A stretch of 64,000 bases of DNA, from positions 22,886 through 86,885 of the forward strand of contig JBILGC010000003.1 in the NCBI GenBank assembly GCA_044351265.1, written 5' to 3'. The notes under the pieces are model-generated. The model was given only the letters and a program-made list of their open reading frames with translations. It made no database searches and was not told the DNA's origin. The DNA is from Bacteroidia bacterium (GTDB lineage Bacteria > Bacteroidota > Bacteroidia > UKL13-3). Positions 1 to 64,000 of this stretch are shown piece by piece (positions within the stretch are counted from its first letter, which is position 1; each line of letters begins with the position of its first letter). A program made the position numbers and the translations under genes.

Positions 1-1533
1 GGCAATGCCAGTGCCTCCGGAGGTCCTGCCGTTATTTTACTATTTATTTTTATTGCCATTGCCTGTTCGTTTTCTGCCATGAGCTATGCAGAGTTTGCCT
101 CCAGTATACCTATTTCCGGCAGTGCCTATACTTATGCATATGCAGCCTTTGGTGAACTTACCGCATGGATTATTGGCTGGGCCCTGATTGTAGAATATGC
201 CATAGGCAATATTGTAGTGGCTATAAGCTGGAGTGATTATTTTACCGGATTAATGGCAGGTGTGGGTCTGCATATTCCTGAGTTTTTAACAATGGATTAT
301 TTGAGTGCTAAAAATGGTTTTGCGCAGGCAAGCTTATGGTTAAGCAACGGGGAAACACTTACACAACCGTTGCAAGAACAAATGTTGGCTTGGCAACAAG
401 CGCCAGATATTTTTGGCATGAAACTAATTTGCGATTTACCTGCACTTGCTGTTGTGTTTGCTATCACTGCATTAATTTACCGTGGTGTGCACGAAACCAA
501 AACAGTAGGAAACTATTTTGTAGGATTAAAAATGAGTGTAATTGTATTGGTAATAATTGTGGGTGCATTTTATGTAAACCCGGGCAATTGGAGTCCGTTT
601 GCGCCCAATGGGTTGGCTGGTGTTTTAAAAGGTGTAGCTTCTGTATTTTTTGCCTATATCGGTTTTGATGCGCTGGCTACAACAGCTGAAGAATGCAAAA
701 ATCCAAAGAGAGATTTACCAAAAGCTATGATTGCATCCCTTACTATTTGCACTGTATTGTATATATTAATTGCACTCACCTTAACAGGATTAGTAAGTTA
801 TAAAGAACTAGGTGTAGGCGATCCATTGGCTCATGCGTTTGAACTCATTCACCTATCGTGGATGCAAGGCATTGTGGCCATTAGTGCAGTAATTGCTATG
901 GCCAGTGTATTGCTGGTTTTTCAAAATGGCCAACCACGCATTTGGATGAGCATGAGCAGAGACGGATTGTTGCCTGCAAAATTTAGTGCCATACATGGCA
1001 AGTATAAAACACCTGCATTTTCAACCATAGTAACAGGAATATTTGTAGCTGTACCTGCTTTGTTTTTAAATCTTAAAGAGGTAACCGATTTATCAAGTAT
1101 CGGAACTTTATTTGCGTTTGTAATTGTAAATGCAGGTGTTATTAGGATGGAGAGTCATAAAAACGAATACCATGTGGGTTTCAGGGTTCCTTACATCAAC
1201 GGGCGCTTACTGGTTCCATTGTTATGCTTGGTAAGTTTGTATTTTTATATAGTGTTAGGGGCAATGGCTGACGACCTAAATCTTGATCAAACCAAACAAC
1301 AAATGAATATACCCATGTTGCTATTTTGGTTTTTGTTTGTGATACTGGCTATTCTATCATTCAAAAAAAGATACTCAGCCATTCCGGCACTGGGAATGAT
1401 TAGTAATTTTTATTTGATGGCACAATTAAACTTTACCAACTGGGCCGCCTTTCTTATCTGGCTTTTGCTGGGCCTTATAATATATTTATTCTATGGTAGA
1501 TATAACAGCAAATTGAACACCAATCAGATTTAG
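1..1533 (+). CDS. Amino acid permease (APC superfamily), 5'-partial; the frame is open from position 1
   Basis: The 484-aa ORF is in frame with the window start (upstream translation GNASASGGPAVILLFIFIAIA... has no stop). It has about 12 hydrophobic helices and the motifs SGSAYTYAYAAFGE and FAYIGFD typical of APC amino-acid transporters. Confidence 0.8.
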   Translation, partial: GNASASGGPAVILLFIFIAIACSFSAMSYAEFASSIPISGSAYTYAYAAFGELTAWIIGWALIVEYAIGNIVVAISWSDYFTGLMAGVGLHIPEFLTMDYLSAKNGFAQASLWLSNGETLTQPLQEQMLAWQQAPDIFGMKLICDLPALAVVFAITALIYRGVHETKTVGNYFVGLKMSVIVLVIIVGAFYVNPGNWSPFAPNGLAGVLKGVASVFFAYIGFDALATTAEECKNPKRDLPKAMIASLTICTVLYILIALTLTGLVSYKELGVGDPLAHAFELIHLSWMQGIVAISAVIAMASVLLVFQNGQPRIWMSMSRDGLLPAKFSAIHGKYKTPAFSTIVTGIFVAVPALFLNLKEVTDLSSIGTLFAFVIVNAGVIRMESHKNEYHVGFRVPYINGRLLVPLLCLVSLYFYIVLGAMADDLNLDQTKQQMNIPMLLFWFLFVILAILSFKKRYSAIPALGMISNFYLMAQLNFTNWAAFLIWLLLGLIIYLFYGRYNSKLNTNQI

Positions 1534-1985
1534 CTGCTGTGGTCGCTAACGATGACCCATTTTTTATCATACTTTTTTAGCAGTAAACTAAAGTATCCCG
1601 CTAAGTTTCCTTTCTCCTTACGTGTAAGATTCCATTTACCCACAACATAGGCGTGGGTGGGCGAAATCACTTCTACCTTCAATATTTCAAAATCAAGATG
1701 ACCCATACTTTCTTTATCAGGGTATGATTTTTTATAATTATCGAGTGTGGCTTGCCAGCCTTTAGTGATGCCTCGTTTGCCAATAAAAGCAAGTGAATCG
1801 TTTTTCCAGTAGCCCATCATGTATTGCTCCAAGTTCCCATCGTTCCATGCATTTTTTTGGTTGATAAGGAGCTTCAAAATCAAAGTTTTGTCTGGTACCT
1901 GTTGCTTTATTTTGGCAGGCTTTCTGCGTTGCGCAGAAACCATAAAAGTTGTTGCGAGCAAAACAACAATTAGAAATTTTTTCAT
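1530..1985 (-). CDS. Secreted SnoaL-like / DUF4440 (NTF2-fold) domain protein
   Basis: N-terminal signal peptide MKKFLIVVLLATTFMVSAQ. About 130 aa with W/Y-rich NTF2-like motifs (YMMGYWKNDSLAFIG, YVVGKWNL). The 4-nt overlap with the convergent permease is only at the stop codons. Confidence 0.5.
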   Translation of the reverse strand: MKKFLIVVLLATTFMVSAQRRKPAKIKQQVPDKTLILKLLINQKNAWNDGNLEQYMMGYWKNDSLAFIGKRGITKGWQATLDNYKKSYPDKESMGHLDFEILKVEVISPTHAYVVGKWNLTRKEKGNLAGYFSLLLKKYDKKWVIVSDHSS

Positions 1986-2036
1986 GTCTATTTATGAGAA
2001 TTTTAGCGTGAGTAATCCTTATTGAAGCACATTTAA

Positions 2037-3371
2037 CTATGCTATTAAATGCCAAAGCTGATCCATAAAAGCGGCATCTTTTATTTTCTCTTCAGCCTTC
2101 TCAGCAATAATTCGTTCCAGCAAAACATCATTCTTTTTACCCTGAGCCAATGCATACGCATAAGGCATCGTTGTAAAGGATACCAATTCGTACTGCGATT
2201 TAAATTTGTCCGGATAAAGCTCTGCCAATTCATGCTCAATGAACTTCTTATGCAGAAAATGTTTATCGCCTACTTTGTCGGCCATTTCATAATAGTTTTG
2301 AATGGCAAGATCAGCAATGGCATCTGCATTGGGCTTGCGCAGCTCCTGATATGTTGCAAAAACTTGTGTCCAGTTGGGATAATATTTCTCCACGCATTCA
2401 TCCAATATCATCACATCTTCAAATGAACAATTCATTCCCTGCCCAAAAAACGGAACAATGGCATGGGCAGCATCACCAGCGAGCGCCAACTTATCTGATT
2501 TAACCCAAGGGAAACATTTAACCGTAACCAAAGATGAGGTTGGATTAGTAAAATAATCTTCTACCAGAGTAGGCATGAGTGGCACCGCATCGGGGAAATA
2601 GGTATTAAAAAACTGCATCACATCATCGGGCGTTTTGATGCGATCAAATCCGGTTTCACCATCAAATGGCATAAATAAAGTACAGGTAAAATCACCGGAA
2701 GGATTGGGTAGTGCTATCATCATAAACGCACCACGCGGCCAGATATGTAAATCATTTTTCTTCATCAGAAACTTACCTCCTTCTCCGGCAGGTATAGCCA
2801 ATTCTTTATAACCTACATGCAAGTATTGCTGCGAGTAATTAAATCTATCTGTTGTTTGCAAGCGCCCGCGTGTGGCAGCGTAGGCGCCATCGGTACCAAT
2901 AATTCTGTCAGACTGAATGGTTTTAATTGACCCATCTTCCATTTCGAACTTAGCAATGCCATTGTCTATATCTACATCCACGCATTTTGCCTGAAAATGC
3001 AGGTTGATATTGCTAAACTCATCCGCTAGCTCCAGGAGTTGAATATTTAACCTACCACGCGAAACAGAATTAATGGCCTGACCTTCTTTTCCGTATGGTT
3101 GAAAAGCAAGCTCACCGCTGATGCTGTGCATCATTCTGCCATACATGGGTATGGCATCACTCATGATTTCTTTATCGAGTCCAACTTTCTCAAGTGCTTT
3201 GAGTCCGCGCACAGAAAGGGCCAAATTAATAGACCTGCCTGCTGATATTTTATTCTTGCGCATATCCGGTCTACGTTCAAACAGGTTGATTTCAAAACCA
3301 CGTTTTGCTAAATAAATGGCCAATAAACTGCCTGACAATCCTCCGCCTATAATGGTTATTTTTTGTGTCAT
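2037..3371 (-). CDS. kmo: Kynurenine 3-monooxygenase (FAD-dependent)
   Basis: N-terminal FAD fold ITIIGGGLSGSLLAIYLAKRGFEINLFERRPD, RSINLAL, and GDAAHAIVPFFGQGMNCSFED. These line up closely with bacterial KMO (Pseudomonas fluorescens KMO [23 protein letters not shown]). Length is 444 aa. Confidence 0.9.
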   Translation of the reverse strand: MTQKITIIGGGLSGSLLAIYLAKRGFEINLFERRPDMRKNKISAGRSINLALSVRGLKALEKVGLDKEIMSDAIPMYGRMMHSISGELAFQPYGKEGQAINSVSRGRLNIQLLELADEFSNINLHFQAKCVDVDIDNGIAKFEMEDGSIKTIQSDRIIGTDGAYAATRGRLQTTDRFNYSQQYLHVGYKELAIPAGEGGKFLMKKNDLHIWPRGAFMMIALPNPSGDFTCTLFMPFDGETGFDRIKTPDDVMQFFNTYFPDAVPLMPTLVEDYFTNPTSSLVTVKCFPWVKSDKLALAGDAAHAIVPFFGQGMNCSFEDVMILDECVEKYYPNWTQVFATYQELRKPNADAIADLAIQNYYEMADKVGDKHFLHKKFIEHELAELYPDKFKSQYELVSFTTMPYAYALAQGKKNDVLLERIIAEKAEEKIKDAAFMDQLWHLIA

Positions 3372-3423
3372 CTGAATACTTATTAAATTAATTTTAATAT
3401 CTCCGCATCATCTTCTTCTTATG

Positions 3424-4686
3424 CTAAGCAAAATAATTTTTCAAAACCCGTCCGATATTCCAAACCTCTTCAAAGGTATTATACATTGGCACCGGACTCA
3501 TTCTAATTACATCCGGTTCGCGCCAATCGGGCAATACATTGTGTTCTACAAAATAGTCAAACAATTTTTTGCCGTTTTGTTTTACAATAATAGATAACTG
3601 GCAACCTCTTTCTGCCGGATTAGTTGGTGTGATAATCGTTATATGATCGCTAAAATCTTTTAAGATAAACTCTAAATATCCGGTCAATTTTTCACTCTTC
3701 CTTCTCAGATTTCCGATTCCGGCCTGTGCAAACAATTCAAGTGAAGCGTTGTGAATAGCCATAGGAAATATCTGGGCATTGCTAAGTTGCCAGCCTGCCG
3801 CACCTTGCATGGGCTTAAAGCCTTTTTTCATCTGAAAACGTTCCTTTTCATCATGTCCCCACCAACCGGCAAAACGTATGAGGTCCGGATTGTTTCCGTG
3901 ACGTTCATGCACAAATACACCGCTGGTGCCTCCCGGACCCGAGTTTAAATATTTATAGGTACACCAAACGGCAAAATCAACATTCCAATCATGCAATTGC
4001 AAATGCAGATTACCGGCAGCATGTGCACAATCAAAACCCACATTAGCACCCACCGCATGTGCAGCCTCTGTTATGGTTTTCATATCAAATGCCTGACCCG
4101 TGTAGTAATTCACACCACCCATCATCACTATAGCCAAATCATCTTTATGTTGGTTTATTTTGGTAATTATATCTTCTGTGCGCAGGGCATATTCTCCATC
4201 ACGCGGGGTAAGTTCAATAATGGCATCATCGGGATGAAATCCGTGGAACCTTGCCTGTGTTTCCATGGCGTATTGATCGCTTGGGAAAGCCGATACCTCC
4301 ATCATAATCTTATAACGCGTTTTTGTAGGGCGATAAAAGCTTACCATCATGAGATGCAGATTAGCAGTAAGATTATTCATAACCACGACCTCTGAAGGTT
4401 TTGCTCCAACAACAGTTGCGGCTTTTTCATTTAAAAAATGATGATAATACATCCATGGATTTTTACCTGCAAAGTGACCTTCTACCCCAAGCTCAGCCCA
4501 GTCCTTCAGTTCCTGCTCTATGGCATTCTTCACATTCTTAGGTTGCAAACCCAAAGAGTTTCCGCAGAGATAGGTTATTGGTTTTCCATCTTTTTGTAAC
4601 AAATGAAATTGACTGCGAAAATGCGCTAACTGATCTTCTTTATCTAACTGTTGTGCAAACTCATGTGTATTTAGAAATTGTGTCAT
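3424..4686 (-). CDS. kynU: Kynureninase (PLP-dependent)
   Basis: ITYLCGNSLGLQPK and CTYKYLNSGPG match kynureninase motifs (IYLDGNSLGARP, CTYKYLNGGPG). 420 aa, immediately downstream of kmo on the same strand. Confidence 0.9.
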   Translation of the reverse strand: MTQFLNTHEFAQQLDKEDQLAHFRSQFHLLQKDGKPITYLCGNSLGLQPKNVKNAIEQELKDWAELGVEGHFAGKNPWMYYHHFLNEKAATVVGAKPSEVVVMNNLTANLHLMMVSFYRPTKTRYKIMMEVSAFPSDQYAMETQARFHGFHPDDAIIELTPRDGEYALRTEDIITKINQHKDDLAIVMMGGVNYYTGQAFDMKTITEAAHAVGANVGFDCAHAAGNLHLQLHDWNVDFAVWCTYKYLNSGPGGTSGVFVHERHGNNPDLIRFAGWWGHDEKERFQMKKGFKPMQGAAGWQLSNAQIFPMAIHNASLELFAQAGIGNLRRKSEKLTGYLEFILKDFSDHITIITPTNPAERGCQLSIIVKQNGKKLFDYFVEHNVLPDWREPDVIRMSPVPMYNTFEEVWNIGRVLKNYFA

Positions 4687-4758
4687 ATGTTGCTCTATAA
4701 TTTAAATGCTGAACATCATTCAACATTCAGCATTTACATTCATAATTAAAATACAAAT

Positions 4759-6015
4759 CTACTTCACCAAATTTACCAAACTCATTTCTAATCCCTTCTT
4801 TAAAAGACCGGTGCGCTTTGGATTAAATTGATTTAAGCGCATTAAAGCTTGTCTGATGGTTTTAGATGCGTCTTTAAAAATCTCTTCATCACTCAACTGA
4901 AATTCTTCACTCATGCAGTATGCAAAAACCCTGGCCATACCGCAGTTGGCAATAAAATCAGGGATAACCGCCACCTGATCATCGGCACTGTTGCCTATTG
5001 CGCCAAGAAAAATTTCCTTATCGGCAAAAGGCACATTGGCTCCACAAGAAATAACTTCCAAATCGTTTGCCACCATTGCATCCAATTGCTCTTGAGTGAG
5101 CATACGAGATGCTGCGGCAGGAACAAATATTTCGGCACCTACGCTCCATATTTTTTGGTTAATATCATCATACGGAATAAACTCTAAACCCATTTTTTTG
5201 CAGGTATCTTTTGATAGTTTATTTCCATCTCGCTCAACAAATAATTGTTTGATTTCTTCTTTTGAAAATCCTTTTGGGTTGATAAATCCACCTTCCCTAT
5301 CAATAATACCTACGATCATTACATTCATTTGAGAGAGATAATATGCAGCTGCAGCAGCTACATTTCCCCAACCCTGAATGATGGCGCGTTTGTAAGCAAA
5401 ATTTGGCCCCCAAAAATCGTAGAAATGGCGGGCAGCTTCTGCCACACCCCAGCCGGTAATCATATCAGCCACCACATATTTCTTGGCTGTATCAGGAGAG
5501 AATCGGGCATCATCCAATACTTTAGAAACACCTTCACGCAGATTATTTATCATGCGTTTTTTACCTTCTTCATTGGGCTGAAAATGGCCAACTGCTGTGC
5601 CTTCCTGCGGATGCAGCAATCCGTACTTTTCGGTAATGGGAATTACTTCATGAATTTCATCTACATTTAAATCTCCACCTGTTCCGTAATATGTTTTCAG
5701 CAAAGGCATCACCGCTTTATACCAGCGCTCCAATACGCCTTTCTTCCGCGGATCGGCCGGATCAAAATTAATGCCTGACTTAGCTCCTCCTATGGGCGGA
5801 CCCGAAACAGTAAATTTTATTTCCATGGTTTTTGCCAAAGAAATTACCTCGTCCTTATTCAATCCCTTACGCATACGTGTGCCACCGCCTGCGCTACCAT
5901 TGCGTAATGAATTGATTACAACCCAACCTTCGGCTTCTGTTTCGCTATCTTTCCATTCAAAAACTATTTCCGGTTGCTTGCTTTCGTACTTCTGAATTAA
6001 TTTATCAATTTGCAT
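4759..6015 (-). CDS. Glu/Leu/Phe/Val dehydrogenase family protein (likely glutamate dehydrogenase-type)
   Basis: GGGTRMRKG substrate-domain motif, IGGAKSGINFDP (catalytic Lys region) and a C-terminal Rossmann GWGNVAAAAAYYL. 418 aa. Confidence 0.75.
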   Translation of the reverse strand: MQIDKLIQKYESKQPEIVFEWKDSETEAEGWVVINSLRNGSAGGGTRMRKGLNKDEVISLAKTMEIKFTVSGPPIGGAKSGINFDPADPRKKGVLERWYKAVMPLLKTYYGTGGDLNVDEIHEVIPITEKYGLLHPQEGTAVGHFQPNEEGKKRMINNLREGVSKVLDDARFSPDTAKKYVVADMITGWGVAEAARHFYDFWGPNFAYKRAIIQGWGNVAAAAAYYLSQMNVMIVGIIDREGGFINPKGFSKEEIKQLFVERDGNKLSKDTCKKMGLEFIPYDDINQKIWSVGAEIFVPAAASRMLTQEQLDAMVANDLEVISCGANVPFADKEIFLGAIGNSADDQVAVIPDFIANCGMARVFAYCMSEEFQLSDEEIFKDASKTIRQALMRLNQFNPKRTGLLKKGLEMSLVNLVK

Positions 6016-6075
6016 AGTAAGGGTATTGTTAAAATTGCGGCAAGATAAGTTCTTATTCTCACCTGAGGAACTGAT

Positions 6076-7155
6076 TTATATCAACGCGGAAAAATCGCCA
6101 TAAATCGCACCACCTATGCTGTTTCTGGATGCTCCGGTAACACTTTTTAAACTGTTATTCAGATTGTTCACCCGCAAGGCCCCAAGTAATGCAAAAATAA
6201 TGGCCTCTTTATATTGAATGGTTTGCTCATCAGGGATATGAATTTGGGTAATTTGTTGCTGCTGCACCTGCTCAATAAGATGGGTATTAAACGCTCCGCC
6301 TCCGGTAATAAGCATTTTTTCCGGTCGATATTTTTCCAATACCCGTTTAATCTGAAAAGCAATATGTGTAGATAGCGTGGTCATCATATTAGTCTCACTG
6401 ATATCGGAAGCAGATTTAACAACCGGCCAGAATACCTCATTGATCCATTCCCGTCCGAGTGACTTTGCTGTTTGAAGGTGATAATAATCCAAGTCATTTA
6501 ATTTATTTAAGAGTTCCTCATCTGCCACACCAGCCGCTGCAATTTTACCTTCATTATCATAAGCCAGATTTAACCAGCGTGCCACGCGATTCAGCACAAT
6601 ATTGCAGGGTGCAATATCAAAAGCCTTTATACTCTGCACACTTGTTAGACTTATGTTGGCAATACCACCCAAATTTAAACAGGCATCATAAGCTGAAAAA
6701 AGCAACTGATCACCGATGGGTACCAAAGGTGCCCCCTGCCCTCCAAGCGCCACATCAGTTGTTCTGAAATCGCATACCACCGGCAAACCGGTAATGGCAT
6801 TAATGGCTGCGCCATCTCCTATCTGTGCAGTGAAACCTGCATCAGGCTGATGGAAAATAGTATGGCCATGAGAACTGATCAGATCAGGCTTGATTTGATG
6901 TTTGGCTATAAACTGATTGACCAACTGACCCATAAACTTACCATAAAACGCACTTGTTTTAGGATATAAAAAAATGGGTTGCTTATACAATTGGGATAGC
7001 CTGATGCGCCATCTCTCTTCATAAGGAATGGTTTCGGCTACCGGGCAGGCATAACTCCAATAACCATTATCATTGTTCAGTATTACATAAGCAATATCTA
7101 CTCCATCCATGGAGGTACCACTCATGATTCCAATAACATGCAATTCGTTTTTCAT
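6076..7155 (-). CDS. anmK: Anhydro-N-acetylmuramic acid kinase
   Basis: N-terminus HVIGIMSGTSMDGVDIAYV matches AnmK (E. coli FIGVMSGTSLDGVD). 359 aa with an ASKHA fold length. Confidence 0.85.
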   Translation of the reverse strand: MKNELHVIGIMSGTSMDGVDIAYVILNNDNGYWSYACPVAETIPYEERWRIRLSQLYKQPIFLYPKTSAFYGKFMGQLVNQFIAKHQIKPDLISSHGHTIFHQPDAGFTAQIGDGAAINAITGLPVVCDFRTTDVALGGQGAPLVPIGDQLLFSAYDACLNLGGIANISLTSVQSIKAFDIAPCNIVLNRVARWLNLAYDNEGKIAAAGVADEELLNKLNDLDYYHLQTAKSLGREWINEVFWPVVKSASDISETNMMTTLSTHIAFQIKRVLEKYRPEKMLITGGGAFNTHLIEQVQQQQITQIHIPDEQTIQYKEAIIFALLGALRVNNLNNSLKSVTGASRNSIGGAIYGDFSALI

Positions 7156-7207
7156 GACAATGGGCGAAATTAACTTTTTACATTCATAAACTTTTTACCA
7201 TATTTGA

Positions 7208-8494
7208 TTGACTATGAAAACCAACAGAAGATCTTTTTTAAAACATACCGGTGCCGCAGTTATGGGCAGCTTGCTTATACCTACTGAAACGGCTAGAGCA
7301 GAATCTTTGGATGTATTAAAAAAACCAGCGGTAATTGATGATGAAGCATTTTGGAGCAGTGTAAGGAAACATTTTCCTCTTTCAACCGACTTTGCTTACT
7401 TAAATAACGGCACCATGGGGCCATCGCCATATTATGTGATAGAAGCAGTAAAAAAAGGCATGATGGATGGTGACCAATATGGCAACTATGGAGGCTGGGA
7501 AAACCTGCATGCGAAACTCGCAGCTTTTGTTGGTGCAGATGAAAAAGAAATTGCATTAACACATAATGTAACAGATGGAATAAATATTGCCTGCTGGGGA
7601 TTGCCTCTTAAAAAAGGCGATGAAGTGATTATGACCACCCATGAGCATGTGGGTAATGCCTATCCATGGCTTAACAGACAACGTTTACACGGTATTGTGA
7701 TTCGAACGTTTACACCTGCGCCAACCGCTGCGGAGACGTTGGAGCGCATTGCTTCTTTAATAAATAAAAAAACACGTGCACTTGCCATACCTCATATCCC
7801 GTGCACACAAGGACAAATTTTGCCTGCCAAAGAAATTTGTAAGCTAGGTAGAGATAATAGATTATTTATTTTTATTGATGGTGCACACGGGCCGGGCATG
7901 TTGCCATTGAATTTAAAAGAGATGGATTGTGATATGTATGCCAGCTGCTGCCACAAGTGGATGCTAGGACCAAAGGGAACGGGATTTTTGTACGTGAAAA
8001 AAGATTTTCAGCAAACATTACAACCTTATTATGTAGGCGGAGGCAGTGACAATGCCAAATGGAATATGGCTAAAACACCTGTCGAAATGGGCGATTATAC
8101 CGACTCCGCTCACCGCTACTATGGCGGCACGCAGTCATCAGGTTTATATAAAGGTGTAGAAGCATCTATTGAATTTATTGAGAGTATTGGGATGACACGT
8201 ATTCATGAACGCATCAAGTATTTGGGTAAATACACACAAGACCAATTGTTGGCATTAGGAGATAAAATTGAATTGCTGACACCAACAGAAGAACAATCGA
8301 GATGCTCTGTAAATGGCTTTAGGATTAAAGGGGTAGACTATGCCGCCTTTTATAAGAAAGCTGCAGAAGCCAAAGTGAGAATAAGAATGGTTCCGGAAAA
8401 CGGATTGAACTCCCTACGGGTATCTGCACATATTTACAATCGAAAAGAAGAGATTGATTTATTGATTGAGCTCATAAAAAAAGCCATCGGATGA
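7208..8494 (+). CDS. Class V-fold PLP-dependent aminotransferase/desulfurase-like enzyme with twin-arginine (Tat) signal
   Basis: N-terminus MTMKTNRRSFLKHTGAAVMGSLLIPTETARA is a Tat motif RRxFLK. The aminotransferase class V core has the PLP-Lys region SCCHKWMLGPKGTGFLYV. 428 aa. Confidence 0.7.
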   Translation: MTMKTNRRSFLKHTGAAVMGSLLIPTETARAESLDVLKKPAVIDDEAFWSSVRKHFPLSTDFAYLNNGTMGPSPYYVIEAVKKGMMDGDQYGNYGGWENLHAKLAAFVGADEKEIALTHNVTDGINIACWGLPLKKGDEVIMTTHEHVGNAYPWLNRQRLHGIVIRTFTPAPTAAETLERIASLINKKTRALAIPHIPCTQGQILPAKEICKLGRDNRLFIFIDGAHGPGMLPLNLKEMDCDMYASCCHKWMLGPKGTGFLYVKKDFQQTLQPYYVGGGSDNAKWNMAKTPVEMGDYTDSAHRYYGGTQSSGLYKGVEASIEFIESIGMTRIHERIKYLGKYTQDQLLALGDKIELLTPTEEQSRCSVNGFRIKGVDYAAFYKKAAEAKVRIRMVPENGLNSLRVSAHIYNRKEEIDLLIELIKKAIG

Positions 8495-8505
8495 TGGCTT
8501 TTTTT
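8476..8505 (+). terminator. Rho-independent terminator (hairpin gccatc-ggat-gatggc followed by a T7 run) overlapping the stop codon of the aminotransferase
   Basis: Sequence aaaaaagccatcggatgatggcttttttt, seen directly. Located between convergent genes. Confidence 0.5.
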
Positions 8506-8524
8506 ATTTCGACTTGAATAATAA

Positions 8525-8989
8525 TTACTTAACCGGCACAAGCGTGGCGATAATATTAAAGACCATTGGTGTACCCATACTGCTGTCAGTGAAAGTTTGC
8601 TTAAGCACCAGCTTATTATCTGTTAATTCATTTATATCTAAAGCAGTTGAACTCCCCTTTGCAGTCATAGTTAGTACCTTATCACTGTTGGATAATGCCC
8701 AGGTTCCGGAAGTAGAAGAGTCTCCACATGTGATATTTCCTGGATTATCTGTGTAGGTATTACCTGTTTTATTGAAAGTGGTGAAGTCATCTACCTCACA
8801 GGAATCTCTAGTCTGTGGAGTTCCGTTGAAAGAAATAGATTCAACTTCCCAAGATTTAGAGCTTCCTCCTGTTAAAAAATCAGTGGCAGATTTGGGGCTT
8901 GAAGACGAATTTGTATCATCCTTCTTACAAGCCGTAATTGCAAGAGTTGTGGCGAGTAAGAACATTAAAATTTTATGCATAGTTTTCAT
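8525..8989 (-). CDS. Small lipoprotein (lipocalin-like), hypothetical
   Basis: Lipoprotein signal MKTMHKILMFLLATTLAITAC followed by a Ser/Thr-rich linker and a 130-aa beta-rich domain. No catalytic motifs. Confidence 0.45.
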   Translation of the reverse strand: MKTMHKILMFLLATTLAITACKKDDTNSSSSPKSATDFLTGGSSKSWEVESISFNGTPQTRDSCEVDDFTTFNKTGNTYTDNPGNITCGDSSTSGTWALSNSDKVLTMTAKGSSTALDINELTDNKLVLKQTFTDSSMGTPMVFNIIATLVPVK

Positions 8990-9008
8990 ATAGATAATTG
9001 ATTTTTAA

Positions 9009-9626
9009 TTATGCAAATTTAGTAAATTTTTTGATGATATTTTCCAATTCATCAAAATCCTTTATGCCCACCATTTCCTCAAGGCTGCCTGTGATCCATA
9101 TGCCATCTGCATGAGTTGATTCAAAGGTCGAATAAAGTTCATCCGGGTTTTCAATGCCGCCTATAAAAAGTACAATAAGTTCAGGCAGCAATGCTTTAAT
9201 TCCACTGAGTTTCTGAATATCAATTGTTGAGGATATAAAGGCAAACCCGGCACATGCGTTACCGTAGGCCTGCACCTCTTTTTCTAGCTGTTCTTCGCTG
9301 AGTGAGGCAGTGTGAATACATTTTAAGACAGGCCTGCAAAGTTTAGTAAGTTCATCTGGCAGTAATTGATTATTTACCTCAATCATATCTAACTGCAACA
9401 GTTCAGCAATTTGGTTGATTTCATCAACTGTTTGCTCACCAAATTCACCCACCATAAAAGGGCCGGTAACCCAGTCAATAATTTCTTTGGCTTTTACAGG
9501 GGGAATAAAAGATGGGCTTAATGGATTAAAACAAAATCCTAAATAATCAAACCCTGCGGCAGCACCAAAACGTGCATCCGATAAATTATTTACCGCACTC
9601 AATTTAATTTTACAAACAAAACTCAT
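9009..9626 (-). CDS. Phosphoribosylanthranilate isomerase (TrpF)-like TIM-barrel protein, possibly non-canonical
   Basis: KIKLSAVNNLSDARFGAAAGFDYLGFCFNPLSPSFI aligns to the TrpF N-terminus (KICGLT..DA..A...GAD..GFVF...SPR.V), and later VGEFGEQ...IEV aligns to VGVF.N...QLHG. However, the Cys that is the catalytic base in TrpF is Lys here. The start was chosen at the internal Met (MSFVCKIKL); the longer ORF extends to 9659. Confidence 0.5.
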   Translation of the reverse strand: MSFVCKIKLSAVNNLSDARFGAAAGFDYLGFCFNPLSPSFIPPVKAKEIIDWVTGPFMVGEFGEQTVDEINQIAELLQLDMIEVNNQLLPDELTKLCRPVLKCIHTASLSEEQLEKEVQAYGNACAGFAFISSTIDIQKLSGIKALLPELIVLFIGGIENPDELYSTFESTHADGIWITGSLEEMVGIKDFDELENIIKKFTKFA

Positions 9627-9639
9627 CTGTTCATTATGA

Positions 9640-11265
9640 TTACTTAACACGTTTACCATTTAAAAATACAGCAGTCGGCATCAGCATTCTGATATCTTCC
9701 AGTTTATGCTTTAACAAATCTTTATCAACCATTATAAAATCCGCCAACTTGCCTTTCTCCAGTGAGCCTTTTAAATGTTCCTCAATAGCAGCCTTTGCTG
9801 CCCAGATGGTCATTCCGCGCAATGCATTCTCTCTGCTTAGTGCATTTTCAATCTGAAAACCTCCGGCCGGAAATTGTTTTGCGTCCATGCGTGCTACGGC
9901 TGCATAAAAAGTATGAAAAGGATTGGGCGACTCTACTGGAAAATCTGTTCCTAATGGTATCCATCCATTTTGCTTCATGAGTGTTTTTAGTGCATAGGCT
10001 CCTTTTAACCGTTCTTCACCAAGTCGCTCTTTGGCCCAATACATATCGCTGGTGGCATGTGTTGGCTGCACAGAAGGAATAATTCCGTAACTGCCAAACA
10101 AATCAAAATCATTGCTATTTACAACCTGAGCGTGTTCTATGCGCCAGCGCCTTTTCTTATCTCCATTTAAATATTTACCATACAATTGAAGAATAAACCG
10201 ATTGGCTGAATCACCAATGCAGTGGGTATTGAGCTGATATGGAGATTGACTGATGCGTTTTACATATTCCTCCATCTTTTGATGTGAGGTTAGGATGAGA
10301 CCATGATGACCGGGCTGATCAGCATATGGATGCATGAGGCAAGCACCACGTGAACCCAATGCGCCATCGGCATACATTTTAAATGAAGAAACATTGAGCC
10401 TTTCATTATTGATAGGCTTACGAGCCAGCCATTCGTCTACCTGATTATCATTGGCACTAATCATAGCATATATGCGCATGTGCAATAAGCCGGCCTGTTG
10501 AAGTGAATCAATGATGTAAATGATTTCAGATGGCAATCCTGCATCGCATACACCGGTTAAACCATATTGAAAGCAAACCTCTTGTGCAAGCAACAAAGAA
10601 CGAATGATACTTTCCTTGTCTGGTTTAGGCAATTTATCTTCTACCAGATCAACTGCATTGTCTATTAACACACCAGTAAGTACCTTGTTTTTCTTTAGCA
10701 ATTCACCTCCGGAAACATGTGTGTTTAAGTCGATACCCGCCAGTTGTAATGCTTTGTTATTGGCAATAGCTGCATGGCCATCAACCCTTTTCAGCAATAC
10801 GGGAATAGAAGGAAATAACTCATTAAGTAAGCTGTTATCCGGATATTCCTTTACCATCCAATCATTTTGGTCCCAACCTCTACCCATAAGTAAAGTAAGT
10901 TGATTATTGGCAGCAAACGTTTTGCATTTTTCCAACACCTCCTGCCAACTATTGGTACCCGTTAAATCAACTTTTTGGGCTTGTGCACCCAATCCGTAAA
11001 AATGTGAATGTGCATCTATTAAACCCGGGTAGATAAATTTACCTGTGGCTTCAATAATGGTATCTGCCTGATAATTATCTAGGAGCTTACTGCTGCCAAT
11101 TTCCAGAATTTTTCCATGATCAATTACCATTATCTCTGCAGTGTTCATAGCTGAATCAATGGTATTTATTACCCCTCCTTTTACGATCATATCAGCATGC
11201 TTCTTGTTACTGCATGAAGCTAGAACAATGAGTAGGCCAAATACAAACAGCGCATATTTATTCAT
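9640..11265 (-). CDS. Amidohydrolase-family metal-dependent hydrolase, lipoprotein
   Basis: Lipoprotein signal MNKYALFVFGLLIVLASC. Metal-binding motif PGLIDAHSHF (HxH of the amidohydrolase superfamily). About 540 aa, amidohydrolase-3-like. The start was taken at the internal Met, because the longer ORF start at 11298 abuts the divergent gene. Confidence 0.7.
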   Translation of the reverse strand: MNKYALFVFGLLIVLASCSNKKHADMIVKGGVINTIDSAMNTAEIMVIDHGKILEIGSSKLLDNYQADTIIEATGKFIYPGLIDAHSHFYGLGAQAQKVDLTGTNSWQEVLEKCKTFAANNQLTLLMGRGWDQNDWMVKEYPDNSLLNELFPSIPVLLKRVDGHAAIANNKALQLAGIDLNTHVSGGELLKKNKVLTGVLIDNAVDLVEDKLPKPDKESIIRSLLLAQEVCFQYGLTGVCDAGLPSEIIYIIDSLQQAGLLHMRIYAMISANDNQVDEWLARKPINNERLNVSSFKMYADGALGSRGACLMHPYADQPGHHGLILTSHQKMEEYVKRISQSPYQLNTHCIGDSANRFILQLYGKYLNGDKKRRWRIEHAQVVNSNDFDLFGSYGIIPSVQPTHATSDMYWAKERLGEERLKGAYALKTLMKQNGWIPLGTDFPVESPNPFHTFYAAVARMDAKQFPAGGFQIENALSRENALRGMTIWAAKAAIEEHLKGSLEKGKLADFIMVDKDLLKHKLEDIRMLMPTAVFLNGKRVK

Positions 11266-11306
11266 TTCAATTAAACCTTTCATACCTTTGCTTATCATAA
11301 AAAGCC

Positions 11307-12386
11307 GTGTTTAGATATTTTTTTTCAATACTAATTGTTTGTTTTTGTTTTCTGAAACTTTCTGCTCAGGATACTGCCTTTTATATAAATAAGAAAGGAA
11401 TAAAGTATACACGTGCTGATTATGTTGATGACAAAACAGGCTTTATACAGATAACACCTTTTCTTTATAACTCCAGAAATCACTTTGAATTACAGGATAA
11501 ACGCGTGCTCACATTTGAACCTAATGAGAGCGTGAATGTAGGTGTAAAGCTAATGCATAAATGGCTGGGAGTGGCCTTTTCTGTTGGCATTAAAAACACC
11601 CAAGCCGAAAGAAGAGGCAATACAGACTATGTTAATTTTCAGTTGAACAGTTATGGCAAAAAAGTAGGATTCGATATTTACTACTCAGACTATACCGGAT
11701 ATTACCTAGAGAACTACAGAAAGTTTGCTGAGCTGGCAGAAGCTTATGGAAATAGATTCCCGGTGCGATCTGATATCAGCACCACCAGCATTGGCGCTAA
11801 TACTTACTATATTTTTAACCATAAAAAGTATTCTTATCGCTCCACTTTTGTTCACAATGAAATACAGAAAAAAAGTGCAGGCTCAGTACTGCTCAATGCC
11901 TCTATTTCTTATTTTAGAATTAGCGGAGACTCCGCCATAGTGCCGAGGGGTATTAATAGCTTTTACGAGGATCGATCTCGATTTGAAGATGGTAATTTTT
12001 ATAGTATGTCCTTGCTACCCGGATATTCTCACACACTGGTACTGTTTAAACGTTTTTTTATTACAGGGGCTTTGCTCTTAGGGGTTACCGGGCAGTATCA
12101 GGAATTCTCACAAGAAGATGAATCAAATCAAACAAGATGGGTTGCATTGCCACGTGGCATGTCGAGATTTGGTTTTGGATACAATGGCAATAAATTTTAT
12201 GCCGGGCTTACCTCTATGGCCGATGCCTACAATTTACCACTGGGAAACCAATCCAGATTAACCTATTTCATTGCAAGCGGCTCTGTTTATTTTGGTATAC
12301 GATTGCAGGTGCCAAAAGTATTGAAGAAAATATCAAACGGTATGGACTATTATTCTCCTGCACTTATTTTCCATCACTCCCGCTAG
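11307..12386 (+). CDS. Uncharacterised outer-membrane protein (signal peptide, beta-rich; possibly DUF4421-like)
   Basis: Signal peptide MFRYFFSILIVCFCFLKLSAQ. Alternating aromatic/hydrophobic pattern typical of beta-barrels. No recognisable enzymatic motif. Confidence 0.35.
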   Translation: MFRYFFSILIVCFCFLKLSAQDTAFYINKKGIKYTRADYVDDKTGFIQITPFLYNSRNHFELQDKRVLTFEPNESVNVGVKLMHKWLGVAFSVGIKNTQAERRGNTDYVNFQLNSYGKKVGFDIYYSDYTGYYLENYRKFAELAEAYGNRFPVRSDISTTSIGANTYYIFNHKKYSYRSTFVHNEIQKKSAGSVLLNASISYFRISGDSAIVPRGINSFYEDRSRFEDGNFYSMSLLPGYSHTLVLFKRFFITGALLLGVTGQYQEFSQEDESNQTRWVALPRGMSRFGFGYNGNKFYAGLTSMADAYNLPLGNQSRLTYFIASGSVYFGIRLQVPKVLKKISNGMDYYSPALIFHHSR

Positions 12387-13299
12387 TTGGCGGCTTGTGC
12401 TTCCAGCGCCTGTGGCTCCATAACCATATTTCAGGACAACTGATGATATCCTTCTCCAGCATACGCGTATAGGTTTCCGTAATTTCATTTTCTTTAGTTG
12501 CAGCAGGTTGATCCGATACCAACTGAAAACTTACATGGTAATATCCCCTTCTTAACCTTTTCACCGAGGCATATAGCACCGGAAAGTTCAACTTTTTAGC
12601 CATGAATTCAGCACCTGTTAAAACAGGTGTGGGCTGATTAAGAAAAGTTAGCCACAAAGCATCTTTAGGATTGGAAGGTGTTTGATCGGCAATAAAAGCA
12701 GTGATGGTTCTTTCCTTGCGCGAAGCAATCATTCTTTTTGCTGCATGATGCATATTGAGTAAATTCATCCCAAATCGCATCCTGAATTTTGCAGTAAGCC
12801 AATTAAAAAACGGATTTTTGATTGGATGATATAATACATAAGAAGAATATGGATGATGCATCATAAACGATTGTCCGGCCCACTCCCAGTTGCCCCAATG
12901 ACCTAATACCATAATTACACTTTGGTTATTAGTATAGAAAGAATCAACCAATTTTATGGATTGCTCATCATATGTACAGTGCTTTTTTAGTTGTACTTTA
13001 CTAATTGTTGAAACTTTATAGGTCTCAATCATCAAATCAATTAAGTAGCGGTAATATCTTTTAGCTATGATATCAATTTCTGCAGATGTTTTTTGAGGAA
13101 AAGCATTTCTTAAATTATTATACACCACCTTTCTTCTATAGCCAAGCAGATAGTACATAAAATAATAAATCATATCAGACAAAATGTACAAAAATGGCAT
13201 AGGCAGCATCATTAGAAGAACAAATGGCGCTGCCAATAAGTGATAATACCATTTTGCCTTGAATGTATCTGACATGGTTTTGCTTATAATAGTTTTCAA
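12364..13299 (-). CDS. Lipid A biosynthesis (Kdo)2-lipid IVA acyltransferase family protein (LpxL/HtrB-like)
   Basis: N-terminal membrane anchor, HWGNWEW (the HX4D/E-type acyltransferase region) and a C-terminal PEIWLWSHRRWKHKP resembling the LpxL C-terminus (EQYMWLHRRFKTRP). 311 aa. Confidence 0.75.
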   Translation of the reverse strand: MKTIISKTMSDTFKAKWYYHLLAAPFVLLMMLPMPFLYILSDMIYYFMYYLLGYRRKVVYNNLRNAFPQKTSAEIDIIAKRYYRYLIDLMIETYKVSTISKVQLKKHCTYDEQSIKLVDSFYTNNQSVIMVLGHWGNWEWAGQSFMMHHPYSSYVLYHPIKNPFFNWLTAKFRMRFGMNLLNMHHAAKRMIASRKERTITAFIADQTPSNPKDALWLTFLNQPTPVLTGAEFMAKKLNFPVLYASVKRLRRGYYHVSFQLVSDQPAATKENEITETYTRMLEKDIISCPEIWLWSHRRWKHKPPTSGSDGK

Positions 13300-13330
13300 T
13301 TATAATCTTTAAATAGCTTTATTTGAACCT

Positions 13331-16300
13331 ATGAAAACTTTTTTATCATTTTTCTGCGCAACCATAATTGTTCAGATGTCGTTATTTGCACAAGTAAATA
13401 TACAGCAGGCCGGAGTATCTTATTTTAATAATCTGGACTCCCTAGCAAGAAGCGGAACAGTGTCCACTCCCTTACCGGAAGGATGGCTCTTTGCAGAGAC
13501 AGGCACAAATGCCAATAACACATATACAGCAGATATTGGTTCAGCTACTGCTGGTAATACCTATAGCTTTGGTAGTAGTAACTCAGCCGACCGGGCTCTT
13601 GGTAGTCTGGCAAGTGGGAGTTTAAACAGTAATATCGGTGCACGTTTTATAAATCAAACAGGAAATACCATCAACACAGTTGAATTAAACTTTTTAATGG
13701 AGCAATGGAGAAGTGGAGGAAGAACCACTCCTGATACTTCATTGTTTTTTTATGGCATAAATAATGGTGGTTTACTTGCTGCAAATGGCACTTGGACAAG
13801 AGACTTAAGACTTGACCTGCTTTCCAAAAGGTATAGTAACCCGGCACCTCCAGCAGGTGGGCTCAATGGAAATGATACCGCCAACCAACGTGCATATACC
13901 GGAATTGAACTAACAGGATTAACAATAAACAATGGCGATACTTTATACCTGCGCTGGTTTGATATTAATGTAGCAGGGAATGATGATGCCTTGGCTATTG
14001 ACAGCTTTACAATTATTTTTAAGACCTCTTCATCTACTATAACCAAACCAAATGCCATTCCATCTTTCTCTTACAGTCAAATTACTTCACAGCAAGCACG
14101 CATAACATGGCCAAAGCCCTCGGGGTATGTTGACAGTGCACAAACGATATTATTATTTTTAAGAGCCGGTACACCTCCAGCAACTGGAAATATAACTCAG
14201 TCAAGCAACCGTTTTATTGCTTCAGATGATTTCCTCTCATCCCAAAGCAGCAGATACCCTTTTGATACAGCAGCAAAATGCATTTATAAAGGCGACAGCG
14301 GCTTTGTATCCCTGAGCGGTCTAGCCCCGGCAACTTGGTATTATGTACTTGGATATGCAACAAGAGATGCAGACTCTGCTTATTCTGTATTACGAATTGA
14401 TTCATTCCAAACTGCAAGTCCGCCACAGCCGGTAAGTAATATATCTGTAGCAGGTGATATGGTAACAACTGCCAGAATTTCTTGGTCATTGCCTCCAACA
14501 TACAATGCAGCTGCTTCAAGTGTATTGGTTTTTGTTAAAGCAGATAGTGCAGTTAACTTGCAAACACCCACCTTAGATCCATCTCGCTACCAGGCCAATG
14601 GAAATATAGGTTTGGGCACACCATATCAGCATGACGCTGCAGCCTCATGTGTTGCAAAAACAGATGCCCAAACCACATTGGTACTTAAATTACAGCCATC
14701 AAAAAACTATCATATACTTATACTGGTTGTGAATGATGCGGACTCAACCTATTCTCAGTCTGCGGTATTTTCATTTACACAACAGGTTCCAAATCCTCTG
14801 CCGCTTGTTCAATTAAACTCCGTTCCTTTAACAGCAACCAGTGCACAAATTACTTGGCAAAAACCTGCCGGTTATAATAATTCAAAATACACAACAGTGC
14901 TATATTTAAAAGCGGATACGTTGATTACAAATGCACAGCCACTGGCAGGCATTACATCTATTAATGCATCAACCATATTTAAAAATGGAAGTAAATTTCA
15001 ATTTGATACGCTGGCACATTGCATTTTTAAAGGAGATACCAATTTGGTAACTGTTACCAACCTTAGCAACGCAAAAAAATATTTTTTAAGCGCCTGGGTT
15101 ATTGAAGATTTTGATTCTGTATACAGCACAGAGGCAAAAATTCAGGTGGTATCAAAGCCTCCTCCACCGCTATATTCCATAGGCAGTATCAATAAGGCTA
15201 ATTCCATAACCGGTGTTGCCGATTCGCTTGGGAAAGGGGCAACCATAAGAGGCATCGTGTATGGCTTTAACCAAACACTTAGCGGGCTTAGCTTTTTATT
15301 GGCTGATGCAACAGGTGGAATTCAGATTTCTAGCCCGGGTAAAACTTTTGGCTATCCGGTAGCTGAAGGTGATAGCTTGCAGATAAGTGGTATTGTGGGA
15401 ACCCAACGCGGGCTAGCCAATTTGCAGACACTAGATACCATAGTTAAGCTTGGCTCAGCAAGGCCATTACAAAATCCGGTTATTGTAAATACACTTAATG
15501 AACCTACTGAAAACAAATTAATACAGGTAAAATGGGTTCGGTTTGTTACACCACCTGCAGGCAGCAAATGGCCAACAGTAAATTCAAATATCAAGGTGAT
15601 TAAAGTAGGCACTACCGATACATTGACCATCAGGCTGCTTTCTGCATCTGCACTGGCAGGTCAGAATCTTCCAAAAACAACTATATTCACAGTAACCGGT
15701 TTAGGAAGTCAGATAAGTACCAGCTTCAGCGCACCATTTCAATTTGACGGCTACCAGATTATTCCAAGAAATGTAGCCGATATCCAACCAAACGATACAC
15801 TTGAGGCATTCACACTTTTACAACCTGTAAATTCTTCTGAAATAAATATTGATACACTACCTGCAACCCAATTAAATTTAAGATGGCAACGCAGTGCCAA
15901 CTTACCTATTGCGGCAGTGCCAACCTATACGCTTGAATTGGATACTGCGGCTTCATCAGGCCTATTTGCATCACCGGATTACACAAATAATTCTGCCAGC
16001 GACACTTCAATTACCCTGAATAATCAGCAACTGCGCTCATTGGCGCAAACCTTAGGAATAAAGCAAGGACAAAATTACAGTGGCAGATGGCGTGTAGTTG
16101 CAGCAACTGGCAACTATCAGCGAACATCAACAGATACGTTTACCATACTGCTTAAAAATAATTTTTCTACCGGTGTAGCTGAATGGGACCATTTTTCAAA
16201 AATGGTATTGCTTTACCCTAATCCTGCATCAGATAATGTAAGTGTGCAATCTGAAAAAAATATTGATTCTTGGTTTATTAAAGATGTTTCAGGTAAAGTG

Positions 16301-16429
16301 GTAGCCTCAGGTAAAACAAATTCTGGCCCCCTTCAGGAGCTGAATATTGAGGAGTTAAAATCAGGATTGTATTTTGTAACATTATACAGCGGTCGGTCTT
16401 CAGCTCATGTGAAACTGATAAAGAAATAA
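13331..16429 (+). CDS. Large secreted multi-domain protein with a type IX secretion system C-terminal sorting domain
   Basis: Signal peptide MKTFLSFFCATIIVQMSLFAQ. 1032 aa. Three tandem repeats of about 125 aa (ITWPKPSGY..., ISWSLPPTY..., ITWQKPAGY...). The C-terminus LYPNPASDNVSVQSEK...GLYFVTLYSGRSSAHVKLIKK is a typical Por/T9SS CTD. Confidence 0.7.
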   Translation: MKTFLSFFCATIIVQMSLFAQVNIQQAGVSYFNNLDSLARSGTVSTPLPEGWLFAETGTNANNTYTADIGSATAGNTYSFGSSNSADRALGSLASGSLNSNIGARFINQTGNTINTVELNFLMEQWRSGGRTTPDTSLFFYGINNGGLLAANGTWTRDLRLDLLSKRYSNPAPPAGGLNGNDTANQRAYTGIELTGLTINNGDTLYLRWFDINVAGNDDALAIDSFTIIFKTSSSTITKPNAIPSFSYSQITSQQARITWPKPSGYVDSAQTILLFLRAGTPPATGNITQSSNRFIASDDFLSSQSSRYPFDTAAKCIYKGDSGFVSLSGLAPATWYYVLGYATRDADSAYSVLRIDSFQTASPPQPVSNISVAGDMVTTARISWSLPPTYNAAASSVLVFVKADSAVNLQTPTLDPSRYQANGNIGLGTPYQHDAAASCVAKTDAQTTLVLKLQPSKNYHILILVVNDADSTYSQSAVFSFTQQVPNPLPLVQLNSVPLTATSAQITWQKPAGYNNSKYTTVLYLKADTLITNAQPLAGITSINASTIFKNGSKFQFDTLAHCIFKGDTNLVTVTNLSNAKKYFLSAWVIEDFDSVYSTEAKIQVVSKPPPPLYSIGSINKANSITGVADSLGKGATIRGIVYGFNQTLSGLSFLLADATGGIQISSPGKTFGYPVAEGDSLQISGIVGTQRGLANLQTLDTIVKLGSARPLQNPVIVNTLNEPTENKLIQVKWVRFVTPPAGSKWPTVNSNIKVIKVGTTDTLTIRLLSASALAGQNLPKTTIFTVTGLGSQISTSFSAPFQFDGYQIIPRNVADIQPNDTLEAFTLLQPVNSSEINIDTLPATQLNLRWQRSANLPIAAVPTYTLELDTAASSGLFASPDYTNNSASDTSITLNNQQLRSLAQTLGIKQGQNYSGRWRVVAATGNYQRTSTDTFTILLKNNFSTGVAEWDHFSKMVLLYPNPASDNVSVQSEKNIDSWFIKDVSGKVVASGKTNSGPLQELNIEELKSGLYFVTLYSGRSSAHVKLIKK
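14036..15166 (+). repeat. Three tandem in-frame repeats of about 375 bp, encoding FN3-like modules within the T9SS cargo gene
   Basis: Protein-level repeats with a shared pattern: [IS][TS]W.[KL]P.[GT]Y...(T/S)xxLxFLKAD...LxHCIxKGD...Y...A(T/D)SxYS. Divergent enough that this is not a recent duplication. Confidence 0.5.
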
Positions 16430-16501
16430 CATAAAAGCAGTTAAGATATTGGCGTGAATATGGTTTAATATTCATATAATTGTTGGGATATTACCCTCTA
16501 T

Positions 16502-18178
16502 ATGAAAAAACTTTATTTGGTTTCACTGCTTTTTGCCTGCATAAAAATTAATGCACAGCAAAGCGGAGAACTCACTGACAAAGGACAATTCTCAGGCAAT
16601 TTTCAGATGAACACGCAGTTTTATTTGCGTGATGATAAAATTGGAGCAAGCACCACCCAATACCTGAGGGAAAAATCTTCTACCGAAGCATGGCTCTTTA
16701 TGAATTATAAACTAAAGGGTTTCAATTTTACGGTTCGCTATGATTTGTTTAATAACTCTCCATTATTTAATCCGTTTCAGGCATATACCAATCAAGGACT
16801 AGGCTATTGGGAAATAACCAAAGAGATAGACAAGTTCAGCATCACCGGAGGATACTTTTATGACCAATTCGGTACCGGGCTTATTTTTAGGGCTTACGAA
16901 GACAGGAATATAGGAATTGATTTTGCCGTACAGGGAGCACGCATTGTTTATACGCCAACTGAAAATCTTCGCTTGAAGGTTTTTACTGGCAGGCAAAAAT
17001 ATCGGTTTGATACCAGAGAGCCTGTAATTAAAGGAGGTAATATTGAGTATCGCCTGCCTGTTTCAGAAAATGCTATTTTGGATATGGGTGCTTCCTTGGT
17101 TAACAGAACACTCGACCAAAATACAATGAGCCAAGTTGCAAATACCATAAATGGATACGCACTTGAAAAACGTTTTAATCCAACGTACAATGTTTATTCA
17201 TGGAATCTTTATAATACACTAAATTATAAAAAATTTACTCTCTATCTGGAGTATTGTAATAAAAGCCCTGAGGCTATTCTGGATTACAGCAACACATTGG
17301 TTAAAAAAGGAGGCAATATTTATTATGCGAGTTTATCCTATGCTACAAAAGGACTAGGCATTAATGGACAAATACGCAGGATAGAAACTTATCCGTTAAG
17401 AGTTAATCCCTTAGAGATACAACCTTTTCCAAACAGTGCAGTAATTAACTATATGCCTGCACTTACCCGCCAAAACACATATCGATTGCTTGCCCGCTAC
17501 AATTCAGTAGTGCAGGAGCTTGGAGAGAATGCAGCCCAACTGGAAATAACTTTTAAACCTAATAAAAAGTTTTCTATGAACATCAACACCTCTGCAGTTA
17601 ATGCACTTAATGGTGTAGATTTTAAGAGGAGCATTCCTGAAATAAAATGGGACAGCACCACCAAATTATTCAGTGAGTTTTACATAGATGCTTCATACAA
17701 ATTTACCTCAGCCTTTAAAATGATGGCGGGTATACAGTTAATTGGCTACAATCAGGTTTTATTTGAAGGCAAGCCCCAGGAAAAAGCACCCTATGTAAAT
17801 GCCATCACACCTTTTGGAGAATTCACTTACCGAATTACGCCTACCCGCTCTGTCAGAATGGAGTGGCAATACATGCACACCAATCAGGATTTGGGAAAAT
17901 TTGTGAATGCATTGGTTGAATACAATATTGCCCCTCATTGGTCATTTGCTGCAGGCGATCTTATCAATATAGAACATGGAACGATAAATAAACCCGGACC
18001 GGGAGAAAAATTTGAGTTTATTCATTACTACAATTTTTTTGCTGCCTACACATATAAAAGCTCACGCCTAACAGCAGGGTTTTTAAAACAACCCCAAGGT
18101 GTGAATTGCACAGGCGGTGTTTGCCGCGTTGAGCCTGCATTTAGTGGCGGACGCATAACTTTAACAACTAATTTCTAA
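16502..18178 (+). CDS. Outer-membrane beta-barrel protein (DUF6029-like)
   Basis: Signal peptide MKKLYLVSLLFACIKINAQ. 558 aa with beta-strand periodicity. The C-terminal Cys-containing tail GVNCTGGVCRVEPAFSGGRITLTTNF ends in an aromatic residue. 72 bp downstream of the T9SS cargo gene. Confidence 0.45.
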   Translation: MKKLYLVSLLFACIKINAQQSGELTDKGQFSGNFQMNTQFYLRDDKIGASTTQYLREKSSTEAWLFMNYKLKGFNFTVRYDLFNNSPLFNPFQAYTNQGLGYWEITKEIDKFSITGGYFYDQFGTGLIFRAYEDRNIGIDFAVQGARIVYTPTENLRLKVFTGRQKYRFDTREPVIKGGNIEYRLPVSENAILDMGASLVNRTLDQNTMSQVANTINGYALEKRFNPTYNVYSWNLYNTLNYKKFTLYLEYCNKSPEAILDYSNTLVKKGGNIYYASLSYATKGLGINGQIRRIETYPLRVNPLEIQPFPNSAVINYMPALTRQNTYRLLARYNSVVQELGENAAQLEITFKPNKKFSMNINTSAVNALNGVDFKRSIPEIKWDSTTKLFSEFYIDASYKFTSAFKMMAGIQLIGYNQVLFEGKPQEKAPYVNAITPFGEFTYRITPTRSVRMEWQYMHTNQDLGKFVNALVEYNIAPHWSFAAGDLINIEHGTINKPGPGEKFEFIHYYNFFAAYTYKSSRLTAGFLKQPQGVNCTGGVCRVEPAFSGGRITLTTNF

Positions 18179-18187
18179 TTTCGAAGT

Positions 18188-19120
18188 ATGAAAAAATTAC
18201 AACTGCTTACCTGCATAATTATTTTTTCGCTTTTGAGTGCCTGCGAAGAAGAACCGCCTTTTATAGATTATAACCCTCCAAAAATTTTATTTGATACCAC
18301 TTATATCGACAATAATATCCCTTCGGCACAAAGAAAAATAACACTGCTTGAAGATGTATCAGGAGTAAAATGCCCTAACTGTCCTGATGCTACTAAAATT
18401 GCCTTGGCTACTAAAAATGAATTGCAAGGACGTTTACATATTGTGGTGATTCATCCAAACATTCCTGCGCTGGGATCTTTCGTAGATCCGGTAACTACTC
18501 CTTTTGTAAGCAAACAAGATTTTAGAACAGATGCAGGAAAGGCTATTTGTGAACAGATTATTGGCACCCCTAATTCGCTACCTCGAGGTTGTGTAGACCG
18601 CACAAAGTTCGGAGATCAACAGGCTATACTTACCGATAGAACCGTATGGAATGCAAAAATAAAAGAACGCGATGCCCTTACCACCCCGGTTAACCTTGAA
18701 ATTGAACAACTGCCTTCTGCACCCAATCAGATTTTGATTGAAGTGAGTATGCATTATACCCAAAAACAAACCGACTCCAATTACTTAAGTGTGATGCTGC
18801 TTGAAGATAGCATGATAGACGTTCAGGAATATCAAACTATTGTAGATGGAATAATCACTCAAAAATTTGATTCGGCATACGTGCACAACCATGTATTGCG
18901 TGACATGTTCACGCTATACACAGGTGAGTTGCTAAACAAGAGCGGAATTACCCTTGATGCCGGCAGGGTAATAAAGAAACGCTATCTGTATACCATACCA
19001 ACTGATAAACCAAAAGTAATCATCAGAAAGAAACATACGAGAATATTAGCCTTTGTTCACCGCAACAGTGCCACCAATAAGGAAGTGCTACAATCGCAGG
19101 AAATAGAAGTGAATGAATAA
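18188..19120 (+). CDS. Omp28-related outer-membrane lipoprotein (thioredoxin-like CxxC)
   Basis: Lipoprotein signal ...IFSLLSAC, CPNCPD motif, 310 aa. 9 bp after the preceding beta-barrel gene. Confidence 0.4.
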   Translation: MKKLQLLTCIIIFSLLSACEEEPPFIDYNPPKILFDTTYIDNNIPSAQRKITLLEDVSGVKCPNCPDATKIALATKNELQGRLHIVVIHPNIPALGSFVDPVTTPFVSKQDFRTDAGKAICEQIIGTPNSLPRGCVDRTKFGDQQAILTDRTVWNAKIKERDALTTPVNLEIEQLPSAPNQILIEVSMHYTQKQTDSNYLSVMLLEDSMIDVQEYQTIVDGIITQKFDSAYVHNHVLRDMFTLYTGELLNKSGITLDAGRVIKKRYLYTIPTDKPKVIIRKKHTRILAFVHRNSATNKEVLQSQEIEVNE

Positions 19121-19706
19121 AAGCTTTTTATTTCTTTCTGTTTTTTATATCCTGTATGGTTGCACCGGATCTGATAAGTCTTATATCCAATCCATCACAG
19201 AACAGCACAAACAATATGCTGCATCTTTCACAGATACTGCACAATCACCGCTTGACTCAGCAGAACGCATTGCTTTTAAAGGTGTAGCTCATTTCGTGCC
19301 CGATAAAAATTATAAAGTGACAGCGAAAGTGCTATGGCTGCCATACACCGGTGCTGTTGATTTACCTCACTCAAGGGGAGATTTCAGACCCTATTTTCAG
19401 GCGGCTCAATTAAACTTTACAATTAATGGTAATGATTATTCATTAATTGGATATCAAAATGAAAAAATGCGCACACAGCGTATCTTATTTGTACCGTTTG
19501 CTGATGCAACCAACAGCAATGAAACTTATGGTGGTGGGCGCTATATGGATATTTCATACGTACCCAATGCTTCAGAAACTGTGATGGATTTTAATTTGAG
19601 TTATTACCCCTACTGTGCATACAGCCATCGCTATTCATGCCCTATTGTGCCAAAGGAAAACTCCCTGAACATTGCTATCCGTGCAGGTGAGCGTAACAGT
19701 CACTAG
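19113..19706 (+). CDS. DUF1684 domain-containing protein
   Basis: 197 aa with the C-terminal motif YYPYCAYSHRYSCPIVPKENSLNIAIRAGE, characteristic of DUF1684 (YC.Y...CP..P.EN.L...I.AGE). An 8-nt overlap with the upstream gene suggests translational coupling. Confidence 0.6.
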   Translation: MNKSFLFLSVFYILYGCTGSDKSYIQSITEQHKQYAASFTDTAQSPLDSAERIAFKGVAHFVPDKNYKVTAKVLWLPYTGAVDLPHSRGDFRPYFQAAQLNFTINGNDYSLIGYQNEKMRTQRILFVPFADATNSNETYGGGRYMDISYVPNASETVMDFNLSYYPYCAYSHRYSCPIVPKENSLNIAIRAGERNSH

Positions 19707-20794
19707 TAGCTAAAAATAATTCTGAAATCTAGAAAATTGGCTACCTGACGGTGGGCTAGCACATTCATGCCAACACCCAAATTGTCACTTAATCGATACA
19801 GCAAACCATAACGCTGAAAAACCGGGTCGAAATAACCACTCGGGTTAAAAAGGTAAACACCCAGTTGCTGACTAAAAATTATCTTACCCATTAAAAATTC
19901 ATGACCACCGGTAATGGCTGCACGCTGATTGCTGATATCAGTTTTCCCATCTCGCTTGAGTCTTTCCCTAAGTGAATTATCAATATTCCACTCTGCCCCC
20001 AAGGTAAGAGCGTTAAATATGCCGGTTTGCTTGCTTACCTGCGCAGTTATGCCTCCTATCATCCATCTTTCTTTTTCTCCGGCCTGCACCGTTTTACTCG
20101 ACCAATATACACTTATATCAAAACGGGGCGGTTTGCCTTTGTAATTTTTATATTTTGTTTTTTCTCTTATAGGGAGTGATGCCGCTATAGGCCTATAATC
20201 TATTCCCAAAGCAGCGGTTGGCCAGTTTACACCTTTATTCGGATCTTTGATGCCTCCATTAGATACATGGTTGTAATGAATATAGGCACTCATATTTAGC
20301 CTTTCAGAAAGTTTAACATGTGCACCTAATCCTAATGAAACAAAACCTGTGATAGGTAAACTGTAAGACAAATTATTTGGATTATTTATGGGATGATAAG
20401 GATTGGTTAAGTAGGATAATCCGGCTGCTGCTTTTATTGCCATGTTGATGCGATGCGTGAAAGAAAAGTATGGTTCTATAAACGCAGCTGTCGTAATAGC
20501 ATGACCTAAACTCTGATTATCAAAAGTAAAGTACTGAATAAAAAAACCTGTTTTTGGATAGCAATAGCACGTGTTCCAGGTTTTGGCATCAGCCAATTGC
20601 CAGTTAAAATCAAACTGAAAACCTGTGGGATAGGAATTGGCTGTATTCTGCACCTCTTTACTATGTGCAAAAATAAAACCCTTGTGTAGGGTTGCGCCAT
20701 AGCTGAAAATACTGCGCAGCGAATCTTGCTGAGCATTGGCAGTAAAGACAATGGCATGCATTAAAATAAGTAGCGCATTTTTTATTCCCATCAT
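19703..20794 (-). CDS. Outer-membrane beta-barrel protein, possibly acyloxyacyl-hydrolase/PagL-like
   Basis: Signal peptide MMGIKNALLILMHAIVFTANAQ, beta-barrel-like composition, ends ...RIIFSY (aromatic terminus). The family assignment is tentative. Confidence 0.35.
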   Translation of the reverse strand: MMGIKNALLILMHAIVFTANAQQDSLRSIFSYGATLHKGFIFAHSKEVQNTANSYPTGFQFDFNWQLADAKTWNTCYCYPKTGFFIQYFTFDNQSLGHAITTAAFIEPYFSFTHRINMAIKAAAGLSYLTNPYHPINNPNNLSYSLPITGFVSLGLGAHVKLSERLNMSAYIHYNHVSNGGIKDPNKGVNWPTAALGIDYRPIAASLPIREKTKYKNYKGKPPRFDISVYWSSKTVQAGEKERWMIGGITAQVSKQTGIFNALTLGAEWNIDNSLRERLKRDGKTDISNQRAAITGGHEFLMGKIIFSQQLGVYLFNPSGYFDPVFQRYGLLYRLSDNLGVGMNVLAHRQVANFLDFRIIFSY

Positions 20795-20882
20795 TACTGC
20801 GAATTAAAAACATAGCAATAAAATTTAAGCAGGTATTGAAAAGAATCATCCCAAACAGTCCTAAACAGACAAATACTCCTTA

Positions 20883-22226
20883 TTATTTCTTGCGTATCAG
20901 GTAATAAATAGGAATACCTGCCAATACAATAGCAAGACCCGGATACGTAAAAACCGGCTTATATATTAGTAGGCTGATACATATAAAAATAGCAATTACA
21001 ATATAAAGAGCAGGAAGTACGGGATAACCCCACACCTGATATGGTCTTAAGGCATCAGGTTCCTTTTGTCTGAGAATAAATACCCCGGCAACGGTAAGTA
21101 TGTAAAAAAGCATGACCGCAAAAACCACATAATCCAATAAATCACCATATGAGCCGCTAAGGGTAAGTATGCTGGTCCAGATGGCTTGCATAATTAAAGC
21201 AGCCTGTGGAGAATCATGATTATTTTTTGTAGCCGCCCGTTTAAAAAATAAACCGTCAAGTGCCATAGCATAATAAACCCTTGCACCTGATAAAGTGATT
21301 CCATTGATACAGCCAAAAGTAGAAATCATAATAAATGCAGCCATTACATACATACCAACTTCACCTAAAACAGTTTGCAACAATAATGTACCAACACGGT
21401 CTGATGGTGCATGCTGTATGGCATTGAAAGGTAATATACCAATATAAATCCAGTTTATAAAAACATATAAAGCAGAAACGCTGAGTGTGCCAATAAGCAG
21501 TGATAAAGGTAAATTTCTTTGTGGTGCCTCAATCTCTCCGCCTGTGAAAGTTATGTTGTTCCATGCATCAGCAGAAAATATTGAACCAACCATAGCTGCG
21601 CAAAACAATCCCCAGTATGAAAAGCCGTTAGCGTTGGCAGAAAAAGACAGAGAAGTCTGTTGCGCTCCATGCAAATAAAGATGATACAGACCTGCAATTA
21701 CCAAAAAAACTATAGCACCGATTTTTGTGAGTGTAAATATATTTTGAAGCCATGCGCCATTTTTTACCGGAAGGAAATTGAACAATGTGAGGAACCAAAT
21801 AACCGCAAGTGCAAGCATCTGTTGAGATTGTATTTTAATAAACCCTAAATTGAGGAGAATGACTTGATCCGATATTAACGGAAAGAAGACTCCACTAAAC
21901 TTGGCAAATGCAACCGCAACTGCAGCAATGGTTCCTGTTTGTATAACGGCAAAGAGGGTCCACCCGTATAAAAATCCAAACAGCTTATTATAGGCACGTT
22001 GTAAATACACATATTGACCTCCTGCTTTAGGCATCATGGCAGAAAGTTCGCCATAACTTAAGGCTGCCATTACCGTTATAAGTGCAGTTACAATCCATGC
22101 GAAGAGGAGCATAAGCGGGGACTGCAAATCACGGCTCATAGCAGCAGGCACTATAAATATTCCTGACCCAATCATGCTGCCCATAATGAGCATTACACAA
22201 TCAAGCAAACCCAACTTTTTATTCAT
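20883..22226 (-). CDS. Amino acid permease (APC family)
   Basis: 447 aa with 12 predicted TM helices. N-terminus LLDCVMLIMGSMIGSGIFIVPAAM is the APC signature region. Confidence 0.8.
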   Translation of the reverse strand: MNKKLGLLDCVMLIMGSMIGSGIFIVPAAMSRDLQSPLMLLFAWIVTALITVMAALSYGELSAMMPKAGGQYVYLQRAYNKLFGFLYGWTLFAVIQTGTIAAVAVAFAKFSGVFFPLISDQVILLNLGFIKIQSQQMLALAVIWFLTLFNFLPVKNGAWLQNIFTLTKIGAIVFLVIAGLYHLYLHGAQQTSLSFSANANGFSYWGLFCAAMVGSIFSADAWNNITFTGGEIEAPQRNLPLSLLIGTLSVSALYVFINWIYIGILPFNAIQHAPSDRVGTLLLQTVLGEVGMYVMAAFIMISTFGCINGITLSGARVYYAMALDGLFFKRAATKNNHDSPQAALIMQAIWTSILTLSGSYGDLLDYVVFAVMLFYILTVAGVFILRQKEPDALRPYQVWGYPVLPALYIVIAIFICISLLIYKPVFTYPGLAIVLAGIPIYYLIRKK

Positions 22227-22345
22227 AAGCTAATTTAATGAAAACGAATATAGGAATTGTTTGTAGTTCGAAGAGGTATGGGATCTGACTTTTTACTGAA
22301 TAACAATGAAAATTATAGATCGGAATGATTAACTGCTCTTAGAAA

Positions 22346-23302
22346 CTATCTTGACAGTAAAAACATCAGGGGTATATGAAGCCTTTTATGCCAAGCATGT
22401 TCACTATGATCTGCTCCTTCATCATAATAAGTTAGCCAGTTAGTTTGATTGTATTTCATTTTATGCATTACTTCATCTACATTTTTTTGTAAGAGAGGAT
22501 ATAGCGCATCCAATGTTTGATTACCGCAATCAAAATAAATATGGTGATTAGCGGGATTAGGTATTTGTATCTCAAGATAAAGCTGCATGGCTAACGGGAA
22601 TGGATTGTTTTGAAGGGTGAACGTACCGGGCCAGTGCGTGGATAGGCATGCTGCACCTCCAAATACCTCCGGATACTCGCATATTGCATATAAAGATATT
22701 AACCCACCCATGCTGCTGCCGGCAATAAAAGTGTGCTCCTGGGTTGTATACACCGAATAACTTATATCAATCTTTGGCTTTAATTCACTCACAATAAATT
22801 TCAGGTAATTATCAGATTGTGGTTTAAATGCTGCTGTTGCGCGTCCAACGTTTTGTAATTGTGAGCTTATGGTATCTCGCTCTATTTGGTTAAGCAAGAG
22901 TTCAAAAGGCTTTTGAGGAAAGTAATCTGCGTGCCTTGTTTGCCCGCCATTCCAAATACCCACCACAATAAAGTTTTTCACCTTGCCTGCTTGCATAAGT
23001 TGTGCAGCAACCTCATCTACTTCCCATGCCTGCTTATTCCATGTATTGGCAGAGTCGAATAACATTTGTCCATCGTGCATATACAATACATCATACCTGC
23101 CCGAATCAGGATAGCCCGGGGGAAGCCAAATATCAATATTACGAGGTGTTACAAACTTTGATTGAAAATCACGAATGCGTTCAACTTTTCCTAAAGTAGC
23201 TTTAGGTAAGGCATCCTGTGCATGTAAGTTAAAAAGTGAAACGCAGCAAACAAACAAAAGCAATATTCTTTTACCTAAGATTGGTTGCATGTGGCTACCC
23301 AT
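22346..23302 (-). CDS. Secreted esterase-family alpha/beta hydrolase
   Basis: Signal peptide. GxSxG nucleophile elbow IAGSSMGG. DVLYMHDGQMLFD is typical of the putative esterase / enterochelin-esterase-like family. Confidence 0.7.
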   Translation of the reverse strand: MGSHMQPILGKRILLLFVCCVSLFNLHAQDALPKATLGKVERIRDFQSKFVTPRNIDIWLPPGYPDSGRYDVLYMHDGQMLFDSANTWNKQAWEVDEVAAQLMQAGKVKNFIVVGIWNGGQTRHADYFPQKPFELLLNQIERDTISSQLQNVGRATAAFKPQSDNYLKFIVSELKPKIDISYSVYTTQEHTFIAGSSMGGLISLYAICEYPEVFGGAACLSTHWPGTFTLQNNPFPLAMQLYLEIQIPNPANHHIYFDCGNQTLDALYPLLQKNVDEVMHKMKYNQTNWLTYYDEGADHSEHAWHKRLHIPLMFLLSR

Positions 23303-23343
23303 TTTAGTTAAACTTAGATGATTTATAACTCCTTATACCAACC

Positions 23344-26286
23344 CTACTTACCACCGAGCGCATAATATCTGTTCATGCATTCCTGCGCCTCGGCTGATTT
23401 GCCTTGTTTATTAAATACCTCCGCAAGCAGGCGGTATGACATTGCACTTTTTTGATCTAAGGTGAGCGCCAGTATCAGGTTATCTTCAGCTTTTTTATAG
23501 CTACCCGTATTGTAATATCCTAAACCAAGGTTGTAATAAACATCTGCAACACTTCCGCCACCTCGTTTCACAGCCATTTCAAGAAACTTAAGCCCTGCCC
23601 CGAAATCTCCTTTCTGATAATGGGCCATAGCTGTGTAATAGTAAGCATCGGTATAATTGAATTTATAACTATTGGCTTTCTTGAAATACTCAATAGCTTT
23701 ATCCGGATTTTTATTCAGGTTAATTTCTACCAAACCAAGAGTAGACCATGCCATATAATTTTCAGGATAAATATCAATTGCTTTATTTAAATTTCTGATA
23801 GCCTCAGGAGCGTTGCCTTTACTTAGATAGCATAAACCCAGCATTCTAAAAACTTCTTCATCTTTTGGATTATAAGCTGCTGCCTGATTGAAGTAAAAAA
23901 TAGCCGTATCGAAATTTCTGGCCTCAAAATACTGATAACCTTTAGGCATCCAATTGTTCTCTCTTTTAACAACAGCAGCCAACGGAATACCGTCAGCCAT
24001 TACTGTATATACTGTACCTTTAGGTGGGAAGGCACCGGCTTCCAGTTCTTTCGATGAAAAGGTACGTGAGGTGAGTATGGCATAATCCCACGGCAACTTT
24101 TGCTCTTCATATTCACGCATCCACCTAAATTCCATATCCGGATTGTATTTATTGGCGTAGTAAGATGCTGTGAGTGGCTCATTATTTATGCCCACTATCA
24201 TTTTTTTATTTGGCTCTTGTTTAGCTATCCACTCTGCTGCCTCACGGCATGAGTTGGAATAATAATCCATTTCATATTTACCATAAGCACCTTTAGTGCC
24301 CCCACTTACAGCATTAAAATACACACACTCGTTCGGATGATTTTGTAACATCCAGGATGCAGGGAGAGCACATAAAAGCAACACACCTGCCAATGATGCA
24401 TAACTTGTAATTTTGTTTTTAGTGATTACACCTAAGCCATCCCAGCCGCAAGCAGCAAGTATTACTATTGGCGGATAAACAAACAAGTAATGCCTCCACC
24501 CATTATAATAATACATGCTCTGGACTTCGGCATATGCAATTGGGAAAACTGCAACAAATATTACTATGCCTATGGCATACCAATTTTTATAGTTCCTTTT
24601 TAAAACCCATAGTAACGAAACAAGAAGAGCAATGCCCAACCAAACGACTTCAGGAGTATTGATAAAAATAAATTTAGGTAAATAATACCAGGGTACATTT
24701 GCCATATACATGCGCACACCTTCAAACAACTCATGGTTAAAAGTAAAATATGCCCCTTCGGTTGATTTTTTCAGCGCTTCATACCAATTGGCAAAAGGCT
24801 GCTGCTGTGCAAATGGCCATAATGAAATACCAACCAAGTGACCAACGATAACAATGAGCAGTAAAATACGCGCATAAGGCCAAATTAGTTTAATAGCATT
24901 TGACATACCTTCTTTTTTAACAACAAGCAGCCAGGAAATACCTAAAAATAAACCAACATAAGCATACCAGATGATGCCTCCTACGCGTGAGCCAATGGCC
25001 ATACCAATACCGGCACCGCATAAAACCAAGTGCAATAAAGCAGGCTTAGGCAGCTGCTGAAGTATCTTTATTAAATAATAGAGTGCCATTGCACACCCTG
25101 CAGCAAATGGAATATCAGTAGGGTTATTCATGCTGTGTGCAAAAAATACAGGGCTGCAAAAAATGATTATAAATGCAAAAAATGCTCCGCGCCAAGATGT
25201 AATTTCTTTAGCAGCAAGAGCAGCAAACAACATGGCTAACAGTCCATACAACGCATTAAGCAAATGACGCATTTCAAATTCGCCCAACACACCAAAATAG
25301 GTATTAAAAAACGCACTGATTACATTAAAATGTTCTCCGTAATATCTGAACTCCTGTATAGGTGATGTAGCAGATAATGCCGTTGAATCGCTTCCAAATG
25401 AGGTAAAATAATTAAGCATCTGGTAGCCATACTGGTTATGGCGTTTGGCATCCCAGGTTATACCAAAGTCCTGACTAAAATAAGGCATGGCAATACATGC
25501 GAACAGAAAAAATGCAGCAAAAAGCAAACGATATAAGGGTTGGTATCCTGCCGTATCTTCTGCACCAAATTGCATCAGCGGATCTTTGATAAACCAGCTA
25601 ATTCGTGGACCAAGAATATTGCTTACTATCTTTTTAAAACTAACCTTACGCAACTGATGCTCTTTTGCCGAAAGTGTGATTGCAACAACAGGTGTGCTTA
25701 AATAGGCAAGGCGGCTGCAAACAGAAATGCTTTTATGGTGATTGCTATTAAACCCTTTTACTGCAGCATCTCTACCAAAAAATACAAATGGATGTGTGTA
25801 ATCTTTTAAACCTGCAGGTAAGAGCATGCCTGCAAGCAGATTGTATAAACCAATACCTGTTTTTTGTAAAATGTTTATTGGCAACTTGCCCGACTGGGCA
25901 TTAAACTCACCAACATAAACTGCATCCAATTCTGTAAATGATTTTTTGTTCAATCCAAAACAACTTACCACAGCCTGTGGCATAAATGAAGTTGTATCAT
26001 TAACCACATAAACAACCTTTCTGCAATGCTCTGCCCAATCTTTGAAACTAGCTATAACATGACATCTGCCTTTTTCTTTGAGTGCTAAAACATCGGGGAG
26101 GTTTGCAACCACACCACTTTTATCAAACACAATTAATGATGACTCTGTACGCACTTTTAATAAAGCCTGAGCCACCATATTTGCATCATCGGGCTTTTTA
26201 GCGGCATCAAATAAAAAGGTAAGCTCTTGGTCGCTCACCGTTTTTATTTGTTCTGCTGAAGGTTTGGTTGTATTCTTTTTGCTCAT
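23344..26286 (-). CDS. GT-C-fold membrane glycosyltransferase-like protein (DUF2723/GT117- or PMT-like), with C-terminal TPR repeats and a distinct N-terminal cytoplasmic domain of about 230 aa
   Basis: 980 aa. Residues about 240-700 have at least 11 hydrophobic helices. The C-terminal 230 aa have at least 5 TPR-like repeats (AYNPKDEEVFRMLGLCYLSKGNAPEAIRNL..., YMAWSTLGLVEINLNKNPDKAIEYFKKA..., YYNLGLGYYNTGSYKKAEDNLILALTLDQ...). A 4-nt overlap with the upstream FAD enzyme gene suggests an operon. Confidence 0.55.
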   Translation of the reverse strand: MSKKNTTKPSAEQIKTVSDQELTFLFDAAKKPDDANMVAQALLKVRTESSLIVFDKSGVVANLPDVLALKEKGRCHVIASFKDWAEHCRKVVYVVNDTTSFMPQAVVSCFGLNKKSFTELDAVYVGEFNAQSGKLPINILQKTGIGLYNLLAGMLLPAGLKDYTHPFVFFGRDAAVKGFNSNHHKSISVCSRLAYLSTPVVAITLSAKEHQLRKVSFKKIVSNILGPRISWFIKDPLMQFGAEDTAGYQPLYRLLFAAFFLFACIAMPYFSQDFGITWDAKRHNQYGYQMLNYFTSFGSDSTALSATSPIQEFRYYGEHFNVISAFFNTYFGVLGEFEMRHLLNALYGLLAMLFAALAAKEITSWRGAFFAFIIIFCSPVFFAHSMNNPTDIPFAAGCAMALYYLIKILQQLPKPALLHLVLCGAGIGMAIGSRVGGIIWYAYVGLFLGISWLLVVKKEGMSNAIKLIWPYARILLLIVIVGHLVGISLWPFAQQQPFANWYEALKKSTEGAYFTFNHELFEGVRMYMANVPWYYLPKFIFINTPEVVWLGIALLVSLLWVLKRNYKNWYAIGIVIFVAVFPIAYAEVQSMYYYNGWRHYLFVYPPIVILAACGWDGLGVITKNKITSYASLAGVLLLCALPASWMLQNHPNECVYFNAVSGGTKGAYGKYEMDYYSNSCREAAEWIAKQEPNKKMIVGINNEPLTASYYANKYNPDMEFRWMREYEEQKLPWDYAILTSRTFSSKELEAGAFPPKGTVYTVMADGIPLAAVVKRENNWMPKGYQYFEARNFDTAIFYFNQAAAYNPKDEEVFRMLGLCYLSKGNAPEAIRNLNKAIDIYPENYMAWSTLGLVEINLNKNPDKAIEYFKKANSYKFNYTDAYYYTAMAHYQKGDFGAGLKFLEMAVKRGGGSVADVYYNLGLGYYNTGSYKKAEDNLILALTLDQKSAMSYRLLAEVFNKQGKSAEAQECMNRYYALGGK

Positions 26287-27713
26287 TTTCTTACCAATCC
26301 GGTTTTAGTAATTACAGAACTCTCCTGATAACTTTCGTAGTCGGTATTTATATCCCAAAGGTTATGCCCTGTCTGTTGCAAAATATTTTCGGCAGCCAGC
26401 ATACCCATTAGTATGGAATGATCCTGGTTGTTGTATTTAAATGCGCCATATCGGCCAATAACATGCAGATGCTGAATGCTGCTTAAATATTGCTCAACCG
26501 GGTTCAGAATTTCCTTGTAACCTTTTGAGTAAACAGGATAGCAACGCGGAATGCGATAGGTATGTGCATGTAAAATTTTAGCATCACCAATTAATCCGGT
26601 CTTACGTATTTCCTCCTCGCCCAATTTATTCAGTTGTTCATCTGTCCATTTCCAGAAATCATCTTCATCATAGCACCAATATTCCAAAGCAAGTATGCTA
26701 GTGGTTTTATCCTTATATAATTGTGGAACCCAGTTTCTGAAATTGGTGATGCGCCCTGTGCGCAAATCTGTTGAATGCACATACAGCCAATTATCTTCAA
26801 ACAAATTTGTTGCATCAACTTCAACAAATACTATAATGGTGTTTCTGAAACGCAGCTGCGCATTCAGATTTTTAATTTGCTCCGGGGCCTCATCAATTCT
26901 ACTTACCAAAAGTGTTATCGGCATGGAAGAAATAATATGATCATAATATTTCACCTCGCCATTTTCCAGTTCTAATCCTTTGGCTACTCCGCCCTCAACA
27001 ATTACCCGTTTTACAGGCGTTTTTAAAAACACATTCCCGCCTTTTTCTTTAATCAGATTCTCCATTCGGTTATACACCATGCCTGTTCCCTCAAGCGGAT
27101 AAGCAAATTCGTCTACCAGGGTTTTATGTTTTTTATTTTTATCGCCAAATAATGCAGCCTTAGCAGCCTCCCACAGGGATAGTTTTTTAATACGCTGTGC
27201 GGCAAAATCAGCATCTAGTTCGTTGCATTGAATACCCCAAAGTTTTTCGCTGTAGGTTTTAAAAAATATTTCATAAAGCCTTTTCCCGAAGCGGCTGCGA
27301 ACCCACCCCTCAAAAGTGCTTTTATCTCTGGTTGGAAATATTCTTTCCATTCCAAAACTGAGCATGCAGCGGGCTGCTTCAAATAAGCCCAGTTTGCTTA
27401 ATGCATCAAGTGCTTTAATGGGGTAGTAATACAGGTTATTTTTATAGAGAATGCGTGTAAGGCGATTCACCATTGCATAATCTTCTTTCACTACTTCAAG
27501 CCATAGCGAATTAACACGTGTATCGCTGCTAAAAAAACGATGTGGACCAATATCCACGGTTTGGCCCCATAGCTCAACCGACTTTGCAAGCCCACCAACC
27601 GAAGGACCTGCCTCATATAAATCAACCGATGAAATTTCTTTGCTTAACTGATAGGCAGCAGTAATACCAGCAGGGCCGGCACCAATAACAGCTACTTTTA
27701 TGGATTTACTCAC
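26283..27713 (-). CDS. FAD/NAD(P)-binding amine-oxidase-fold oxidoreductase (UDP-galactopyranose-mutase / protoporphyrinogen-oxidase superfamily)
   Basis: N-terminal dinucleotide fold VAVIGAGPAGITAAYQLSK...VDLYEAGPSVGGLAKS. C-terminal GRYGAFKYNNQDHSILMGMLAAENIL resembles the C-terminal FAD-binding segment of mutase/amine-oxidase-type flavoenzymes. 476 aa. Confidence 0.6.
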   Translation of the reverse strand: MSKSIKVAVIGAGPAGITAAYQLSKEISSVDLYEAGPSVGGLAKSVELWGQTVDIGPHRFFSSDTRVNSLWLEVVKEDYAMVNRLTRILYKNNLYYYPIKALDALSKLGLFEAARCMLSFGMERIFPTRDKSTFEGWVRSRFGKRLYEIFFKTYSEKLWGIQCNELDADFAAQRIKKLSLWEAAKAALFGDKNKKHKTLVDEFAYPLEGTGMVYNRMENLIKEKGGNVFLKTPVKRVIVEGGVAKGLELENGEVKYYDHIISSMPITLLVSRIDEAPEQIKNLNAQLRFRNTIIVFVEVDATNLFEDNWLYVHSTDLRTGRITNFRNWVPQLYKDKTTSILALEYWCYDEDDFWKWTDEQLNKLGEEEIRKTGLIGDAKILHAHTYRIPRCYPVYSKGYKEILNPVEQYLSSIQHLHVIGRYGAFKYNNQDHSILMGMLAAENILQQTGHNLWDINTDYESYQESSVITKTGLVRK

Positions 27714-27753
27714 AATACGCTTTACTTAATAATAAGTTGTAAAGAAAAGACCT

Positions 27754-28302
27754 TTACGATACTTTTTCAAATACAAATACGTGATTAAGCCCAAACTGGA
27801 AAATTTTATGCCTCAGCAGTTTAAATTGCGGTGGAGCAAAGATGTTGGGAGTATCAGCTGTTTTGAAGCCATAGTGCTCCTCTAGCGACATGCCATCTAT
27901 GATGCGAAATAGGCGTAAAACCACCAAAATATAATCAACCAAGGGCGAGGGAACGGTGATGATAACCCTGCCTTTAGGCTTCAGATGTTGATGGCAAGCT
28001 TCAGCCAGTTTATGTTGTGCCTGAGGTGGTATGTGCTCCAGCACAGCCAACATGGTAATACAATCAAACTGTTCACCTGGTGCAAAGGCATCCGGAAATA
28101 TTCCTTTAACCAAACGGTAAGTGCCTGCGTCTGCATTTTCAGCAAGCGGATCCACACCCGCACCTGTAATTTTTTGATGCTGCAACTGCTTGAAAAGTAC
28201 CCCATCATAACTTCCAATATCCAAAACATGAGCGCCTGTATTAATGAATACCGCAGCCTGTGTAATTCTTTGCTTTTGCAGCAAGTAATCAAACGCCTTC
28301 AT
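27754..28302 (-). CDS. Class I SAM-dependent methyltransferase
   Basis: Motif I VLDIGSYDGVL and a post-I acidic region. 182 aa. A 4-nt overlap with the upstream GT2 gene. Confidence 0.7.
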   Translation of the reverse strand: MKAFDYLLQKQRITQAAVFINTGAHVLDIGSYDGVLFKQLQHQKITGAGVDPLAENADAGTYRLVKGIFPDAFAPGEQFDCITMLAVLEHIPPQAQHKLAEACHQHLKPKGRVIITVPSPLVDYILVVLRLFRIIDGMSLEEHYGFKTADTPNIFAPPQFKLLRHKIFQFGLNHVFVFEKVS

Positions 28303-29462
28303 CGCTTGCGGTTAAGGGTAAGAACACTTAAAAAGAAACTTGAAAAAATGGTTTGAATACCAAGGATGATAAAAACAACTGAAGGTATAACCACACGCAG
28401 AATAGACGAGTATTCAAGCGTTCCAAAATCAACCTGATCCCAAAGGTATAATGAGTATGCCGACCCTGCTATTCCCGCAAGCGTAACAAATACACCTGCA
28501 ACAATTCCTCGCTCAAGCGTAAGCCATTTTTCAATAAGTGAAATAGTTTTCTTATCAGGCATGAGTCCCGCTTGAATGGCATACCTGCGTGTAAAAATAC
28601 CAAACACCATTAACTGAAAACCAATGATGGCAGCCGCTCCCGAATAAAGCATTGTATTGGTATCGAAATAAATATTAAACAAATGAACAGGGCCATTAAT
28701 AATAAGCGAACCTGATATAATACCTGATAAAATGAGCAAGATACCCGGGTACAGAAATAACCAGCGCGGACTATAAATGAGTAAAAATCGGAGATGCCTC
28801 CAGCCGTCCTGCCATGTGCGCAAGTGCGGTGGTCGGCTGCGTCCCGCTACACTCAATGTAGTTGGCACTTCGCAGATGCGCAGCTTAAATAAACTAGCTT
28901 TTACAATCATTTCACTGGCAAACTCCATACCTGTGGTACGCAGATTTAAGAGTGATACAATATCTTGCCTAAAGCCACGGAGGCCGCAATGAAAATCGTT
29001 TACGGAGGAGTTAAAGAAAAGCTTTCCGATAAAGGAAAGAACCGGATTACCAAGATATTTATGTAAAAAAGGCATGGCGCCCTTGCTTATGCCACCCTTA
29101 AATCTGTTGCCAACTACCAAATCATATCCCTCTCGCAATTTTTCAATAAAAGGATTCAGGGAAGAAAAATCATAGCTGTCATCTGAATCACCCATGATTA
29201 CATACTTGCCATATGCAGCTTCGATGCCGTACATCAATGCACTCCCATAGCCCTTCTCGGGTGCATGCACCACACGGGCACCCAACTTTTCGGCAATAGC
29301 AATGGAGCCATCAGTGCTTCCGTTATCAGAAACTATTACTTCTCCGCTGATATTATTCTGCCTTATGTAACGCAATGCTTTTTCAATGCATTCGCCAATG
29401 GTTTCGGCCTCATTTAGGCAAGGCATTACAATAGATAATTCAAGATTATGTTCCGGGGTCAT
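28299..29462 (-). CDS. Family 2 glycosyltransferase, polyprenyl-phosphate sugar synthase type (GtrB/DPM1/ArnC-like), with C-terminal membrane helices
   Basis: LSIVMPCLNEAETIGECI...VIVSDNGSTDGS...YVIMGDSDDSYDF (a GT-A DxD region), then about 4 C-terminal TM helices. 387 aa. Confidence 0.8.
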   Translation of the reverse strand: MTPEHNLELSIVMPCLNEAETIGECIEKALRYIRQNNISGEVIVSDNGSTDGSIAIAEKLGARVVHAPEKGYGSALMYGIEAAYGKYVIMGDSDDSYDFSSLNPFIEKLREGYDLVVGNRFKGGISKGAMPFLHKYLGNPVLSFIGKLFFNSSVNDFHCGLRGFRQDIVSLLNLRTTGMEFASEMIVKASLFKLRICEVPTTLSVAGRSRPPHLRTWQDGWRHLRFLLIYSPRWLFLYPGILLILSGIISGSLIINGPVHLFNIYFDTNTMLYSGAAAIIGFQLMVFGIFTRRYAIQAGLMPDKKTISLIEKWLTLERGIVAGVFVTLAGIAGSAYSLYLWDQVDFGTLEYSSILRVVIPSVVFIILGIQTIFSSFFLSVLTLNRKR

Positions 29463-29477
29463 TGCAACGAAAATAGC

Positions 29478-29485
29478 AAAATTAA
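29478..29485 (-). promoter_or_regulatory. Candidate Bacteroidota sigma-A -7 box (TAATTTTG) about 15 bp upstream of the GT2 start codon
   Basis: Minus-strand TAATTTTGCTATTTTCGTTGCAATG matches the TAnnTTTG consensus known for Bacteroidetes promoters. Inference only. Confidence 0.25.
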
Positions 29486-29750
29486 GGGGAAGGGAAAATT
29501 GGATTGTTGGAAGGTTATTATGGGTTGGTTATTGAAAGATAAGAGGATTGATTTTATGCCTTTATGCAGTTGAGTAGTATATAAGTTGAGTGGCTTAACA
29601 TTTAAAATTCATAACTTAGCTATTAGCCGTTCGAAGTTCAGTGTTCGAAGCTTTTTAACTTAATGTTCATCATCTAATATTTCTTCTCGTCTATCGCTTC
29701 TTTCCTCTTTCAGCAAAGGGGTCTTTCCTCTCTTATCTCGCTTCTTCCCT

Positions 29751-30245
29751 CTACTTCCCTGCAAAAGGAATATCTATGGCATCGCCCCACAATTCCTCTA
29801 CTGCATAAAACTCACGCTTCTCCTCCTGAAAAACATGCGCCACCACATCGATATAATCCAACAACACCCACTCAAGGTTTTCGTATCCTTCACGGTGCCA
29901 AGGCCATTCTTTAAATACCTTAAAAACTTCTTCTTCTACTGAATCTCCAATGGCTTCTACTTGTTTATCTGATTTTGCATGACAAATTACAAAGAAGTCG
30001 GCTGATGCTTTATCAATATTGCGCATGTCTAAAATACGAATATCCTCTGCCTTTAACTCAAACATACCCTGGGCTACAGCTTTGGCTAAAGCCATGCTGC
30101 TGTAAGTGGTAATATCTGCAACTTTCTTTGTTTTGGGTCTTTCAGCTTTAGGTTTGGTGCTTACTTTTTTTGCTGCTGTTTTTTTAGGAGCCGCTTTCTT
30201 CTTTGCGGGTTCTTTCTTCGCCATTTTTTCTATCTTTGGCTGCAA
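29751..30245 (-). CDS. rsfS: Ribosome silencing factor RsfS (Iojap family) with a K/A-rich N-terminal extension
   Basis: The core SSMALAKAVAQGMFELKAEDIRILDMRNI...FFVICHAKSDKQVEAIGDSVEE...EGYENLEWVLLDYIDVVAHVFQEEKREFYAVEELWGDA matches RsfS/Iojap. The first about 45 codons encode MAKKEPAKKKAAPKKTAAKKVSTKPKAERPKTKKV. The true start is uncertain. Confidence 0.8.
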   Translation of the reverse strand: MQPKIEKMAKKEPAKKKAAPKKTAAKKVSTKPKAERPKTKKVADITTYSSMALAKAVAQGMFELKAEDIRILDMRNIDKASADFFVICHAKSDKQVEAIGDSVEEEVFKVFKEWPWHREGYENLEWVLLDYIDVVAHVFQEEKREFYAVEELWGDAIDIPFAGK

Positions 30246-30997
30246 AGGTAAACATTTTGCACCATCACATCGGATCTTCTGTAATTTGGCTTGACGAAAC
30301 AGACTCTACCAACCGGGTAGCCAAGCAAATGGCCGAAGAAACCAGTTGTAAAGATGGTACTATAATTTGCGCACATTATCAGCAGGCTGGCAGGGGGCAA
30401 GGAGCAAATGTGTGGGAATCGGAAAAGGGGAAAAACTTAACACTAAGTGTGGTATTGTTTCCGCATGCATTAACCATACAGGAGCATCTCAGAGTAAATC
30501 TGATAATGAGTTTAGCTGTTTATGATTTTATTTCAGCTATACATCCTGAGGATATTTTTATCAAATGGCCCAATGATATTTACGCAGGTGGCAAGAAAAT
30601 TTGTGGCCTACTCATAGAAAACAGCTTACAGGGCGAACTCATTAGACAAAGCATCTGTGGTGTAGGTATTAATATCAATCAAACCGAATTTATTAATTCC
30701 AACGCAACCTCTTTGAAACAGCTTACCAAACAAAACTATCAGCTTGAATCCATACTTGCTTCATTCATACTACATTTGCAAAAGAGAATAAACTCCATGT
30801 ATACGCAGGATATGAATAAACTGATTGGCTGTTATGAAGAGGTGTTGTACCGCAAAGGGTTAGCCACCAGTTTTATGGTAAACCAAAGCCCACTCCAAGC
30901 CACGCCTATTGGGATTACAGCAGAAGGACTGCTGCGCATGCAAACACAAGATAGCCTTATCCAAATCAGACATAATGAAGTGAAATGGCTGCAATAA
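30203..30997 (+). CDS. birA: Biotin--[acetyl-CoA-carboxylase] ligase
   Basis: IWLDETDSTNRVAKQMAEE...HYQQAGRGQGANVWESEKGKNLTLSVVLFP and KWPNDIYAGGKKICGLLIE are BirA catalytic-domain motifs. The annotated ATG at 30203 would overlap the divergent rsfS start. The real start is probably a TTG/ATT codon near 30255-30262 (..ILHHHIGSSVIWLD). Confidence 0.8.
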   Translation: MRVLSSPFFLSLAAKVNILHHHIGSSVIWLDETDSTNRVAKQMAEETSCKDGTIICAHYQQAGRGQGANVWESEKGKNLTLSVVLFPHALTIQEHLRVNLIMSLAVYDFISAIHPEDIFIKWPNDIYAGGKKICGLLIENSLQGELIRQSICGVGININQTEFINSNATSLKQLTKQNYQLESILASFILHLQKRINSMYTQDMNKLIGCYEEVLYRKGLATSFMVNQSPLQATPIGITAEGLLRMQTQDSLIQIRHNEVKWLQ

Positions 30998-31713
30998 AAA
31001 ACGCTCTTATAATTGATGCCGGCAACACACATATCAAGGTGGCGCATTTTAGTGGCAATACACTTCGCTCACTAAATATCATAAATCTTGCCGATACCAA
31101 TCTGCTTTCCGAGTATATTGAAGAGGCAGATTATTGCATCATAAGTTCCGTATCCGTTTCGGCCGAAAGCCTTAAGCAGCATCTTTCACCCCTGCCCTGC
31201 ATTATTTTTTCTGCAGAAACACCGCTTCCTTTTAAAAATAATTACCAAACACCAACTACACTTGGCCCCGACAGACTTGCAGGTATTGCAGGGGCTATGT
31301 TCAGGTTTCGGGGTAAACCGACACTTGTTATTGATAGTGGCACCTGCATTACCTATGATGTACTTACTTCTGAGGGAGTTTACGTTGGAGGTGCGATATC
31401 TCCGGGTTTGCATATGAGGCTGCAGGCCATGCAAACTTTTACACAGCGCCTGCCCTTACCAGACTGGCATTTGCCTGAAACATTTACAGGAAACAATACC
31501 GCAGACTGCCTGCTTGCCGGAGCCTACTTTGGCCTGGCAGATGAAATAAACGGACGCATAGGTCGCTATGAACAACGTTACAGCGGATTACAAACCCTGC
31601 TTTGCGGTGGTGATGCAGGCATTTTGCAGAAACAGCTAAAAAATAACATATTTGTTGCCCCCAATCTTGTGTTGGAAGGATTAAACCAAATACTTTATTT
31701 CAATGTTAAGTAA
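30985..31713 (+). CDS. coaX: Type III pantothenate kinase
   Basis: N-terminus ALIIDAGNTHIKVAHF, the ASKHA fold and length (242 aa) fit CoaX. Overlaps the birA stop, matching the common birA-coaX arrangement. Confidence 0.85.
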   Translation: MAAIKNALIIDAGNTHIKVAHFSGNTLRSLNIINLADTNLLSEYIEEADYCIISSVSVSAESLKQHLSPLPCIIFSAETPLPFKNNYQTPTTLGPDRLAGIAGAMFRFRGKPTLVIDSGTCITYDVLTSEGVYVGGAISPGLHMRLQAMQTFTQRLPLPDWHLPETFTGNNTADCLLAGAYFGLADEINGRIGRYEQRYSGLQTLLCGGDAGILQKQLKNNIFVAPNLVLEGLNQILYFNVK

Positions 31714-32971
31714 AGCCCTCAGGCTATTTTTGCTTGCACAATGTTTGGCTTTTGCAGCAATGTCACAAAATTTTACACGTTCGCCTTATTCTGCATTTGG
31801 CATTGGAGAACTTCATTTTGGTGGCACCGTTAAACAAGCAGGCATGGGCCAGCTGAGTTTAACATTAAATAACCCATTTGAAATAAATGCAACCAACTCT
31901 GCTTCTTATGGAAGCCTCTTGCAAACAGTTATTGAAGCCGGAGCTGAATACAGCAGCGGTTCTTTAAGCACTACCGCAACATCATCGCCTGCAGAGAGTT
32001 ATTCCTTCAGCTATTTTAGGCTGGCATTTCCTGTTTCCTACAAACTTAAATGGGGATTTGGATTTGGATTGGACCCTTACAGCAATACTGGCTATGATGT
32101 AAGCAGCCAAGCGGTATTCAGCGATTACACTGCAACCATCAAACAAAAAGGTGTTGGTGGGTTAACACGTTTTTACGGTGGAACAGGCATTGCTCTGTTT
32201 AAAGGCTTTTCTGCAGGTGTGCAGGCCTCTTATATTTTCGGTACGCTGGAGAATGTGCAATCACTTATTATTCCGGCTCAATACAAACGGTTTAATCTGG
32301 AAAATCAGAATAGAATTATTGCTGGAGATTTTCAGTTTCAATACAGCTTTCAGTATCAGCATAACCTAAAAGATACCAACTACCGCGTAATTATTGGCGG
32401 AAGTATGACTCAGCAAAGCAATATGAGCGCAAAACGTGAATTTTTTGCGAAGTCGATGGGTATTGGCGGGTTGATTGGTGTGGTTGATACCATTGATTAT
32501 CAAAATAATATTTCAGGTGATATTATATTACCAGCCTCTTATGGATTAGGAATTGGCCTGCATAAAAAAGACAAATGGTTTGCAGGTGCAGAAGCAAACT
32601 ATACACAATGGAGCGACTATCGTATTTTTGGTTCAAGCGATTCTTTGTTTAACTCTTTTGGCATAAATGCAGGTGGTTATTGGGTACCGAATTACCTCGA
32701 CTTTAAAAATTATTTCAGCAGGGTTGAATACCGTGCAGGTATAAGATACGACTATGGCAGCCTCAAAATTGATGGAGAAAATATTGGCAACATAGGACTA
32801 TCCGTTGGACTTGGACTACCGCTGGGAAAAACCAGAAATAAATTAAATCTGGGTTTTGAATACCTTATGCGCGGAACCACCAAAGCCGGACTTATTCAAG
32901 AAGAGTATTTCCGTTTTACCCTTGGCATTTCTGTAAGTGATAAATGGTTTACACGCTATAAGTATGATTAA
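31703..32971 (+). CDS. Uncharacterised outer-membrane beta-barrel protein
   Basis: Signal peptide MLSKALRLFLLAQCLAFAAMSQ. 422 aa, Gly/aromatic-rich with alternating pattern. Ends ...WFTRYKYD. Overlaps the coaX stop and the lptC-like start. Confidence 0.4.
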   Translation: MLSKALRLFLLAQCLAFAAMSQNFTRSPYSAFGIGELHFGGTVKQAGMGQLSLTLNNPFEINATNSASYGSLLQTVIEAGAEYSSGSLSTTATSSPAESYSFSYFRLAFPVSYKLKWGFGFGLDPYSNTGYDVSSQAVFSDYTATIKQKGVGGLTRFYGGTGIALFKGFSAGVQASYIFGTLENVQSLIIPAQYKRFNLENQNRIIAGDFQFQYSFQYQHNLKDTNYRVIIGGSMTQQSNMSAKREFFAKSMGIGGLIGVVDTIDYQNNISGDIILPASYGLGIGLHKKDKWFAGAEANYTQWSDYRIFGSSDSLFNSFGINAGGYWVPNYLDFKNYFSRVEYRAGIRYDYGSLKIDGENIGNIGLSVGLGLPLGKTRNKLNLGFEYLMRGTTKAGLIQEEYFRFTLGISVSDKWFTRYKYD

Positions 32972-33506
32972 ACATGTGCTATATGCAGTGCTGATTATCC
33001 TTGCTATATCCTGCAGTGTTGATGATGCTGAGAGGGTTAAAGTTATGACCGACAGGCGAAACATGCCTTTGGAAACAGGTAAGAATATGGTTATTCACTA
33101 CACGGATTCAGGCTATGTTAAGGCTAAAATTTTTGCTCCGATTATGGAAAGATATGCCAATGAAGAAAGGAATGAAACAGTAATGAAGCAAGGCATGACG
33201 GCCTACTTTTTGAACAAGAATAAAAAAGTAGAAAGCTATCTTAAATCAAAGTATGCTATCCGCCAAGATCGTGAGCGAAAAATGGTGGCAAGCGATGATG
33301 TTATATTAGTGAACAATAAAGGAGATACCTTAAGAACAGAATTATTGACTTGGGATGAAAGTACCCAAAAAATTTATACCGATAAATTTATACGCATCAC
33401 CACACCCGAGCAAATTATTTTAGGCGATGGCCTTGAATCCAACACAGAGTTTACGGAATATAAGATTTTTAAAATCAGAGGAACCATTAGCTTAAAGAAA
33501 CAATGA
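32937..33506 (+). CDS. lptC: LPS export system protein LptC-like (membrane-anchored periplasmic OstA-like beta-jellyroll)
   Basis: N-terminal membrane anchor HVLYAVLIILAISC. A 170-aa beta-rich periplasmic domain ending ...YKIFKIRGTISLKKQ. Size and topology fit LptC. The assignment is by architecture and Bacteroidota synteny with coaX. Confidence 0.5.
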   Translation: MINGLHAISMIKHVLYAVLIILAISCSVDDAERVKVMTDRRNMPLETGKNMVIHYTDSGYVKAKIFAPIMERYANEERNETVMKQGMTAYFLNKNKKVESYLKSKYAIRQDRERKMVASDDVILVNNKGDTLRTELLTWDESTQKIYTDKFIRITTPEQIILGDGLESNTEFTEYKIFKIRGTISLKKQ

Positions 33507-33682
33507 AACGCATTATTTTCTATAACTGGCTTGTTCTGGCAATTGCATCATTTCTGGTTGGTATTTACATCAGTATTTTTGAGCATGTATTAAAGGATAA
33601 GGGCTATTTGTATTTTATAATTGCTTTGCTATTTGGTGTAATATTTTATTACCGCAGAAAAAAGGGTGATGGCAAGCAATAG
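33503..33682 (+). CDS. Small 59-aa two-helix membrane protein, start overlapping the lptC stop (ATGA); absent from the ORF track because it is under 60 aa
   Basis: My own translation: MKRIIFYNWLVLAIASFLVGIYISIFEHVLKDKGYLYFIIALLFGVIFYYRRKKGDGKQ. It has two hydrophobic segments separated by a charged loop and a basic C-terminus. Confidence 0.4.
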   Translation: MKRIIFYNWLVLAIASFLVGIYISIFEHVLKDKGYLYFIIALLFGVIFYYRRKKGDGKQ

Positions 33683-33709
33683 TGATTAATTGAGGCACTT
33701 ATCCTATTT

Positions 33710-34978
33710 TTGAAACTCATGGATTCAAACACCATTCTTATCATCACGATCAGTATTCTTATTTCTGCATTTTTTTCAGGAATTGAAATTGCATTTATTA
33801 CAGCCAATAAGTTACTAATTGAATTAAAGAACAAGCAAGGCAGCCTGTCAGCTAAAATACTTTCACCCTTTGTAAGTAATCCTTCCCGCTTTATAAGCAC
33901 TACGCTTGTTGGCAACAATCTTGGATTGGTTTTGTATGGCATATACATGGCTGCATTTCTGGATCCCATACTGCATGAGTTATTGCCAGGTATTGCAGAG
34001 AAAAAGTTCCTGCTTCTACTTATTTCAACCGTAGTATCTACTATTATTGTTTTGGTAATGGGCGAGTTTATTCCAAAGGCATTGTTCAGAATAAATCCTG
34101 ATATTGTATTGCGTTTACTAGCTGTGCCTTTCCTGCTTACTTATTATTTGTTTTGGCCACTGGTGCATTTTATTACATGGTTGGCTAAATTCATTCTCAA
34201 TAATCTGTTTAAACTCAACTTCACCGAAAATACTCCTGTTTTTAGCAAGGTTGATTTGGATCAATACATTTCTGATAGTGTAGAAGACCTAGATGAAGAT
34301 GCAGATGTAGATACAGAGATTTTTAAGAATGCACTTGATTTTGCCAATGTAAAAGTTCGCGACTGCATGACCCCGCGAACAGAACTGGTTAGTATGAGTA
34401 TACAAGGAAGCGTTGAAGAATTGTATAAGAAATTTGTTGATACCGGTCTTTCAAAAATTCTGATTCATAACAATAATGTAGATCATATTATCGGTTATGT
34501 GCATCAGAAAGATCTGTTTAAAAAACCCCAGACGATTCGTTCTATTTTGATTCCAATTGAGATTGCAACCGAAACAATGGCTGCTAATGAATTGCTAAAT
34601 ATCTTTACCCGCTCTAGAAAAAGTATTGCACTGGTAGTTGATGAGTTAGGTGTTACGGCAGGTATTGTTACCATTGAAGATATAATGGAGGAAATTTTTG
34701 GTGAGATTGAAGATGAGCACGATGTGGAACAACTTACCGAGAAACAGTTGGCAGAAAAGGAATATTTATTTAATGCCCGACTTGAGATAGACTACCTCAA
34801 CGATAAGTACAATCTACACATACCCGAAGGTGATTACCAAACGCTGGGCGGATACATTCTTGCCAAATATGAAAATATACCTAGACGCGGAGAAATCATA
34901 GAAATAGATAAGTTTGAATTTACTATTGTTTCTACAGATAAAACAAAATTGGTGGATGTTCGCCTGCGCATCAGGTAA
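33710..34978 (+). CDS. CNNM/DUF21-CBS-CorC_HlyC family transporter (hemolysin/GldE-like)
   Basis: An N-terminal 4-TM DUF21 domain, a CBS pair (about residues 215-330) and a C-terminal CorC/HlyC transporter-associated domain (EIIEIDKFEFTIVSTDKTKLVDVRLRI). 422 aa. Confidence 0.8.
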   Translation: MKLMDSNTILIITISILISAFFSGIEIAFITANKLLIELKNKQGSLSAKILSPFVSNPSRFISTTLVGNNLGLVLYGIYMAAFLDPILHELLPGIAEKKFLLLLISTVVSTIIVLVMGEFIPKALFRINPDIVLRLLAVPFLLTYYLFWPLVHFITWLAKFILNNLFKLNFTENTPVFSKVDLDQYISDSVEDLDEDADVDTEIFKNALDFANVKVRDCMTPRTELVSMSIQGSVEELYKKFVDTGLSKILIHNNNVDHIIGYVHQKDLFKKPQTIRSILIPIEIATETMAANELLNIFTRSRKSIALVVDELGVTAGIVTIEDIMEEIFGEIEDEHDVEQLTEKQLAEKEYLFNARLEIDYLNDKYNLHIPEGDYQTLGGYILAKYENIPRRGEIIEIDKFEFTIVSTDKTKLVDVRLRIR

Positions 34979-35014
34979 TGAATTCACCGCATTTCTAAAC
35001 GCAAATTGTGATAT

Positions 35015-36067
35015 TTAGTTAAGCAGTTGATATTCGAAACGTGGGGATCCCTTGTTTCCATTATCATCATAAAAATCTAGAAAACGTAACTTATATACCA
35101 GGTATGGCGAATTCCTGTAGCGTAAGAAATAGTTAATATATGTTCTGGTTCTGTATCGAACACCGTTAGGTGTAAAATCAGGATACTTCCATTCAAACCC
35201 GATTTGATCCCTATCATTCAAATAACAAAGAGCAGGATTGAGGGAATGATTAAATTTAATATCATAAAACGTAAGCGTACTGTCTATAGCCGCATCAAGT
35301 ATTCTTCTATTTAGATGAACACCTGTAACCTGATAGAGCAAGGGTGGATTAAATTCATAATAAATCCAACGGTATCGTAAGAATTTAAAATGCCAATTAT
35401 GTATAGGCGGCTCAAAATTATAATAAGTGCCTCCGTTATCGAATGAAAAATAAACCAGCATTTTCTCAGGAGACTTATAAATATTAGTTTCCTTAATGAA
35501 TCTACCTGACATATCCGCCACTGAGATAACATACTTCTGAGGAGTAACAGCAATTATTTTAAACTTAAAAATGTTATCGGGACTGCTTGAGCCCTTTCCC
35601 CTATCTACAACATAAACACTATCGAAAGTTTTGCGACTATGCCTATTACACCAATGGCTTAGTGCAAGAGAGTCCGGATTACCGGAGGCCTCATCCCATC
35701 GCCAATTTAGCTCAGAATAGTTTGTAACAGTAGAAAAATCAGTGCTGCCTGTATTTGCAACCAATACATTCTTGCCCCCATTTATATAAATAGCAAAACC
35801 TTCAGGTGCTGCATCAAAACTTAAATCCCAAGAATTATTATCTACAGACTGAACAATTCCTGAGTCAAGGTTAATATAAACCTGCTTGTCATACTCAGTG
35901 CCTAAATCAACACTCATCATGCGCACATCAAGATCTCTGGGAGGTAATTTAACAGGCGCCTCTTCTTTCTCACATGATGAAATAAACATCATCATTGCCA
36001 ATATGTATGTGATATATCTTAATAATATCATTCTCTGTCTATACTTAATTGATACTGAATTGCACAA
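35015..36067 (-). CDS. HmuY-like heme-binding lipoprotein
   Basis: Lipoprotein signal ...MMMFISSC. The motif NNSWDLSFDAAPEGFAIYINGG resembles the HmuY-family WDLAF region. Immediately downstream of, and overlapping, a TonB-dependent receptor gene. Confidence 0.5.
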   Translation of the reverse strand: MCNSVSIKYRQRMILLRYITYILAMMMFISSCEKEEAPVKLPPRDLDVRMMSVDLGTEYDKQVYINLDSGIVQSVDNNSWDLSFDAAPEGFAIYINGGKNVLVANTGSTDFSTVTNYSELNWRWDEASGNPDSLALSHWCNRHSRKTFDSVYVVDRGKGSSSPDNIFKFKIIAVTPQKYVISVADMSGRFIKETNIYKSPEKMLVYFSFDNGGTYYNFEPPIHNWHFKFLRYRWIYYEFNPPLLYQVTGVHLNRRILDAAIDSTLTFYDIKFNHSLNPALCYLNDRDQIGFEWKYPDFTPNGVRYRTRTYINYFLRYRNSPYLVYKLRFLDFYDDNGNKGSPRFEYQLLN

Positions 36068-38085
36068 AAGTAGGTTCTACCCATAGACACAGCAGCATTA
36101 TTGCCTGCCGGTGCATGCGGACCTGCAGCTAAACTAGCTTGAACATTGAGCACATCCAACATATTTTTTACACCTGTTTGAATGGTAAGTTTTTGATTAA
36201 AGAAACTTCTGCTTGCAGTAAGATCAAGCAAAGTAAATCCATCAATAAAACCCGTTTTAACTTCGCCATCTGTAATATTGTATTGAAACAGCTGCATAAG
36301 TGAATTATATTTACAGAACAATGCAACCTGCATTTTAATTTTTTTAATGAGATACCTTGCATTGCATCGATACTCATGATTTGTAAAATATTTGTCAGTA
36401 GCAATCATATTGGTAAATGTGTTGTTGATACCGATTAGCGCATAGCCCAAGCTAACAGCATAATCAGGTGCTACATATTCTGCCGTAATATTAGTCCCGA
36501 CATTTCTGAAATCGCTAATGGATGTGTAGCATGCCTCCAAGGTATTGCTGTTTAACAGAACTAAATCTATTTTATTAAATATTTCATTGTAAAATAGTGC
36601 AACATCAACTTTTAGCATGTTTTCTTCTAACAGATGCTGGTGGGTTAAACTTAGCTGATAGTTATTTTGGGTTTCGGCCTTCAAATCCGGATTGCCCTTT
36701 ATATTGTGAGCAGGGTCAGTAAAGTTTAAGTAAAGCTCTTTAAGTGTTGGCGATCGGAAACCCCTGCCGAAAGATGCACGAAGGCTTAAATCCGAGCGAA
36801 TATCCCACTTGAGATTTAACGATGGAATAATTGGGGCCTGATACTTACTGTTATAGGTTAAGCGCATTCCTGGCCTTAGAAGTAGCCGCTGGAAAAACTT
36901 TAATTCCATGCTTGCAAAACCACTTATATCGGTTAAAGATTGTGTACCATTGGAAATACGATTGCCGGTAAACTGATCATAGGTTGTTTCATAGCCCAAC
37001 TGATAATTATATTTAGCCTTATCCTTATTTCGGGAGAATGTTCCCCTGCTCATAACATTCTTAAAGTAACCTGTATCCTGCAGGTGGGCCTCAGGCACCA
37101 GATTTTCCTGTAGTGTAACAAGATCTTTTCTGGTGGTATTTACAATTCGTCTGTAATGGTTATATGCAGCCACAATATGCAGGGAGTGGTTGCTAAAAAG
37201 TTTTTGCTCATAAAATGCAGCGGTTGATATCCTTCTTGTATAATAGTACTGATCTATTCCGTAAGCGCTGTAAGGCGTAATGGTGCCGGAATCCCTATTG
37301 GTTACTTTCTCATCAAAAATACTTCCGGTTATCCTGAGCGATGAATGGGTAAACTTTTTAGAAATGCTCAAATCTCCAAAATACTGTGTGCGTGGTTTCC
37401 AAAGTTTTACCCTCGAATCCTCATTTTGAGCAAAGCCGTCAAAAAAATTTCTTGATCCATTTACCTCCAATCTCCATTCTCTGTTGAGATAGATACTTGT
37501 AAACAAATTGAGATTATACTGGCCGATATTCTCATAATAGGCTTTGGCCCCCAGCTGGTCATGAGGCTTGTATGATTTTTTTGTAATCAGATTAATGACA
37601 CCGCCCAATGCATCTGTTCCAAAACTCACACTCATGGGGCCCTCTACTACTTCTATTCGTTCAATATTGTTTAAGTTAAGTTGATTGAGGTCGATAAAAT
37701 TCCCTTCGCGCCCCACAACAGGCACTCCATCAATCATAATTTTTATGTTCTGACCATTAATGCCTTGAATACTCAAACCGCTTCCCAATGCAGGGTCGTT
37801 GTTAATGCGCACATTCAGTTCATTGTTCAATAAATCACGAAGGTTGACGGCACCTTGCTGCTCAATTCTTTTTTGCCCGATTACTTTTACCCTGTAAACC
37901 GATTGCGAAAGAGAGTTTTCTGCATATTGCCCCGTTATCACTACATCTTCCAGTTGCTTACTTTTTGAGGCATCTGGCTGTTGTGCCATTAAAGGTACAA
38001 AAACAACAAACACCATGCAAAACATGGTGAGTGTCATTTTTAACCTATATGAAAAATTATATTTCAACCGGAATTTACTCCACAA
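36028..38085 (-). CDS. TonB-dependent outer-membrane receptor (HmuR-like heme/hemoprotein receptor candidate)
   Basis: Signal peptide. TonB box/plug DVVITGQYAENS...RIEVVEGPMSVSFGTDALGGVINLITKK. 685 aa with a 22-strand barrel length. Ends in an aromatic-containing terminal strand. Confidence 0.85.
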   Translation of the reverse strand: MWSKFRLKYNFSYRLKMTLTMFCMVFVVFVPLMAQQPDASKSKQLEDVVITGQYAENSLSQSVYRVKVIGQKRIEQQGAVNLRDLLNNELNVRINNDPALGSGLSIQGINGQNIKIMIDGVPVVGREGNFIDLNQLNLNNIERIEVVEGPMSVSFGTDALGGVINLITKKSYKPHDQLGAKAYYENIGQYNLNLFTSIYLNREWRLEVNGSRNFFDGFAQNEDSRVKLWKPRTQYFGDLSISKKFTHSSLRITGSIFDEKVTNRDSGTITPYSAYGIDQYYYTRRISTAAFYEQKLFSNHSLHIVAAYNHYRRIVNTTRKDLVTLQENLVPEAHLQDTGYFKNVMSRGTFSRNKDKAKYNYQLGYETTYDQFTGNRISNGTQSLTDISGFASMELKFFQRLLLRPGMRLTYNSKYQAPIIPSLNLKWDIRSDLSLRASFGRGFRSPTLKELYLNFTDPAHNIKGNPDLKAETQNNYQLSLTHQHLLEENMLKVDVALFYNEIFNKIDLVLLNSNTLEACYTSISDFRNVGTNITAEYVAPDYAVSLGYALIGINNTFTNMIATDKYFTNHEYRCNARYLIKKIKMQVALFCKYNSLMQLFQYNITDGEVKTGFIDGFTLLDLTASRSFFNQKLTIQTGVKNMLDVLNVQASLAAGPHAPAGNNAAVSMGRTYFCAIQYQLSIDRE

Positions 38086-39367
38086 TAAATTTACCTGCTA
38101 CCATACCGTTAGGAGTTTCTACATTATAGAAATAAATTCCTTTAGCCATAGAGTCGGTATTAATCTTTGTACGAAAACCACCATCAGCAGATTCCATATT
38201 TGTTTGATAAATGCTTTTCCCGGTTAAATCCACAACCGCAAGACGTGCTTGCTTAGCTTCTGTAAATACCTCTATGGTTAAATCGGTTTTAGCTGGGTTT
38301 GGATATGCGAGTGTACGTGCCACGTTACTGTTTACTTCAGATACCGAAGTAATATCTATTGACGATTTATTGAATACAATCACATTTGGATTTGCATCAA
38401 ATCTGTCAAATAAGATTCTGTATATCAAGTTACCTTTTTTAATGAAGAAGGCCATCGTATCAACAATAGGCCAAGAAGGAGTAGGTGGCCCCATAGGTGA
38501 AACTTTCCAGTCCCATCCAATTGTATTGATTATCGATGAATATGCTTTAACCATGCTGCGGTTTACGGTATCCCTTTTAACACCTAACACACGAGCTGCC
38601 ATCACATTTGCAGGATTAATCAACACACCTGTTACATTGTAAAATGTATCGGCTCCCAGGTAATTTACCTTCGCATGGTAGCGGGCAAATAATATATCCC
38701 AGTTGGCTATTGGTGGTTCACGATCAACCAAGGTCTTATTCAAGATATTATAGTATGCAAACATTTTGCCGGTGAAGGCTGCTTTATTAAAACTCACATA
38801 ATTGCTATCTGTATTATTTAAATTGGCAAATGTAAAGTTCCATGTTGTATCAAGAGTAAGCTGATTAATCATGAGTTTTTTATAAACGGTATTTGCGCCA
38901 TTTCTTATGGCAAAAAGATAAATGACTTTGCCATCAATGTGGTGCGTATTCATGCTGTAATCTCCCCAGCCAAAATCAAACCCATTGGTTCTTCCCTGAT
39001 TTAGCGCTCCAACATCCCATGATGTATCACTGTCTCTAACCACGGTCCAATTTCTCCAGTTGGTTGTATCAAAATTATTCCATGAAGCAGGTGCTTGTGT
39101 TGATTTGTATACGGTAACACCACGAGCCATATTTATGCGAACGGTAGCTGCCAATAATACATTCATTGGCGGCTGGGCATTTCTAACCGAGAATGCAATA
39201 TGCCAGTTGGTGTTTCTTGCTGTATCCTTGGCACCGGTGGTGATATTATAATACACATCCAACGGATAATTAGTTGAACCACCGCCCATGGAAACTGAAT
39301 CGGTGGTTTGGGCTTGTAATTGGCTAATGATAAAGGCGCCAATAAGAAGAAGTAATAGTTTTTTCAT
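38075..39367 (-). CDS. HmuY-like protein carrying a T9SS C-terminal sorting domain
   Basis: Signal peptide MKKLLLLLIGAFIISQLQAQ. NTNWHIAFSVRN resembles the HmuY WDLAF motif. The C-terminus TLAYPNPAKTDLTIEVF...GIYFYNVETPNGMVAGKFIVE is a T9SS CTD. Its stop overlaps the start of the TBDR gene. Confidence 0.5.
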   Translation of the reverse strand: MKKLLLLLIGAFIISQLQAQTTDSVSMGGGSTNYPLDVYYNITTGAKDTARNTNWHIAFSVRNAQPPMNVLLAATVRINMARGVTVYKSTQAPASWNNFDTTNWRNWTVVRDSDTSWDVGALNQGRTNGFDFGWGDYSMNTHHIDGKVIYLFAIRNGANTVYKKLMINQLTLDTTWNFTFANLNNTDSNYVSFNKAAFTGKMFAYYNILNKTLVDREPPIANWDILFARYHAKVNYLGADTFYNVTGVLINPANVMAARVLGVKRDTVNRSMVKAYSSIINTIGWDWKVSPMGPPTPSWPIVDTMAFFIKKGNLIYRILFDRFDANPNVIVFNKSSIDITSVSEVNSNVARTLAYPNPAKTDLTIEVFTEAKQARLAVVDLTGKSIYQTNMESADGGFRTKINTDSMAKGIYFYNVETPNGMVAGKFIVE

Positions 39368-39606
39368 TGAATGAATTAGGTGTAATGAGTAATGTTAATT
39401 TTGTGGGTGCAAATAAAATCAATTTCATCTGCTGGCATCCTTATTACACATCCATTTTACCCTTTTATGACATAACTGGCAGCACCATATTTTAAGGCTG
39501 ATTTTTATCATATTTTGCGGGTTAACGGACAAAACATATATTCGGCAACAGAAAGCCCGCTATTTCAGCCAAAGAGGGGCGTTTAACCTGATTTAAACAA
39601 AAACAT

Positions 39607-42051
39607 ATGAATACAATTTTGCAAAAAAAATGGTTTCCTCACCTGGCGGCCATCATCATTGCGCTTACTGCCATTATCATTTATTTCAATCCGCTCCTTT
39701 CCGGAAAAGCACTTAAACAACATGATGTGCAGCAATGGCAAGCAACCTATAATGAAATAAACCAATTTCAGAAAGCAACAGGAGAGCGAACCTTTTGGAC
39801 CAATGCTGTTTTTAGCGGCATGCCCACCTATCTCATCGGGCCTTCCTACAGAAAGAACTTTACATCTACGGTAAGTGCCTATATCAGCAAGGTTTTACCT
39901 AACCCGGTTGATACCATGTTTTTGCTGTTTATCTGCTTTTATATTTTATTGCTCACCTTCGAGGTTTCGCCCTGGCTGGCCATTGCAGGAAGCTTGGCAT
40001 TTATGTTTTCCTCGTTTAACCTTATAAATATAGATGCAGGACACGTTGGAAAAGGTAATGCCATTGCTTTTATGCCGCTTGTGCTGGCTGGCATCAACTA
40101 CACTTTACGAAAAGACAAATGGATAGGTGCACTGCTTACCGGCATTGCACTTTCCCTACAACTGGCTGCAGGCCACCTTCAGATTACTTATTACTTGATG
40201 ATGCTTATTGGCGTCTGGATGCTGGCAGAAATATTTATTGCTGCTAAAAACAAGCAGTTTGCTCAACTGCTGGTATGCGGAGCCTTTATGGCCGTTGCCG
40301 CTTGCATTGGTGTGGCTACAGGGGCCAATAATCTGATGCCTACAGAGGAATACGGCAAATACAGTATACGCGGCAAATCAGAACTCACCAAAACATCCTC
40401 CGGTGAAGGCAATGCCGCCATAGCTTCATCAGGCCTTGATAAAGACTACGCCCTGCAATGGAGTAATGGTGTTGCTGAGCCTTTTACCTTACTTATACCT
40501 AATTTTTATGGTGGATCAAGCTCAGCTGAGCTTAGCACCAGCTCAGAAACATATAAAATTTTAAAACAAAACGGGGTACCCAATGCCAAGCAAATTATTC
40601 AGGGCATGCCTGTTTATTGGGGCGACCAGCCTTTTACAGCAGGTCCCATTTACTATGGTGCCATTGTTTGTTTTCTTTTTGTGCTGGGGCTTTTTGTAAT
40701 TAAAGGTCCTGAGAAATGGTGGATTCTGGGCATCTCAACTCTCGCTATTCTCCTTTCTATGGGCAAAAATTTTATGTCGCTAACCGATTTATTCTTTTAC
40801 AACTTTCCGCTATATAATAAATTTCGCTCTGTAACTTTTATTCTATGTATCACCCAAACAACATTCCCGCTGCTGGCCCTGCTGGCCGTGCGTGATATAC
40901 TTTCAGGAAAAATAAAGGCAACAGATTTAAAGAAACCCTTATTGTATAGTTTCTATATTGTAGGAGGCCTATGCGCAGTTTTTGCATTTGTACCTAATAT
41001 TTTTCTTAGTTTCATCTCGCCTGTTGATGATCGCCTACCAGAATGGCTCAGACAGTCGATTGTAGATGACCGTGAATCATTATTAAAATCAGATGCACTG
41101 CGCTCTTTATTGTTTATTACGGCATCATTTGCTCTAATCTGGTTTTATTTAAAAGGCAAATTTTCAGAAACTATTTTTATCGTTACTCTTACTGCACTTG
41201 TTGTAATTGATTTGTGGGGAGTTGATAAACGTTATCTGAATGATTCAGATTTTGAAACCAAAAAGAAAAACCTGGAAGCTTCCTTTCCCAAATCGCAAGC
41301 CGATGAAATGATTTTGCAGGATAAAGACATCCACTACCGTGTTTACAATACAACACAACGTTTGGATCAGGATGCCCTTACCTCTTACTGGCATAAATCC
41401 ATTGGCGGATATCATGGTGCTAAAATGCGCAGATATCAGGAGTTAATTGAATTTCATTTGTCGCGTGGCAATATGCAAACCTTCAATATGCTTAATGTTA
41501 AATACTTTATTGTGGGCGACAGTGCCAATAATATGTTTGGTCAGCAAAACCCTGACGCCAATGGAAATGCATGGTTTGTAAATAAAATTCTTACTGTTGC
41601 CAACGCTGATGCAGAAATAGATTCACTAACCAATCTCAATACCAAAACTACGGCAGTTGTTGATACACGCTTTGCCGATATGCTTAAAGGTTTTACGCCA
41701 ACGGCAGACTCTGCAGCATCGATTAAACTATTAAGTTATGCTCCTAATAAACTGGTTTATGAATCGAACAGCAGTGCGGATAACTTGGCTGTATTTTCTG
41801 AGATTTATTATGATAAAGGATGGAAAGCAAGCATTGACGGACAATCGACAGATTATTTGCGTTGCAATTATGTATTAAGGGGTATGAAGATTCCTGCAGG
41901 TAAGCACCGTATAGAATTTGTTTTTGAACCGGAGGTAGTTACTACCGGAGAGCGCATTTCATTATTTGCCTCTATTGCTTTGTATGGCGGAATTGTGGTG
42001 GCCGGTGGCCTATCCTTTTTCAGTAGAAGAAAAACAGAACCAAAGAGCTGA
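39607..42051 (+). CDS. YfhO-family polytopic membrane protein (GT-C-like glycosyltransferase/flippase family)
   Basis: 814 aa. About 13 N-terminal TM helices, a soluble domain of about 330 aa and a final C-terminal TM helix. The N-terminal pattern ...PLLSGKALKQHDVQQWQATYNEINQF...FWTNAVFSGMP fits YfhO-family proteins. Confidence 0.65.
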   Translation: MNTILQKKWFPHLAAIIIALTAIIIYFNPLLSGKALKQHDVQQWQATYNEINQFQKATGERTFWTNAVFSGMPTYLIGPSYRKNFTSTVSAYISKVLPNPVDTMFLLFICFYILLLTFEVSPWLAIAGSLAFMFSSFNLINIDAGHVGKGNAIAFMPLVLAGINYTLRKDKWIGALLTGIALSLQLAAGHLQITYYLMMLIGVWMLAEIFIAAKNKQFAQLLVCGAFMAVAACIGVATGANNLMPTEEYGKYSIRGKSELTKTSSGEGNAAIASSGLDKDYALQWSNGVAEPFTLLIPNFYGGSSSAELSTSSETYKILKQNGVPNAKQIIQGMPVYWGDQPFTAGPIYYGAIVCFLFVLGLFVIKGPEKWWILGISTLAILLSMGKNFMSLTDLFFYNFPLYNKFRSVTFILCITQTTFPLLALLAVRDILSGKIKATDLKKPLLYSFYIVGGLCAVFAFVPNIFLSFISPVDDRLPEWLRQSIVDDRESLLKSDALRSLLFITASFALIWFYLKGKFSETIFIVTLTALVVIDLWGVDKRYLNDSDFETKKKNLEASFPKSQADEMILQDKDIHYRVYNTTQRLDQDALTSYWHKSIGGYHGAKMRRYQELIEFHLSRGNMQTFNMLNVKYFIVGDSANNMFGQQNPDANGNAWFVNKILTVANADAEIDSLTNLNTKTTAVVDTRFADMLKGFTPTADSAASIKLLSYAPNKLVYESNSSADNLAVFSEIYYDKGWKASIDGQSTDYLRCNYVLRGMKIPAGKHRIEFVFEPEVVTTGERISLFASIALYGGIVVAGGLSFFSRRKTEPKS

Positions 42052-42057
42052 TAAATT

Positions 42058-43668
42058 ATGCTGGAAGTATTGATGCTCATGCTCTATGCCACTTTCCTGG
42101 GCTATGCTGCAGGGGTATCCACCATACTTTCTATTATGAAATTAACTGGCGAGCATGAGCCCTGGCATCTGCGCTCACCTCTTGTGGTTATTATAGGATT
42201 TGCCGTTATCTCATGTATTATTTCCATTCTACATTTTTTGATTCCGCTGGATTGGCACTCTCATGTTATAATCTGGATCTTCATAAGCGCTGCCCTTAAC
42301 GCTTGCAGCAAACAGTTAGTAAGCGTATTCCCTGATTTGATTTACCGCATACGAAAAAGCATATGGTTTAATTTAATCCTGCTGCTTATTGCCATAGTAA
42401 GTGTTTGCATAAAACCCGGTAGTGGTGATATTGCCGATTATCATCTGCAAGCAATCAAGTGGGCTGAGTATTATAAATTACTTCTGGGTATTGGTAATTT
42501 TAACCGACCCTTGGTTAATAACAACTGGTGGTTTAATCTACAAGCATTTTTCGGATGCCACAATGCTGGTTTTCATTCGGTGTATGTATTAAATGGAATT
42601 TGGTACATCCTCCTCATGATTTATTTTACACGCAATCTGAGTGAGGCTAGGCAACGCTTGTTTCGTGTTCCAATCATTTTGTTTTTACTGCTTATGGTTA
42701 AAACTGCCTTTATCGGCAGCGTAACTCCGGATATTGTCATTACAGGGATTATTTTCCTGTGTTTTGATCTGTATTTGGAAAGTAAGCAAAACAACGCATC
42801 TAAAGGCTTTTACAGCATCATTATTTCCTTACTCATATTCTGGGGAATTACCATTAAAGCCACCGCCTTGCTGCTGCTATTTTTAAGTTTATTGTTGTTG
42901 TGGTTTCTTCGTGGCAACAAACAATTTCGGATTTATTTTTTAATGATAATTGCGCTCGGGTGCATTTGGCTCTTTCCCTGGCTAGCTGGCAATGTGGTAC
43001 GTGGCGGTTATTTGTTGTATCCATTTAATCAAATTGATTGGTTCCAGGTTGACTGGAAAGTTCCTGCCTCCTATTTTGAATACGATAAAATTGTTTTAAA
43101 AGGATGGGGGCGCATACCACATTCAGATATATATGCAACGGCAACCCTAACCTATAATCAATGGGTACCCGCTTGGTTTATCAACCTTGATATGTTTAAT
43201 AAAGGACTGGTACTGGCATTTATTGCATCGGTAATAAGCTTGCTGATTACTTCCTTCAAACAAAAATCATTTCCCATGCAAGCATTGGCTGCTCTGGTAG
43301 GTTGGTTCATGTTGTTTAACAGCGGCCCTCACATGCGTTTTATGTACGGATATATGGTGGTGATAATGGGCATAGCCTTATCACAATACAATTTGCCTTC
43401 ATTTGCTTGGGCACGAAAAGCTTATATGGGTATCTTATGTTTGCTACTGATTTGGTTAAGCGTAACCCACTCGGATAAATTATCCTTTTTTCATACACAG
43501 CCTTATCCGCAAAATAATCTAACTCAAAGCAGCATCAGTGGTTTTCCTGTTTATGTGGTTCAATCAAACAACCTATGCTGGGATCAATTTCCATGCACCT
43601 ATTATATCGCAGATAAAATTATGCTGCGCACACCTGATATCAATGATGGGTTTAAGGTTAAAGAGTAA
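42058..43668 (+). CDS. Polytopic membrane protein, putative GT-C-fold glycosyltransferase/polymerase-like (uncharacterised)
   Basis: 536 aa with at least 12 TM helices. An Asp-containing first-loop motif PGSGDIADYHLQAIKW and a large periplasmic-loop-like region near the C-terminus. 6 bp after yfhO. Confidence 0.35.
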   Translation: MLEVLMLMLYATFLGYAAGVSTILSIMKLTGEHEPWHLRSPLVVIIGFAVISCIISILHFLIPLDWHSHVIIWIFISAALNACSKQLVSVFPDLIYRIRKSIWFNLILLLIAIVSVCIKPGSGDIADYHLQAIKWAEYYKLLLGIGNFNRPLVNNNWWFNLQAFFGCHNAGFHSVYVLNGIWYILLMIYFTRNLSEARQRLFRVPIILFLLLMVKTAFIGSVTPDIVITGIIFLCFDLYLESKQNNASKGFYSIIISLLIFWGITIKATALLLLFLSLLLLWFLRGNKQFRIYFLMIIALGCIWLFPWLAGNVVRGGYLLYPFNQIDWFQVDWKVPASYFEYDKIVLKGWGRIPHSDIYATATLTYNQWVPAWFINLDMFNKGLVLAFIASVISLLITSFKQKSFPMQALAALVGWFMLFNSGPHMRFMYGYMVVIMGIALSQYNLPSFAWARKAYMGILCLLLIWLSVTHSDKLSFFHTQPYPQNNLTQSSISGFPVYVVQSNNLCWDQFPCTYYIADKIMLRTPDINDGFKVKE

Positions 43669-43697
43669 TGTATAAAAGCGCTCTCTGCTCTTTACAG

Positions 43698-44342
43698 TTA
43701 TTTTTCACCTATTAATAAAAACTGCTTACCCATAAAAGGCCATACGATTGGCATATTTAAATAAGTGCGCACCAAGAATGCATTTACCGGCAACTTGCTT
43801 TTAAATGATAAAGGCAAAAACTTTGGATGCACCTCAATAGGATTAAACCCCGCACCATATAAATGCTCTGCTACGCCACCTTCGGAAAGCAGTACCGTAT
43901 GATCTGCAAAATCAAAATAATACTTATAAGTATATTTAAAGTTAGGCCCCATAATGGCGATACGGCCCCCGGGTTTGATGGCCTTATACATGCGCTCCAG
44001 AAAAAATGCAACCTGCTCTTGGCTGTGCAAGTGCTCTAAAAAATTGGAGATAAAAACCCCATCAAAATAATTTTCAGGCAAATTTACTTCTAAGTTATTT
44101 CCGGTAATAACTTTAATACCTTGATACGCCATCTTAGGTGTAATTTCACTCATATCAACTGCCCAGCGTTCCTCAGAAGGAATCTGATTGATGAACTCAC
44201 AATCACCTGCAGCAGGATCGAGCATGCGCTCTGGCTTACCCAATTTGTGGTAAATAAACGTGGCAATCTCCTTCCAAGTCATGAGTTTTTTCTCACGGTC
44301 AACATCCTTAAAGCGGTATTCGTATATGCGGTCGTAGTTCAT
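43698..44342 (-). CDS. Class I SAM-dependent methyltransferase (MT type 11-like)
   Basis: Motif I MLDPAAGDCEFI, post-I acidic VDMSE, motif III YFDGVFISNFLEHL. 214 aa. Confidence 0.7.
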   Translation of the reverse strand: MNYDRIYEYRFKDVDREKKLMTWKEIATFIYHKLGKPERMLDPAAGDCEFINQIPSEERWAVDMSEITPKMAYQGIKVITGNNLEVNLPENYFDGVFISNFLEHLHSQEQVAFFLERMYKAIKPGGRIAIMGPNFKYTYKYYFDFADHTVLLSEGGVAEHLYGAGFNPIEVHPKFLPLSFKSKLPVNAFLVRTYLNMPIVWPFMGKQFLLIGEK

Positions 44343-44354
44343 AGAAATTAAATT

Positions 44355-45083
44355 TTATCGTTGCCTGTTCTTTGGCAAATCATAATGGTCTGAAAATATT
44401 TCAAGATAAACTTTGCGCATGTCTTTTATGGTGCGCATGATGTTTTTAAAGCTGGTTGAAGCACCCTGACCAAATTTGCGCGGAAAAGTTTGAATGCCAA
44501 CCTCACCCACTCTATAACCCTTTAGCATGGTTTTAATGGTGAGTTCAGCACCTATAAACGGGCTATCGGTAATTAAACTGATATCGGCTAAAATATCTTT
44601 TCTCACCATGCGTAATCCGGTACTGATATCACGGAAATTTGTTCTGAATATCCAACGCAACACTCGGTTGTAGATATATGAAATGAAAATGCGTTTGTTA
44701 GAATATATTTTTTTGTATCGGAAGCTAATAATCAAATCGTAGTAATCCTTTAACTTAATGAGCTTTTTAAATTCCTCCATATCATACTCATCATCTCCAT
44801 CTGTAAAACAGATATAATCATATTGGGCAGCACCCAAACCTGATTTCACTGCAGCACCATAACCGAGATTTTTGGGATGATGCATGACCCTTACGTTCGA
44901 ATAAAGATTAGCTAATTCATCGGCAATTTTTCCTGAATTATCAGGGCTGCAATCATTGATGATAATAACCTCAAACATGCCTGCACACTCCTTTCCAAAA
45001 GCAAGTGCCTTTTCCGTAACAGTTTTCACTGTTCGCTCGTCATTATAAACCGGAAAGAATATGCTAATATTAGGCTTGTTCAT
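44355..45083 (-). CDS. Family 2 glycosyltransferase, soluble polyprenyl-phosphate glycosyl synthase type (Dpm1/GtrB catalytic domain without TM tail)
   Basis: ISIFFPVYNDERTVKTV...VIIINDCSPDNSGKIA...YICFTDGDDEYD (DxD). 242 aa with no hydrophobic helices. Confidence 0.8.
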   Translation of the reverse strand: MNKPNISIFFPVYNDERTVKTVTEKALAFGKECAGMFEVIIINDCSPDNSGKIADELANLYSNVRVMHHPKNLGYGAAVKSGLGAAQYDYICFTDGDDEYDMEEFKKLIKLKDYYDLIISFRYKKIYSNKRIFISYIYNRVLRWIFRTNFRDISTGLRMVRKDILADISLITDSPFIGAELTIKTMLKGYRVGEVGIQTFPRKFGQGASTSFKNIMRTIKDMRKVYLEIFSDHYDLPKNRQR

Positions 45084-45099
45084 AGCGGGCGAAAAGTAA

Positions 45100-45843
45100 T
45101 TAAAATTTCAGTTTTTTAAATATAAACCACGGCAAATATTGCAACACCCATGATAATGGCAACCAAAAAACCGGTACATATGCCAATCCTGTATCTTTAT
45201 TTCTGTTCTTAATCAGGACTTGCGCAACGCGCTCAGGCTTTGCAACAGGAAACAATAATTTCTTACCTCTGCTTAAAGCTGTTTCCATGTAACCTGCCCT
45301 ATATACCTGAATACGCATAGGGCCAGTTGCAAAATGATGCCGTAAACCTAAAGCCATATATTCCAATGCGATTTTTGAAGCACTGTAGGCAATATTGGCT
45401 CCGCGTGGCCTAATTGCTGCAATAGAAGATATGACAGTGATATTGGATGCCTTATTTTGAAGATGCATACAGCAGGCACGCATAATGTAACTAATGCCTA
45501 AACAGTTTACCTGCATAAGCTTTGGCAGATAATCAACCGAATCGGAGCCTTTATCCCGATCATCAATAATACCTGCAGTAATATAAACTTGCGTGCAATT
45601 GGGCATCAAATCAAAACATTGTTGCATAAAAATTGCTGCCGAATCTGCATCGAGTGCAGCCAGATCAATCGGTTTCACCGCAGCATTTATCTGATATCTA
45701 ACTTGCAAATGAACAGACAAAGCCTTCAAGTCTTCTTCGCTGCGTGAACTGATGATTACATCATGACCTGCTTTGGCCAATTGCTCTGCAACGGCTCTTC
45801 CTAAGCCTGAACTTGCTCCAATAATGAGTGCTGCTTGTTTCAT
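45100..45843 (-). CDS. Short-chain dehydrogenase/reductase, DprE2-like (decaprenylphospho-2'-keto-sugar reductase homologue)
   Basis: TGxxxGxG ALIIGASSGLGRAVA, a YxxxK catalytic dyad (YSASK) and the C-terminal hydrophobic tail VPVFWLPLSWVLQYLPWFIFKKLKF. The tail resembles my recollection of the M. tuberculosis DprE2 C-terminus (...[22 protein letters not shown]). The start codon overlaps the stop of the upstream DprE1-like gene. Confidence 0.65.
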   Translation of the reverse strand: MKQAALIIGASSGLGRAVAEQLAKAGHDVIISSRSEEDLKALSVHLQVRYQINAAVKPIDLAALDADSAAIFMQQCFDLMPNCTQVYITAGIIDDRDKGSDSVDYLPKLMQVNCLGISYIMRACCMHLQNKASNITVISSIAAIRPRGANIAYSASKIALEYMALGLRHHFATGPMRIQVYRAGYMETALSRGKKLLFPVAKPERVAQVLIKNRNKDTGLAYVPVFWLPLSWVLQYLPWFIFKKLKF

Positions 45844-47159
45844 TATAATTCTAATCTTGTTCTTAATTCACTACCAAATCGCTTTTGCACATCGTGCTTA
45901 TTAAGTGCTTGCTTAAATTGCTCATATTGCGGAAAACATTGTTTTACCAGTTGCGCACCTGCTCTGCTGTCTTTACTTAAATTAATAATGCCACCATATT
46001 TTAAAGTAATTTTATCCAATGCCTCAAAAAAAGAAATCGATTTTTTGTTATTAGGCACATCAATGGTAACACAGAGTCCGCTTCCTGAAAAACTGATATT
46101 ATGAGGCTCCCCTTTAAATATTTTTAATGAGCCTAATGCAATTGGCATATTCATTTGAGCTATGATTTTCTGAATTTCAGCAACAGCTGCCGACCATTTA
46201 TCTAAATCAAATATCACTTGGTATTCTCTGAATCCTTTTTTACCAAAAAAATAGTAGTACACCTCTTTGCTATAAATAGGGAATGAAGCCTGCACCAAAT
46301 CAATCACACGATGTCGAGGTTTCACCGCATCCATTAACTCATAAACCCTGTTCATGGCTTTAATGGTAAAGTTATTATACAATACAGGTATATTTTTAAA
46401 CCGATTGAGCTTATTGATATAAGGTTTAGGATTCAATATCTTTTTTTCTGATAAATGATTTTCAAGGTACACAATGCCTTTTCCAAAATGCTTACCCCTT
46501 AGGTTAAAATTATTCCAAGCATAAATATAATCATACTCTTCGGCCTTCTCGGTCATCAGCGCAACGGCTATATTCATATTCGGAACTTTAACGGCCTCAA
46601 CTAACATAAGGTTGCCGCTTATTTTCTTTAATACAATGCTTGCCGAAACAATAATACCCGTTAAGCCCATGCCACCAACAGTTAAATTAAACAAGGCTGA
46701 CCCCGGTAAGCATGTTTGCAAGCCATAATCCGGATGAAACAGCGTAATTGAATGTACCCAATTAATGAACGTGCCAACCTTATATTGAGATTTGCCATGC
46801 ACATTAAAACCAATGCAGCCCCCAACGGTAATGGCAGGATAACCCGGCAAAACAGGAAGTACCCAGTTTTTAGAAATCAGAAAATTGTTAAGCTCCCCTG
46901 TTGCTATTCCTGCCTCAACGGTAATTATACCTTTCTCCTCATCAAATGCCAATATGCGATTAAACTGCCTCATATCCACAGATAAGCAATAATTACCTGA
47001 AGCCGCTGCGCTGTAAGATAAGCCTGCACCACGAGGAATAATTGGCCTGAGCAATGGCAGGTTCAATAAATCATGGTAACGCTCTGGTTGAAAGAGGTCA
47101 CTGCTGGTAGCAATTGTTTTATCAAAACTTTGAATGGGTTGAGACATTTTATCCATCAA
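45843..47159 (-). CDS. FAD-binding oxidase, DprE1-like (decaprenylphosphoryl-beta-D-ribose 2'-oxidase family)
   Basis: PCMH-type FAD domain IIPRGAGLSYSAAASGN, VLPVLPGYPAITVGGCIGFNVHGK, TVGGMGLTGIIVSASIVLKKI and a C-terminal ...FGSELRTRLEL. These align motif-for-motif with what I recall of M. tuberculosis DprE1 ([57 protein letters not shown]; ...ASDMARRLELL). 438 aa. Confidence 0.75.
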   Translation of the reverse strand: MMDKMSQPIQSFDKTIATSSDLFQPERYHDLLNLPLLRPIIPRGAGLSYSAAASGNYCLSVDMRQFNRILAFDEEKGIITVEAGIATGELNNFLISKNWVLPVLPGYPAITVGGCIGFNVHGKSQYKVGTFINWVHSITLFHPDYGLQTCLPGSALFNLTVGGMGLTGIIVSASIVLKKISGNLMLVEAVKVPNMNIAVALMTEKAEEYDYIYAWNNFNLRGKHFGKGIVYLENHLSEKKILNPKPYINKLNRFKNIPVLYNNFTIKAMNRVYELMDAVKPRHRVIDLVQASFPIYSKEVYYYFFGKKGFREYQVIFDLDKWSAAVAEIQKIIAQMNMPIALGSLKIFKGEPHNISFSGSGLCVTIDVPNNKKSISFFEALDKITLKYGGIINLSKDSRAGAQLVKQCFPQYEQFKQALNKHDVQKRFGSELRTRLEL

Positions 47160-47288
47160 TATTAAGGCATTTGCACGTAGTTATAAAATCAAGCATCAGA
47201 CCTGCATTGTACTATAATTAAATACGCAGATTATTTGGTGGCCTAAATGCAAAATAATTCTATTTTTACACCCGCTTAAGCATAATCA

Positions 47289-48230
47289 ATGGCTGAAAAG
47301 ATTTTAATTATCGGTGCCAACGGACAAATTGGTACCGAGCTGAGTGCAGAACTCAGAAAAATTTTTGGAACCGACAACGTAGTTACCTCCGATATCAAAG
47401 CCCCGCAGCAAGCTGAAGGGCCTTATGAGTTGCTGGATGTAATGGACAGAGAAAGCATGTATGCCATTATTAAAAAACATGGCATTACGCAGGTATATTT
47501 ATTGGCTGCATTGCTTTCGGCCACGGCAGAGAAAAATCCTAAGCTGGGTTGGGACCTAAACATGCAGGGATTGTTTAATGGTTTAGATGCTGCCAAAGAA
47601 GGACTGATAAAAAAGTTGTACTGGCCAAGCTCTATTGCTGTTTTTGGACCCACAACCCCGCGCATAAATACTCCTCAATATACAGTAATGGAGCCCAATA
47701 CCATTTATGGAATAAGCAAACAGGCAGGCGAGCGTTTTTGCGAGTATTATCACCAGAAGTATGGTGTAGATGTGCGTAGTTTGCGCTACCCCGGATTAAT
47801 TGGCTACAAATCGGCACCAGGCGGTGGAACCACAGATTATGCCGTTCATATTTATCATGAAGCATTAAAAAATAAAAGCTACGAATGCTTTTTAAAAGCA
47901 GGCACAGTTTTGCCTATGATGTATATGCCTGATGCCTTACATGCAACCATTGAACTGATGGAAGCACCTGCAGAAAAGGTGAAGATACGCAGCAGTTACA
48001 ATATTGCAGGTGTAAGTTTTGATCCGGAAGAAATTGCAGCATCCATTCGCAAACACATGCCTGAATTTACCATTAGCTATAAGCCTGATTTCAGGCAAGC
48101 CATTGCCGATAGCTGGCCTGCCAGTATTGATGATACTCAAGCACGCGATCACTGGGGCTGGAATCCGCAATATGAACTGGATAGCATGACCAAGGACATG
48201 CTACACCATTTGGGTAGCCAAGCTTCATAA
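47289..48230 (+). CDS. NAD-dependent epimerase/dehydratase family protein, most similar to GalE-like L-threonine 3-dehydrogenase
   Basis: ILIIGANGQIGTEL Rossmann fold. YGISK (YxxxK) and a conserved C-terminal block RSLRYPGLIGYKSAPGGGTTDYAV...SWPASIDD typical of short SDR-type TDH enzymes. 313 aa. Confidence 0.55.
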   Translation: MAEKILIIGANGQIGTELSAELRKIFGTDNVVTSDIKAPQQAEGPYELLDVMDRESMYAIIKKHGITQVYLLAALLSATAEKNPKLGWDLNMQGLFNGLDAAKEGLIKKLYWPSSIAVFGPTTPRINTPQYTVMEPNTIYGISKQAGERFCEYYHQKYGVDVRSLRYPGLIGYKSAPGGGTTDYAVHIYHEALKNKSYECFLKAGTVLPMMYMPDALHATIELMEAPAEKVKIRSSYNIAGVSFDPEEIAASIRKHMPEFTISYKPDFRQAIADSWPASIDDTQARDHWGWNPQYELDSMTKDMLHHLGSQAS

Positions 48231-48260
48231 ATGCATTAAATCACTTTCTAAAATTTCACG

Positions 48261-48293
48261 TAAAAAAAGCTGCTCAACTGAGCAGCTTTTTTT
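48261..48293. terminator. Bidirectional rho-independent terminator between convergent genes
   Basis: aaaaaaagctgctc-aact-gagcagcttttttt: a perfect 8-bp GC-containing stem, a 4-nt loop, and an A-run on one side with a T-run on the other. Confidence 0.7.
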
Positions 48294-48318
48294 ACTAATT
48301 ATCAAGCTAGCATCATTA

Positions 48319-50037
48319 CTAATCAACTTTTAAATTAAGATAGCTAGGAATAAGATGGGATGGGATGGCAAATCCAACACCCTCAGTTGCAAAACCAACA
48401 AGCTTAGAAGTAACCACACCATGCAAATTACCTGCTTTATCAAAAAGTGCACCACCACTATTTCCGGGATTAATACTCATATTTACCTGGAGCATACTTC
48501 CACTATTTACCTTGCGCTCATTAGAAAGAATTCCTAAGCTGACTGATTGGCCTAGCTCAAGGGATTTAGGAGTTCCCACTGCATAAATCTCAGACAATTT
48601 TTTATAGCTTTTTTCACTTTTCAATTCAAAAACAACATCGAAATTTTTCTCAACCTTAAGTAAAGCTAAATCTCTTGACTTGTTATATCTAACTAACTTA
48701 ACAGGAATTTCTTCGCCATCGGACAGCACAATTTTAATATCGTCCGGTCTGCCTGCATAATCTCCAGCAATTACGTGGTAGTTTGTTAAAATATAACCAT
48801 CATGGGTTATCGCAAATCCAGAACCATGTCCTTTATCACTGCGCTTAATTGAAACTGCAGCAGCGGTTGCATCACCAATCTCTTTGACCACTTTGGTAGG
48901 CTTTTTCAAAGTTATTATCTGATCATTGATAGAATAATTGGAATCAACTGCAAGATGTTTTTGAAATAACTCACTCTTTAATAAGGTAAAGTAAGAAAAG
49001 TCAACAGCATCTGCATACATTTGATAGCTCTTATCATTTGCAAGGAATATGCTGGGAAAATTACCAGAGTAGCTCCAAAAATTTTGTGAATCAAGTTTCT
49101 CTCCATAGCTATTCATTACATACCATGTAATATTTAATTTGGTTTTATAGAATGAAGCAAAATTTGTTTCAATTTCATATAAATAAGATTTTTTAATAAC
49201 ACCTTCAAGATAAATAGTGTTGTTATTGTCCTGAAAAACCTTGTTAACCGTATCAATATAACCGGTGGTTTTCAAGGTATTGAATACCATTTCCGAGAAT
49301 TTGGTATCGTCATAATTAACCTCATTTTTATCTGAATCTGGCACAAGTTTTTCTTTAGCTGTTTTCTTCCTCTTAGCAGCTTTAGCAGCTTCTTTTTGTT
49401 CTCTTTTGCGCTCATCTGAAAAAAACTCAAGTTCTTTAGCTTCAATATCCTTTACAATATTTGTATGAGTTGTGTATTCTACATCATCAATATATCTAAT
49501 ATCTTTACTCTTATCATCAATCTTAAGTTTTATTGCCTCCAGCTTCACATATTTTTGGTTATTGCTTCTTTTCTCAAGTAGGTTACCAGATTTCAATGGT
49601 ATATTTTTACTATATGGAAAAAACTTATTGTCCTCTATATACATATCTACAAGACCTGGATACACAAAGAAACCAAAACTCATTAAAACCAAAAATGGCC
49701 TTGCCACCGCTCGCTTAACAGGCACAATTACATCATAGGCATCTTTGTGTTCAGGTGTTCTAACAATTACCTGCTGCGCTCCATTTTTCTCTACTTTGGC
49801 ACTAAACGATTTACCTTTACCAACTAACTCGTTTCGTAAAAAAACTTTTGCATCTTTATTGTCAGTTTGGAAAGTAACAGTTTGTTTTCTTGGAATTAGA
49901 ATCCAACTGCAAGAACCTAAAATACTTACTAAAAAGAGTAATGCCGCAATTCCAACAATAGAATGCAATTTGAGAATGTTATGCGGATTGAGAAAATGAA
50001 AGATATTGGAAAGAGTGCGGATGTGTGGTGATTTCAT
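48319..50037 (-). CDS. Lipoprotein with a C-terminal trypsin-like serine peptidase domain (S1C/Trypsin_2) and an N-terminal domain of unknown function
   Basis: Lipoprotein signal ...LVSILGSCS. C-terminal GHGSGFAITHDGYILTNYHVIAGD (His), ...SRDLALLKV (Asp) and NPGNSGGALFDKAGNLHGVVTS (GNSGG Ser). A K/E-rich segment ERKREQKEAAKAAKRKKTAKEK lies between the domains. Confidence 0.75.
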   Translation of the reverse strand: MKSPHIRTLSNIFHFLNPHNILKLHSIVGIAALLFLVSILGSCSWILIPRKQTVTFQTDNKDAKVFLRNELVGKGKSFSAKVEKNGAQQVIVRTPEHKDAYDVIVPVKRAVARPFLVLMSFGFFVYPGLVDMYIEDNKFFPYSKNIPLKSGNLLEKRSNNQKYVKLEAIKLKIDDKSKDIRYIDDVEYTTHTNIVKDIEAKELEFFSDERKREQKEAAKAAKRKKTAKEKLVPDSDKNEVNYDDTKFSEMVFNTLKTTGYIDTVNKVFQDNNNTIYLEGVIKKSYLYEIETNFASFYKTKLNITWYVMNSYGEKLDSQNFWSYSGNFPSIFLANDKSYQMYADAVDFSYFTLLKSELFQKHLAVDSNYSINDQIITLKKPTKVVKEIGDATAAAVSIKRSDKGHGSGFAITHDGYILTNYHVIAGDYAGRPDDIKIVLSDGEEIPVKLVRYNKSRDLALLKVEKNFDVVFELKSEKSYKKLSEIYAVGTPKSLELGQSVSLGILSNERKVNSGSMLQVNMSINPGNSGGALFDKAGNLHGVVTSKLVGFATEGVGFAIPSHLIPSYLNLKVD

Positions 50038-50057
50038 ATTTGATTTATTGATTTTAA

Positions 50058-51197
50058 CTACTTAAGGATCTCTCGTGATATCACAATGCGTTGCACCTCT
50101 GAAGTACCTTCATATATCTGTGTAATTTTTGCATCACGCATCAAACGTTCTACGTGATATTCTTTTACATAGCCATATCCTCCATGCACCTGAACGGCTT
50201 CTGTTGTTACCCACATAGCTGTTTCTGATGCAAAAACTTTTGCCATAGAACTGGCCAGTGCATAATCTTGTCCTGCATCTTTTAATGCAGCAGCTTTTAA
50301 ACATAATAAACGCGCTGCCTCTATTTGCGTAGCCATATCAGCAAGCTTAAATTGTATGGCCTGATGATGCATAATTTCTTTACCAAATGCTTTGCGCTCT
50401 TTAGAATATTTTAATGCCAACTCATATGCCCCACTGGCAATACCCAATGCCTGAGCTGCTATACCAATACGGCCACCTGTTAATACTTTCATGGCAAACT
50501 TAAATCCAAAGCCATCCTCCCCGATCCTGTTTTCTTTGGGCACTTTCACGTCAGTAAACATGATAGAGTGTGTATCGCTTCCGCGAATACCCATTTTATC
50601 TTCTTTTTTACCTACGGTAACACCAGGCCAATTTTTCTCTACAATAAATGCATTGATACCCTTGTGTTTTTTATCTACATCGGTTTGTGCTATCACCAAA
50701 TAATATGAAGCTGTATTGCCATTGGTAATCCAGTTTTTAGTTCCGTTTAGTAGGTAGTGGTCACCTTTGTCTTCTGCTAAAGTGCGCTGCGAGGTAGCAT
50801 CACTCCCGGCCTCAGGCTCTGATAACAAAAAAGCTCCATGAACTTTACCACTTGCCATAGGCACTAGGTATTTTTGTTTTTGTTCTTCGGTGCCATAGGT
50901 TTCAAGCCCCCAGCAAACCAATGAATTATTAACCGATACCACAACAGAAGCGGATGCATCCACCTTTGATAACTCTTCCATAGCTAACACATAGGAAATG
51001 GTATCCATTCCAGAACCTCCGTATTTGGGGTCAACCATCATGCCCATAAAGCCAAGTTCGCCAAGCTTTTTTACCTGCTCATAAGGAAACTCCTGCTTAT
51101 CATCACGCTCAATTACACCCGGCAATAATTCAGTTTGGGCAAAATCTCTGGCTGCCTGCTGCACGGCCAATTGTTCTTCAGTTAATTCAAAATTCAT
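50058..51197 (-). CDS. Acyl-CoA dehydrogenase (short/branched-chain type)
   Basis: 379 aa. The C-terminal catalytic region YEGTSEVQRIVISREILK and N-terminal MNFELTEEQLAVQQAARDFAQ are canonical ACAD. Confidence 0.9.
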   Translation of the reverse strand: MNFELTEEQLAVQQAARDFAQTELLPGVIERDDKQEFPYEQVKKLGELGFMGMMVDPKYGGSGMDTISYVLAMEELSKVDASASVVVSVNNSLVCWGLETYGTEEQKQKYLVPMASGKVHGAFLLSEPEAGSDATSQRTLAEDKGDHYLLNGTKNWITNGNTASYYLVIAQTDVDKKHKGINAFIVEKNWPGVTVGKKEDKMGIRGSDTHSIMFTDVKVPKENRIGEDGFGFKFAMKVLTGGRIGIAAQALGIASGAYELALKYSKERKAFGKEIMHHQAIQFKLADMATQIEAARLLCLKAAALKDAGQDYALASSMAKVFASETAMWVTTEAVQVHGGYGYVKEYHVERLMRDAKITQIYEGTSEVQRIVISREILK

Positions 51198-51306
51198 AAA
51201 TGAATTGATTTTTCAGGTGGCGAAAATAAAGTTATCTCCACCATAAAACAATAGTATTTCTAAGATTAATGAAGTGAATGAGTGTGTTGAACGCTACCTA
51301 AACAAC

Positions 51307-52200
51307 TCACATCCAACCTTTTCTTTTGAACCAAATCAAAATAAACAGGGTTATGAGCAACATAAGACCGAGTACCATTGGGTAGCCGGCAGGATGATGG
51401 AGTTCAGGCATGTAATGAAAATTCATACCATAAACACCTACAATAAAGGTAAGTGGTAGGAAAAAGGCCGTAAAAACAGTTAATGTTCGCATAACCTCAT
51501 TGGTGCGTTGAGAAGAGAGTGAAATATAAATATTCATTAAACTGTTGATGCTATCATATACTTCCTCAATAACAGTATCCAATTTGGTATAGTAATCTTT
51601 TAAATCCTGATGGGCAGGAATTCGCTTGTTGTTAATGCCTAGTTTTTCAGGTATCTCTTTGCTTAGGTTAGAAATGCGCCTGATAACATAGGTTTTTCTT
51701 TTAATGAAGTAGAGATTCTGAAGTAGGTCAGGGATGCGCTTTTTGAGAAAAATTCGGCTTTCATAAAAATCTATCTCAGCATCTAGTTTTTGAAGTGGCT
51801 CTTCATAGGTTTGCATACAGGCTTTAACCAGTTTACAAACTAAAATATATGGCTGCACTGCTGAAGCGTAGCGTTTTACCGCATCATCAAAACCATCAAA
51901 AGATTTACGGTGCACAGTGATTACAAAATCCTTACCCCAGAAAATAGCCAGTTTGCGGCTAACCAGGCGTATGGAGTCTGCATTTTTGGGGCACTCGGTA
52001 TCATAATACCTGCAAATCATAAACTGCACCTCATCAATCAACTCAAATTTGGGTAAATGCTCAGGTTGCATACAATCCTGCACTGCAGCGGGATGAAGCT
52101 GATAGGTGGCAGCCACTTCATTAAGCTCTTCTTCCGATGGATCCACTAAATCAATCCACTCAAATCCGCTTGCATTTTTATTATTTAAGATTTGCTGCAT
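51307..52200 (-). CDS. corA: CorA-family divalent cation (Mg2+/Co2+) transporter
   Basis: YGMNF (GMN motif) in the penultimate TM, two C-terminal TM helices, ends ...WFKRKGWM. 297 aa. Confidence 0.8.
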   Translation of the reverse strand: MQQILNNKNASGFEWIDLVDPSEEELNEVAATYQLHPAAVQDCMQPEHLPKFELIDEVQFMICRYYDTECPKNADSIRLVSRKLAIFWGKDFVITVHRKSFDGFDDAVKRYASAVQPYILVCKLVKACMQTYEEPLQKLDAEIDFYESRIFLKKRIPDLLQNLYFIKRKTYVIRRISNLSKEIPEKLGINNKRIPAHQDLKDYYTKLDTVIEEVYDSINSLMNIYISLSSQRTNEVMRTLTVFTAFFLPLTFIVGVYGMNFHYMPELHHPAGYPMVLGLMLLITLFILIWFKRKGWM

Positions 52201-52310
52201 AAACGAATGTAAAAAATCAATAACTGTTTTTGTTAAAATTTTTTCACCATATGTTCGTTGCCTAATTAGAGTTAATTCTTTTCATAATTGTGGGTATTGG
52301 TGTAACTACC

Positions 52311-52354
52311 AAGAAAAAAGAAACCCCGGCCTTAACTCTGCCGGGGTTCTTTTT
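52311..52354. terminator. Bidirectional rho-independent terminator downstream of typA
   Basis: agaaaaaagaaaccccggccttaactctgccggggttctttttt: a GC-rich 7-bp stem flanked by an A-run and a T-run. Confidence 0.65.
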
Positions 52355-52378
52355 TATGCAATAAATTGGAATCTTGGA

Positions 52379-54226
52379 TTAAGCCATTGCAGCATTCTTA
52401 GCTCGCTTCCGGTCGTTTTCATTCAAAAGAATTTTTCTTAACCTTAAAGATTTAGGAGTAATCTCCACGTATTCATCTTCCTGGATATATTCCATGCACT
52501 CCTCTAATGAAAAATTAATTTTAGGAGCAATTTTTACATTATCATCACTACCTGCCGCACGGAAATTAGTAAGTTGCTTAGCGCGTATTATATTTAACAC
52601 CATATCATCAGGTCTGATGTTTTCGCCAACTACCTGTCCTTCATAAACTTCATCTCCAGGCTCAATAAAGAAACGCCCCCTGTCTTGCAACTTATCTATC
52701 GCATAGGCGGTTGCGGTACCTTTGTCTCCACTAATTAATACACCTGCCAAACGAGAAGGTATTTGACCTTTCCATGGTTCATATCCTTTTAAGCGGTGCG
52801 CCATAATAGCTTCACCTGCTGTTGCCGTTAGTATATTATTTCTTAAACCAATAATTCCTCTTGAAGGTATGCTAAATTCGAGATGCTGCAAATCGCCTTT
52901 CGGCTCCATAACCAGCAACTCTCCTTTACGCTGACTTACCAACTCTATCACTTTGCCTGCAGACTCTTCCGGAGTATCAACAGTTAGAATTTCTATAGGT
53001 TCACACTTTACCCCATCTATTTCTTTTACAATAACACGAGGCTGACCAACCTGCAATTCATACCCTTCACGCCTCATGGTTTCAATCAGAATAGATAAGT
53101 GCAAGATACCGCGGCCATAAACCAAAATTGCATCAGGCGAGTCGGTATCTTCCAATTTGAGTGCAAGATTTTTTTCAGTTTCTTTTTCCAAACGATCTCT
53201 TAGGTGTCGGCTAGTTACAAACTTGCCTTCTTTGCCAAAAAACGGTGAGTTGTTAATGGTAAACAACATGCTCATGGTTGGCTCATCTATGGCAATTGGT
53301 TTTAAGCCTTCAGGGTTTTCAAAATCAGCAATGGTATCGCCAATTTCAAAACCTTCTATGCCAAACACCGCACAAATATCACCGGCTTTCACTTCTTCAA
53401 CCTTTGCACGGCCCAAGCCTTCAAACGTATATAGTTCCTTGATGCGACTTTTCTGTATAGAGCCATCGCGCTTAACCAATGAAACAGGCTGATTAACCTT
53501 GAGTGTACCCCTTAATAAACGGCCAACCGCTATACGGCCTGTAAAAGATGAATAATCAAGAGAGGTAATTTGCATCTGCAAAGTTCCTTCATGCACTTCA
53601 GGAGGTGGTATTTGTTCAATAATATCGTCAAGCAATGCAGTAAAATCTTCAGTAGGTGTTTTCCAGTCTCTGCCCATCCAGCCCATTTTTGAGCTTCCGT
53701 ATATGGTATGAAAATTTAATTGCTCTTCGGTTGCATCGAGGTTAAAAAACAAATCAAAAACGGCATCATGCACTTCATCCGGTCTGCAATTGGGTTTATC
53801 AACCTTATTAATTACCACAATTGGCTTTTTACCAAGCGAAAGTGCTTTGTGCAATACAAAACGGGTTTGAGGCATGGGACCTTCAAAAGCATCTACTAAC
53901 AACAAAACCCCATCGGCCATATTTAATACACGCTCCACCTCTCCACCAAAGTCTGCGTGGCCCGGTGTATCTATGATATTAATTTTAACGTCTTTGTATC
54001 TAACCGATACGTTTTTAGCCAGAATGGTAATGCCACGTTCACGCTCCAGATCGTTATTATCTAAAATAAGTTCGCCTGTTTCCTGATTTTCACGAAATAG
54101 TTTGGTTTGATGTAAAATTTTGTCAACCAAGGTGGTTTTTCCGTGGTCAACGTGAGCGATGATAGCTATGTTTCTGATGTTTTGTTGCATGAGCACCTTA
54201 AAAAATTGAGGCGCAAAGGTAGGCAA
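52379..54226 (-). CDS. typA: Translational GTPase TypA/BipA
   Basis: [20 protein letters not shown] (G1), [14 protein letters not shown] (G3), NKVDK (G4). 615 aa with EF-G-like domain order. Confidence 0.95.
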
Positions 54227-54256
54227 TACTTTTGTTATTACCTGATTAAGTTAAAA

Positions 54257-55672
54257 TTAATGCCCGGATGATGAGTTGTTTTCTAACGAAATGCCTTGTT
54301 TATCGAGCAGCTGTTTTGCCTTTATACCATACCATGCCAAATACATAAAGCACAATACAGCAACCCAATACGAAGCATGAATGCCCACAGAAGGCATATC
54401 AGCCATCAATCCCTGTATGGGAGGAATAATAGCCCCACCTACAATCATCATGATTAAAAAAGCAGAGCCCTGAGAGGTATACTTACCCAAACCCGCAATG
54501 GCAATGCTAAAAATGCATGGCCAAAGTACCGAGCAGGCCAAACCACCACTTACAAACGCATAAGTTGCGAACGTGCCGGAGGTAAATAATCCTGTAATCA
54601 TACCTGCAATACCCAGCAGTGCAAAAGCGGTGAGTGATTTGAACGGATTATCTCCCCAGAAAAGATTAATAAGGATAAGTAAGGTTATAGCAGGCAAATA
54701 CACGAGCATTGCAGACACCTGATAACCGTGAAGGGCATTGGCTCCTAAAACCACGGCAAACGCAAGCAATGGAACAATAACCTGGGCCAGTAATTTTGAA
54801 AATCCGGTAAAGTTAAAAATGGTAACACTGCCGGTCCATCGGCCAATCATTAAACTTCCCCAATAAAGCGAAATGAAAGGAGATATGGCTGCATCTGATA
54901 ATTTGCCAAACTCCGGCAAAGCCAGCAAGGCTCCCATATTACTTTGAATACTTACCTCAACGCCTACATATATGAAAATAGCTATCATGCCTAAAACCAG
55001 ATGAGGATATGCAAGAGCTCCCGAGCCTTTTTCTATGCCGACATCATTGGTTAAAGAAGGTAATGCAGAAAAGCCAAAGAATAATGCCATTGCAGCAAAA
55101 AGAATCGCAACCCCTGCATACAATCCGCTGATAGAAGTAATGGAGGCTGAAGATGCGGGTGAATTAAGCGCTCCAAATAATACATAACTTACTGCAACAG
55201 GACCAATGGTAGTGCCCAAGGAGTTGATGCCGCCCGCCAAATTTAAACGATGTGCTCCGGTTTGAGGTGGGCCAAGTGCTAATACAAAAGGCTGCGCACA
55301 GGTTTGCTGCAAAGAAAACCCAAGAGCAATGATAAAATAAGATGTAAGAATCATGGCGTATGAACCAACTTGAACAGATGGTATGATGGCTAATGCACCT
55401 AAGGCTGAAAGCAGCAAGCCATATACAATTCCTTTTTTAAGTCCAATTTTATTTAACAGGTCTTTACCACTTATCATTCCATATGCAAACAAGCCCAATG
55501 AGCCAATAAAATAGCCGCCATAAAAGGTCATATCAATTAACTGCGACTGAAACTGATTGAGCTGAAAATGCGATTTACAGAATGGGATAAATATGCCGTT
55601 TGAAGCAGCTATAAAACCCCAGAAAAAAAATACAATGATGGTGCTGTATAATTGAGAAGGTTTGCTTTGCAT
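54257..55672 (-). CDS. Sugar MFS transporter (FHS/FucP-like family)
   Basis: 12 TM helices. The start was chosen at the internal Met MQSKPSQLYSTIIVFFFWGFIAASNGIFIP, typical of glucose/galactose/fucose:H+ symporters. The longer ORF extends to 55732. Confidence 0.75.
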   Translation of the reverse strand: MQSKPSQLYSTIIVFFFWGFIAASNGIFIPFCKSHFQLNQFQSQLIDMTFYGGYFIGSLGLFAYGMISGKDLLNKIGLKKGIVYGLLLSALGALAIIPSVQVGSYAMILTSYFIIALGFSLQQTCAQPFVLALGPPQTGAHRLNLAGGINSLGTTIGPVAVSYVLFGALNSPASSASITSISGLYAGVAILFAAMALFFGFSALPSLTNDVGIEKGSGALAYPHLVLGMIAIFIYVGVEVSIQSNMGALLALPEFGKLSDAAISPFISLYWGSLMIGRWTGSVTIFNFTGFSKLLAQVIVPLLAFAVVLGANALHGYQVSAMLVYLPAITLLILINLFWGDNPFKSLTAFALLGIAGMITGLFTSGTFATYAFVSGGLACSVLWPCIFSIAIAGLGKYTSQGSAFLIMMIVGGAIIPPIQGLMADMPSVGIHASYWVAVLCFMYLAWYGIKAKQLLDKQGISLENNSSSGH

Positions 55673-55871
55673 TGGTTGCTTTTCTTTCAAAAATGAGAGA
55701 TAATGCCAATCGGGGCAAATGCTATTCTCCACATGGTGCCCGAATTGACCTAAAATAAAGTCAGAGATTTTCCGTTTATCCGAAAATGTTTCCGCAGAAG
55801 GAAAAATGACAGCTAAATTAATAGCTATATATTAGATTCGAATTAATTACAATTCCCTTAAAAAGCCTCTT

Positions 55872-56054
55872 ATGAAATTAATCAGCGCAATTATTCTAAT
55901 AGGATTTGGATTGTTCCAGTTTAAAACTTGTTCTAAAGTAAAGCACAAAGAAAAAACTGATTGTGCTGTAAAGGAGCAAAGCTGTGTAAATGAAATGGTT
56001 CTAGGTGGACCCGTTACCATATTAATTTCATCCAGAGAAAAGAAAAAAGCCTGA
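55872..56054 (+). CDS. Small 60-aa ORF with signal-peptide-like N-terminus and 3 Cys, 8 bp upstream of the LytS-type kinase (hypothetical)
   Basis: MKLISAIILIGFGLFQFKTCSKVKHKEKTDCAVKEQSCVNEMVLGGPVTILISSREKKKA. Seen only as an ORF, with no homology claim. Confidence 0.25.
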   Translation: MKLISAIILIGFGLFQFKTCSKVKHKEKTDCAVKEQSCVNEMVLGGPVTILISSREKKKA

Positions 56055-56061
56055 ATTTAAA

Positions 56062-57090
56062 ATGAACAAAGCTCGGTTATACTGGTACTGCCAGCTTGGG
56101 GGATGGACACTTTTCAATATCATTGAAATCATTAGCTATGGTAATATCATAGGATACAATCAAAATCTTTTTATTAATGGTGTGATCAATTTAACGTTGG
56201 GCATAGCCATTACCCACTTGTATCGTAGCTTTCTATTAAAAACAAATTGGTTGAGCTTACCCTTATATAAACTCATACATAGATTAATCTGGGCTATATT
56301 GGTAATGTCGGTTGTGTTATCTGTCATTAATATTGGTCTTGACCGGCTGCTTATTCCCGTTTTCAGAGAAATGCCTATTTCAGTTGAGCTTGTAATGCCA
56401 TATTTTTTCAACTTCGGAAAATATATTTTGCTTTGGGTGCTAATCTATCATCTCTTTCAATATTGGGAGCGTTCATTAAAAGCTGAACGGGATTTCTATC
56501 AACTGGAAGCTGCTGTAAAAGAAAATCAGTACAATAATCTCAAAACTCAACTTAATCCGCATTTCCTTTTTAATTCCCTCAATAGCATTCGTACGTTGAT
56601 TGATTTAAATCCGGAAACAGCAAAGAGTGCAATTAATCAGCTATCAGGGTTATTGCGAAGCTCTCTGCATAAGGGAAACCAAAAAACGGTTTCACTTGCA
56701 GATGAACTGCAAACAGTGAAAGATTATATCGCTATTGAAACCATCAGATTTGATGAGAGACTTAAATTTTTTTTACATACCAGCGAAGATGCTCTGGCTT
56801 GCCCGGTTCCTCCGCTGATGTTGCAAACCCTTGTTGAAAACGCTGTAAAGCATGGTATTTCCATAGCAAAGGAAGGTGGACGCATCAGCCTCTCGGCTAA
56901 ACGAATTGGCAACCACCTGCATATAAGTATTGAAAATACCGGCCATTACCTACCTAAAAGCTCACATCAAGGTGTTGGATTAGCGAATACCATTGAGCGC
57001 CTTAAAATTTTATTTGATGACAAGGCAAGTTTTGCAATTGGTAACACCGATAAAAATATGGTATTGACTGAAATAATTTTACCTGCATGA
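56062..57090 (+). CDS. Sensor histidine kinase, LytS/YehU-type (His_kinase + HATPase_c), membrane-bound
   Basis: About 4 N-terminal TM helices. H-box LNPHFLFNSLNSIRTLI. The ATPase region has N/G boxes (ENAVKHGI..., GVGLANTIERL). 342 aa. Confidence 0.8.
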   Translation: MNKARLYWYCQLGGWTLFNIIEIISYGNIIGYNQNLFINGVINLTLGIAITHLYRSFLLKTNWLSLPLYKLIHRLIWAILVMSVVLSVINIGLDRLLIPVFREMPISVELVMPYFFNFGKYILLWVLIYHLFQYWERSLKAERDFYQLEAAVKENQYNNLKTQLNPHFLFNSLNSIRTLIDLNPETAKSAINQLSGLLRSSLHKGNQKTVSLADELQTVKDYIAIETIRFDERLKFFLHTSEDALACPVPPLMLQTLVENAVKHGISIAKEGGRISLSAKRIGNHLHISIENTGHYLPKSSHQGVGLANTIERLKILFDDKASFAIGNTDKNMVLTEIILPA

Positions 57091-57809
57091 GCATTAAAAC
57101 AATTATCGTTGATGATGAAAGACTGGCCCGTGAAGGCTTGAAGAATCTACTTACAGATTTTCCTGAAATTGATATTATTGGTGAGGCTAGCAATGCAGAT
57201 GAGGCGATTGATATAATTGAGAAACTAAAACCGCAATTGCTTTTTTTGGATATTGAAATGCCCGAAAAAAATGGCTTTGTGCTGCTTGAGGAACTTATTG
57301 ATACACCTTGCGTAATTTTTACTACCGCATACAGTGAATTTGCCATCAAAGCTTTTGAGGTTAATGCATTGGATTATTTACTTAAACCTATACAAACAGA
57401 GCGCCTGAGAGACGCAGTAGTGAGGGTAAAAAAGGAAATAGCAGATATCACTGCCGACCAGTTAAAAAACAGGCTTGATGAAAAAGATCAGGTCTTTATC
57501 AGAGATGGTGAAAAATGCTGGTTTGTTAAATTGGAAGATATACGCCTAATAGAATCGTCAGGTAATTATGCAAAAATCTATTTCGATAAATATCATCCGC
57601 TCATTCATAAAACACTCAATGCGTTAGATGAAAGACTCACACCAAGCATGTTCTTTCGTGCCAACCGCCAACAGATTATTAATTTGCGGTATATAGATAA
57701 AATTGAGCCTTTCTTTAATTCAGGTTTTATTATTTATATGAAAGACGGTAAAAAGGTTGAAGTATCGCGCAGGCAATCTGTAAAGTTTAAAGAAATGATG
57801 AGCTTATAA
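57087..57809 (+). CDS. LytTR-family DNA-binding response regulator
   Basis: Receiver IIVDDERLAREGLKNLL..LDIEMP (phospho-Asp) plus a C-terminal LytTR domain. A 4-nt overlap with the kinase gene. Confidence 0.9.
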   Translation: MSIKTIIVDDERLAREGLKNLLTDFPEIDIIGEASNADEAIDIIEKLKPQLLFLDIEMPEKNGFVLLEELIDTPCVIFTTAYSEFAIKAFEVNALDYLLKPIQTERLRDAVVRVKKEIADITADQLKNRLDEKDQVFIRDGEKCWFVKLEDIRLIESSGNYAKIYFDKYHPLIHKTLNALDERLTPSMFFRANRQQIINLRYIDKIEPFFNSGFIIYMKDGKKVEVSRRQSVKFKEMMSL

Positions 57810-57810
57810 A

Positions 57811-59904
57811 CTATACAGCTCCATTCCATTTTCTGATAAACCACTCCAGGCTAAATAGCGCGACAATTAAGAAGAAAATCCATTTTAGGTTAATCCAGCT
57901 TAATATTTCCTCCTGTTTATAAACAACAGGTTTAATATTTTCATTATCCCTTATGGCTTTTGCCAATTGCTTTGGCTCATTGAGATAAAATAAGGAGGCA
58001 CCTGATTGTGATGAGAGCTCGCGCAATAACTGATGATCGGCTGTGGTATGCAAGAATTCTACCTGAAGCGGTACAACTATAAACTGCCCTTTTAATATTT
58101 CATATTTATTGCCTGCAATTGTTTTTGCTGTAAAACTATAGTTTCCGGGAGGCATCAATCCTGCATTCAATTGATACCCTTTTCCGCTTTTACTGAATGT
58201 ATATTGAAATTGTTTATTTCGGCTATCAGTAATAATCATCTGCACATCGGCCGTATTGATTAGCTCATAGCTTTCATTATACACTTCGGCATCAAATATT
58301 ACAGGTTCTGCTTCGCTAAAGCGTTTCAGGTGATTAATTTTAAAACGTCCTTTATCTTCTTTGGAAGCAAGATATTGGACAGTTTTGCCAATAAGCATAT
58401 TAAATGTTAGTTGCCTGTTTTGCTGAAAATCCCATAGTCGCCATTTCCACAATCCCTCTCCACAAACAAACCCTTTTCTTACACCTTCACCTCTGGTAAA
58501 AAACCACAAAGGATAATCGGTTTTTACATACCCTATTTGCTGTTTGAGTAAAATATCTGCCTCCGAGCGAATAATATAATTTCCATAAGGTGCAAACAAT
58601 GGTGGGAACTTTGAGATTCGATCTGCATCTTCATCTGTTAGTACAAATGACGCAAATGTATTTTGAGCAACAGGCTGGGCATCATTACTTGCCATGCGGC
58701 TTGATTGCACAAGCAAATCATTTTCTGTTTGGTTCCATATGGAGAGATTGGTTTGCGAGCCCAGGATATGCAATACTGGAATCTTCTGATCATTGATTTG
58801 CCTGATAAGCATGGCTCCCTCGCCTCTCGGGCCGGGGAGCTGATGCAAAACCATCAAACTTATATCCTTAGTTAAATTTACCGATTCGTTTCCATTGATA
58901 AACTGAACATTTACTTCGTAATTCTCATTTTCTGCCATGCTATTGCGCAAAGCAGCTATATCAGGATGAGGAGCCAATGCAACAATTTTAATCTTTTGCT
59001 TTCCATTTATAACTTGTACAAAAACATCGAAGCGGTTATTGGCTATAGATGCTTCACCTCGCAGCGGTGCAACTTTTATAACAAAATGTTGCGTACCCTC
59101 TTTCCCTGCTTCTACATCCAGTTGTATGGTATTAAAAAATCGTCTGCGGTCTATTGTGATGGCTTTGCTATGAATCAATTGCTCCTTGTTTGTAACACTT
59201 AGGGTTGCTGCCTCCCCCTGGTATCCAAAGGCACGTATATCAATACTTAAAGGAAATGTATTGCCTTCATAAACCAATTGGTTGTGCCTCACTTGCTGTA
59301 TGATGACATCTTTCTGCTGAACGGTATCACCCAATGCAACTGTATAAACTGGCGAACGCATCTCGGCTGCTGCATACAAAGGGTTACTGCCTTCATTATA
59401 AATTCCATCTGTTGCGATAACAATAGCACCGGTATTTTTCCAGTCGAACGTTTGATTTACCTCTTTAAAAACATTTGCAATATCTGTTTGCTTGTCATTA
59501 AAATCAGGTACGCTACCTGCATTCATTTTCTTTCCAAATACATAAGTGCGCAGCTCAAAATTATCTCCTAGCTCATTCGTTAATTCATCAAGCCAATTTG
59601 TGATTGCCTGCTTTACACCTGCCGAATCTTTTACAGCCTGCACTGATTGCGAATTATCTAAAGCAATGATGATGTATGGCTTTTCTGTTTTGGAAGAAAT
59701 CCATTTAAACAAGGGACCAAGAATAAGCAGGCAAAGAATAAATATACCAGCGAATCTGATAAATAGCATTAACCTATCCATCCAGCGTGAGAACCTACCC
59801 GTAAATTCAAGTTTATGATTCCGGTATAGAATCCTCGCACCGGCAATTGCAACCAGTAAGGAAGGAATAATAAGCCATGCAGATAACTCAGTGCTTAGAA
59901 ACAT
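57811..59904 (-). CDS. Membrane-anchored vWA-domain protein (BatA/Bat-like aerotolerance-type architecture)
   Basis: Two N-terminal TM helices, a MIDAS-like IIALDNSQSVQ (DxSxS) and a C-terminal TM anchor WIFFLIVALFSLEWFIRKW. 697 aa. Confidence 0.5.
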   Translation of the reverse strand: MFLSTELSAWLIIPSLLVAIAGARILYRNHKLEFTGRFSRWMDRLMLFIRFAGIFILCLLILGPLFKWISSKTEKPYIIIALDNSQSVQAVKDSAGVKQAITNWLDELTNELGDNFELRTYVFGKKMNAGSVPDFNDKQTDIANVFKEVNQTFDWKNTGAIVIATDGIYNEGSNPLYAAAEMRSPVYTVALGDTVQQKDVIIQQVRHNQLVYEGNTFPLSIDIRAFGYQGEAATLSVTNKEQLIHSKAITIDRRRFFNTIQLDVEAGKEGTQHFVIKVAPLRGEASIANNRFDVFVQVINGKQKIKIVALAPHPDIAALRNSMAENENYEVNVQFINGNESVNLTKDISLMVLHQLPGPRGEGAMLIRQINDQKIPVLHILGSQTNLSIWNQTENDLLVQSSRMASNDAQPVAQNTFASFVLTDEDADRISKFPPLFAPYGNYIIRSEADILLKQQIGYVKTDYPLWFFTRGEGVRKGFVCGEGLWKWRLWDFQQNRQLTFNMLIGKTVQYLASKEDKGRFKINHLKRFSEAEPVIFDAEVYNESYELINTADVQMIITDSRNKQFQYTFSKSGKGYQLNAGLMPPGNYSFTAKTIAGNKYEILKGQFIVVPLQVEFLHTTADHQLLRELSSQSGASLFYLNEPKQLAKAIRDNENIKPVVYKQEEILSWINLKWIFFLIVALFSLEWFIRKWNGAV

Positions 59905-59923
59905 GAATTTGCTTCTGAAAAAA

Positions 59924-60670
59924 TTACATTACCATACCACCGCAAACATTGATAGTTTGGCCGCTGATATAAGCCGACATATCTGATGCAAGGAAAAGTA
60001 CGCAGTTGGCTACATCTTCAGGAGATCCACCTCGCTTCAGTGCAATACCTTTTGTCCACTCTGCGCGCACCTCTTCCGATAATGCCTCTGTCATTTCTGT
60101 TTCAATAAAGCCCGGAGCAATGGCATTGCAACGAATATTGCGTGAGCCCAATTCTTTGGCAACCGACTTTGTAAAACCAATCATACCAGCCTTTGATGCA
60201 GCATAATTGGCCTGACCTGCATTGCCGGTAATTCCTACAACAGATGTAATATTGATGATAGAACCAGATTTAGCCTTCATCATTGGGCGCATAGCAGATT
60301 TTGTTAAAGCAAAAGCTGATTTCAAGTTGGTATCCATCACATCGTCCCATTGCTGCTCTGTCATGCGCATGAGCAAACCATCACGGGTAATACCGGCATT
60401 GTTTACCAAAATATCCAATGAGCCAAAATCCTTTACAATTTCATCTACAATTTTATCTGCCTCTGCGAACTCAGCAGCATTGCTTTGAAAACCTTTGGCT
60501 TTTACACCAAGAGCAGCTAGTTCTGCCTCAAAGGCTTTTGCTTTTTCTACGGAGCTCACAAATGTGAAAGCAATATTGGCTCCTTGTTGTGCAAGTTTTA
60601 ATGCTATACCCTTGCCTATGCCTCGGGTGGCACCGGTAACCAATGCAGTTTTTCCTGTTAAAAGTGTCAT
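59924..60670 (-). CDS. fabG: 3-oxoacyl-[acyl-carrier-protein] reductase
   Basis: TALVTGATRGIGKGIALKL, NNAGITRD, YAASKAG. 248 aa, classic FabG. Confidence 0.9.
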   Translation of the reverse strand: MTLLTGKTALVTGATRGIGKGIALKLAQQGANIAFTFVSSVEKAKAFEAELAALGVKAKGFQSNAAEFAEADKIVDEIVKDFGSLDILVNNAGITRDGLLMRMTEQQWDDVMDTNLKSAFALTKSAMRPMMKAKSGSIINITSVVGITGNAGQANYAASKAGMIGFTKSVAKELGSRNIRCNAIAPGFIETEMTEALSEEVRAEWTKGIALKRGGSPEDVANCVLFLASDMSAYISGQTINVCGGMVM

Positions 60671-60711
60671 GCGTAATTAAATTATCAGGCGTAAAAGTAA
60701 GCTAGTGAAAG

Positions 60712-61401
60712 CTATTGTGCAAATTCATTATTGGCTGCCTGCAGCACACTCTGCGGATCAATCACATGGCCGCCTTCAAAAGTAATCATGCGGGCTTTGA
60801 TGACCTGCATGAGCTGAATATATGCCTGAAGTTTTTCAGATGATATTAAATTATCAGCATTACCTGTAATATACGTTACAGGAGTTTTTGACAATACAGG
60901 ATGAATGGGGTTTTGCATTTCGGCAGCAATTTCACCCGAACAAACAACAAAATGGCTAATTGTAATCTTGCCAGCTGCAAGCCATCTGGAAGCAGTTGCA
61001 ACGCCCTGTGAAAAGCCCAGCAGTACTACTTTAACCCGTGCTGCATTTATCTGAAGAGATTCATATAGTTGATTTAGATATTCAATATAATCTGCTATTT
61101 CATAGAGGCGATCTTCGCTTGTCATCCATGAAGCGGCCGGACTACCTCCAAAGCCTTTGGCATAAAATTTATTCAAGCCTTCTGGCGCAATAATGAATCG
61201 CTCATCATTATCAAGCATTTCAAATTGTTTAATAAAATCAGATCCAAGTTGTGCATAGCCATGCAATACAAACCAAACTTCTTTTGTTTGATGATTCAAA
61301 GTACCCAAAGTGAAAAAGCGGGCAGTTTTCTTTACAGTAAGATAGTGGGTTTGCATGGTTACTTTCTTATTTGTGCAAACCAAATATAAACGAGCACACA
61401 T
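60712..61401 (-). CDS. Alpha/beta hydrolase (carboxylesterase/phospholipase-like)
   Basis: WFVLHGYAQ, nucleophile elbow LLGFSQGV, and His near the C-terminus (GGHVID). 229 aa. Confidence 0.65.
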   Translation of the reverse strand: MCARLYLVCTNKKVTMQTHYLTVKKTARFFTLGTLNHQTKEVWFVLHGYAQLGSDFIKQFEMLDNDERFIIAPEGLNKFYAKGFGGSPAASWMTSEDRLYEIADYIEYLNQLYESLQINAARVKVVLLGFSQGVATASRWLAAGKITISHFVVCSGEIAAEMQNPIHPVLSKTPVTYITGNADNLISSEKLQAYIQLMQVIKARMITFEGGHVIDPQSVLQAANNEFAQ

Positions 61402-61718
61402 CCGGTAAGATCGGCTAGCATATCAAAATAATCAAAGTTTCGGCTAGTGGTGAGCCTTCCTTGCATAACTTCTGTGAGCGCACCATAAACCGCTGCACCA
61501 ATTGCAGATAATCTTAAATGAGTAAGGCTTGGGACTATTGCCGCGTTAATAAGTAGGAAGGTTTGCGTTGCAAACAAAAACAAGTGAATTGGTTTATCGA
61601 AAGCAAATAAACTATCTAAACTTAGTTGCTCAAGGGTGCCGGTATTGGCAATGGTTGCAAACAGAATGAACATTGCCCAGAGTATGGCATACTTATATCT
61701 AAGCAACGTTAACATCAT
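61359..61718 (-). CDS. VanZ-family membrane protein
   Basis: 119 aa with 4 TM helices. FAFDKPIHLFLFATQTFLL and DMLADLTGCVLVYIW fit the VanZ-like pattern. Confidence 0.55.
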   Translation of the reverse strand: MMLTLLRYKYAILWAMFILFATIANTGTLEQLSLDSLFAFDKPIHLFLFATQTFLLINAAIVPSLTHLRLSAIGAAVYGALTEVMQGRLTTSRNFDYFDMLADLTGCVLVYIWFAQIRK

Positions 61719-61724
61719 AAAATA

Positions 61725-62942
61725 TTATTCTTGATTAATTGCTTTAATACCCGGAAGCTCCTTGCCTTCAAAATATTCAAGCAATGCTCCTCCTCCGGTA
61801 GAAACATAACTTACCTTTTTTTCAAAACCGAATTTAGCCACAGCTGCTGCACTATCTCCACCGCCAATAAGAGAGAAAGCTCCTTTTTCTGTAGCCTCTG
61901 CCACGGCAATAGCTGCCGCTTTGGTACCTGCCTCATAATGGCTCATCTCAAACACACCCATCGGACCATTCCATAAAATGGTTTTTGAATTTTTTATTAC
62001 TTCATCATTTGCTGCAATGGCTTTAGGGCCAATATCTAATCCCATCCAACCCTTTTCAATCATCTTATTATCGCACACCTTATGATTGGCTTCATTGGAA
62101 AAAGCGTCAGCCACTACTGAGTCCTCTGGCAACAAAAGTTTCACACCTTTTGCTTCGGCTTTTTTCATTAATTCAATACACAAATCCAAACGGTCGTCTT
62201 CGCACAGTGAAGAGCCAATTTCATAACCCATTGCTTTTAAAAAGGTATAGGCCATACCTCCTCCAATTATGAGGTTATCTACGCGCTCAAGCAAGTTTTC
62301 CAGTATCAAGAGTTTATCAGAAACCTTTGCACCACCTGTAATGGCTGTAAACGGACGCGCAGCATTTTTCATCACCTTTTCTGCATTCTCAATTTCTCTG
62401 GCCATTACATAACCAAAGCATTTTGCCTTAGGAAAAAATTGCGCTATTACAGCAGTAGATGCATGAGCGCGGTGAGCTGTACCAAATGCATCGTTTACAT
62501 ACACATCGCCATACGCTGCCAATTTTTGGGCAAAAGCAATATCACCTTTTTCTTCTTCTTTATAGAAACGCAGATTCTCCAATAATAAAACCTCGCCCGG
62601 TTTAAGCTTTACAGCCATTTGAGCTGCATCTGCACCTACGCAATCACTTGCAAATTTCACCTCTACTCCCAATAGCTCAGATGTATGTTTAACCGTATGC
62701 TTTAATGTATGCTTGTCATAATCCACAGTGCCATCTTCTTTTAATTTCTTTAACGGACGACCCAAATGAGACATGAGAATGCAGGAACCGCCATCGGCTA
62801 AAATCTTCTTAAGTGTTGGTATAGTAGCTCTTATACGTGAATCATCTGTAATTTCGAAAGTCTTTTTATCCAGCGGAACATTAAAATCCACACGAATCAG
62901 GGCTTTTTTGTCTGCAAATGAAATATGGTCAACAGTTTGCAT
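61725..62942 (-). CDS. pgk: Phosphoglycerate kinase
   Basis: [22 protein letters not shown] and GGGASLEYFEGK-type C-terminus ([16 protein letters not shown]). 405 aa. Confidence 0.95.
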
Positions 62943-63007
62943 GGTTAAATTTATTAATGTAAAAGTGAGGCAAAAATACTTTTTTTGAGGAGATTTAATA
63001 TTCGCTT

Positions 63008-63460
63008 ATGAATATGATAAAGAACATAACAATATGGTTATGCTGCCTTGCAGGCTTAGGTCTGGTTTCATGCAGCAATGAACAGGAGAAAATGCTTTGT
63101 AAAGCTTGGCAGGTAAGTGATGTTGTTTTCGTAAATGAATCGCAATCATTGGTGCAAAGTGATACCCTTCAGGGCAATATGCAAGAGGTTACCAAAACTT
63201 TAATAACCGATGTGCTTAAAAAAAATATTCATGTGTTTAACGATGATGGCACTTACCTAACAGGAAATGCAGTAGCCAAGACCGAAGGCAAGTGGGAACT
63301 AGAAGGGAAATCCATTCGATTCATCACAGAAAAAGAGGGTAAAAAAACAGATAAAATTATACCCATTGAGAAACTGCTAAAAGATACGTTGATTCTGCTT
63401 ATGAAAAATGATCAGTCGAGCATGCAAATGAAACTCATATTGACACCACTGCAACAATAA
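63008..63460 (+). CDS. Small lipoprotein, hypothetical
   Basis: Lipoprotein signal ...LGLVSCS. A 130-aa K/E-rich beta domain. Immediately followed (2 bp) by a Rieske protein gene. Confidence 0.4.
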   Translation: MNMIKNITIWLCCLAGLGLVSCSNEQEKMLCKAWQVSDVVFVNESQSLVQSDTLQGNMQEVTKTLITDVLKKNIHVFNDDGTYLTGNAVAKTEGKWELEGKSIRFITEKEGKKTDKIIPIEKLLKDTLILLMKNDQSSMQMKLILTPLQQ

Positions 63461-63462
63461 CG

Positions 63463-63819
63463 ATGAGTAAGAGAATAGTTTGGTATAAAGTTTATGATTT
63501 TAGCCTACATGGTGCAGAACCGCAGCAGCTTAATTCTGCACGCACCATTGATATTGAAGGCAAGCGCTTATGCCTGGCAAGAACAGTAGAAGGGTATTTT
63601 GCAATTGATGATAAGTGCCCACATGCAGGTGCACGTTTTGGGATGGGTGGCTGGTGTGACAATGGACTAGTGGTGTGTCCGGTGCATCGCTACAAATATG
63701 AGGCAAAAACAGGCAAAGGACTGCAAGGTGATTTTGTAGAAACCTATCCTACTGAGCTAAGAGCAGACGGTGTATACGTTGGGTTAAAGTCTGATAAGCC
63801 ACGTTGGTGGCCATTTTAG
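63463..63819 (+). CDS. Small Rieske [2Fe-2S] domain protein (NirD-like)
   Basis: CPHAGARFG...WCDNGLVVCPVHRYKY gives the CxH...CxxH Rieske ligands. 118 aa. Confidence 0.75.
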   Translation: MSKRIVWYKVYDFSLHGAEPQQLNSARTIDIEGKRLCLARTVEGYFAIDDKCPHAGARFGMGGWCDNGLVVCPVHRYKYEAKTGKGLQGDFVETYPTELRADGVYVGLKSDKPRWWPF

Positions 63820-63820
63820 T

Positions 63821-64000
63821 TTAATCAACAAATTTATATCCAACTCCGCGCTGCGATAAGATGTATCGGGGATTTTTAGGATCATCCTCAAAATATTTTC
63901 TAAGTGCGAGAATAAAATTATCAATGGTTCGAGTGTTAGGGATAACATTATAATCCCAGACTACTTTTAATATATGCTCCCTGCTCACCACCTGATTCTT
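63821..64000 (-). CDS. OmpR/PhoB-family response regulator, C-terminal winged-helix fragment (3'-end; the gene continues beyond the window)
   Basis: My own reverse-strand translation: ...KNQVVSREHILKVVWDYNVIPNTRTIDNFILALRKYFEDDPKNPRYILSQRGVGYKFVD*. This is a classic trans_reg_C terminus (RGVGYKF). Confidence 0.7.
   Translation of the reverse strand, partial: KNQVVSREHILKVVWDYNVIPNTRTIDNFILALRKYFEDDPKNPRYILSQRGVGYKFVD

What the first reader, a model, noticed from the sequence alone, without database searches (positions are those of the whole stretch)
13331..19706. Four-gene plus-strand unit: T9SS cargo with tandem FN3-like repeats, a beta-barrel, an Omp28-like lipoprotein and a DUF1684 protein
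A 1032-aa secreted protein with three tandem modules of about 125 aa and a T9SS C-terminal domain is followed by a DUF6029-like outer-membrane beta-barrel (72 bp downstream), an Omp28-related CxxC lipoprotein (9 bp) and a DUF1684 protein (8-nt overlap). The tight spacing suggests a surface complex made of a T9SS-delivered protein and a dedicated outer-membrane anchor or partner. The cargo N-terminal region (residues about 40-230, G/N/S-rich) and the region after the repeats have no assignable catalytic motif.
Basis: partly seen in the sequence, partly recalled or inferred. Interest (0 to 1): 0.5.

Follow-up and report, generated by a model that had tools for sequence, protein, structure and literature searches.

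The report
Outer-membrane barrel with thiol-protein partners
The four genes are real, but the conserved unit is the last three: a large outer-membrane barrel, a thioredoxin-like surface lipoprotein and a third cysteine-pair protein. Together they look like an undescribed Bacteroidota outer-membrane thiol (redox or metal/heme) module, and the secreted protein upstream is a frequent but optional neighbour.

Summary
All four ORFs, their spacing and their family assignments are confirmed. The unit has two layers.

**Conserved core.** The core is barrel -> Omp28-like -> DUF1684.
- It is present in every locus whose barrel is at least 51% identical and whose flank is long enough, and again in a 42% clade.
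- The barrel models as 24 strands. Its closest solved folds are usher pores.
- It carries a C-x-G-G-[VI]-C motif in the last extracellular loop in 114 of 114 full-length family representatives.
- The lipoprotein has a thioredoxin fold plus a beta-sandwich. Its best structural match is P. gingivalis HBP35, a surface thioredoxin and hemin binder.
- C-x-x-C-P is invariant in 57 of 57 partners, and an acidic surface-export-like signal follows the lipid cysteine.
- DUF1684 is a lipoprotein with Cx7C in 34 of 35 partners.
- Where DUF1684 is absent, a secreted TlpA-like thioredoxin is often adjacent. The two never occur together (0/19 against 7/21).

**Cargo.** The T9SS cargo shares its N-terminal domain and an OB-like region with ExeM/NucH-type extracellular nucleases but has no nuclease domain.
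- It accompanies the triad in one clade only.
- A full-length homologue sits elsewhere in another genome.
- T9SS proteins of other types lie directly upstream of these barrels more often than chance.

**Best reading (inferred).** This is a three-part outer-membrane thiol module, possibly carrying reducing power to the cell surface. A metal or heme uptake role is the main rival.

The parts
13331..16429 (+). T9SS type A cargo, 1032 aa. An accessory, clade-specific neighbour of the triad.
   Evidence: ORF; Pfam and NCBIfam matches. Homologues lie directly upstream of DUF6029 in L002, L003, L005, L006, L011-L014, L018 and L091 and in the P0197 context. The full-length homologue P0212 and the partial relative P0222 lie elsewhere.
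13388..14020 (+). Cargo N-terminal domain (aa 20-230). It is shared with the N-termini of ExeM/NucH-type and DUF5689+EEP extracellular nucleases. It has no Pfam model and no PDB relative.
   Evidence: BLASTP gives 45% identity, E = 8e-44, to P0226 (DUF5689 + Exo_endo_phos) and 40%, E = 2e-38, to P0244 (named ExeM/NucH by NCBI). A profile search against PDB found nothing.
14042..15160 (+). Three tandem FN3-like modules of about 125 aa, each with one cysteine (C317, C440, C564).
   Evidence: The self-alignment shows 28-33% identity and 20 invariant columns. The cysteine column is Cys in 141 of 185 modules and otherwise V, A, S or T.
15191..15784 (+). OB-like / DUF5689-like region (aa 621-818).
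   Evidence: PF18942 scores 21.3 bits, below its cutoff of 28.6. Close homologues carry precomputed PF18942 hits. There is weak local similarity to the DUF5689 region of nuclease P0226.
15797..16096 (+). SusE-like Ig domain (aa 823-922).
   Evidence: PF14292, E = 6.8e-10, 39.5 bits against a cutoff of 25.2.
16211..16426 (+). T9SS type A C-terminal sorting domain (aa 961-1032).
   Evidence: PF18962 scores 46.2 bits and TIGR04183 scores 38 bits, both above cutoff. It also matches PDB 8GLJ chain D, a CTD.
16430..16501 (.). 72-nt spacer between cargo and barrel. It contains a 7-bp inverted repeat (TGAATAT/ATATTCA, 16455-16474) and TATAATTG (16475-16482), which is one mismatch from the Bacteroidetes -7 box TAnnTTTG. 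It may hold an internal promoter for the triad.
   Evidence: Sequence read. The consensus promoter and terminator scan was uninformative.
16502..18178 (+). DUF6029 outer-membrane beta-barrel, 558 aa, modelled with 24 strands and no plug domain.
18107..18124 (+). Barrel family signature C536-T-G-G-V-C541, in the last extracellular loop (between strands 23 and 24).
   Evidence: Both cysteines are invariant in alignment A1. The motif is present in 114 of 114 full-length representatives down to 27% identity, many of which have no other cysteine.
18188..19120 (+). Omp28-related lipoprotein, 310 aa: a thioredoxin-fold domain followed by a beta-sandwich (HBP35-like architecture).
   Evidence: PF11551 scores 67.9 bits. 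A profile search against PDB hits Omp28 2R2C at 4.6e-28 and HBP35 5Y1A at 6e-6, with the CxxC aligned. The AF2 model has pLDDT 93. Foldseek's top hit is HBP35, E = 1.4e-11, TM 0.59. It lies immediately downstream of the barrel in every barrel locus >=51% identical with enough flank.
18242..18262 (+). Lipobox Cys19 followed by EEEPPF, an acidic motif resembling the Bacteroidota lipoprotein export signal. This predicts surface exposure.
   Evidence: C-(E/K)-E-E-P-P-(Y/F) is conserved across partners. The LES is defined as K-(D/E)2, SDDDD or SDDFE in PMC5080379.
18371..18385 (+). C62-P-N-C65-P66, the putative thioredoxin active site.
   Evidence: It is invariant in 36 homologues down to 24% identity and in 57 of 57 barrel-linked partners. 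In the model it sits between strand 52-57 and helix 65-78.
19113..19706 (+). DUF1684 lipoprotein, 197 aa. It has a lipobox Cys17 followed by non-acidic residues, so it is predicted to face the periplasm.
   Evidence: PF07920 scores 135.1 bits. It matches PDB 2LNU and 2LOK/4DLH/4FJ4, all listed as 'uncharacterized protein'. It follows the Omp28-like gene in all loci with barrel >=51% identity and in the 42% clade (L063, L065, L073, L074, L076).
19614..19643 (+). C168-AYSHRYS-C176-P, the Cx7C motif.
   Evidence: Present in 34 of 35 barrel-linked DUF1684 proteins. The same motif was proposed to act in thiol relay in Haloferax HVO_1043 (PMC9426492).

Best explanation
The region holds an ancient three-gene Bacteroidota outer-membrane module with a lineage-specific T9SS surface protein in front of it.

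**The module.**
- A plug-less, roughly 24-stranded DUF6029 barrel.
- A lipoprotein with a thioredoxin fold plus a beta-sandwich, like HBP35. It has an invariant CxxC and is predicted to be on the cell surface.
- A DUF1684 lipoprotein with Cx7C, predicted to sit on the periplasmic face.

**Most likely mechanism (inferred).** The three proteins form one complex in which the barrel lets the surface thioredoxin-like protein communicate with a periplasmic thiol partner. The partner is DUF1684 here and a secreted TlpA-like thioredoxin in other lineages. Cysteine-based chemistry, most plausibly delivery of reducing equivalents, is thereby extended to the cell surface.

**The cargo.** It is a nuclease-derived, catalytically empty surface protein: nuclease-type N-domain, three FN3-like spacers, an OB-like domain, a SusE-like Ig domain and a type A CTD. 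It is probably a binding or scaffold protein. It is exported by the general T9SS route and is an optional neighbour, not an obligate subunit.

**Shown.** Gene content, folds, motif invariance, synteny, and complementarity of DUF1684 and TlpA-like neighbours.

**Inferred.** Complex formation, topology, and direction and nature of the thiol chemistry.
For: **Synteny.** Barrel -> Omp28-like -> DUF1684 occurs in every locus whose barrel is at least 51% identical and whose flank is long enough. It recurs in a 42% clade (L063, L065, L073, L074, L076), with gaps of about 4-110 nt.

**Barrel.**
- It has 24 strands, with its long loops all extracellular.
- The family-wide C-x-G-G-[VI]-C is present in 114 of 114 representatives.

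**Lipoprotein.**
- Its profile and its structure both match HBP35.
- HBP35 has thioredoxin activity in vitro that depends on its two cysteines, and it is surface-located (PMC2907840).
- CxxCP is invariant in 57 of 57 partners, alongside the conserved P132.
- NCBIfam holds a model of an 'Omp28-related selenoprotein'. The CxxC region matches it only faintly (E = 0.072, 12.4 bits against a cutoff of 200).
- The motif after the lipid cysteine is LES-like.
- Omp28 domains also occur as T9SS cargo next to DUF6029 in L093 and L094, so this domain family works outside the cell.

**DUF1684.** Cx7C is present in 34 of 35 partners. It was previously grouped with thiol-relay proteins in an oxidative-stress regulon (PMC9426492).

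**TlpA-like neighbours.**
- Secreted TlpA-like CxPC thioredoxins lie within 3 genes of the barrel in 8 of 48 clusters against about 1% background per gene (p = 0.007).
- They are mutually exclusive with DUF1684: 0 of 19 against 7 of 21, Fisher p = 0.009. Among Omp28-positive clusters it is 0 of 19 against 5 of 10, p = 0.002.
Against: - No interaction, localisation or redox data exist, and multimer modelling could not be run.
- The barrel's cysteine pair is kept even in clades with no adjacent Omp28-like gene. It may therefore be a purely structural disulfide.
- Thiol-disulfide transfer across an outer membrane has no precedent.
- HBP35 also binds hemin. The lipoprotein has near-invariant histidines (H89, H233, H235), which suit metal or heme binding as well as redox chemistry.
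- The statistics are weakened by shared ancestry. The DUF1684-positive clusters fall in two clades.
- The LES match is shifted by one position from the experimentally optimal C-X-K-(D/E)2.
- The window itself holds no TlpA-like gene. Other parts of a reducing pathway, such as CcdA/DsbD, were not searched for.
Confidence: 0.4

Rival explanations
1. Uptake channel for a thiophilic ligand (heme, Cu, Zn or similar). The surface HBP35-like lipoprotein captures the ligand with its Cys and His residues. The wide barrel passes it through. DUF1684 receives it in the periplasm. This would be a TonB-independent counterpart of the barrel plus surface-lipoprotein importers of Bacteroidota.
For: - HBP35 binds hemin and is needed for growth under hemin limitation (PMC2907840).
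- The lipoprotein family has near-invariant H89, H233 and H235 in addition to CxxC.
- Barrel plus surface-lipoprotein importers such as BtuB-BtuG and SusCD are a known Bacteroidota design, and they are recovered as distant fold matches.
Against: - There is no plug domain or TonB box.
- No inner-membrane transporter is conserved next to the triad.
- Replacement of DUF1684 by a canonical TlpA-like oxidoreductase fits redox chemistry better than ligand hand-off. TlpA-type proteins can, however, service metallochaperones (from my own knowledge, not tested here).
Confidence: 0.22
2. The barrel, with its lipoproteins, is a dedicated outer-membrane anchor or partner for the T9SS-delivered protein encoded upstream.
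For: - A CTD protein lies directly upstream on the same strand in 11 of 47 barrel clusters against a 4.4% background. At 60% clustering it is 4 of 19, p = 0.004.
- At least five unrelated cargo architectures are involved.
- The cargo-triad adjacency is kept across barrel divergence down to about 60% identity.
Against: - The triad lacks any adjacent CTD protein in most lineages.
- The full-length cargo homologue P0212 and the partial relative P0222 are encoded away from any DUF6029 gene.
- The CTD is type A. From established knowledge, type A uses the general PorV/PorU pathway.
- The barrel is not a PorP/SprF family member.
Confidence: 0.12
3. DUF6029 is a polysaccharide-export porin, as suggested from HHpred similarity of Wzi-barrel-like proteins near OPX genes. 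Under this reading the neighbouring genes are unrelated to its function.
Against: - No OPX, Wza or polysaccharide-synthesis genes appear next to the barrel in any annotated context sampled. In L094 a few glycosyltransferase-type genes lie more than 1 kb away on the opposite strand.
- This model does not explain the invariant coupling to a CxxC lipoprotein.
Confidence: 0.06
4. A two-component structural outer-membrane protein of the LptD/LptE type. The lipoprotein plugs the barrel or helps it fold and forms its disulfide. The transport function is unknown and has nothing to do with thiol chemistry. DUF1684 and the cargo are simply neighbours.
For: - A barrel of 24 strands with no plug needs something to occlude it.
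- The barrel's cysteine pair persists without an adjacent partner.
- LptD is among the fold matches.
Against: - An invariant CxxCP in a canonical thioredoxin geometry is more than a plug would need. So are the existence of a selenoprotein model for the family and the homology to an enzyme with measured thioredoxin activity.
- The recurrent, mutually exclusive thiol partners are not explained.
Confidence: 0.15

Closest known systems
HBP35 of Porphyromonas gingivalis (PDB 5Y1A) and Omp28 (PDB 2R2C)
   Same: - Both share the architecture of a thioredoxin-like domain with CxxC followed by a beta-sandwich.
- HBP35 is the best structural match (Foldseek E = 1.4e-11, TM 0.59) and a profile match with the CxxC aligned.
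- The Y-x-H-x-H motif is shared.
- The domain works on the cell surface.
   Different: - HBP35 reaches the surface through a T9SS CTD and is anchored to A-LPS. The protein here is a lipoprotein with an export-signal-like N-terminus.
- The protein here is genetically locked to a DUF6029 barrel.
- Sequence identity to HBP35 is only 16%.
- It scores below the NCBIfam cutoff for the Omp28 subfamily (82.8 against 150).
MtrCAB porin-cytochrome conduit (PDB 6R2Q)
   Different: There are no hemes and no CxxCH motifs here. The proposed carriers are cysteine pairs. There is no sequence relationship, and electron transfer is only inferred.
LptD-LptE plug-and-barrel complex
   Same: Both pair a large barrel with a dedicated lipoprotein encoded or assembled with it, and both barrels contain functionally important cysteines. 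LptD is a fold match.
   Different: LptE has no thioredoxin fold or CxxC. LptD has a periplasmic jellyroll domain that is absent here. LptDE is essential and universal, whereas DUF6029 appears restricted to Bacteroidota, judging from the source names.
Chaperone-usher pores FimD and PapC
   Different: There is no plug, N-terminal or C-terminal usher domain, no chaperone or pilin genes nearby, and only about 10% identity. The resemblance is in barrel size only.
ExeM/NucH-type and DUF5689+EEP extracellular nucleases (comparison for the cargo)
   Same: The N-terminal domain is 40-45% identical (E = 8e-44 and 2e-38), and the nucleases also have an OB-like DUF5689-type region.
   Different: The cargo has no Exo_endo_phos catalytic domain. 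In its place it carries three FN3-like modules, a SusE-like Ig domain and a T9SS CTD.
Type B CTD cargo with PorP/SprF-like partner barrels (T9SS)
   Same: Both show the genetic pattern of a secreted surface protein followed by an outer-membrane barrel.
   Different: The CTD here is type A (TIGR04183). The barrel is DUF6029, not PorP/SprF. The pairing is optional.

Membership tests
T9SS type A cargo (TIGR04183 / PF18962) | C-terminal domain of about 75 aa matching the type A sorting-domain profile above its cutoff | tested here: met
   PF18962 scores 46.2 bits against a cutoff of 27. TIGR04183 scores 38 bits against 23, over residues 961-1032.
T9SS type A cargo (TIGR04183 / PF18962) | N-terminal Sec signal peptide | tested here: met
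   The sequence MKTFLSFFCATIIVQMSLFA|QVN has a hydrophobic core and an A|Q cleavage context. This was read directly from the sequence; no predictor was run.
T9SS type A cargo (TIGR04183 / PF18962) | Secretion depends on the T9SS machinery (Sov/PorV/PorU) | not testable with these tools
   This needs a proteomic comparison of wild type against a T9SS mutant.
DUF6029 (PF19494) | Full-length match to the family profile | tested here: met
   414.8 bits, residues 1-558 against profile positions 1-538 of 538.
DUF6029 (PF19494) | Outer-membrane beta-barrel with the family's C-terminal C-x-G-G-[VI]-C-R...P-A...F signature (the signature is defined in this study) | tested here: met
   The model has 24 strands. 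The signature is in 114 of 114 full-length representatives and at residues 536-541 here.
Omp28 family (PF11551; NCBIfam NF033782 lipoprot_Omp28) | Pfam domain above the gathering score | tested here: met
   67.9 bits against 34.9, residues 130-309. The profile matches PDB 2R2C at 4.6e-28.
Omp28 family (PF11551; NCBIfam NF033782 lipoprot_Omp28) | NCBIfam subfamily cutoff | tested here: not met
   82.8 bits against a cutoff of 150. The protein is Omp28-related, not a member of the curated Omp28 subfamily.
Thioredoxin-fold CxxC oxidoreductases (HBP35-like) | CxxC at the N-terminus of the helix that follows the first core strand, with a conserved proline loop before a later strand | tested here: met
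   C62 and C65 lie between strand 52-57 and helix 65-78. The invariant P132 precedes strand 133-136. The cis conformation of the proline could not be checked.
Thioredoxin-fold CxxC oxidoreductases (HBP35-like) | Structural similarity to a protein with demonstrated thioredoxin activity | tested here: met
   HBP35 5Y1A: Foldseek E = 1.4e-11, TM 0.59 over 282 columns. The activity is reported in PMC2907840.
Thioredoxin-fold CxxC oxidoreductases (HBP35-like) | Disulfide reductase or oxidase activity | not testable with these tools
   This needs an insulin-reduction or similar assay on wild-type and C62S/C65S protein.
DUF1684 (PF07920) | Profile match and the conserved Cx7C-P motif | tested here: met
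   135.1 bits. It matches PDB 2LNU at 4.3e-30. CAYSHRYSCP is at residues 168-177, and the motif is in 34 of 35 partners.
ExeM/NucH family extracellular endonuclease | Endonuclease/exonuclease/phosphatase (PF03372) catalytic domain | tested here: not met
   No PF03372 hit at E <= 0.1 in the cargo. The homologous nucleases P0226, P0244, P0236 and P0237 have it.
ExeM/NucH family extracellular endonuclease | Shared N-terminal domain | tested here: met
   45% and 40% identity over about 230-280 residues.
TonB-dependent transporter with surface lipoprotein (SusCD / BtuBG type) | Plug domain and TonB box in the barrel protein | tested here: not met
   No Plug (PF07715) hit. In the model the barrel begins about 10 residues after the signal peptide.
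PorP/SprF partner of type B CTD cargo | PorP_SprF (PF11751) barrel adjacent to a type B CTD (TIGR04131) protein | tested here: not met
   The barrel matches only DUF6029, and the CTD matches type A.
OPX-coupled polysaccharide porin (Wzi-barrel-like) | Synteny with an OPX (Wza-type) gene and polysaccharide-assembly genes | tested here: not met
MtrCAB-type porin-cytochrome conduit | Multiheme c-type cytochromes (CxxCH motifs) on both sides of the barrel | tested here: not met
   Neither lipoprotein has a CxxCH motif. The resemblance is one of architecture only.

The most novel reading that the evidence does not exclude
The DUF6029 barrel, the surface thioredoxin-like lipoprotein and the periplasmic thiol partner (DUF1684 or TlpA-like) form a thiol-disulfide conduit across the outer membrane. 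It would be the cysteine-based counterpart of the heme-based MtrCAB. Reducing equivalents from the periplasmic reducing pathway would be passed through or along the barrel to an enzyme on the cell surface. There they could repair or reduce surface and T9SS-delivered proteins or extracellular substrates.
Probability: 0.2. Interest if true: 0.9.

Novelty: new variant of a known kind. Interest (0 to 1): 0.6.

Why it matters
**Gap in the literature.** Nothing in the searched literature describes this module. DUF6029 is named in only two held papers (one listed), where it is linked to polysaccharide export. DUF1684 is likewise named in two held papers (one listed).

**Size and conservation.** The barrel family is large: 723 clusters at 50% identity. 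Its coupling to a CxxC thioredoxin-fold lipoprotein is old and tight.

**If the thiol chemistry is real.**
- It would show how a Gram-negative cell supplies or controls cysteine chemistry outside its outer membrane. No such pathway is known.
- It would give a physiological partner and electron or ligand route for the HBP35/Omp28 family of the periodontal pathogen P. gingivalis.
- It would give a first functional context to three families of unknown function.

**Corrected picture of the T9SS link.** T9SS cargo genes are enriched upstream of these barrels, but they are interchangeable and dispensable.

**The cargo.** It is an example of a nuclease scaffold that lost its catalytic domain and became a surface protein.

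Tried and rejected
- **Promoter and terminator scan.** Counts did not differ from shuffled sequence, and the tool does not cover Bacteroidota promoters. Whether the cargo is co-transcribed with the triad stays open.
- **Cargo N-domain against PDB and Pfam/NCBIfam.** No match. The domain was identified only through homologous nucleases.
- **Single-sequence PDB searches of the cargo and barrel.** They gave only a CTD hit and noise.
- **The cargo's one cysteine per FN3-like module as the substrate of the thioredoxin-like lipoprotein.** Rejected as unlikely. The cysteine is replaced by V, A, S or T in 24% of modules, the pattern of a buried residue.
- **Polysaccharide-porin idea from PMC9603273.** Not supported by synteny or fold ranking.
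- **Dedicated-anchor model.** Weakened by triads without cargo and cargo without triads.
- **Genome-contig scan.** It returned only five close relatives. The wide sample came from metagenome contigs found through the barrel's own Cys-motif peptides, so those loci cannot be used to test motif conservation. The unbiased representative search was used for that.
- **afdb50 fold library.** Unavailable.

Full report
**Observation**

They are 13331-16429 (1032 aa), 16502-18178 (558 aa), 18188-19120 (310 aa) and 19113-19706 (197 aa). The gaps are 72 nt and 9 nt, and the last pair overlaps by 8 nt.

Profile searches confirm every family call:
- Cargo: type A T9SS sorting domain. PF18962 scores 46.2 bits against a cutoff of 27. 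TIGR04183 scores 38 bits against 23.
- Barrel: DUF6029 over the full length, 414.8 bits.
- Lipoprotein: Omp28 domain, 67.9 bits against 34.9.
- Fourth gene: DUF1684, 135.1 bits.

The three modules of about 125 aa align with each other at 28-33% identity. The window matches a freshwater Bacteroidia MAG contig at 100% and a Sphingobacteriales MAG at 96%.

**The cargo**

It also has a sub-threshold DUF5689-like region at 679-818.

Residues 20-230 have no Pfam model and no PDB relative. They are nevertheless 45% identical (E = 8e-44) to the N-terminus of a DUF5689 + Exo_endo_phos protein. They are 40% identical (E = 2e-38) to the N-terminus of a protein that NCBI names ExeM/NucH extracellular endonuclease.

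The cargo lacks the nuclease domain. It is therefore a nuclease-type scaffold without the enzyme, and is presumably a surface binding protein.

Each FN3-like module carries one cysteine. That position is V, A, S or T in 24% of 185 modules, which is how a buried residue behaves, not a reactive one.

**Synteny**

I collected 94 loci and mapped homologues by tblastn and phmmer.

- Barrel at least 51% identical, with enough flank: an Omp28-like gene follows after about 4-100 nt, and a DUF1684 gene follows that.
- Deep clade at 42% barrel identity (L063, L065, L073, L074, L076): the same triad recurs, so the arrangement is old.
- Barrel 37-50% identical: many keep the Omp28-like gene without DUF1684.
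- Some clades have a lone barrel.

The cargo family lies directly upstream only in one clade of the barrel tree, with losses in L007 and in L010/L016. Cargo homologues P0208 and P0197 sit in front of a triad. P0212, which is 39% identical over the full length, does not. Neither does P0222, a more distant, partial relative. So the cargo is neither necessary for the triad nor confined to it.

I built a CTD profile on the loci and used it on all 991 ORFs. A CTD protein occupies the position directly upstream in 15 of 78 loci, against 35 of about 913 elsewhere.

After collapsing barrels into clusters, the figures are:

| Barrel clustering | CTD protein directly upstream, same strand | Background | p |
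|---|---|---|---|
| 75% identity | 11 of 47 clusters | 4.4% | 4.5e-6 |
| 60% identity | 4 of 19 clusters | 3.6% | 0.004 |

The upstream proteins are unrelated to one another:
- the nuclease-like cargo
- a PNGase F-like protein
- an FG-GAP protein
- a small CarboxypepD_reg protein
- a protein with no domain other than the CTD
- T9SS proteins that themselves carry an Omp28 domain, in L093 and L094

**The barrel**

The AlphaFold model (pLDDT 74.5, pTM 0.70) has 24 strands. All long loops follow odd-numbered strands, so they are extracellular.

The most conserved stretch is Q-G-V-N-C-T-G-G-V-C-R-V-E-P-A-F-S-G in the last extracellular loop. An exhaustive search of cluster representatives found 723 family members at E <= 0.001. 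All 114 full-length members among the best 150 carry C-x-G-G-[VI]-C, down to 27% identity. Many have no other cysteine.

**The Omp28-like lipoprotein**

An alignment of 36 homologues down to 24% identity has these invariant positions: the lipobox cysteine, E55, G59, C62, C65, P66, P132, R138, Q213, Y231 and R238. H89, H233 and H235 are nearly invariant.

Its profile matches Omp28 (2R2C) at 4.6e-28. It matches HBP35 of P. gingivalis (5Y1A) at 6e-6, with the CxxC aligned.

The model is confident (pLDDT 93). It has a thioredoxin-like domain with the CxxC between a strand and a helix, followed by a beta-sandwich. Its best structural match is HBP35 (E = 1.4e-11, TM 0.59).

HBP35 is a T9SS surface protein. 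Its thioredoxin activity needs its two cysteines, and it also binds hemin (PMC2907840). NCBIfam even has a model for an 'Omp28-related selenoprotein'. The CxxC region matches it only faintly, at E = 0.072 and 12.4 bits against a cutoff of 200.

All 57 barrel-linked partners have C-x-x-C-P. Their lipid cysteine is followed by (E/K)-E-E-P-P-(Y/F). That resembles the Bacteroidota lipoprotein export signal, defined as K-(D/E)2, SDDDD or SDDFE (PMC5080379). Surface exposure is therefore predicted, not shown.

**DUF1684 and its substitutes**

The DUF1684 partners are lipoproteins with non-acidic residues after the lipid cysteine. Cx7C-P is present in 34 of 35.

The solved structures of the family (2LNU, 2LOK, 4DLH, 4FJ4) are unannotated. 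A Haloferax study grouped its DUF1684 protein with thiol-relay proteins of an oxidative-stress regulon because of this motif (PMC9426492).

In lineages without DUF1684, a secreted TlpA-like thioredoxin of about 166 aa with CxPC often lies within three genes of the barrel:
- directly adjacent and divergent in the deepest clade (L077, L082, L087-L089)
- two or three genes upstream in the L047/L049/L060 clade
- adjacent in L094, and three genes downstream in L093

Eight of 48 clusters have such a neighbour, against about 1% background per gene (p = 0.007).

The two partners never coincide:

| Clusters compared | DUF1684 present | DUF1684 absent | Fisher p |
|---|---|---|---|
| All informative clusters with a TlpA-like neighbour | 0 of 19 | 7 of 21 | 0.009 |
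| Omp28-positive clusters only | 0 of 19 | 5 of 10 | 0.002 |

Shared ancestry inflates these numbers. Even so, the pattern looks like displacement of one periplasmic thiol protein by another.

**Interpretation**

Shown:
- A conserved three-gene outer-membrane module.
- Each member carries a family-wide cysteine pair.
- One member is a thioredoxin-fold protein of a family known to act at the cell surface.
- The module recurrently associates with periplasmic thioredoxins and, more loosely, with T9SS cargo genes.

Inferred:
- The three proteins form a complex with the lipoprotein outside and DUF1684 inside.
- The barrel couples them, most plausibly to bring reducing power to the surface.

The architecture parallels MtrCAB (periplasmic redox protein, wide barrel, surface redox lipoprotein) and LptDE (barrel plus dedicated lipoprotein). 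There is no sequence relationship and there are no hemes.

The main rival is a TonB-independent uptake route for heme or a thiophilic metal. This is prompted by HBP35's hemin binding and by the conserved histidines. The barrel's cysteine pair may also be simply structural, because it persists in clades with no adjacent partner.

**Limits**

- No multimer modelling, no coordinates, and no experimental data were available.
- Promoter and terminator scans were uninformative.
- The 72-nt spacer contains a near-match to the Bacteroidetes -7 box, so the triad may have its own promoter.
- The metagenome loci were retrieved through the barrel's own Cys-motif peptides. Motif conservation therefore rests on the independent representative search.

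**Verdict**

The interesting object is the DUF6029 / thioredoxin-like lipoprotein / DUF1684 triad. It is an undescribed variant of barrel-plus-lipoprotein outer-membrane complexes. If its cysteine chemistry spans the membrane, it would be a new kind of system.

Noticed in passing
window 12364-13299 (-) and 19703-20794 (-): Two lipid A-modifying genes bracket the four-gene unit. One is a Lip_A_acyltrans (LpxL/M-like) acyltransferase and the other is a PagL-like lipid A deacylase with a long C-terminal extension. The PagL-like gene stays convergent with DUF1684 in L002, L003 and L005. It also appears downstream of the triad in the separate L027/L032 clade.
   Followed up: partly
window 18242-18270; Omp28-like partners in L001-L094: The residues after the lipid cysteine, C-(E/K)-E-E-P-P-(Y/F)-I-(N/D)-(Y/F), are conserved far beyond what an export signal needs. 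This segment might be the tether that contacts or threads the barrel.
   Followed up: no
window 17417-17521 (barrel residues 306-340): A long extracellular loop is among the most conserved parts of the barrel: T322, R323, Q324, N325, Y327, R328, L329, L330, R332, Y333, N334, Q338, E339, G341. Yet it is modelled with pLDDT below 50. It may fold only against a partner, or it may form the constriction.
   Followed up: no
window 14279-14281, 14648-14650, 15020-15022: There is exactly one cysteine per FN3-like module. In many homologues the number of cysteines equals the number of modules (3 to 9). The position is Cys in 76% of 185 modules and otherwise V, A, S or T.
   Followed up: yes
window 16455-16482: A 7-bp inverted repeat TGAATAT/ATATTCA is immediately followed by TATAATTG, 19 nt before the barrel start codon. 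It could be an operator plus promoter for the triad.
   Followed up: no
L093 (Candidatus Amoebophilus asiaticus assembly GCA_017115865.1) 181-7332: This genome, which NCBI names as the amoeba symbiont Candidatus Amoebophilus asiaticus, keeps a dense cluster. It holds a T9SS protein with Cleaved_Adhesin + Omp28 domains, a CTD-only protein, DUF6029, two tandem Omp28-like lipoproteins and a TlpA-like thioredoxin.
   Followed up: partly
L007 5514-7434 and the P0197 context: A pyridine-nucleotide-disulfide oxidoreductase of 465 aa and a short Plug-domain fragment lie just upstream of the triad in two related lineages, one with the cargo and one without. L063 and L074 have a geranylgeranyl-reductase-like flavoprotein directly upstream.
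   Followed up: no
window 11307-12386 (+): A DUF4421 protein of 359 aa with a signal peptide is encoded just upstream of the unit on the same strand. Its function is unknown.
   Followed up: no
window 38075-39367 (-): This is the only other ORF in the 64-kb window that matches the T9SS CTD profile (430 aa). That makes 2 CTD proteins in the 64-kb window, a density that looks similar to the ~4% background measured in the loci.
   Followed up: no
window 23344-26286 (-): A 980-aa protein combines a PMT_2-type (dolichyl-phosphate-mannose-like) glycosyltransferase membrane domain with C-terminal TPR repeats. An amine-oxidase-like flavoprotein follows it at 26283-27713.
   Followed up: no
L006 1-7829; L014 445-8797: Some lineages carry two tandem paralogues of the cargo in front of the triad, with 5 to 9 FN3-like modules each. 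Module number therefore varies widely (3-9).
   Followed up: partly

Follow-up and report, generated by a model that had tools for sequence, protein, structure and literature searches.

Gene organization of the locus

The window analyzed here, a 64,000-nucleotide stretch of a contig from a Bacteroidia bacterium, encodes a membrane glycosyltransferase of 980 aa whose translation begins MSKKNTTKPSAEQIK (Table 1). Taken whole, the protein resembles the PMT/TMTC-like GT-C enzymes, with a polytopic body, an acidic loop motif, and a C-terminal TPR array. Two Pfam families of the PMT/PMT_2 type match aa 319–481 over their cut-offs (PF02366, 36.2 bits; PF13231, 36.6 bits), and TPR families match aa 776–977 (E 4.9e-18). 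We found 85 homologues of the GT-C body, and its search against PDB gave TPR matches only. GITWD, directly after TM1, corresponds to the acidic motif of the first external loop.

The minus strand reads ATGA (tcat on the plus strand) where the GT-C gene meets the flavoenzyme gene, so the ATG of the former overlaps the TGA of the latter, as the first-pass annotation had it; the same junction occurs at three related loci (L002, L003, and L009). A stand-alone GT2 lies two genes upstream of the GT-C gene. Its GDSDD, NR, and NDFHCGLRGF motifs are intact, and its best PDB match is DPMS (5mlz, 3e-14).

Table 1. Features of the glycosyltransferase locus (positions within the window)
Feature	Residues	Position	Strand	Basis or remark
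ORF of membrane glycosyltransferase	980 aa	23344..26286	minus	read from sequence
N-terminal domain, degenerate GT-A (GT2, polyprenyl-phosphate glycosyltransferase-like)	1–245	25552..26286	minus	
Predicted GT-A core, b1-a1-b2...b5	20–135	25882..26229	minus	AF2; colinear with P0030, ArnC, GtrB
N-D-T at DXD metal/diphosphate motif position (degenerate)	96–98	25993..26001	minus	alignments
Putative counterpart of ArnC/GtrB interface/juxtamembrane helix IH1	136–156	25819..25881	minus	AF2 helix 139–155; alignment
P..LKDYTHPFVFF, most conserved block	157–172	25771..25818	minus	alignments and conservation
Long predicted helix with R228 and W231 (NWF), IH2 position	217–241	25564..25638	minus	AF2 helix 217–241
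GT-C membrane glycosyltransferase body (PMT/PMT_2-like)	246–760	24007..25551	minus	Pfam
TM1 of GT-C body	249–272	25471..25542	minus	hydropathy
C-terminal TPR array and stop codon	761–980	23344..24006	minus	Pfam TPR families; PDB TPR matches
ATGA start/stop overlap with upstream flavoenzyme gene		26283..26286	minus	read directly from sequence
FAD enzyme, UDP-galactopyranose-mutase-like		26283..27713	minus	adjoins GT-C gene in 12/21 related loci
Class I methyltransferase of operon		27754..28302	minus	4-nt overlap with GT2 gene
Stand-alone motif-intact GT2 of operon (DPMS/AglJ/ArnC-like, C-terminal TM helices)		28299..29462	minus	PF00535 2.2e-30

Coding status of the N-terminal extension

About 245 non-membrane residues precede TM1, the earliest hydrophobic segment of the protein by hydropathy. 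Within them no 19-residue window has a Kyte-Doolittle mean of 1.5 or more, and the maximum in a profile taken at 10-residue steps is 1.35. An in-frame extension of 204–256 aa stands before TM1 in all 21 of the GT-C relatives compared (L001–L021, Bacteroidota; 22 loci were returned), with no stop codon or frameshift in the extension at any of the 21. The proposal made from the sequence, a genuine soluble segment fused in frame, is supported. The loop after TM1, with its GT-C WD motif, must face the periplasm, and aa 1–245 would therefore be cytoplasmic; the GT-C topology in this way supports the location first suggested for the segment.

Against L001, L002, and L003, respectively, dN/dS comes to 0.30, 0.26, and 0.14 for the N-terminal domain and to 0.10, 0.09, and 0.04 for the GT-C body, a roughly threefold difference. 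With nonsynonymous change well below synonymous change and the extension present in 21/21 loci, the segment is not a chance open frame. As judged by substitution pattern, it is translated and under purifying selection, which agrees with the earlier view that it is no annotation artefact. Most relatives of the GT-C body reach TM1 within ~30–75 residues (P0009, P0012, P0016, P0021, P0038, and P0056), bearing out the statement that PMT/TMTC-like proteins usually open with TM1, and by this comparison the extension is an addition to the GT-C body.

Fold and homology of the N-terminal domain

Neither Pfam nor NCBIfam has a match for aa 1–250. The GT2 family PF00535 is not matched even at E ≤ 1 by the window domain, nor by any of seven degenerate relatives that were re-scanned (P0006, P0007, L019, L011, L014, L004, and L009). 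Three members of a 22-member scan do match at this level, P0008 and P0030 being identified among them, and P0008 exceeds the Pfam threshold (33.2 bits vs a cut-off of 23.3).

Profile comparisons of the N-terminal domains, run with the linker removed, link the clade of the window protein (the window clade) to a second clade, B (L011, L013, L014, and L021; E 1.6e-13), clade B to P0008 (E 1.5e-22), and the window clade to P0008 (E 3.9e-7). In the same way, 19 degenerate domains match the GT2 domain of P0030 (E 5.8e-8) and the orthologues of the stand-alone operon GT2 (E 1.5e-5 over 152 colinear columns), compared with E 0.2–0.5 for Rossmann-type controls (methyltransferase and FAD enzyme). By itself, the window clade gives no better than E 0.015–0.026 against bona fide GT2 profiles, and hhalign against the single GtrB-type sequence of L025 gives no significant match (E 0.59); the homology claim therefore leans on the intermediate members of the family. 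A search of PDB sequences with the clade profile (hmmsearch) returned nothing significant, the top GT2 match being heparosan synthase at E 0.84. In a word-indexed protein search, the domain alone retrieved nothing and a 22-sequence profile retrieved P0089 only, from an index that misses orthologues present in the genome scan. Exhaustive phmmer against 1.84 billion representatives recovered one full-length orthologue, P0001, and one fragment, P0003, besides P0002, a repeat protein that is a spurious match.

Structure prediction followed by Foldseek had been proposed for this region, and it points to a GT-A fold closest to ArnC, GtrB, and DPMS. The AF2 model, built on a six-sequence alignment that included the GT2-positive P0008, has a pLDDT of 71.3 and a pTM of 0.70; from the single sequence, AlphaFold gives a pLDDT of 34.5. 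All of the top eight PDB matches to the model are ArnC, GtrB, or DPMS (E 1e-7 to 8e-6), and the best 50 of the 57 matches at E ≤ 1e-3 are all GT-A enzymes, with modest TM-scores (0.43–0.50) and high rmsd. On this model, aa 1–245 have a predicted GT-A fold.

Conservation and motif erosion

We mapped the GT2 motifs with residue roles taken from PMC4728340 and bioRxiv 10.1101/2024.07.30.605912. The reference positions are the DXD that handles metal and donor diphosphate (GtrB D94/D96, ArnC D100/D102) and the acceptor-phosphate Arg (GtrB R122, ArnC R128), and GtrB R122 mutants are inactive (PMC4728340). None of the aligned degenerate members of the family has the second DXD Asp; 11 of 13 window-clade sequences retain the first, where the window protein has Asn (N96). 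FDAAK stands at the PxYNE position after b1 and FDKSG at the DDGS position after b2, two sets of columns that show no conservation in the window clade. The acceptor-phosphate Arg position is E126/F127 in the window clade (Arg to Phe), while clade B keeps the Arg. Both the R122- and the R164-equivalent arginines are lost in the window protein, and Val stands in place of the GFR-block Arg. The domain thus falls short of the GT2 family in its PF00535 score (below gathering), DXD, PxYNE/DDGS, and acceptor-phosphate Arg. The first-pass annotation could place no motif in the segment; it proves to be colinear with the GT2 motifs, in degenerate form. We reject an HAD-like phosphatase, which FDKSG might suggest, as no search supports it.

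The predicted core (strands at 22–27, 50–54, 75–78, 91–94, and 123–128; helix at 32–44) contains the poorly conserved nucleotide-sugar half and has the lowest conservation within the domain. Conservation peaks at aa 119–172. K114, K115, and S132-G133 do not vary, and conservation is also good at K134 and K142. The acceptor (polyprenyl-phosphate) side is the most conserved: the S132-G133-K134 loop, the putative IH1 helix, which aligns to ArnC 134–153 and conserves K142, Y148, and N149, and D162, the counterpart of ArnC D158 and of the Asp in the D-x-x-x-G-F-R block of GT2 enzymes. This pattern is compatible with the idea of a lipid-donor-presenting or regulatory domain. The predicted helix at aa 217–241 runs into TM1, and R.NWFV is conserved across the family, P0030 included. 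Both predicted helices (139–155 and 217–241) lie at the aligned IH positions; their hydrophobic moments are unremarkable and their amphipathicity is not convincing.

Given the DXD acid in 11/13 clade members and the conserved D162, non-canonical activity or ligand binding may persist. With DXD changed to N-D-T, PxYNE and DDGS lost, Arg replaced by Phe, and the GFR Arg replaced by Val, the domain is most likely no longer a glycosyltransferase.

Unfused, intact, and degenerate relatives

In L025, a relative lacking the N-terminal domain, a gene for a GtrB-type GT2 precedes the GT-C gene at a distance of 28 nt, an order that, read from the gene layout, is the unfused arrangement. The GT2 is usually a separate gene, which favors the earlier suggestion of a fused, formerly separate gene; the diverged region itself was not found as a separate ORF in orthologues. 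P0030 and P0008, which are intact GT2–GT-C fusions of the same protein family, share with the window protein the GT-C body (42%–48% identity), the linker R.NW.YFV, and the domain order. P0030 (annotated “glycosyltransferase, partial,” from a Bacteroidota MAG) matches PF00535 at 8e-25, ArnC at 2.8e-18, and GtrB at 6e-11, and it retains the PCYNE, VDDGSHD, DAD, SR, and SDTQCGFK motifs that the window protein has lost; the GT2 domain of P0030 is probably active.

Proposed origin and role

We consider it likely that aa 1–245 are the relic of an ArnC/GtrB-type GT2 fused to a PMT/TMTC-like GT-C enzyme, most likely non-catalytic and kept as a membrane-proximal scaffold or carrier-lipid module. The GT2 would have been joined to the N-terminus of the GT-C protein, a fusion in which the putative interface helices run straight into TM1, and its nucleotide-sugar and metal site would then have decayed in this lineage. 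The carrier-lipid sugar would probably be made by the intact DPMS-like GT2 of the operon. No stand-alone GT2 occurs within 6 kb at seven window-clade loci, and the step in which a separate GT2 supplies the donor is therefore not general. As a scaffold or carrier-lipid-binding module, the relic could link the periplasmic GT-C reaction to the supply of polyprenyl-phosphate sugar in the cytoplasm or to recapture of the free polyprenyl phosphate, and it might do so by docking onto the active operon GT2. A structural or carrier-lipid-handling role is probable.

The domain shares its predicted fold with its best structural matches, GtrB (PDB 5EKP), ArnC (9BHC/9ASC), and Dol-P-Man synthase (5MLZ), and its elements follow one another as theirs do: b1 and b2 come first, then b4 (bearing the DXD position) and the b5 loop, a putative interface helix 1, the D-motif, a putative interface helix 2, and a TM helix. 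ArnC K138, N145, and D158 all have conserved equivalents in it. Unlike these enzymes, it has no Pfam GT2 match, has lost the second DXD Asp, PxYNE, DDGS, and the R122- and R164-equivalents, and is probably non-catalytic; moreover, its putative interface helices lead into a GT-C body of ten or more TM helices, whereas theirs lead into a two- or four-helix anchor. Residues 246–980 have the architecture of PMT/TMTC-type GT-C O-glycosyltransferases with C-terminal TPR arrays, which usually begin with TM1, whereas here a 245-aa, probably cytoplasmic domain comes first.

A precedent for such joining is Ppm1 (Rv2051c) of Mycobacterium tuberculosis, in which a polyprenol-phosphate mannose synthase domain is fused to a polytopic membrane domain; there, an active GT2 domain forms the C-terminal part, and its membrane partner resembles Lnt, not GT-C. 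Non-catalytic GT-A domains serve as structural lobes in the N-terminal GT domain of GLT25D1 and in the inactive partner of chondroitin/heparan polymerase complexes, but those are eukaryotic luminal enzymes, whereas the window domain is bacterial, attached to GT-C, and, by topology, cytoplasmic. Our literature searches found no experimental study of an intact or degenerate GT2–GT-C fusion, and nothing relevant on such fusions or on inactive GT-A domains attached to GT-C enzymes.

It is poorly understood how lipid-linked sugars, made on one membrane face, reach the GT-C enzymes on the opposite one. A fusion of supplier and consumer that lost catalysis yet kept its lipid-facing half would be a natural experiment on the physical coupling of both steps, and the family would offer a test case for pseudo-glycosyltransferase domains. 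The assignment also gives a putative fold and origin to a 245-aa region left blank by Pfam and NCBIfam in at least 20 freshwater Bacteroidota lineages.

Alternative interpretations

A more specific role, which we regard as possible though rather unlikely, is that of a dedicated carrier-lipid module that keeps the lipid-binding face (SGK loop, interface helix, and D162) without the donor site. It would hand polyprenyl-phosphate sugar to the GT-C body, recapture polyprenyl phosphate, or co-assemble with the operon GT2 into a synthase–transferase complex. If so, the domain would be a built-in coupling device between both membrane faces, with no described counterpart among GT-C enzymes.

It is unlikely that the domain has kept polyprenyl-phosphate glycosyltransferase activity, so that a bifunctional protein makes a lipid-linked sugar cytoplasmically and consumes it periplasmically, using a non-canonical, possibly metal-independent site. 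Purifying selection, the conserved D162, and the first DXD acid of most clade members would fit such an enzyme, and the invariant or well-conserved K114, K115, S132-G133, K134, and K142 could replace metal or Arg in phosphate binding. In P0030, the same GT-C scaffold bears a GT2 domain that is fully intact, and several window-clade loci have no separate GT2 nearby. Against this stand the Asn at the first DXD acid of the window protein, the second Asp gone in all degenerate members, the unconserved PxYNE and DDGS positions, the loss of both arginines (GtrB mutants of one, R122, are inactive; PMC4728340), the want of a Pfam GT2 signal, a dN/dS roughly threefold that of the GT-C body, and the intact GT2 gene in the same operon.

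We think it very improbable that the domain, instead of deriving from a GT2, is a module of nucleotidyltransferase type (like IspD or GlmU) or a regulatory one that senses nucleotide sugars. Nucleotidyltransferases align over ~144 residues, versus ~180 for DPMS and ArnC, the leading Foldseek matches are polyprenyl-phosphate glycosyltransferases, and the chain of sequence profiles ends in PF00535-positive members of the same fusion family. Fold and sequence matches are thus closer to the glycosyltransferases, and conservation is lowest in the nucleotide-binding half.

Finally, we reject an internal start site close to TM1 (M238), with the upstream 237 codons untranslated or a decaying pseudogene remnant. 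Most GT-C relatives do start at TM1, and the N-terminal part evolves faster (25%–30% identity in distant orthologues vs 58%–63% for the remainder). Yet the frames are intact at 21 loci and dN/dS is far below 1; L001, an orthologue with 95% identity, has Leu in place of M238, which is missing in most others; loci with a divergent upstream gene still keep the N-terminal M-[SK]-K-[KQ]; and an ATGA overlap is what translationally coupled genes typically show.

Coding Status and Selection

The GT-C gene begins at an ATG (26286-26284) that shares bases with the stop codon (TGA) of the flavoenzyme gene preceding it; the forward-strand tcat at 26283-26286 reads ATGA on the coding strand. No 19-residue window within aa 1-245 attains a Kyte-Doolittle mean of 1.5, and aa 1-250 have no Pfam or NCBIfam match, so the first-pass annotation was correct in describing a soluble, unassigned N-terminus whose gene overlaps its neighbor by 4 nt.

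Features of the GT-C protein and its neighborhood in the window
Feature	Position	Strand	Remarks
GT-C ORF	23344..26286	-	980 residues
First hydrophobic segment (TM1)	aa 249-272		hydropathy
PMT/PMT_2	aa 319-481		Pfam + NCBIfam
TPR repeats	aa 776-977		Pfam + NCBIfam
Flavoenzyme (FAD)	26283..27713	-	best PDB matches UDP-galactopyranose mutases, 1.7e-19
Methyltransferase	27754..28302		same four-gene operon
Motif-intact GT2 with C-terminal TM helices	28299..29462		best PDB match DPMS (Dol-P-Man synthase), 3e-14
RsfS-like ORF	29751..30245	-	N-terminal extension of ~50 aa

A genome scan in which each species was represented by one genome gave 22 loci, all from uncultured-genome assemblies and nearly all labeled Bacteroidota; the 21 that encode relatives of the GT-C body were analyzed. 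In every one of the 21, TM1 is preceded by 204-256 in-frame codons without a stop. An M-[SK]-K-[KQ]... N-terminus is found again even where the upstream gene lies on the opposite strand, which favors the annotated start. The internal candidate start M238, the Met before TM1, is Leu in a 95%-identical orthologue (L001), and translation is very unlikely to begin there. Three of the loci (L004, L006, and L012) bear the MAG labels "uncultured Bifidobacteriaceae" and "Chitinophaga pinensis" on contigs with the same gene family as the remaining MAGs, most of them labeled Bacteroidota; these taxonomic labels look unreliable.

By the Nei-Gojobori method, dN/dS against three close orthologues (L001, L002, and L003) is 0.30, 0.26, and 0.14 for the N-terminal 245 codons, versus 0.10, 0.09, and 0.04 for the GT-C body. 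The N-terminal segment is under purifying selection, about 3-fold more relaxed than the body. Distant orthologues are 24-28% identical in this segment versus 58-63% in the body. Because most protein-database relatives of the body have TM1 within their first 30-75 residues and, if complete, are about 230 residues shorter, the N-terminal domain is an addition confined to one subclade.

Homology to GT2 Glycosyltransferases

Protein-database searches with the N-terminal domain itself returned almost nothing; orthologues overlooked by word-indexed protein search were found by the genome scan and exhaustive phmmer. One candidate relative, P0002, was rejected as a spurious match to a low-complexity tandem-repeat protein. 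Residues 1-500 as query led to two partial relatives, P0030 and P0008, in which a recognizable GT2 (polyprenyl-phosphate glycosyltransferase) N-terminus precedes the same GT-C body. That of P0030 matches PF00535 at 8e-25, with ArnC (2.8e-18), GtrB (6e-11), and DPMS (4.5e-9) as best PDB matches; P0008 scores 33.2 bits against PF00535 (cut-off 23.3). The multiple alignment with GT2 domains is colinear from the first strand through the linker preceding TM1.

In profile-profile comparisons, from which the shared linker was removed beforehand, the window clade (12 sequences) matches a second set of degenerate N-termini, clade B, at E 1.6e-13 and P0008 at 3.9e-7; clade B matches P0008 at 1.5e-22. 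Together, 19 degenerate domains match the P0030 GT2 domain at 5.8e-8 and the operons' stand-alone GT2 genes at 1.5e-5 (152 colinear columns). Two Rossmann-type control proteins from the same operon gave E 0.2-0.5. The window clade alone reaches just 0.015-0.026 against bona fide GT2 sequences and 0.59 against a single GtrB-type sequence (from L025), and a profile search over PDB sequences found no significant match, so the sequence case for GT2 ancestry is transitive.

The structure prediction and Foldseek search proposed in the first-pass annotation point the same way. AlphaFold gave a pLDDT of only 34.5 from the single sequence; a shallow six-sequence alignment that includes P0008 gave a model in which strands and helices alternate (pLDDT 71.3; pTM 0.70). 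Its top PDB matches, with E-values from 1e-7 to 8e-6, TM-scores of 0.43-0.50, and high rmsd, are ArnC, GtrB, and Dol-P-Man synthase, and the significant matches among those listed are GT-A enzymes.

Loss of Active-Site Motifs

Residues were numbered from HMMER alignments, with roles taken from work on GtrB (PMC4728340) and ArnC (preprint 10.1101/2024.07.30.605912).

State of GT2 active-site positions in the N-terminal domain
GT2 element	Window	Relatives
PxYNE after b1	FDAAK	lost
DDGS after b2	FDKSG	column unconserved in clade
DXD	N96-D97-T98	first acid in 11/13 window-clade sequences; second in no degenerate member
Acceptor-phosphate Arg (GtrB R122, ArnC R128)	E126/F127	clade B: still Arg
Arg of "D...GFR" block (ArnC R164)	V168	lost
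ArnC K138	K142	conserved
ArnC N145	N149	conserved
ArnC D158	D162	conserved

The S132-G133 loop is conserved as well, and most sequences of the window clade also have K134. Measured over nine non-redundant members of the clade, conservation is at its maximum over aa 119-172 (the b5 loop, the helix equivalent to interface helix 1, and the D-motif) and at its minimum in the nucleotide-binding half. In clade B (L011-L017 and L021) DXD is replaced by C-D-G, but the acceptor-phosphate Arg is still there ("VATRK"); decay of the GT2 site followed different routes in different lineages.

From these alignments and the predicted model, we conclude that the domain is probably a relic GT2 polyprenyl-phosphate glycosyltransferase, fused to the GT-C protein and decayed in the window. 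By sequence, P0030 shares the GT-C body and still has its GT2 domain intact. Most likely the window domain no longer transfers sugar, a task that would be left to the operon's separate GT2. Residual non-canonical activity has a low probability; in its favor are the acid that most relatives conserve in place of DXD and the invariant K114/K115. In the relic domain the lipid-acceptor face and the interface helix have been selectively kept, which suggests a membrane-proximal scaffold or a role in polyprenyl-phosphate handling.

GT-C enzymes carry an acidic motif in the periplasm-facing loop after TM1. The motif is GITWD in the window protein, and with its loop in the periplasm the N-terminal domain should be cytoplasmic, on the same side as working GT2 polyprenyl-phosphate glycosyltransferases. 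Since GtrB and ArnC form tetramers via their cytoplasmic domains (PMC4728340; 10.1101/2024.07.30.605912), docking onto the active GT2 is conceivable.

The domain's fold and ancestry are already known, and GT2-GT-C fusions exist in databases; no study of such fusions was found in the literature searched. What is new is that a TMTC-like GT-C protein has kept a GT2 domain that is degenerate, probably non-catalytic, and outside any family model.

Operon Context

The operon comprises the GT2, methyltransferase, flavoenzyme, and GT-C genes, an order found again in L002, L003, and L009. Four-nucleotide ATGA overlaps at the GT2/methyltransferase (28299..28302) and flavoenzyme/GT-C (26283..26286) junctions suggest translational coupling. 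The flavoenzyme most resembles eukaryote-type UDP-galactopyranose mutases (PDB 4dsg at 1.7e-19 over aa 6-446) and adjoins the GT-C gene, co-directionally or divergently, in 12 of the 21 loci, which hints at a pathway handling a furanose sugar. Nine loci have a stand-alone GT2 no more than 6 kb away.

At L025 (5136..9256) GT2 is a separate gene: a methyltransferase is followed by a GtrB-type GT2 (329 aa) and, 28 nt downstream on the same strand, by a GT-C/TPR relative (P0015, 751 aa) without the N-terminal domain. This order is the window architecture in unfused form, and a fusion could have arisen from such an arrangement. The earlier suggestion of a fused, formerly separate gene is favored by the GT2 homology and the L025 pair.

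The contig encoding the relative P0007 (L026, 4429..7568) is split into numerous short ORFs, among them fragments of GT2 and GT2_TM_C upstream of the fused gene; this looks like a frameshift-rich assembly and not real pseudogenes. The extension of the RsfS-like ORF is rich in Lys/Ala/Pro (MAKKEPAKKKAAPKKTAAKK...).

What the first reader, a model, noticed from the sequence alone, without database searches (positions are those of the whole stretch)
26283..27713. Amine-oxidase/UGM-fold flavoprotein as a partner of a lipid-linked glycosylation module
The 476-aa protein has an N-terminal GxGxxG fold and a C-terminal GRYGAFKYNNQDHSILMGMLAAENIL segment. This is reminiscent of the FAD-closing helix of UDP-galactopyranose mutase or amine-oxidase-type enzymes. 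It is translationally coupled to the GT-C/TPR gene. A flavin mutase or oxidase acting on a (lipid-linked) sugar, such as a pyranose-to-furanose conversion or C-oxidation, would parallel the DprE1 role in locus B. The exact reaction is an open question.
Basis: inference. Interest (0 to 1): 0.55.

Follow-up and report, generated by a model that had tools for sequence, protein, structure and literature searches.

The report
Uncharacterised bacterial UGM-like sugar mutase
This gene encodes a flavoprotein from a very large, unstudied bacterial family that keeps the whole catalytic site of the enzyme that converts six-membered-ring galactose into its five-membered-ring form, and it travels with membrane machinery that attaches lipid-carried sugars outside the cell, so it probably supplies an unusual ring-contracted sugar for surface glycosylation.

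Summary
The gene at 26283..27713 (-) encodes 476 aa with a GxGxxG motif and the quoted C-terminal motif. Its stop overlaps the start of the GT-C/TPR gene in an ATGA.

The protein belongs to NCBIfam NF005548 (PRK07208.1-4, named only "hypothetical protein"), at 544 bits against a cut-off of 389. It is not a protoporphyrinogen oxidase or a carotenoid desaturase.

The exact GT2–MT–flavoprotein–GT-C/TPR operon recurs only in the closest relative (84% identity). Across phyla, though, the gene sits beside GT2, GtrA and polytopic GT-C-like genes. Family members also occur fused to GtrA, to GT2, to GT2+GT-C, to a flippase-like domain and to NDP-sugar enzymes.

Best reading (confidence 0.55): a reduced-flavin NDP-sugar pyranose/furanose mutase that feeds a lipid-linked, extracytoplasmic glycosylation module. 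The substrate sugar, and whether it is nucleotide- or lipid-linked, remain untested. I found no publication on the family. I rate it a new variant of a known kind, of moderate interest.

The parts
26283..27713 (-). UGM-like FAD protein, 476 aa, member of NCBIfam NF005548 (PRK07208.1-4).
   Evidence: (544 bits against cut-off 389).
27666..27683 (-). GxGxxG dinucleotide-binding motif (G11-A-G13-P-A-G16).
   Evidence: Pfam NAD_binding_8 at 1.4e-14.
27540..27548 (-). Histidine loop G56-P57-H58, equivalent to AfUGM G61-G62-H63.
   Evidence: His is present in 108 of 110 family representatives. The middle residue is G (53) or P (49).
27192..27194 (-). R174, equivalent to AfUGM R182 (the mobile-loop Arg that positions the diphosphate and sugar).
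   Evidence: Arg is present in 102 of 110 representatives.
26751..26753 (-). R321, equivalent to AfUGM R327 (the essential Arg; R327A is inactive).
   Evidence: Arg is present in 108 of 110 representatives.
26379..26456 (-). C-terminal motif GRYGAFKYNNQDHSILMGMLAAENIL, carrying R421 (=R447), Y427 (=Y453), N429 (=N457) and Q430 (=Q458).
26283..26286 (-). ATGA stop/start overlap between the flavoprotein gene and the GT-C/TPR gene.
23344..26286 (-). GT-C (PMT/PMT_2) membrane glycosyltransferase, 980 aa, about 10 TM, with C-terminal TPR repeats and a ~240-aa N-terminal region that matches no Pfam family.
   Evidence: The ortholog in L086 is 65.5% identical over the full length.
27754..28302 (-). 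SAM-dependent methyltransferase, 182 aa (Methyltransf_23). It lies 40 nt upstream of the flavoprotein gene and overlaps the GT2 gene by 4 nt.
   Evidence: It is conserved only in L086 (72.5% identity). A GT2-Methyltransf_23 fusion protein occurs in a relative's cluster.
28299..29462 (-). GT2 glycosyltransferase, 387 aa, with about 4 C-terminal TM helices. It resembles polyprenyl-phosphate sugar synthases (AglJ, dolichyl-P-hexose transferase, PpgS), all below their cut-offs.
   Evidence: The L086 ortholog carries the PF26629 GT2_TM_C annotation.

Best explanation
The gene encodes a soluble, cytoplasmic FAD enzyme with the three-domain fold and complete catalytic constellation of UDP-galactopyranose mutase. 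It most likely works as UGMs do. The reduced flavin N5 attacks C1 of a nucleotide-diphospho-pyranose and displaces the NDP, which two arginines and two tyrosines hold in place. The sugar ring opens through a flavin-iminium intermediate and recloses as a furanose, and the NDP then re-attacks. In this operon the NDP-furanose would be taken by the adjacent membrane-anchored GT2 to make a polyprenyl-phosphate-furanose. That lipid-linked sugar would be flipped across the membrane and used by the translationally coupled GT-C/TPR enzyme to glycosylate an extracytoplasmic acceptor, possibly a protein, by analogy with the TMTC architecture. The small methyltransferase would add an O-methyl group at some stage.

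Shown here: the fold, family membership, conservation of the catalytic residues, the operon structure, and the recurrent association and fusion with glycosylation genes.

Inferred: mutase activity, the identity of the sugar and nucleotide, the lipid-linked furanose intermediate, the acceptor, and the role of the methyltransferase.

For: (b) The active site is retained. The published active-site table (PMC3322874) lists nine residues identical in all five UGMs. All nine map to the query as H58, Y154, W159, R174, R321, E344, Y392, R421 and Y427. Each is present in 100-108 of 110 representatives that are 31-52% identical to the query, and 89 of 110 keep all nine together. Of 31 near-invariant family columns, 27 are identical in TcUGM.

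(c) The nucleotide-pocket residues are retained: F150, F151, Y154, T/S155 (Thr as in bacterial UGMs), W159 and Y97.

(d) The reciprocal test agrees. TcUGM's best NCBIfam hits are PRK07208.1-3 and .1-4 (135 and 132 bits, full length), and the classical bacterial UGM model does not appear in the list.

(e) Fusions to cytoplasmic NDP-sugar enzymes point to an NDP-sugar substrate. These are a 4,6-dehydratase/epimerase-type SDR, a GFO/IDH/MocA oxidoreductase resembling UDP-GlcNAc 3-dehydrogenase, and a PglD N-domain.

(f) The enzyme is linked to lipid-carrier glycosylation. Fusions occur to GtrA (P0131, P0147), to GT2 (P0162), to GT2+PMT_2 (P0160) and to a flippase-like LPG_synthase_TM domain (P0227). 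The FAD-GtrA fusion gene is followed 2 nt later by a PMT_2 gene. The identical four-gene operon occurs in different flanks in L086. A polytopic membrane protein is adjacent in 7 of 8 Bacteroidota loci. In 33 distant loci, neighbours include GT2 (8), GtrA (5) and PMT_2 (2), plus about 10 large 8-16-TM proteins.
Against: No activity data exist for any member of the family, as far as I could find.

The protein scores far below the curated cut-offs of the UGM models: TIGR00031 at 36.7 bits against 303.75, and Pfam GLF at 18.4 against 26.3.

Several substrate-contacting positions differ from AfUGM. Q107, a uracil contact, is K100 in the query and variable across the family. N207 on the sugar flap is V200, and I/V/T across the family, within an invariant HKTLVDxFAYP stretch that UGMs lack. 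G62 is Pro in the query. So UDP-Galp itself may not be the substrate.

The window's operon encodes no flippase, and none was found in the parts of the window scanned.

The GT2 domains fused to family members belong to a different GT2 subfamily from the window's GT2.

One Bacteroidota ortholog (L085) has no glycosylation neighbour.

The model has low confidence at residues 423-427, next to the flavin-side motif.
Confidence: 0.55

Rival explanations
1. The enzyme uses the same flavin-mutase chemistry but acts on the lipid-linked sugar. It would convert polyprenyl-P(-P)-pyranose to the furanose at the membrane, after the GT2 step and before flipping, analogous to DprE1/DprE2 remodelling decaprenyl-P-ribose.
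For: Family members are fused to membrane domains that handle lipid-linked sugars: GtrA, a flippase-like LPG_synthase_TM domain, GT-C/PMT_2 and 8-10-TM domains. In the window the gene lies between the GT2 and the GT-C and is coupled to the GT-C. Epimerisation at the lipid-linked stage is the established logic in the pentofuranose three-component systems (PMC11127046).
Against: The residues that bind uridine and ribose in UGMs are near-invariant in the family (F150, F151, Y154, K157, W159). That conservation would be unexplained for a polyprenyl substrate. Fusions to cytoplasmic NDP-sugar enzymes point to NDP-sugars. The window protein has no hydrophobic segment. A membrane fusion could equally serve to channel a scarce NDP-furanose to the next enzyme.
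Confidence: 0.15
2. The protein is a conventional redox flavoenzyme of the amine-oxidase/PPO/CrtI superfamily, for example a sugar or lipid C-oxidase or desaturase, or a protoporphyrinogen oxidase as JGI annotates it. On this reading its resemblance to UGM reflects shared ancestry only.
Against: Scores for the PPO and CrtI models are far below their cut-offs and mostly cover only the N-terminal Rossmann motif: TIGR00562 at 43 bits against 97.85, and TIGR02734 at 38.5 against 238. UGMs outrank PPO by sequence and by both structure methods. The full UGM catalytic set is conserved across the family, including the diphosphate-binding Arg and Tyr residues, which have no role in PPO or CrtI. No haem or carotenoid genes occur near the gene in the window or in 10+ relatives.
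Confidence: 0.12
3. The protein is simply an isofunctional UDP-galactopyranose mutase, a second non-Glf type of bacterial UGM. It would make UDP-Galf for ordinary cytoplasmic Leloir galactofuranosyltransferases, and its neighbourhood with GT-C genes would be incidental.
For: The catalytic and most nucleotide-pocket residues match UGM. Some relatives sit in ordinary Wzx-type polysaccharide clusters with GT2 and GT4 enzymes. Some orthologs have no GT neighbour. Known nucleotide-sugar genes such as glf are often unlinked to their transferases (established knowledge).
Against: The fusions to GtrA, GT-C and a flippase-like domain, and the repeated adjacency to polytopic membrane proteins across phyla, are too frequent to be incidental. 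Sugar-flap and uracil-contact residues differ from those of UGMs.
Confidence: 0.13

Closest known systems
Eukaryote-type UDP-galactopyranose mutase (A. fumigatus UgmA/AfUGM, T. cruzi and L. major UGM; EC 5.4.99.9)
   Different: Identity is only about 22%. TcUGM scores 132-135 bits against the PRK07208 models, well below their cut-offs of 380-389, so the two are sister groups and not one family. The uracil contact Q107 and the sugar-flap residue N207 are replaced. Position 163 is Thr/Ser, as in bacterial UGMs. Two residues are deleted between Y427 and N429. The family is bacterial or archaeal, and is linked or fused to membrane glycosylation components.
Classical bacterial pyranose/furanose mutases (Glf/UGM TIGR00031 and PF03275; C. 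jejuni UNGM; the NDP-furanose mutases of Campylobacter capsules, e.g. HS41.17)
   Different: The classical enzymes are about 100 residues shorter. Sequence similarity to the query is detectable only over the N-terminal ~170 residues (E ~1e-10). The query scores far below the TIGR00031 and GLF cut-offs.
Three-component extracytoplasmic glycosylation systems: GtrA/GtrB/GtrC, and the pentofuranose systems of Kelly et al. 2024 (PPPRS + MATE flippase + GT-C family GT136, with DprE1/E2-type or ORF13 epimerases)
   Same: The operon logic is the same: a membrane-anchored synthase of a polyprenyl-P-sugar, plus a GT-C transferase that acts outside the cytoplasm, plus an auxiliary cytoplasmic enzyme that sets the identity of the sugar.
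   Different: In this operon the synthase is a GT2 and not a UbiA-type PPPRS. The auxiliary enzyme is a UGM-like flavoprotein and not a DprE1/E2 or SDR epimerase. No flippase gene is present in the operon. A lipid-linked hexofuranose donor is not described in the searchable literature.
Protoporphyrinogen oxidase / phytoene desaturase (the names given by automated annotation)
   Different: The curated cut-offs are not met, the substrate-domain residues are those of UGM, and there is no pathway context.

Membership tests
NCBIfam NF005548 (PRK07208.1-4, 'hypothetical protein') | Whole-protein HMM score above the curated cut-off (389 bits). | tested here: met
   544.1 bits, E 2.7e-163, residues 6-471 aligned to profile positions 5-476 of 488.
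UDP-galactopyranose mutase (functional class) | Three-domain UGM fold: FAD domain, helical domain and beta-sheet domain. | tested here: met
UDP-galactopyranose mutase (functional class) | The nine active-site residues identical in all five structurally characterised UGMs (AfUGM H63, Y162, W167, R182, R327, E373, Y419, R447, Y453; PMC3322874). | tested here: met
   In the query these are H58, Y154, W159, R174, R321, E344, Y392, R421 and Y427. The mapping agrees between the phmmer pairwise alignment and the MAFFT family alignment. All nine are kept in 89 of 110 representatives.
UDP-galactopyranose mutase (functional class) | Substrate-specific contacts for uracil and galactose (AfUGM Q107, N163, N207, N457). 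| tested here: inconclusive
   N457 is conserved as N429. N163 is S155 in the query and Thr in 72 of 110 representatives, as in bacterial UGMs. Q107 is K100 and variable. N207 is V200, and I/V/T across the family.
UDP-galactopyranose mutase (curated sequence models TIGR00031 and Pfam PF03275 GLF) | Score above the curated cut-off. | tested here: not met
   TIGR00031 scores 36.7 bits against 303.75, covering the N-terminal 170 residues only. GLF scores 18.4 bits against 26.3. Proven eukaryotic UGMs also fail the bacterial model: TIGR00031 is absent from TcUGM's hit list.
UDP-galactopyranose mutase (functional class) | Redox-neutral interconversion of NDP-pyranose and NDP-furanose that requires reduced FAD. 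| not testable with these tools
   This needs an enzyme assay.
Protoporphyrinogen oxidase (HemY/CgoX) | Score above the cut-offs of the curated models, plus a haem-pathway context. | tested here: not met
   TIGR00562 scores 43.2 bits against 97.85. The NF008841 and NF008845 models score 46-52 bits against cut-offs of 517-560. No haem genes occur in the window or in relatives' loci.
Phytoene desaturase / CrtI family | Score above the cut-off, plus a carotenoid-pathway context. | tested here: not met
   TIGR02734 scores 38.5 bits against 238.1, and only residues 7-59 align. There is no carotenoid gene context.
Gtr-type three-component extracytoplasmic glycosylation system (operon level) | A membrane-anchored GT2 that makes a polyprenyl-P-sugar. 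| tested here: inconclusive
   The GT2 domain scores 2.2e-30 and is followed by about 4 C-terminal TM helices. The nearest curated models are AglJ, dolichyl-P-hexose transferase and PpgS, all below their cut-offs.
Gtr-type three-component extracytoplasmic glycosylation system (operon level) | A GT-C fold transferase. | tested here: met
   PMT scores 36.2 bits against a cut-off of 22.7, and PMT_2 scores 36.6 against 26.1, on residues 319-481 of the 980-aa protein, which has about 10 TM helices.
Gtr-type three-component extracytoplasmic glycosylation system (operon level) | A dedicated flippase (GtrA, MATE or Wzx type) encoded with the system. | tested here: not met
   None is present in the operon or in the window ORFs that were scanned. 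Five ORFs of the window were not scanned. In other lineages, GtrA is fused to or adjacent to the flavoprotein.

The most novel reading that the evidence does not exclude
PRK07208-type flavoproteins are a third, very large and mostly bacterial clade of flavin-dependent pyranose/furanose mutases, sister to the eukaryotic UGMs. On this reading they are specialised to feed lipid-carrier-dependent, extracytoplasmic glycosylation. In operons like this one they would generate a polyprenyl-phosphate-hexofuranose donor, for example Und-P-Galf or a methylated or 6-deoxy relative. That would be the hexofuranose counterpart of the recently described pentofuranose three-component systems, and the donor class is absent from the literature I could search. 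The clade could also mark the prokaryotic origin of eukaryotic UGM.
Probability: 0.35. Interest if true: 0.75.

Novelty: new variant of a known kind. Interest (0 to 1): 0.55.

Why it matters
Furanose sugars are absent from mammals, and UGM is a validated drug target in fungi, trypanosomatids, nematodes and mycobacteria.

If this family is a mutase clade, three things follow. First, thousands of genes now named 'protoporphyrinogen oxidase' or 'FAD-dependent oxidoreductase' would get a function. They span Bacteroidota, Acidobacteriota, Actinomycetota, Firmicutes, CPR bacteria and archaea. Second, it would predict unrecognised furanose-containing surface glycans, and a new class of lipid-linked hexofuranose donor used by GT-C enzymes. 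Third, it would provide the closest prokaryotic relatives of eukaryotic UGMs, which bears on the origin of that enzyme.

The claim is directly testable with standard UGM assays.

Tried and rejected
- **Partner search by single-sequence phmmer.** I searched 63 distant loci with the window's GT2, MT, GT-C and esterase. This found GT2 in 11 loci and no GT-C. The method is too insensitive for these families, so I replaced it with Pfam scanning of neighbours and TM counting.
- **Sigma-70 promoter and terminator scan of 22000..30400.** Promoter-like sites were fewer than in shuffled sequence, and the terminator-like sites lie inside genes. It gave no information on operon boundaries, and Bacteroidota promoters are not covered by the scan.
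- **The ~180-aa gene upstream of the flavoprotein gene in other Bacteroidota loci.** I asked whether it is the window's methyltransferase. It is not: it belongs to an unrelated lipoprotein family, which is absent from the window.
- **Pfam on the partner polytopic membrane proteins, with relaxed thresholds.** Most gave no hit. Only weak PMT_2 and YfhO signals appeared, so calling these proteins 'GT-C-like' rests on size, topology and position.
- **AFDB50 fold search.** The library was not available.
- **Literature searches.** I searched for PRK07208, lipid-linked galactofuranose, UGM with GtrA or GT-C, and pyranose-furanose mutase networks. None describes this family. The 'FAD-dependent oxidoreductases' in the pentofuranose-system commentary I take to be DprE1-type enzymes, which have a different fold. 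The Actinoplanes gsf cluster contains no member of the family.
- **Rejected: protoporphyrinogen oxidase and phytoene desaturase** (cut-offs, and context).
- **Rejected: the esterase downstream of the GT-C as part of the module.** In L086 that position is occupied by a lipid A acyltransferase-family gene.

Full report
**1. The observation**

The minus-strand ORF 26283..27713 (GTG start) encodes 476 aa. It has G11-A-G13-P-A-G16 near the N-terminus, and the quoted GRYGAFKYNNQDHSILMGMLAAENIL at residues 420-445. Its TGA stop overlaps the ATG of the next gene (23344..26286) in an ATGA. That next gene encodes a 980-aa protein with about 10 TM helices, PMT/PMT_2 hits above their cut-offs, and a C-terminal TPR array.

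Upstream, 40 nt away, lies a 182-aa Methyltransf_23 gene. It overlaps by 4 nt a GT2 gene of 387 aa that has about four C-terminal TM helices. That GT2's nearest curated models are archaeal AglJ, dolichyl-P-hexose transferase and PpgS, all sub-threshold. The gene is real: there are about 8000 homologs in the indexed search, and 1476 clusters at E<=1e-30 in the exhaustive search.

**2. What the protein is**

It scores 544 bits against NCBIfam NF005548 (PRK07208.1-4; cut-off 389), whose only name is 'hypothetical protein'. Public sources call it 'FAD-dependent oxidoreductase' or 'protoporphyrinogen oxidase'. The identical protein occurs in Bacteroidota/Sphingobacteriales MAGs.

Pfam sees only the generic Amino_oxidase and NAD_binding_8 domains, plus a sub-threshold GLF hit. 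PPO, CrtI and HpnE models score far below their cut-offs and mostly align only to the Rossmann motif.

Against solved structures, the best sequence matches are eukaryote-type UDP-galactopyranose mutases. T. cruzi UGM scores 1.7e-19 and aligns over residues 6-446, and A. fumigatus UGM scores about 1e-18. Classical bacterial UGMs follow at about 1e-10 (N-terminal 170 residues only), then B. subtilis PPO at 3e-7.

**3. Active site**

I took the active-site table of van Straaten et al. 2012 (PMC3322874), and did not rely on memory. Nine residues are identical in all five UGMs listed: AfUGM H63, Y162, W167, R182, R327, E373, Y419, R447 and Y453.

I reconstructed the TcUGM and AfUGM sequences from the HMMER alignments, and aligned them with the query and 110 full-length representatives that are 31-52% identical to the query. 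All nine map to identical residues in the query:

| AfUGM | Query | Present in (of 110) |
|---|---|---|
| H63 | H58 | 108 |
| Y162 | Y154 | 105 |
| W167 | W159 | 104 |
| R182 | R174 | 102 |
| R327 | R321 | 108 |
| E373 | E344 | 108 |
| Y419 | Y392 | 101 |
| R447 | R421 | 106 |
| Y453 | Y427 | 100 |

Of the 110 representatives, 89 keep all nine together. The eukaryote-type residues R91, Y104, W315, Y317 and N457 are also conserved, as R84, Y97, W309, Y311 and N429. Of 31 near-invariant family columns, 27 are identical in TcUGM.

Some positions follow the bacterial UGMs instead. Position 155 is Thr in 72 of 110, and position 430 is Gln in 62 and Met in 34. The differences from UGMs concentrate in substrate-specific contacts. 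Q107 becomes K100 and is variable. N207 becomes V200, and I/V/T across the family, inside an invariant HKTLVDxFAYP segment. G62 is Gly or Pro.

The reciprocal test also fits. TcUGM's best NCBIfam matches are PRK07208.1-3 and .1-4 (135 and 132 bits, full length), and the classical TIGR00031 model does not appear. Both scores are far below the family cut-offs, so eukaryotic UGMs are a sister group and not members. Query-TcUGM identity is 22.5%. The published identity between the two accepted UGM classes is 14-18% (PMC3624792).

**4. Is it co-conserved with glycosylation genes?**

The closest relative sampled (L086, 84% identity) has the same GT2-MT-flavoprotein-GT-C/TPR block in entirely different flanks. 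The GT-C there is 65.5% identical and the MT 72.5% identical. The four genes therefore move as a unit.

Orthologs at 67-69% identity have different but functionally similar partners:
- **L087:** MT-GT2-lipoprotein-FAD-Acyl_transf_3-GT_STM0557_N (10 TM)-GT2-MT.
- **L088:** lipoprotein-FAD-PMT_2-582 aa-UbiA-MT-HAD.
- **L081, L082, L089:** FAD-466 aa (8 TM)-GT2-DUF2304-deacetylase-acetyltransferase.
- **L083:** FAD convergent with a 577-aa 9-TM homolog of that 466-aa protein (32% identity, E 4e-48).
- **L085:** no such neighbour.

So a polytopic membrane protein is adjacent in 7 of the 8 Bacteroidota loci sampled, counting the window.

I also examined 33 loci from other phyla: Acidobacteriota, CPR, Verrucomicrobiota, Actinomycetota, Cyanobacteria, Firmicutes, Bifidobacterium and Fibrobacterota. 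Same-strand neighbours within two genes include GT2 (8), GtrA (5), GT4 (3) and PMT_2 (2) among 65 proteins. About ten are 8-16-TM proteins of 440-980 aa, and about nine are 2-4-TM proteins of GtrA size. No background frequency was computed, so this enrichment is qualitative.

**5. Fusions**

Of the 150 best representatives, 19 are at least 560 aa long. Those scanned include:

| Protein(s) | Architecture |
|---|---|
| P0131, P0147 | FAD + GtrA_DPMS_TM |
| P0148, P0152, P0158, P0255 | FAD + 2-4-TM tail, similar to the GtrA fusions |
| P0162 | FAD + GT2 + 2 TM |
| P0160 (1409 aa) | FAD + GT2 + PMT_2 |
| P0227 (archaeal) | FAD + LPG_synthase_TM / 'flippase-like' |
| P0172, P0239, P0251 | FAD + 8-10-TM domain with no Pfam match |
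| P0247 | 10-TM N-terminal domain (sub-threshold EamA hit) + FAD |
| P0164 | NDP-sugar 4,6-dehydratase/epimerase-type SDR + FAD |
| P0173 | GFO/IDH/MocA (nearest: UDP-GlcNAc 3-dehydrogenase) + FAD |
| P0229 | FAD + PglD_N |

The four fusion proteins P0162, P0164, P0173 and P0227 score 471-683 bits on NF005548, so they are true family members. P0229 scores 262 bits, below the cut-off.

In context, the FAD-GtrA gene is followed 2 nt later by a PMT_2 gene (L091). The triple fusion sits with a Wzx-type flippase, GT2s and a GT4 (L090). The SDR fusion sits in a large polysaccharide cluster that also contains a GT2-Methyltransf_23 fusion (L093), echoing the GT2/MT pair in the window.

One caveat applies. 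The fused GT2 domains are homologous to each other but only weakly similar to the window's GT2.

**6. Mechanism proposed**

The conserved diphosphate-binding Arg and Tyr set and the nucleotide-pocket residues point to a reduced-flavin NDP-sugar pyranose/furanose mutase. So do the fusions to cytoplasmic NDP-sugar enzymes and the absence of any hydrophobic segment.

The fusions to GtrA, GT2 and GT-C, and the operon itself, place the enzyme at the entry to a lipid-carrier glycosylation route. The proposed sequence is: mutase, then GT2 (making polyprenyl-P-furanose), then flipping, then GT-C/TPR.

Physical coupling makes sense because the furanose nucleotide is the minor species at equilibrium for UGM. 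That point rests on established knowledge and was not tested here.

The TPR-bearing GT-C has the architecture of the eukaryotic TMTC protein O-mannosyltransferases (PMC7801869, title and abstract seen), so a protein acceptor is possible. This is inference only.

I cannot exclude that the mutase acts on the lipid-linked sugar itself. The membrane fusions favour that idea, and the conserved uridine pocket argues against it. The substrate sugar is also open, because the flap and uracil contacts differ from those of UGMs.

**7. Comparison with what is known**

At the enzyme level this is a new clade of the UGM superfamily. It has a database model (PRK07208) but no assigned function. I found no paper on it.

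At the system level, the closest analogues are the Gtr systems and the pentofuranose three-component systems of Kelly et al. 2024 (PMC11127046). Those systems use a PRPP-dependent UbiA-type synthase and DprE1/E2- or SDR-type epimerases. They do not use a GT2 plus a flavin mutase. No lipid-linked galactofuranose donor appears in the searchable literature. In lactococci, Galf is added from UDP-Galf by cytoplasmic transferases (PMC10821137).

**8. Verdict**

The finding is a plausible, testable functional assignment for a very large family of unknown function. It is not a new kind of biology. I rate novelty as 'new variant of a known kind', interest at 0.55, and confidence in the NDP-sugar-mutase mechanism at 0.55.

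Noticed in passing
It has a YfhO-type GT-C (814 aa, 39607..42051 +) and an 11-TM 536-aa protein with no Pfam match (42058..43668 +). These are convergent with MT (43698..44342 -), GT2 of 242 aa (44355..45083 -), a DprE2-like SDR (45100..45843 -) and a DprE1-like FAD_binding_4 protein (45843..47159 -). An NAD-dependent epimerase follows (47289..48230 +). The DprE1/E2-type pair sits next to a GT2 and not next to a UbiA-type phosphoribosyl synthase, which suggests epimerisation of a polyprenyl-P-hexose. That differs from the known pentofuranose systems.
   Followed up: partly
L081:6439-6990 and 5637-6212; L087:7440-7970; L088:7374-7943; L089:7432-7986 and 6650-7207: A family of ~180-aa lipoproteins (signal peptide followed by Cys, no Pfam match) lies immediately upstream of the flavoprotein gene in four Bacteroidota loci, sometimes duplicated. 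It is unrelated to the window's methyltransferase and absent from the window. It may be an acceptor or accessory protein.
   Followed up: partly
L081:8437-9837; L089:9437-10837; L083:8438-10171 (minus strand): A family of 8-9-TM membrane proteins (466-577 aa) with no Pfam hit, even at E 0.5, lies adjacent to the flavoprotein gene in three Bacteroidota loci. It is a candidate for an undescribed GT-C-like transferase or transporter.
   Followed up: partly
window 25567..26286 (first ~240 residues of the GT-C/TPR protein): The GT-C/TPR protein begins with a non-membrane region of about 240 aa that has no Pfam match, before the first TM helix. The region is conserved in the L086 ortholog. Its function is unknown.
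   Followed up: no
L088:8001-15235: In one ortholog locus the UGM-like gene is followed by PMT_2, a 582-aa protein, UbiA, MT and HAD. The UbiA plus HAD-phosphatase pair resembles the polyprenyl-phosphoribose synthase and phosphatase logic of the pentofuranose systems. So the flavoprotein also co-occurs with a pentofuranose-type module.
   Followed up: no
L093:1039-2625: A single 528-aa protein fuses GT2 with Methyltransf_23, in the same cluster as the SDR-flavoprotein fusion. This supports a functional GT2 + methyltransferase pairing like the 4-nt-overlapping pair at window 27754..29462.
   Followed up: no
window 19703..20794 and 12364..13299: A PagL-like lipid A 3-O-deacylase domain protein (363 aa) and a lipid A acyltransferase-family protein flank the region. 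In L086, a Lip_A_acyltrans gene directly follows the GT-C/TPR gene. This may hint that the module's target is in the outer membrane or LPS. It was not examined.
   Followed up: no
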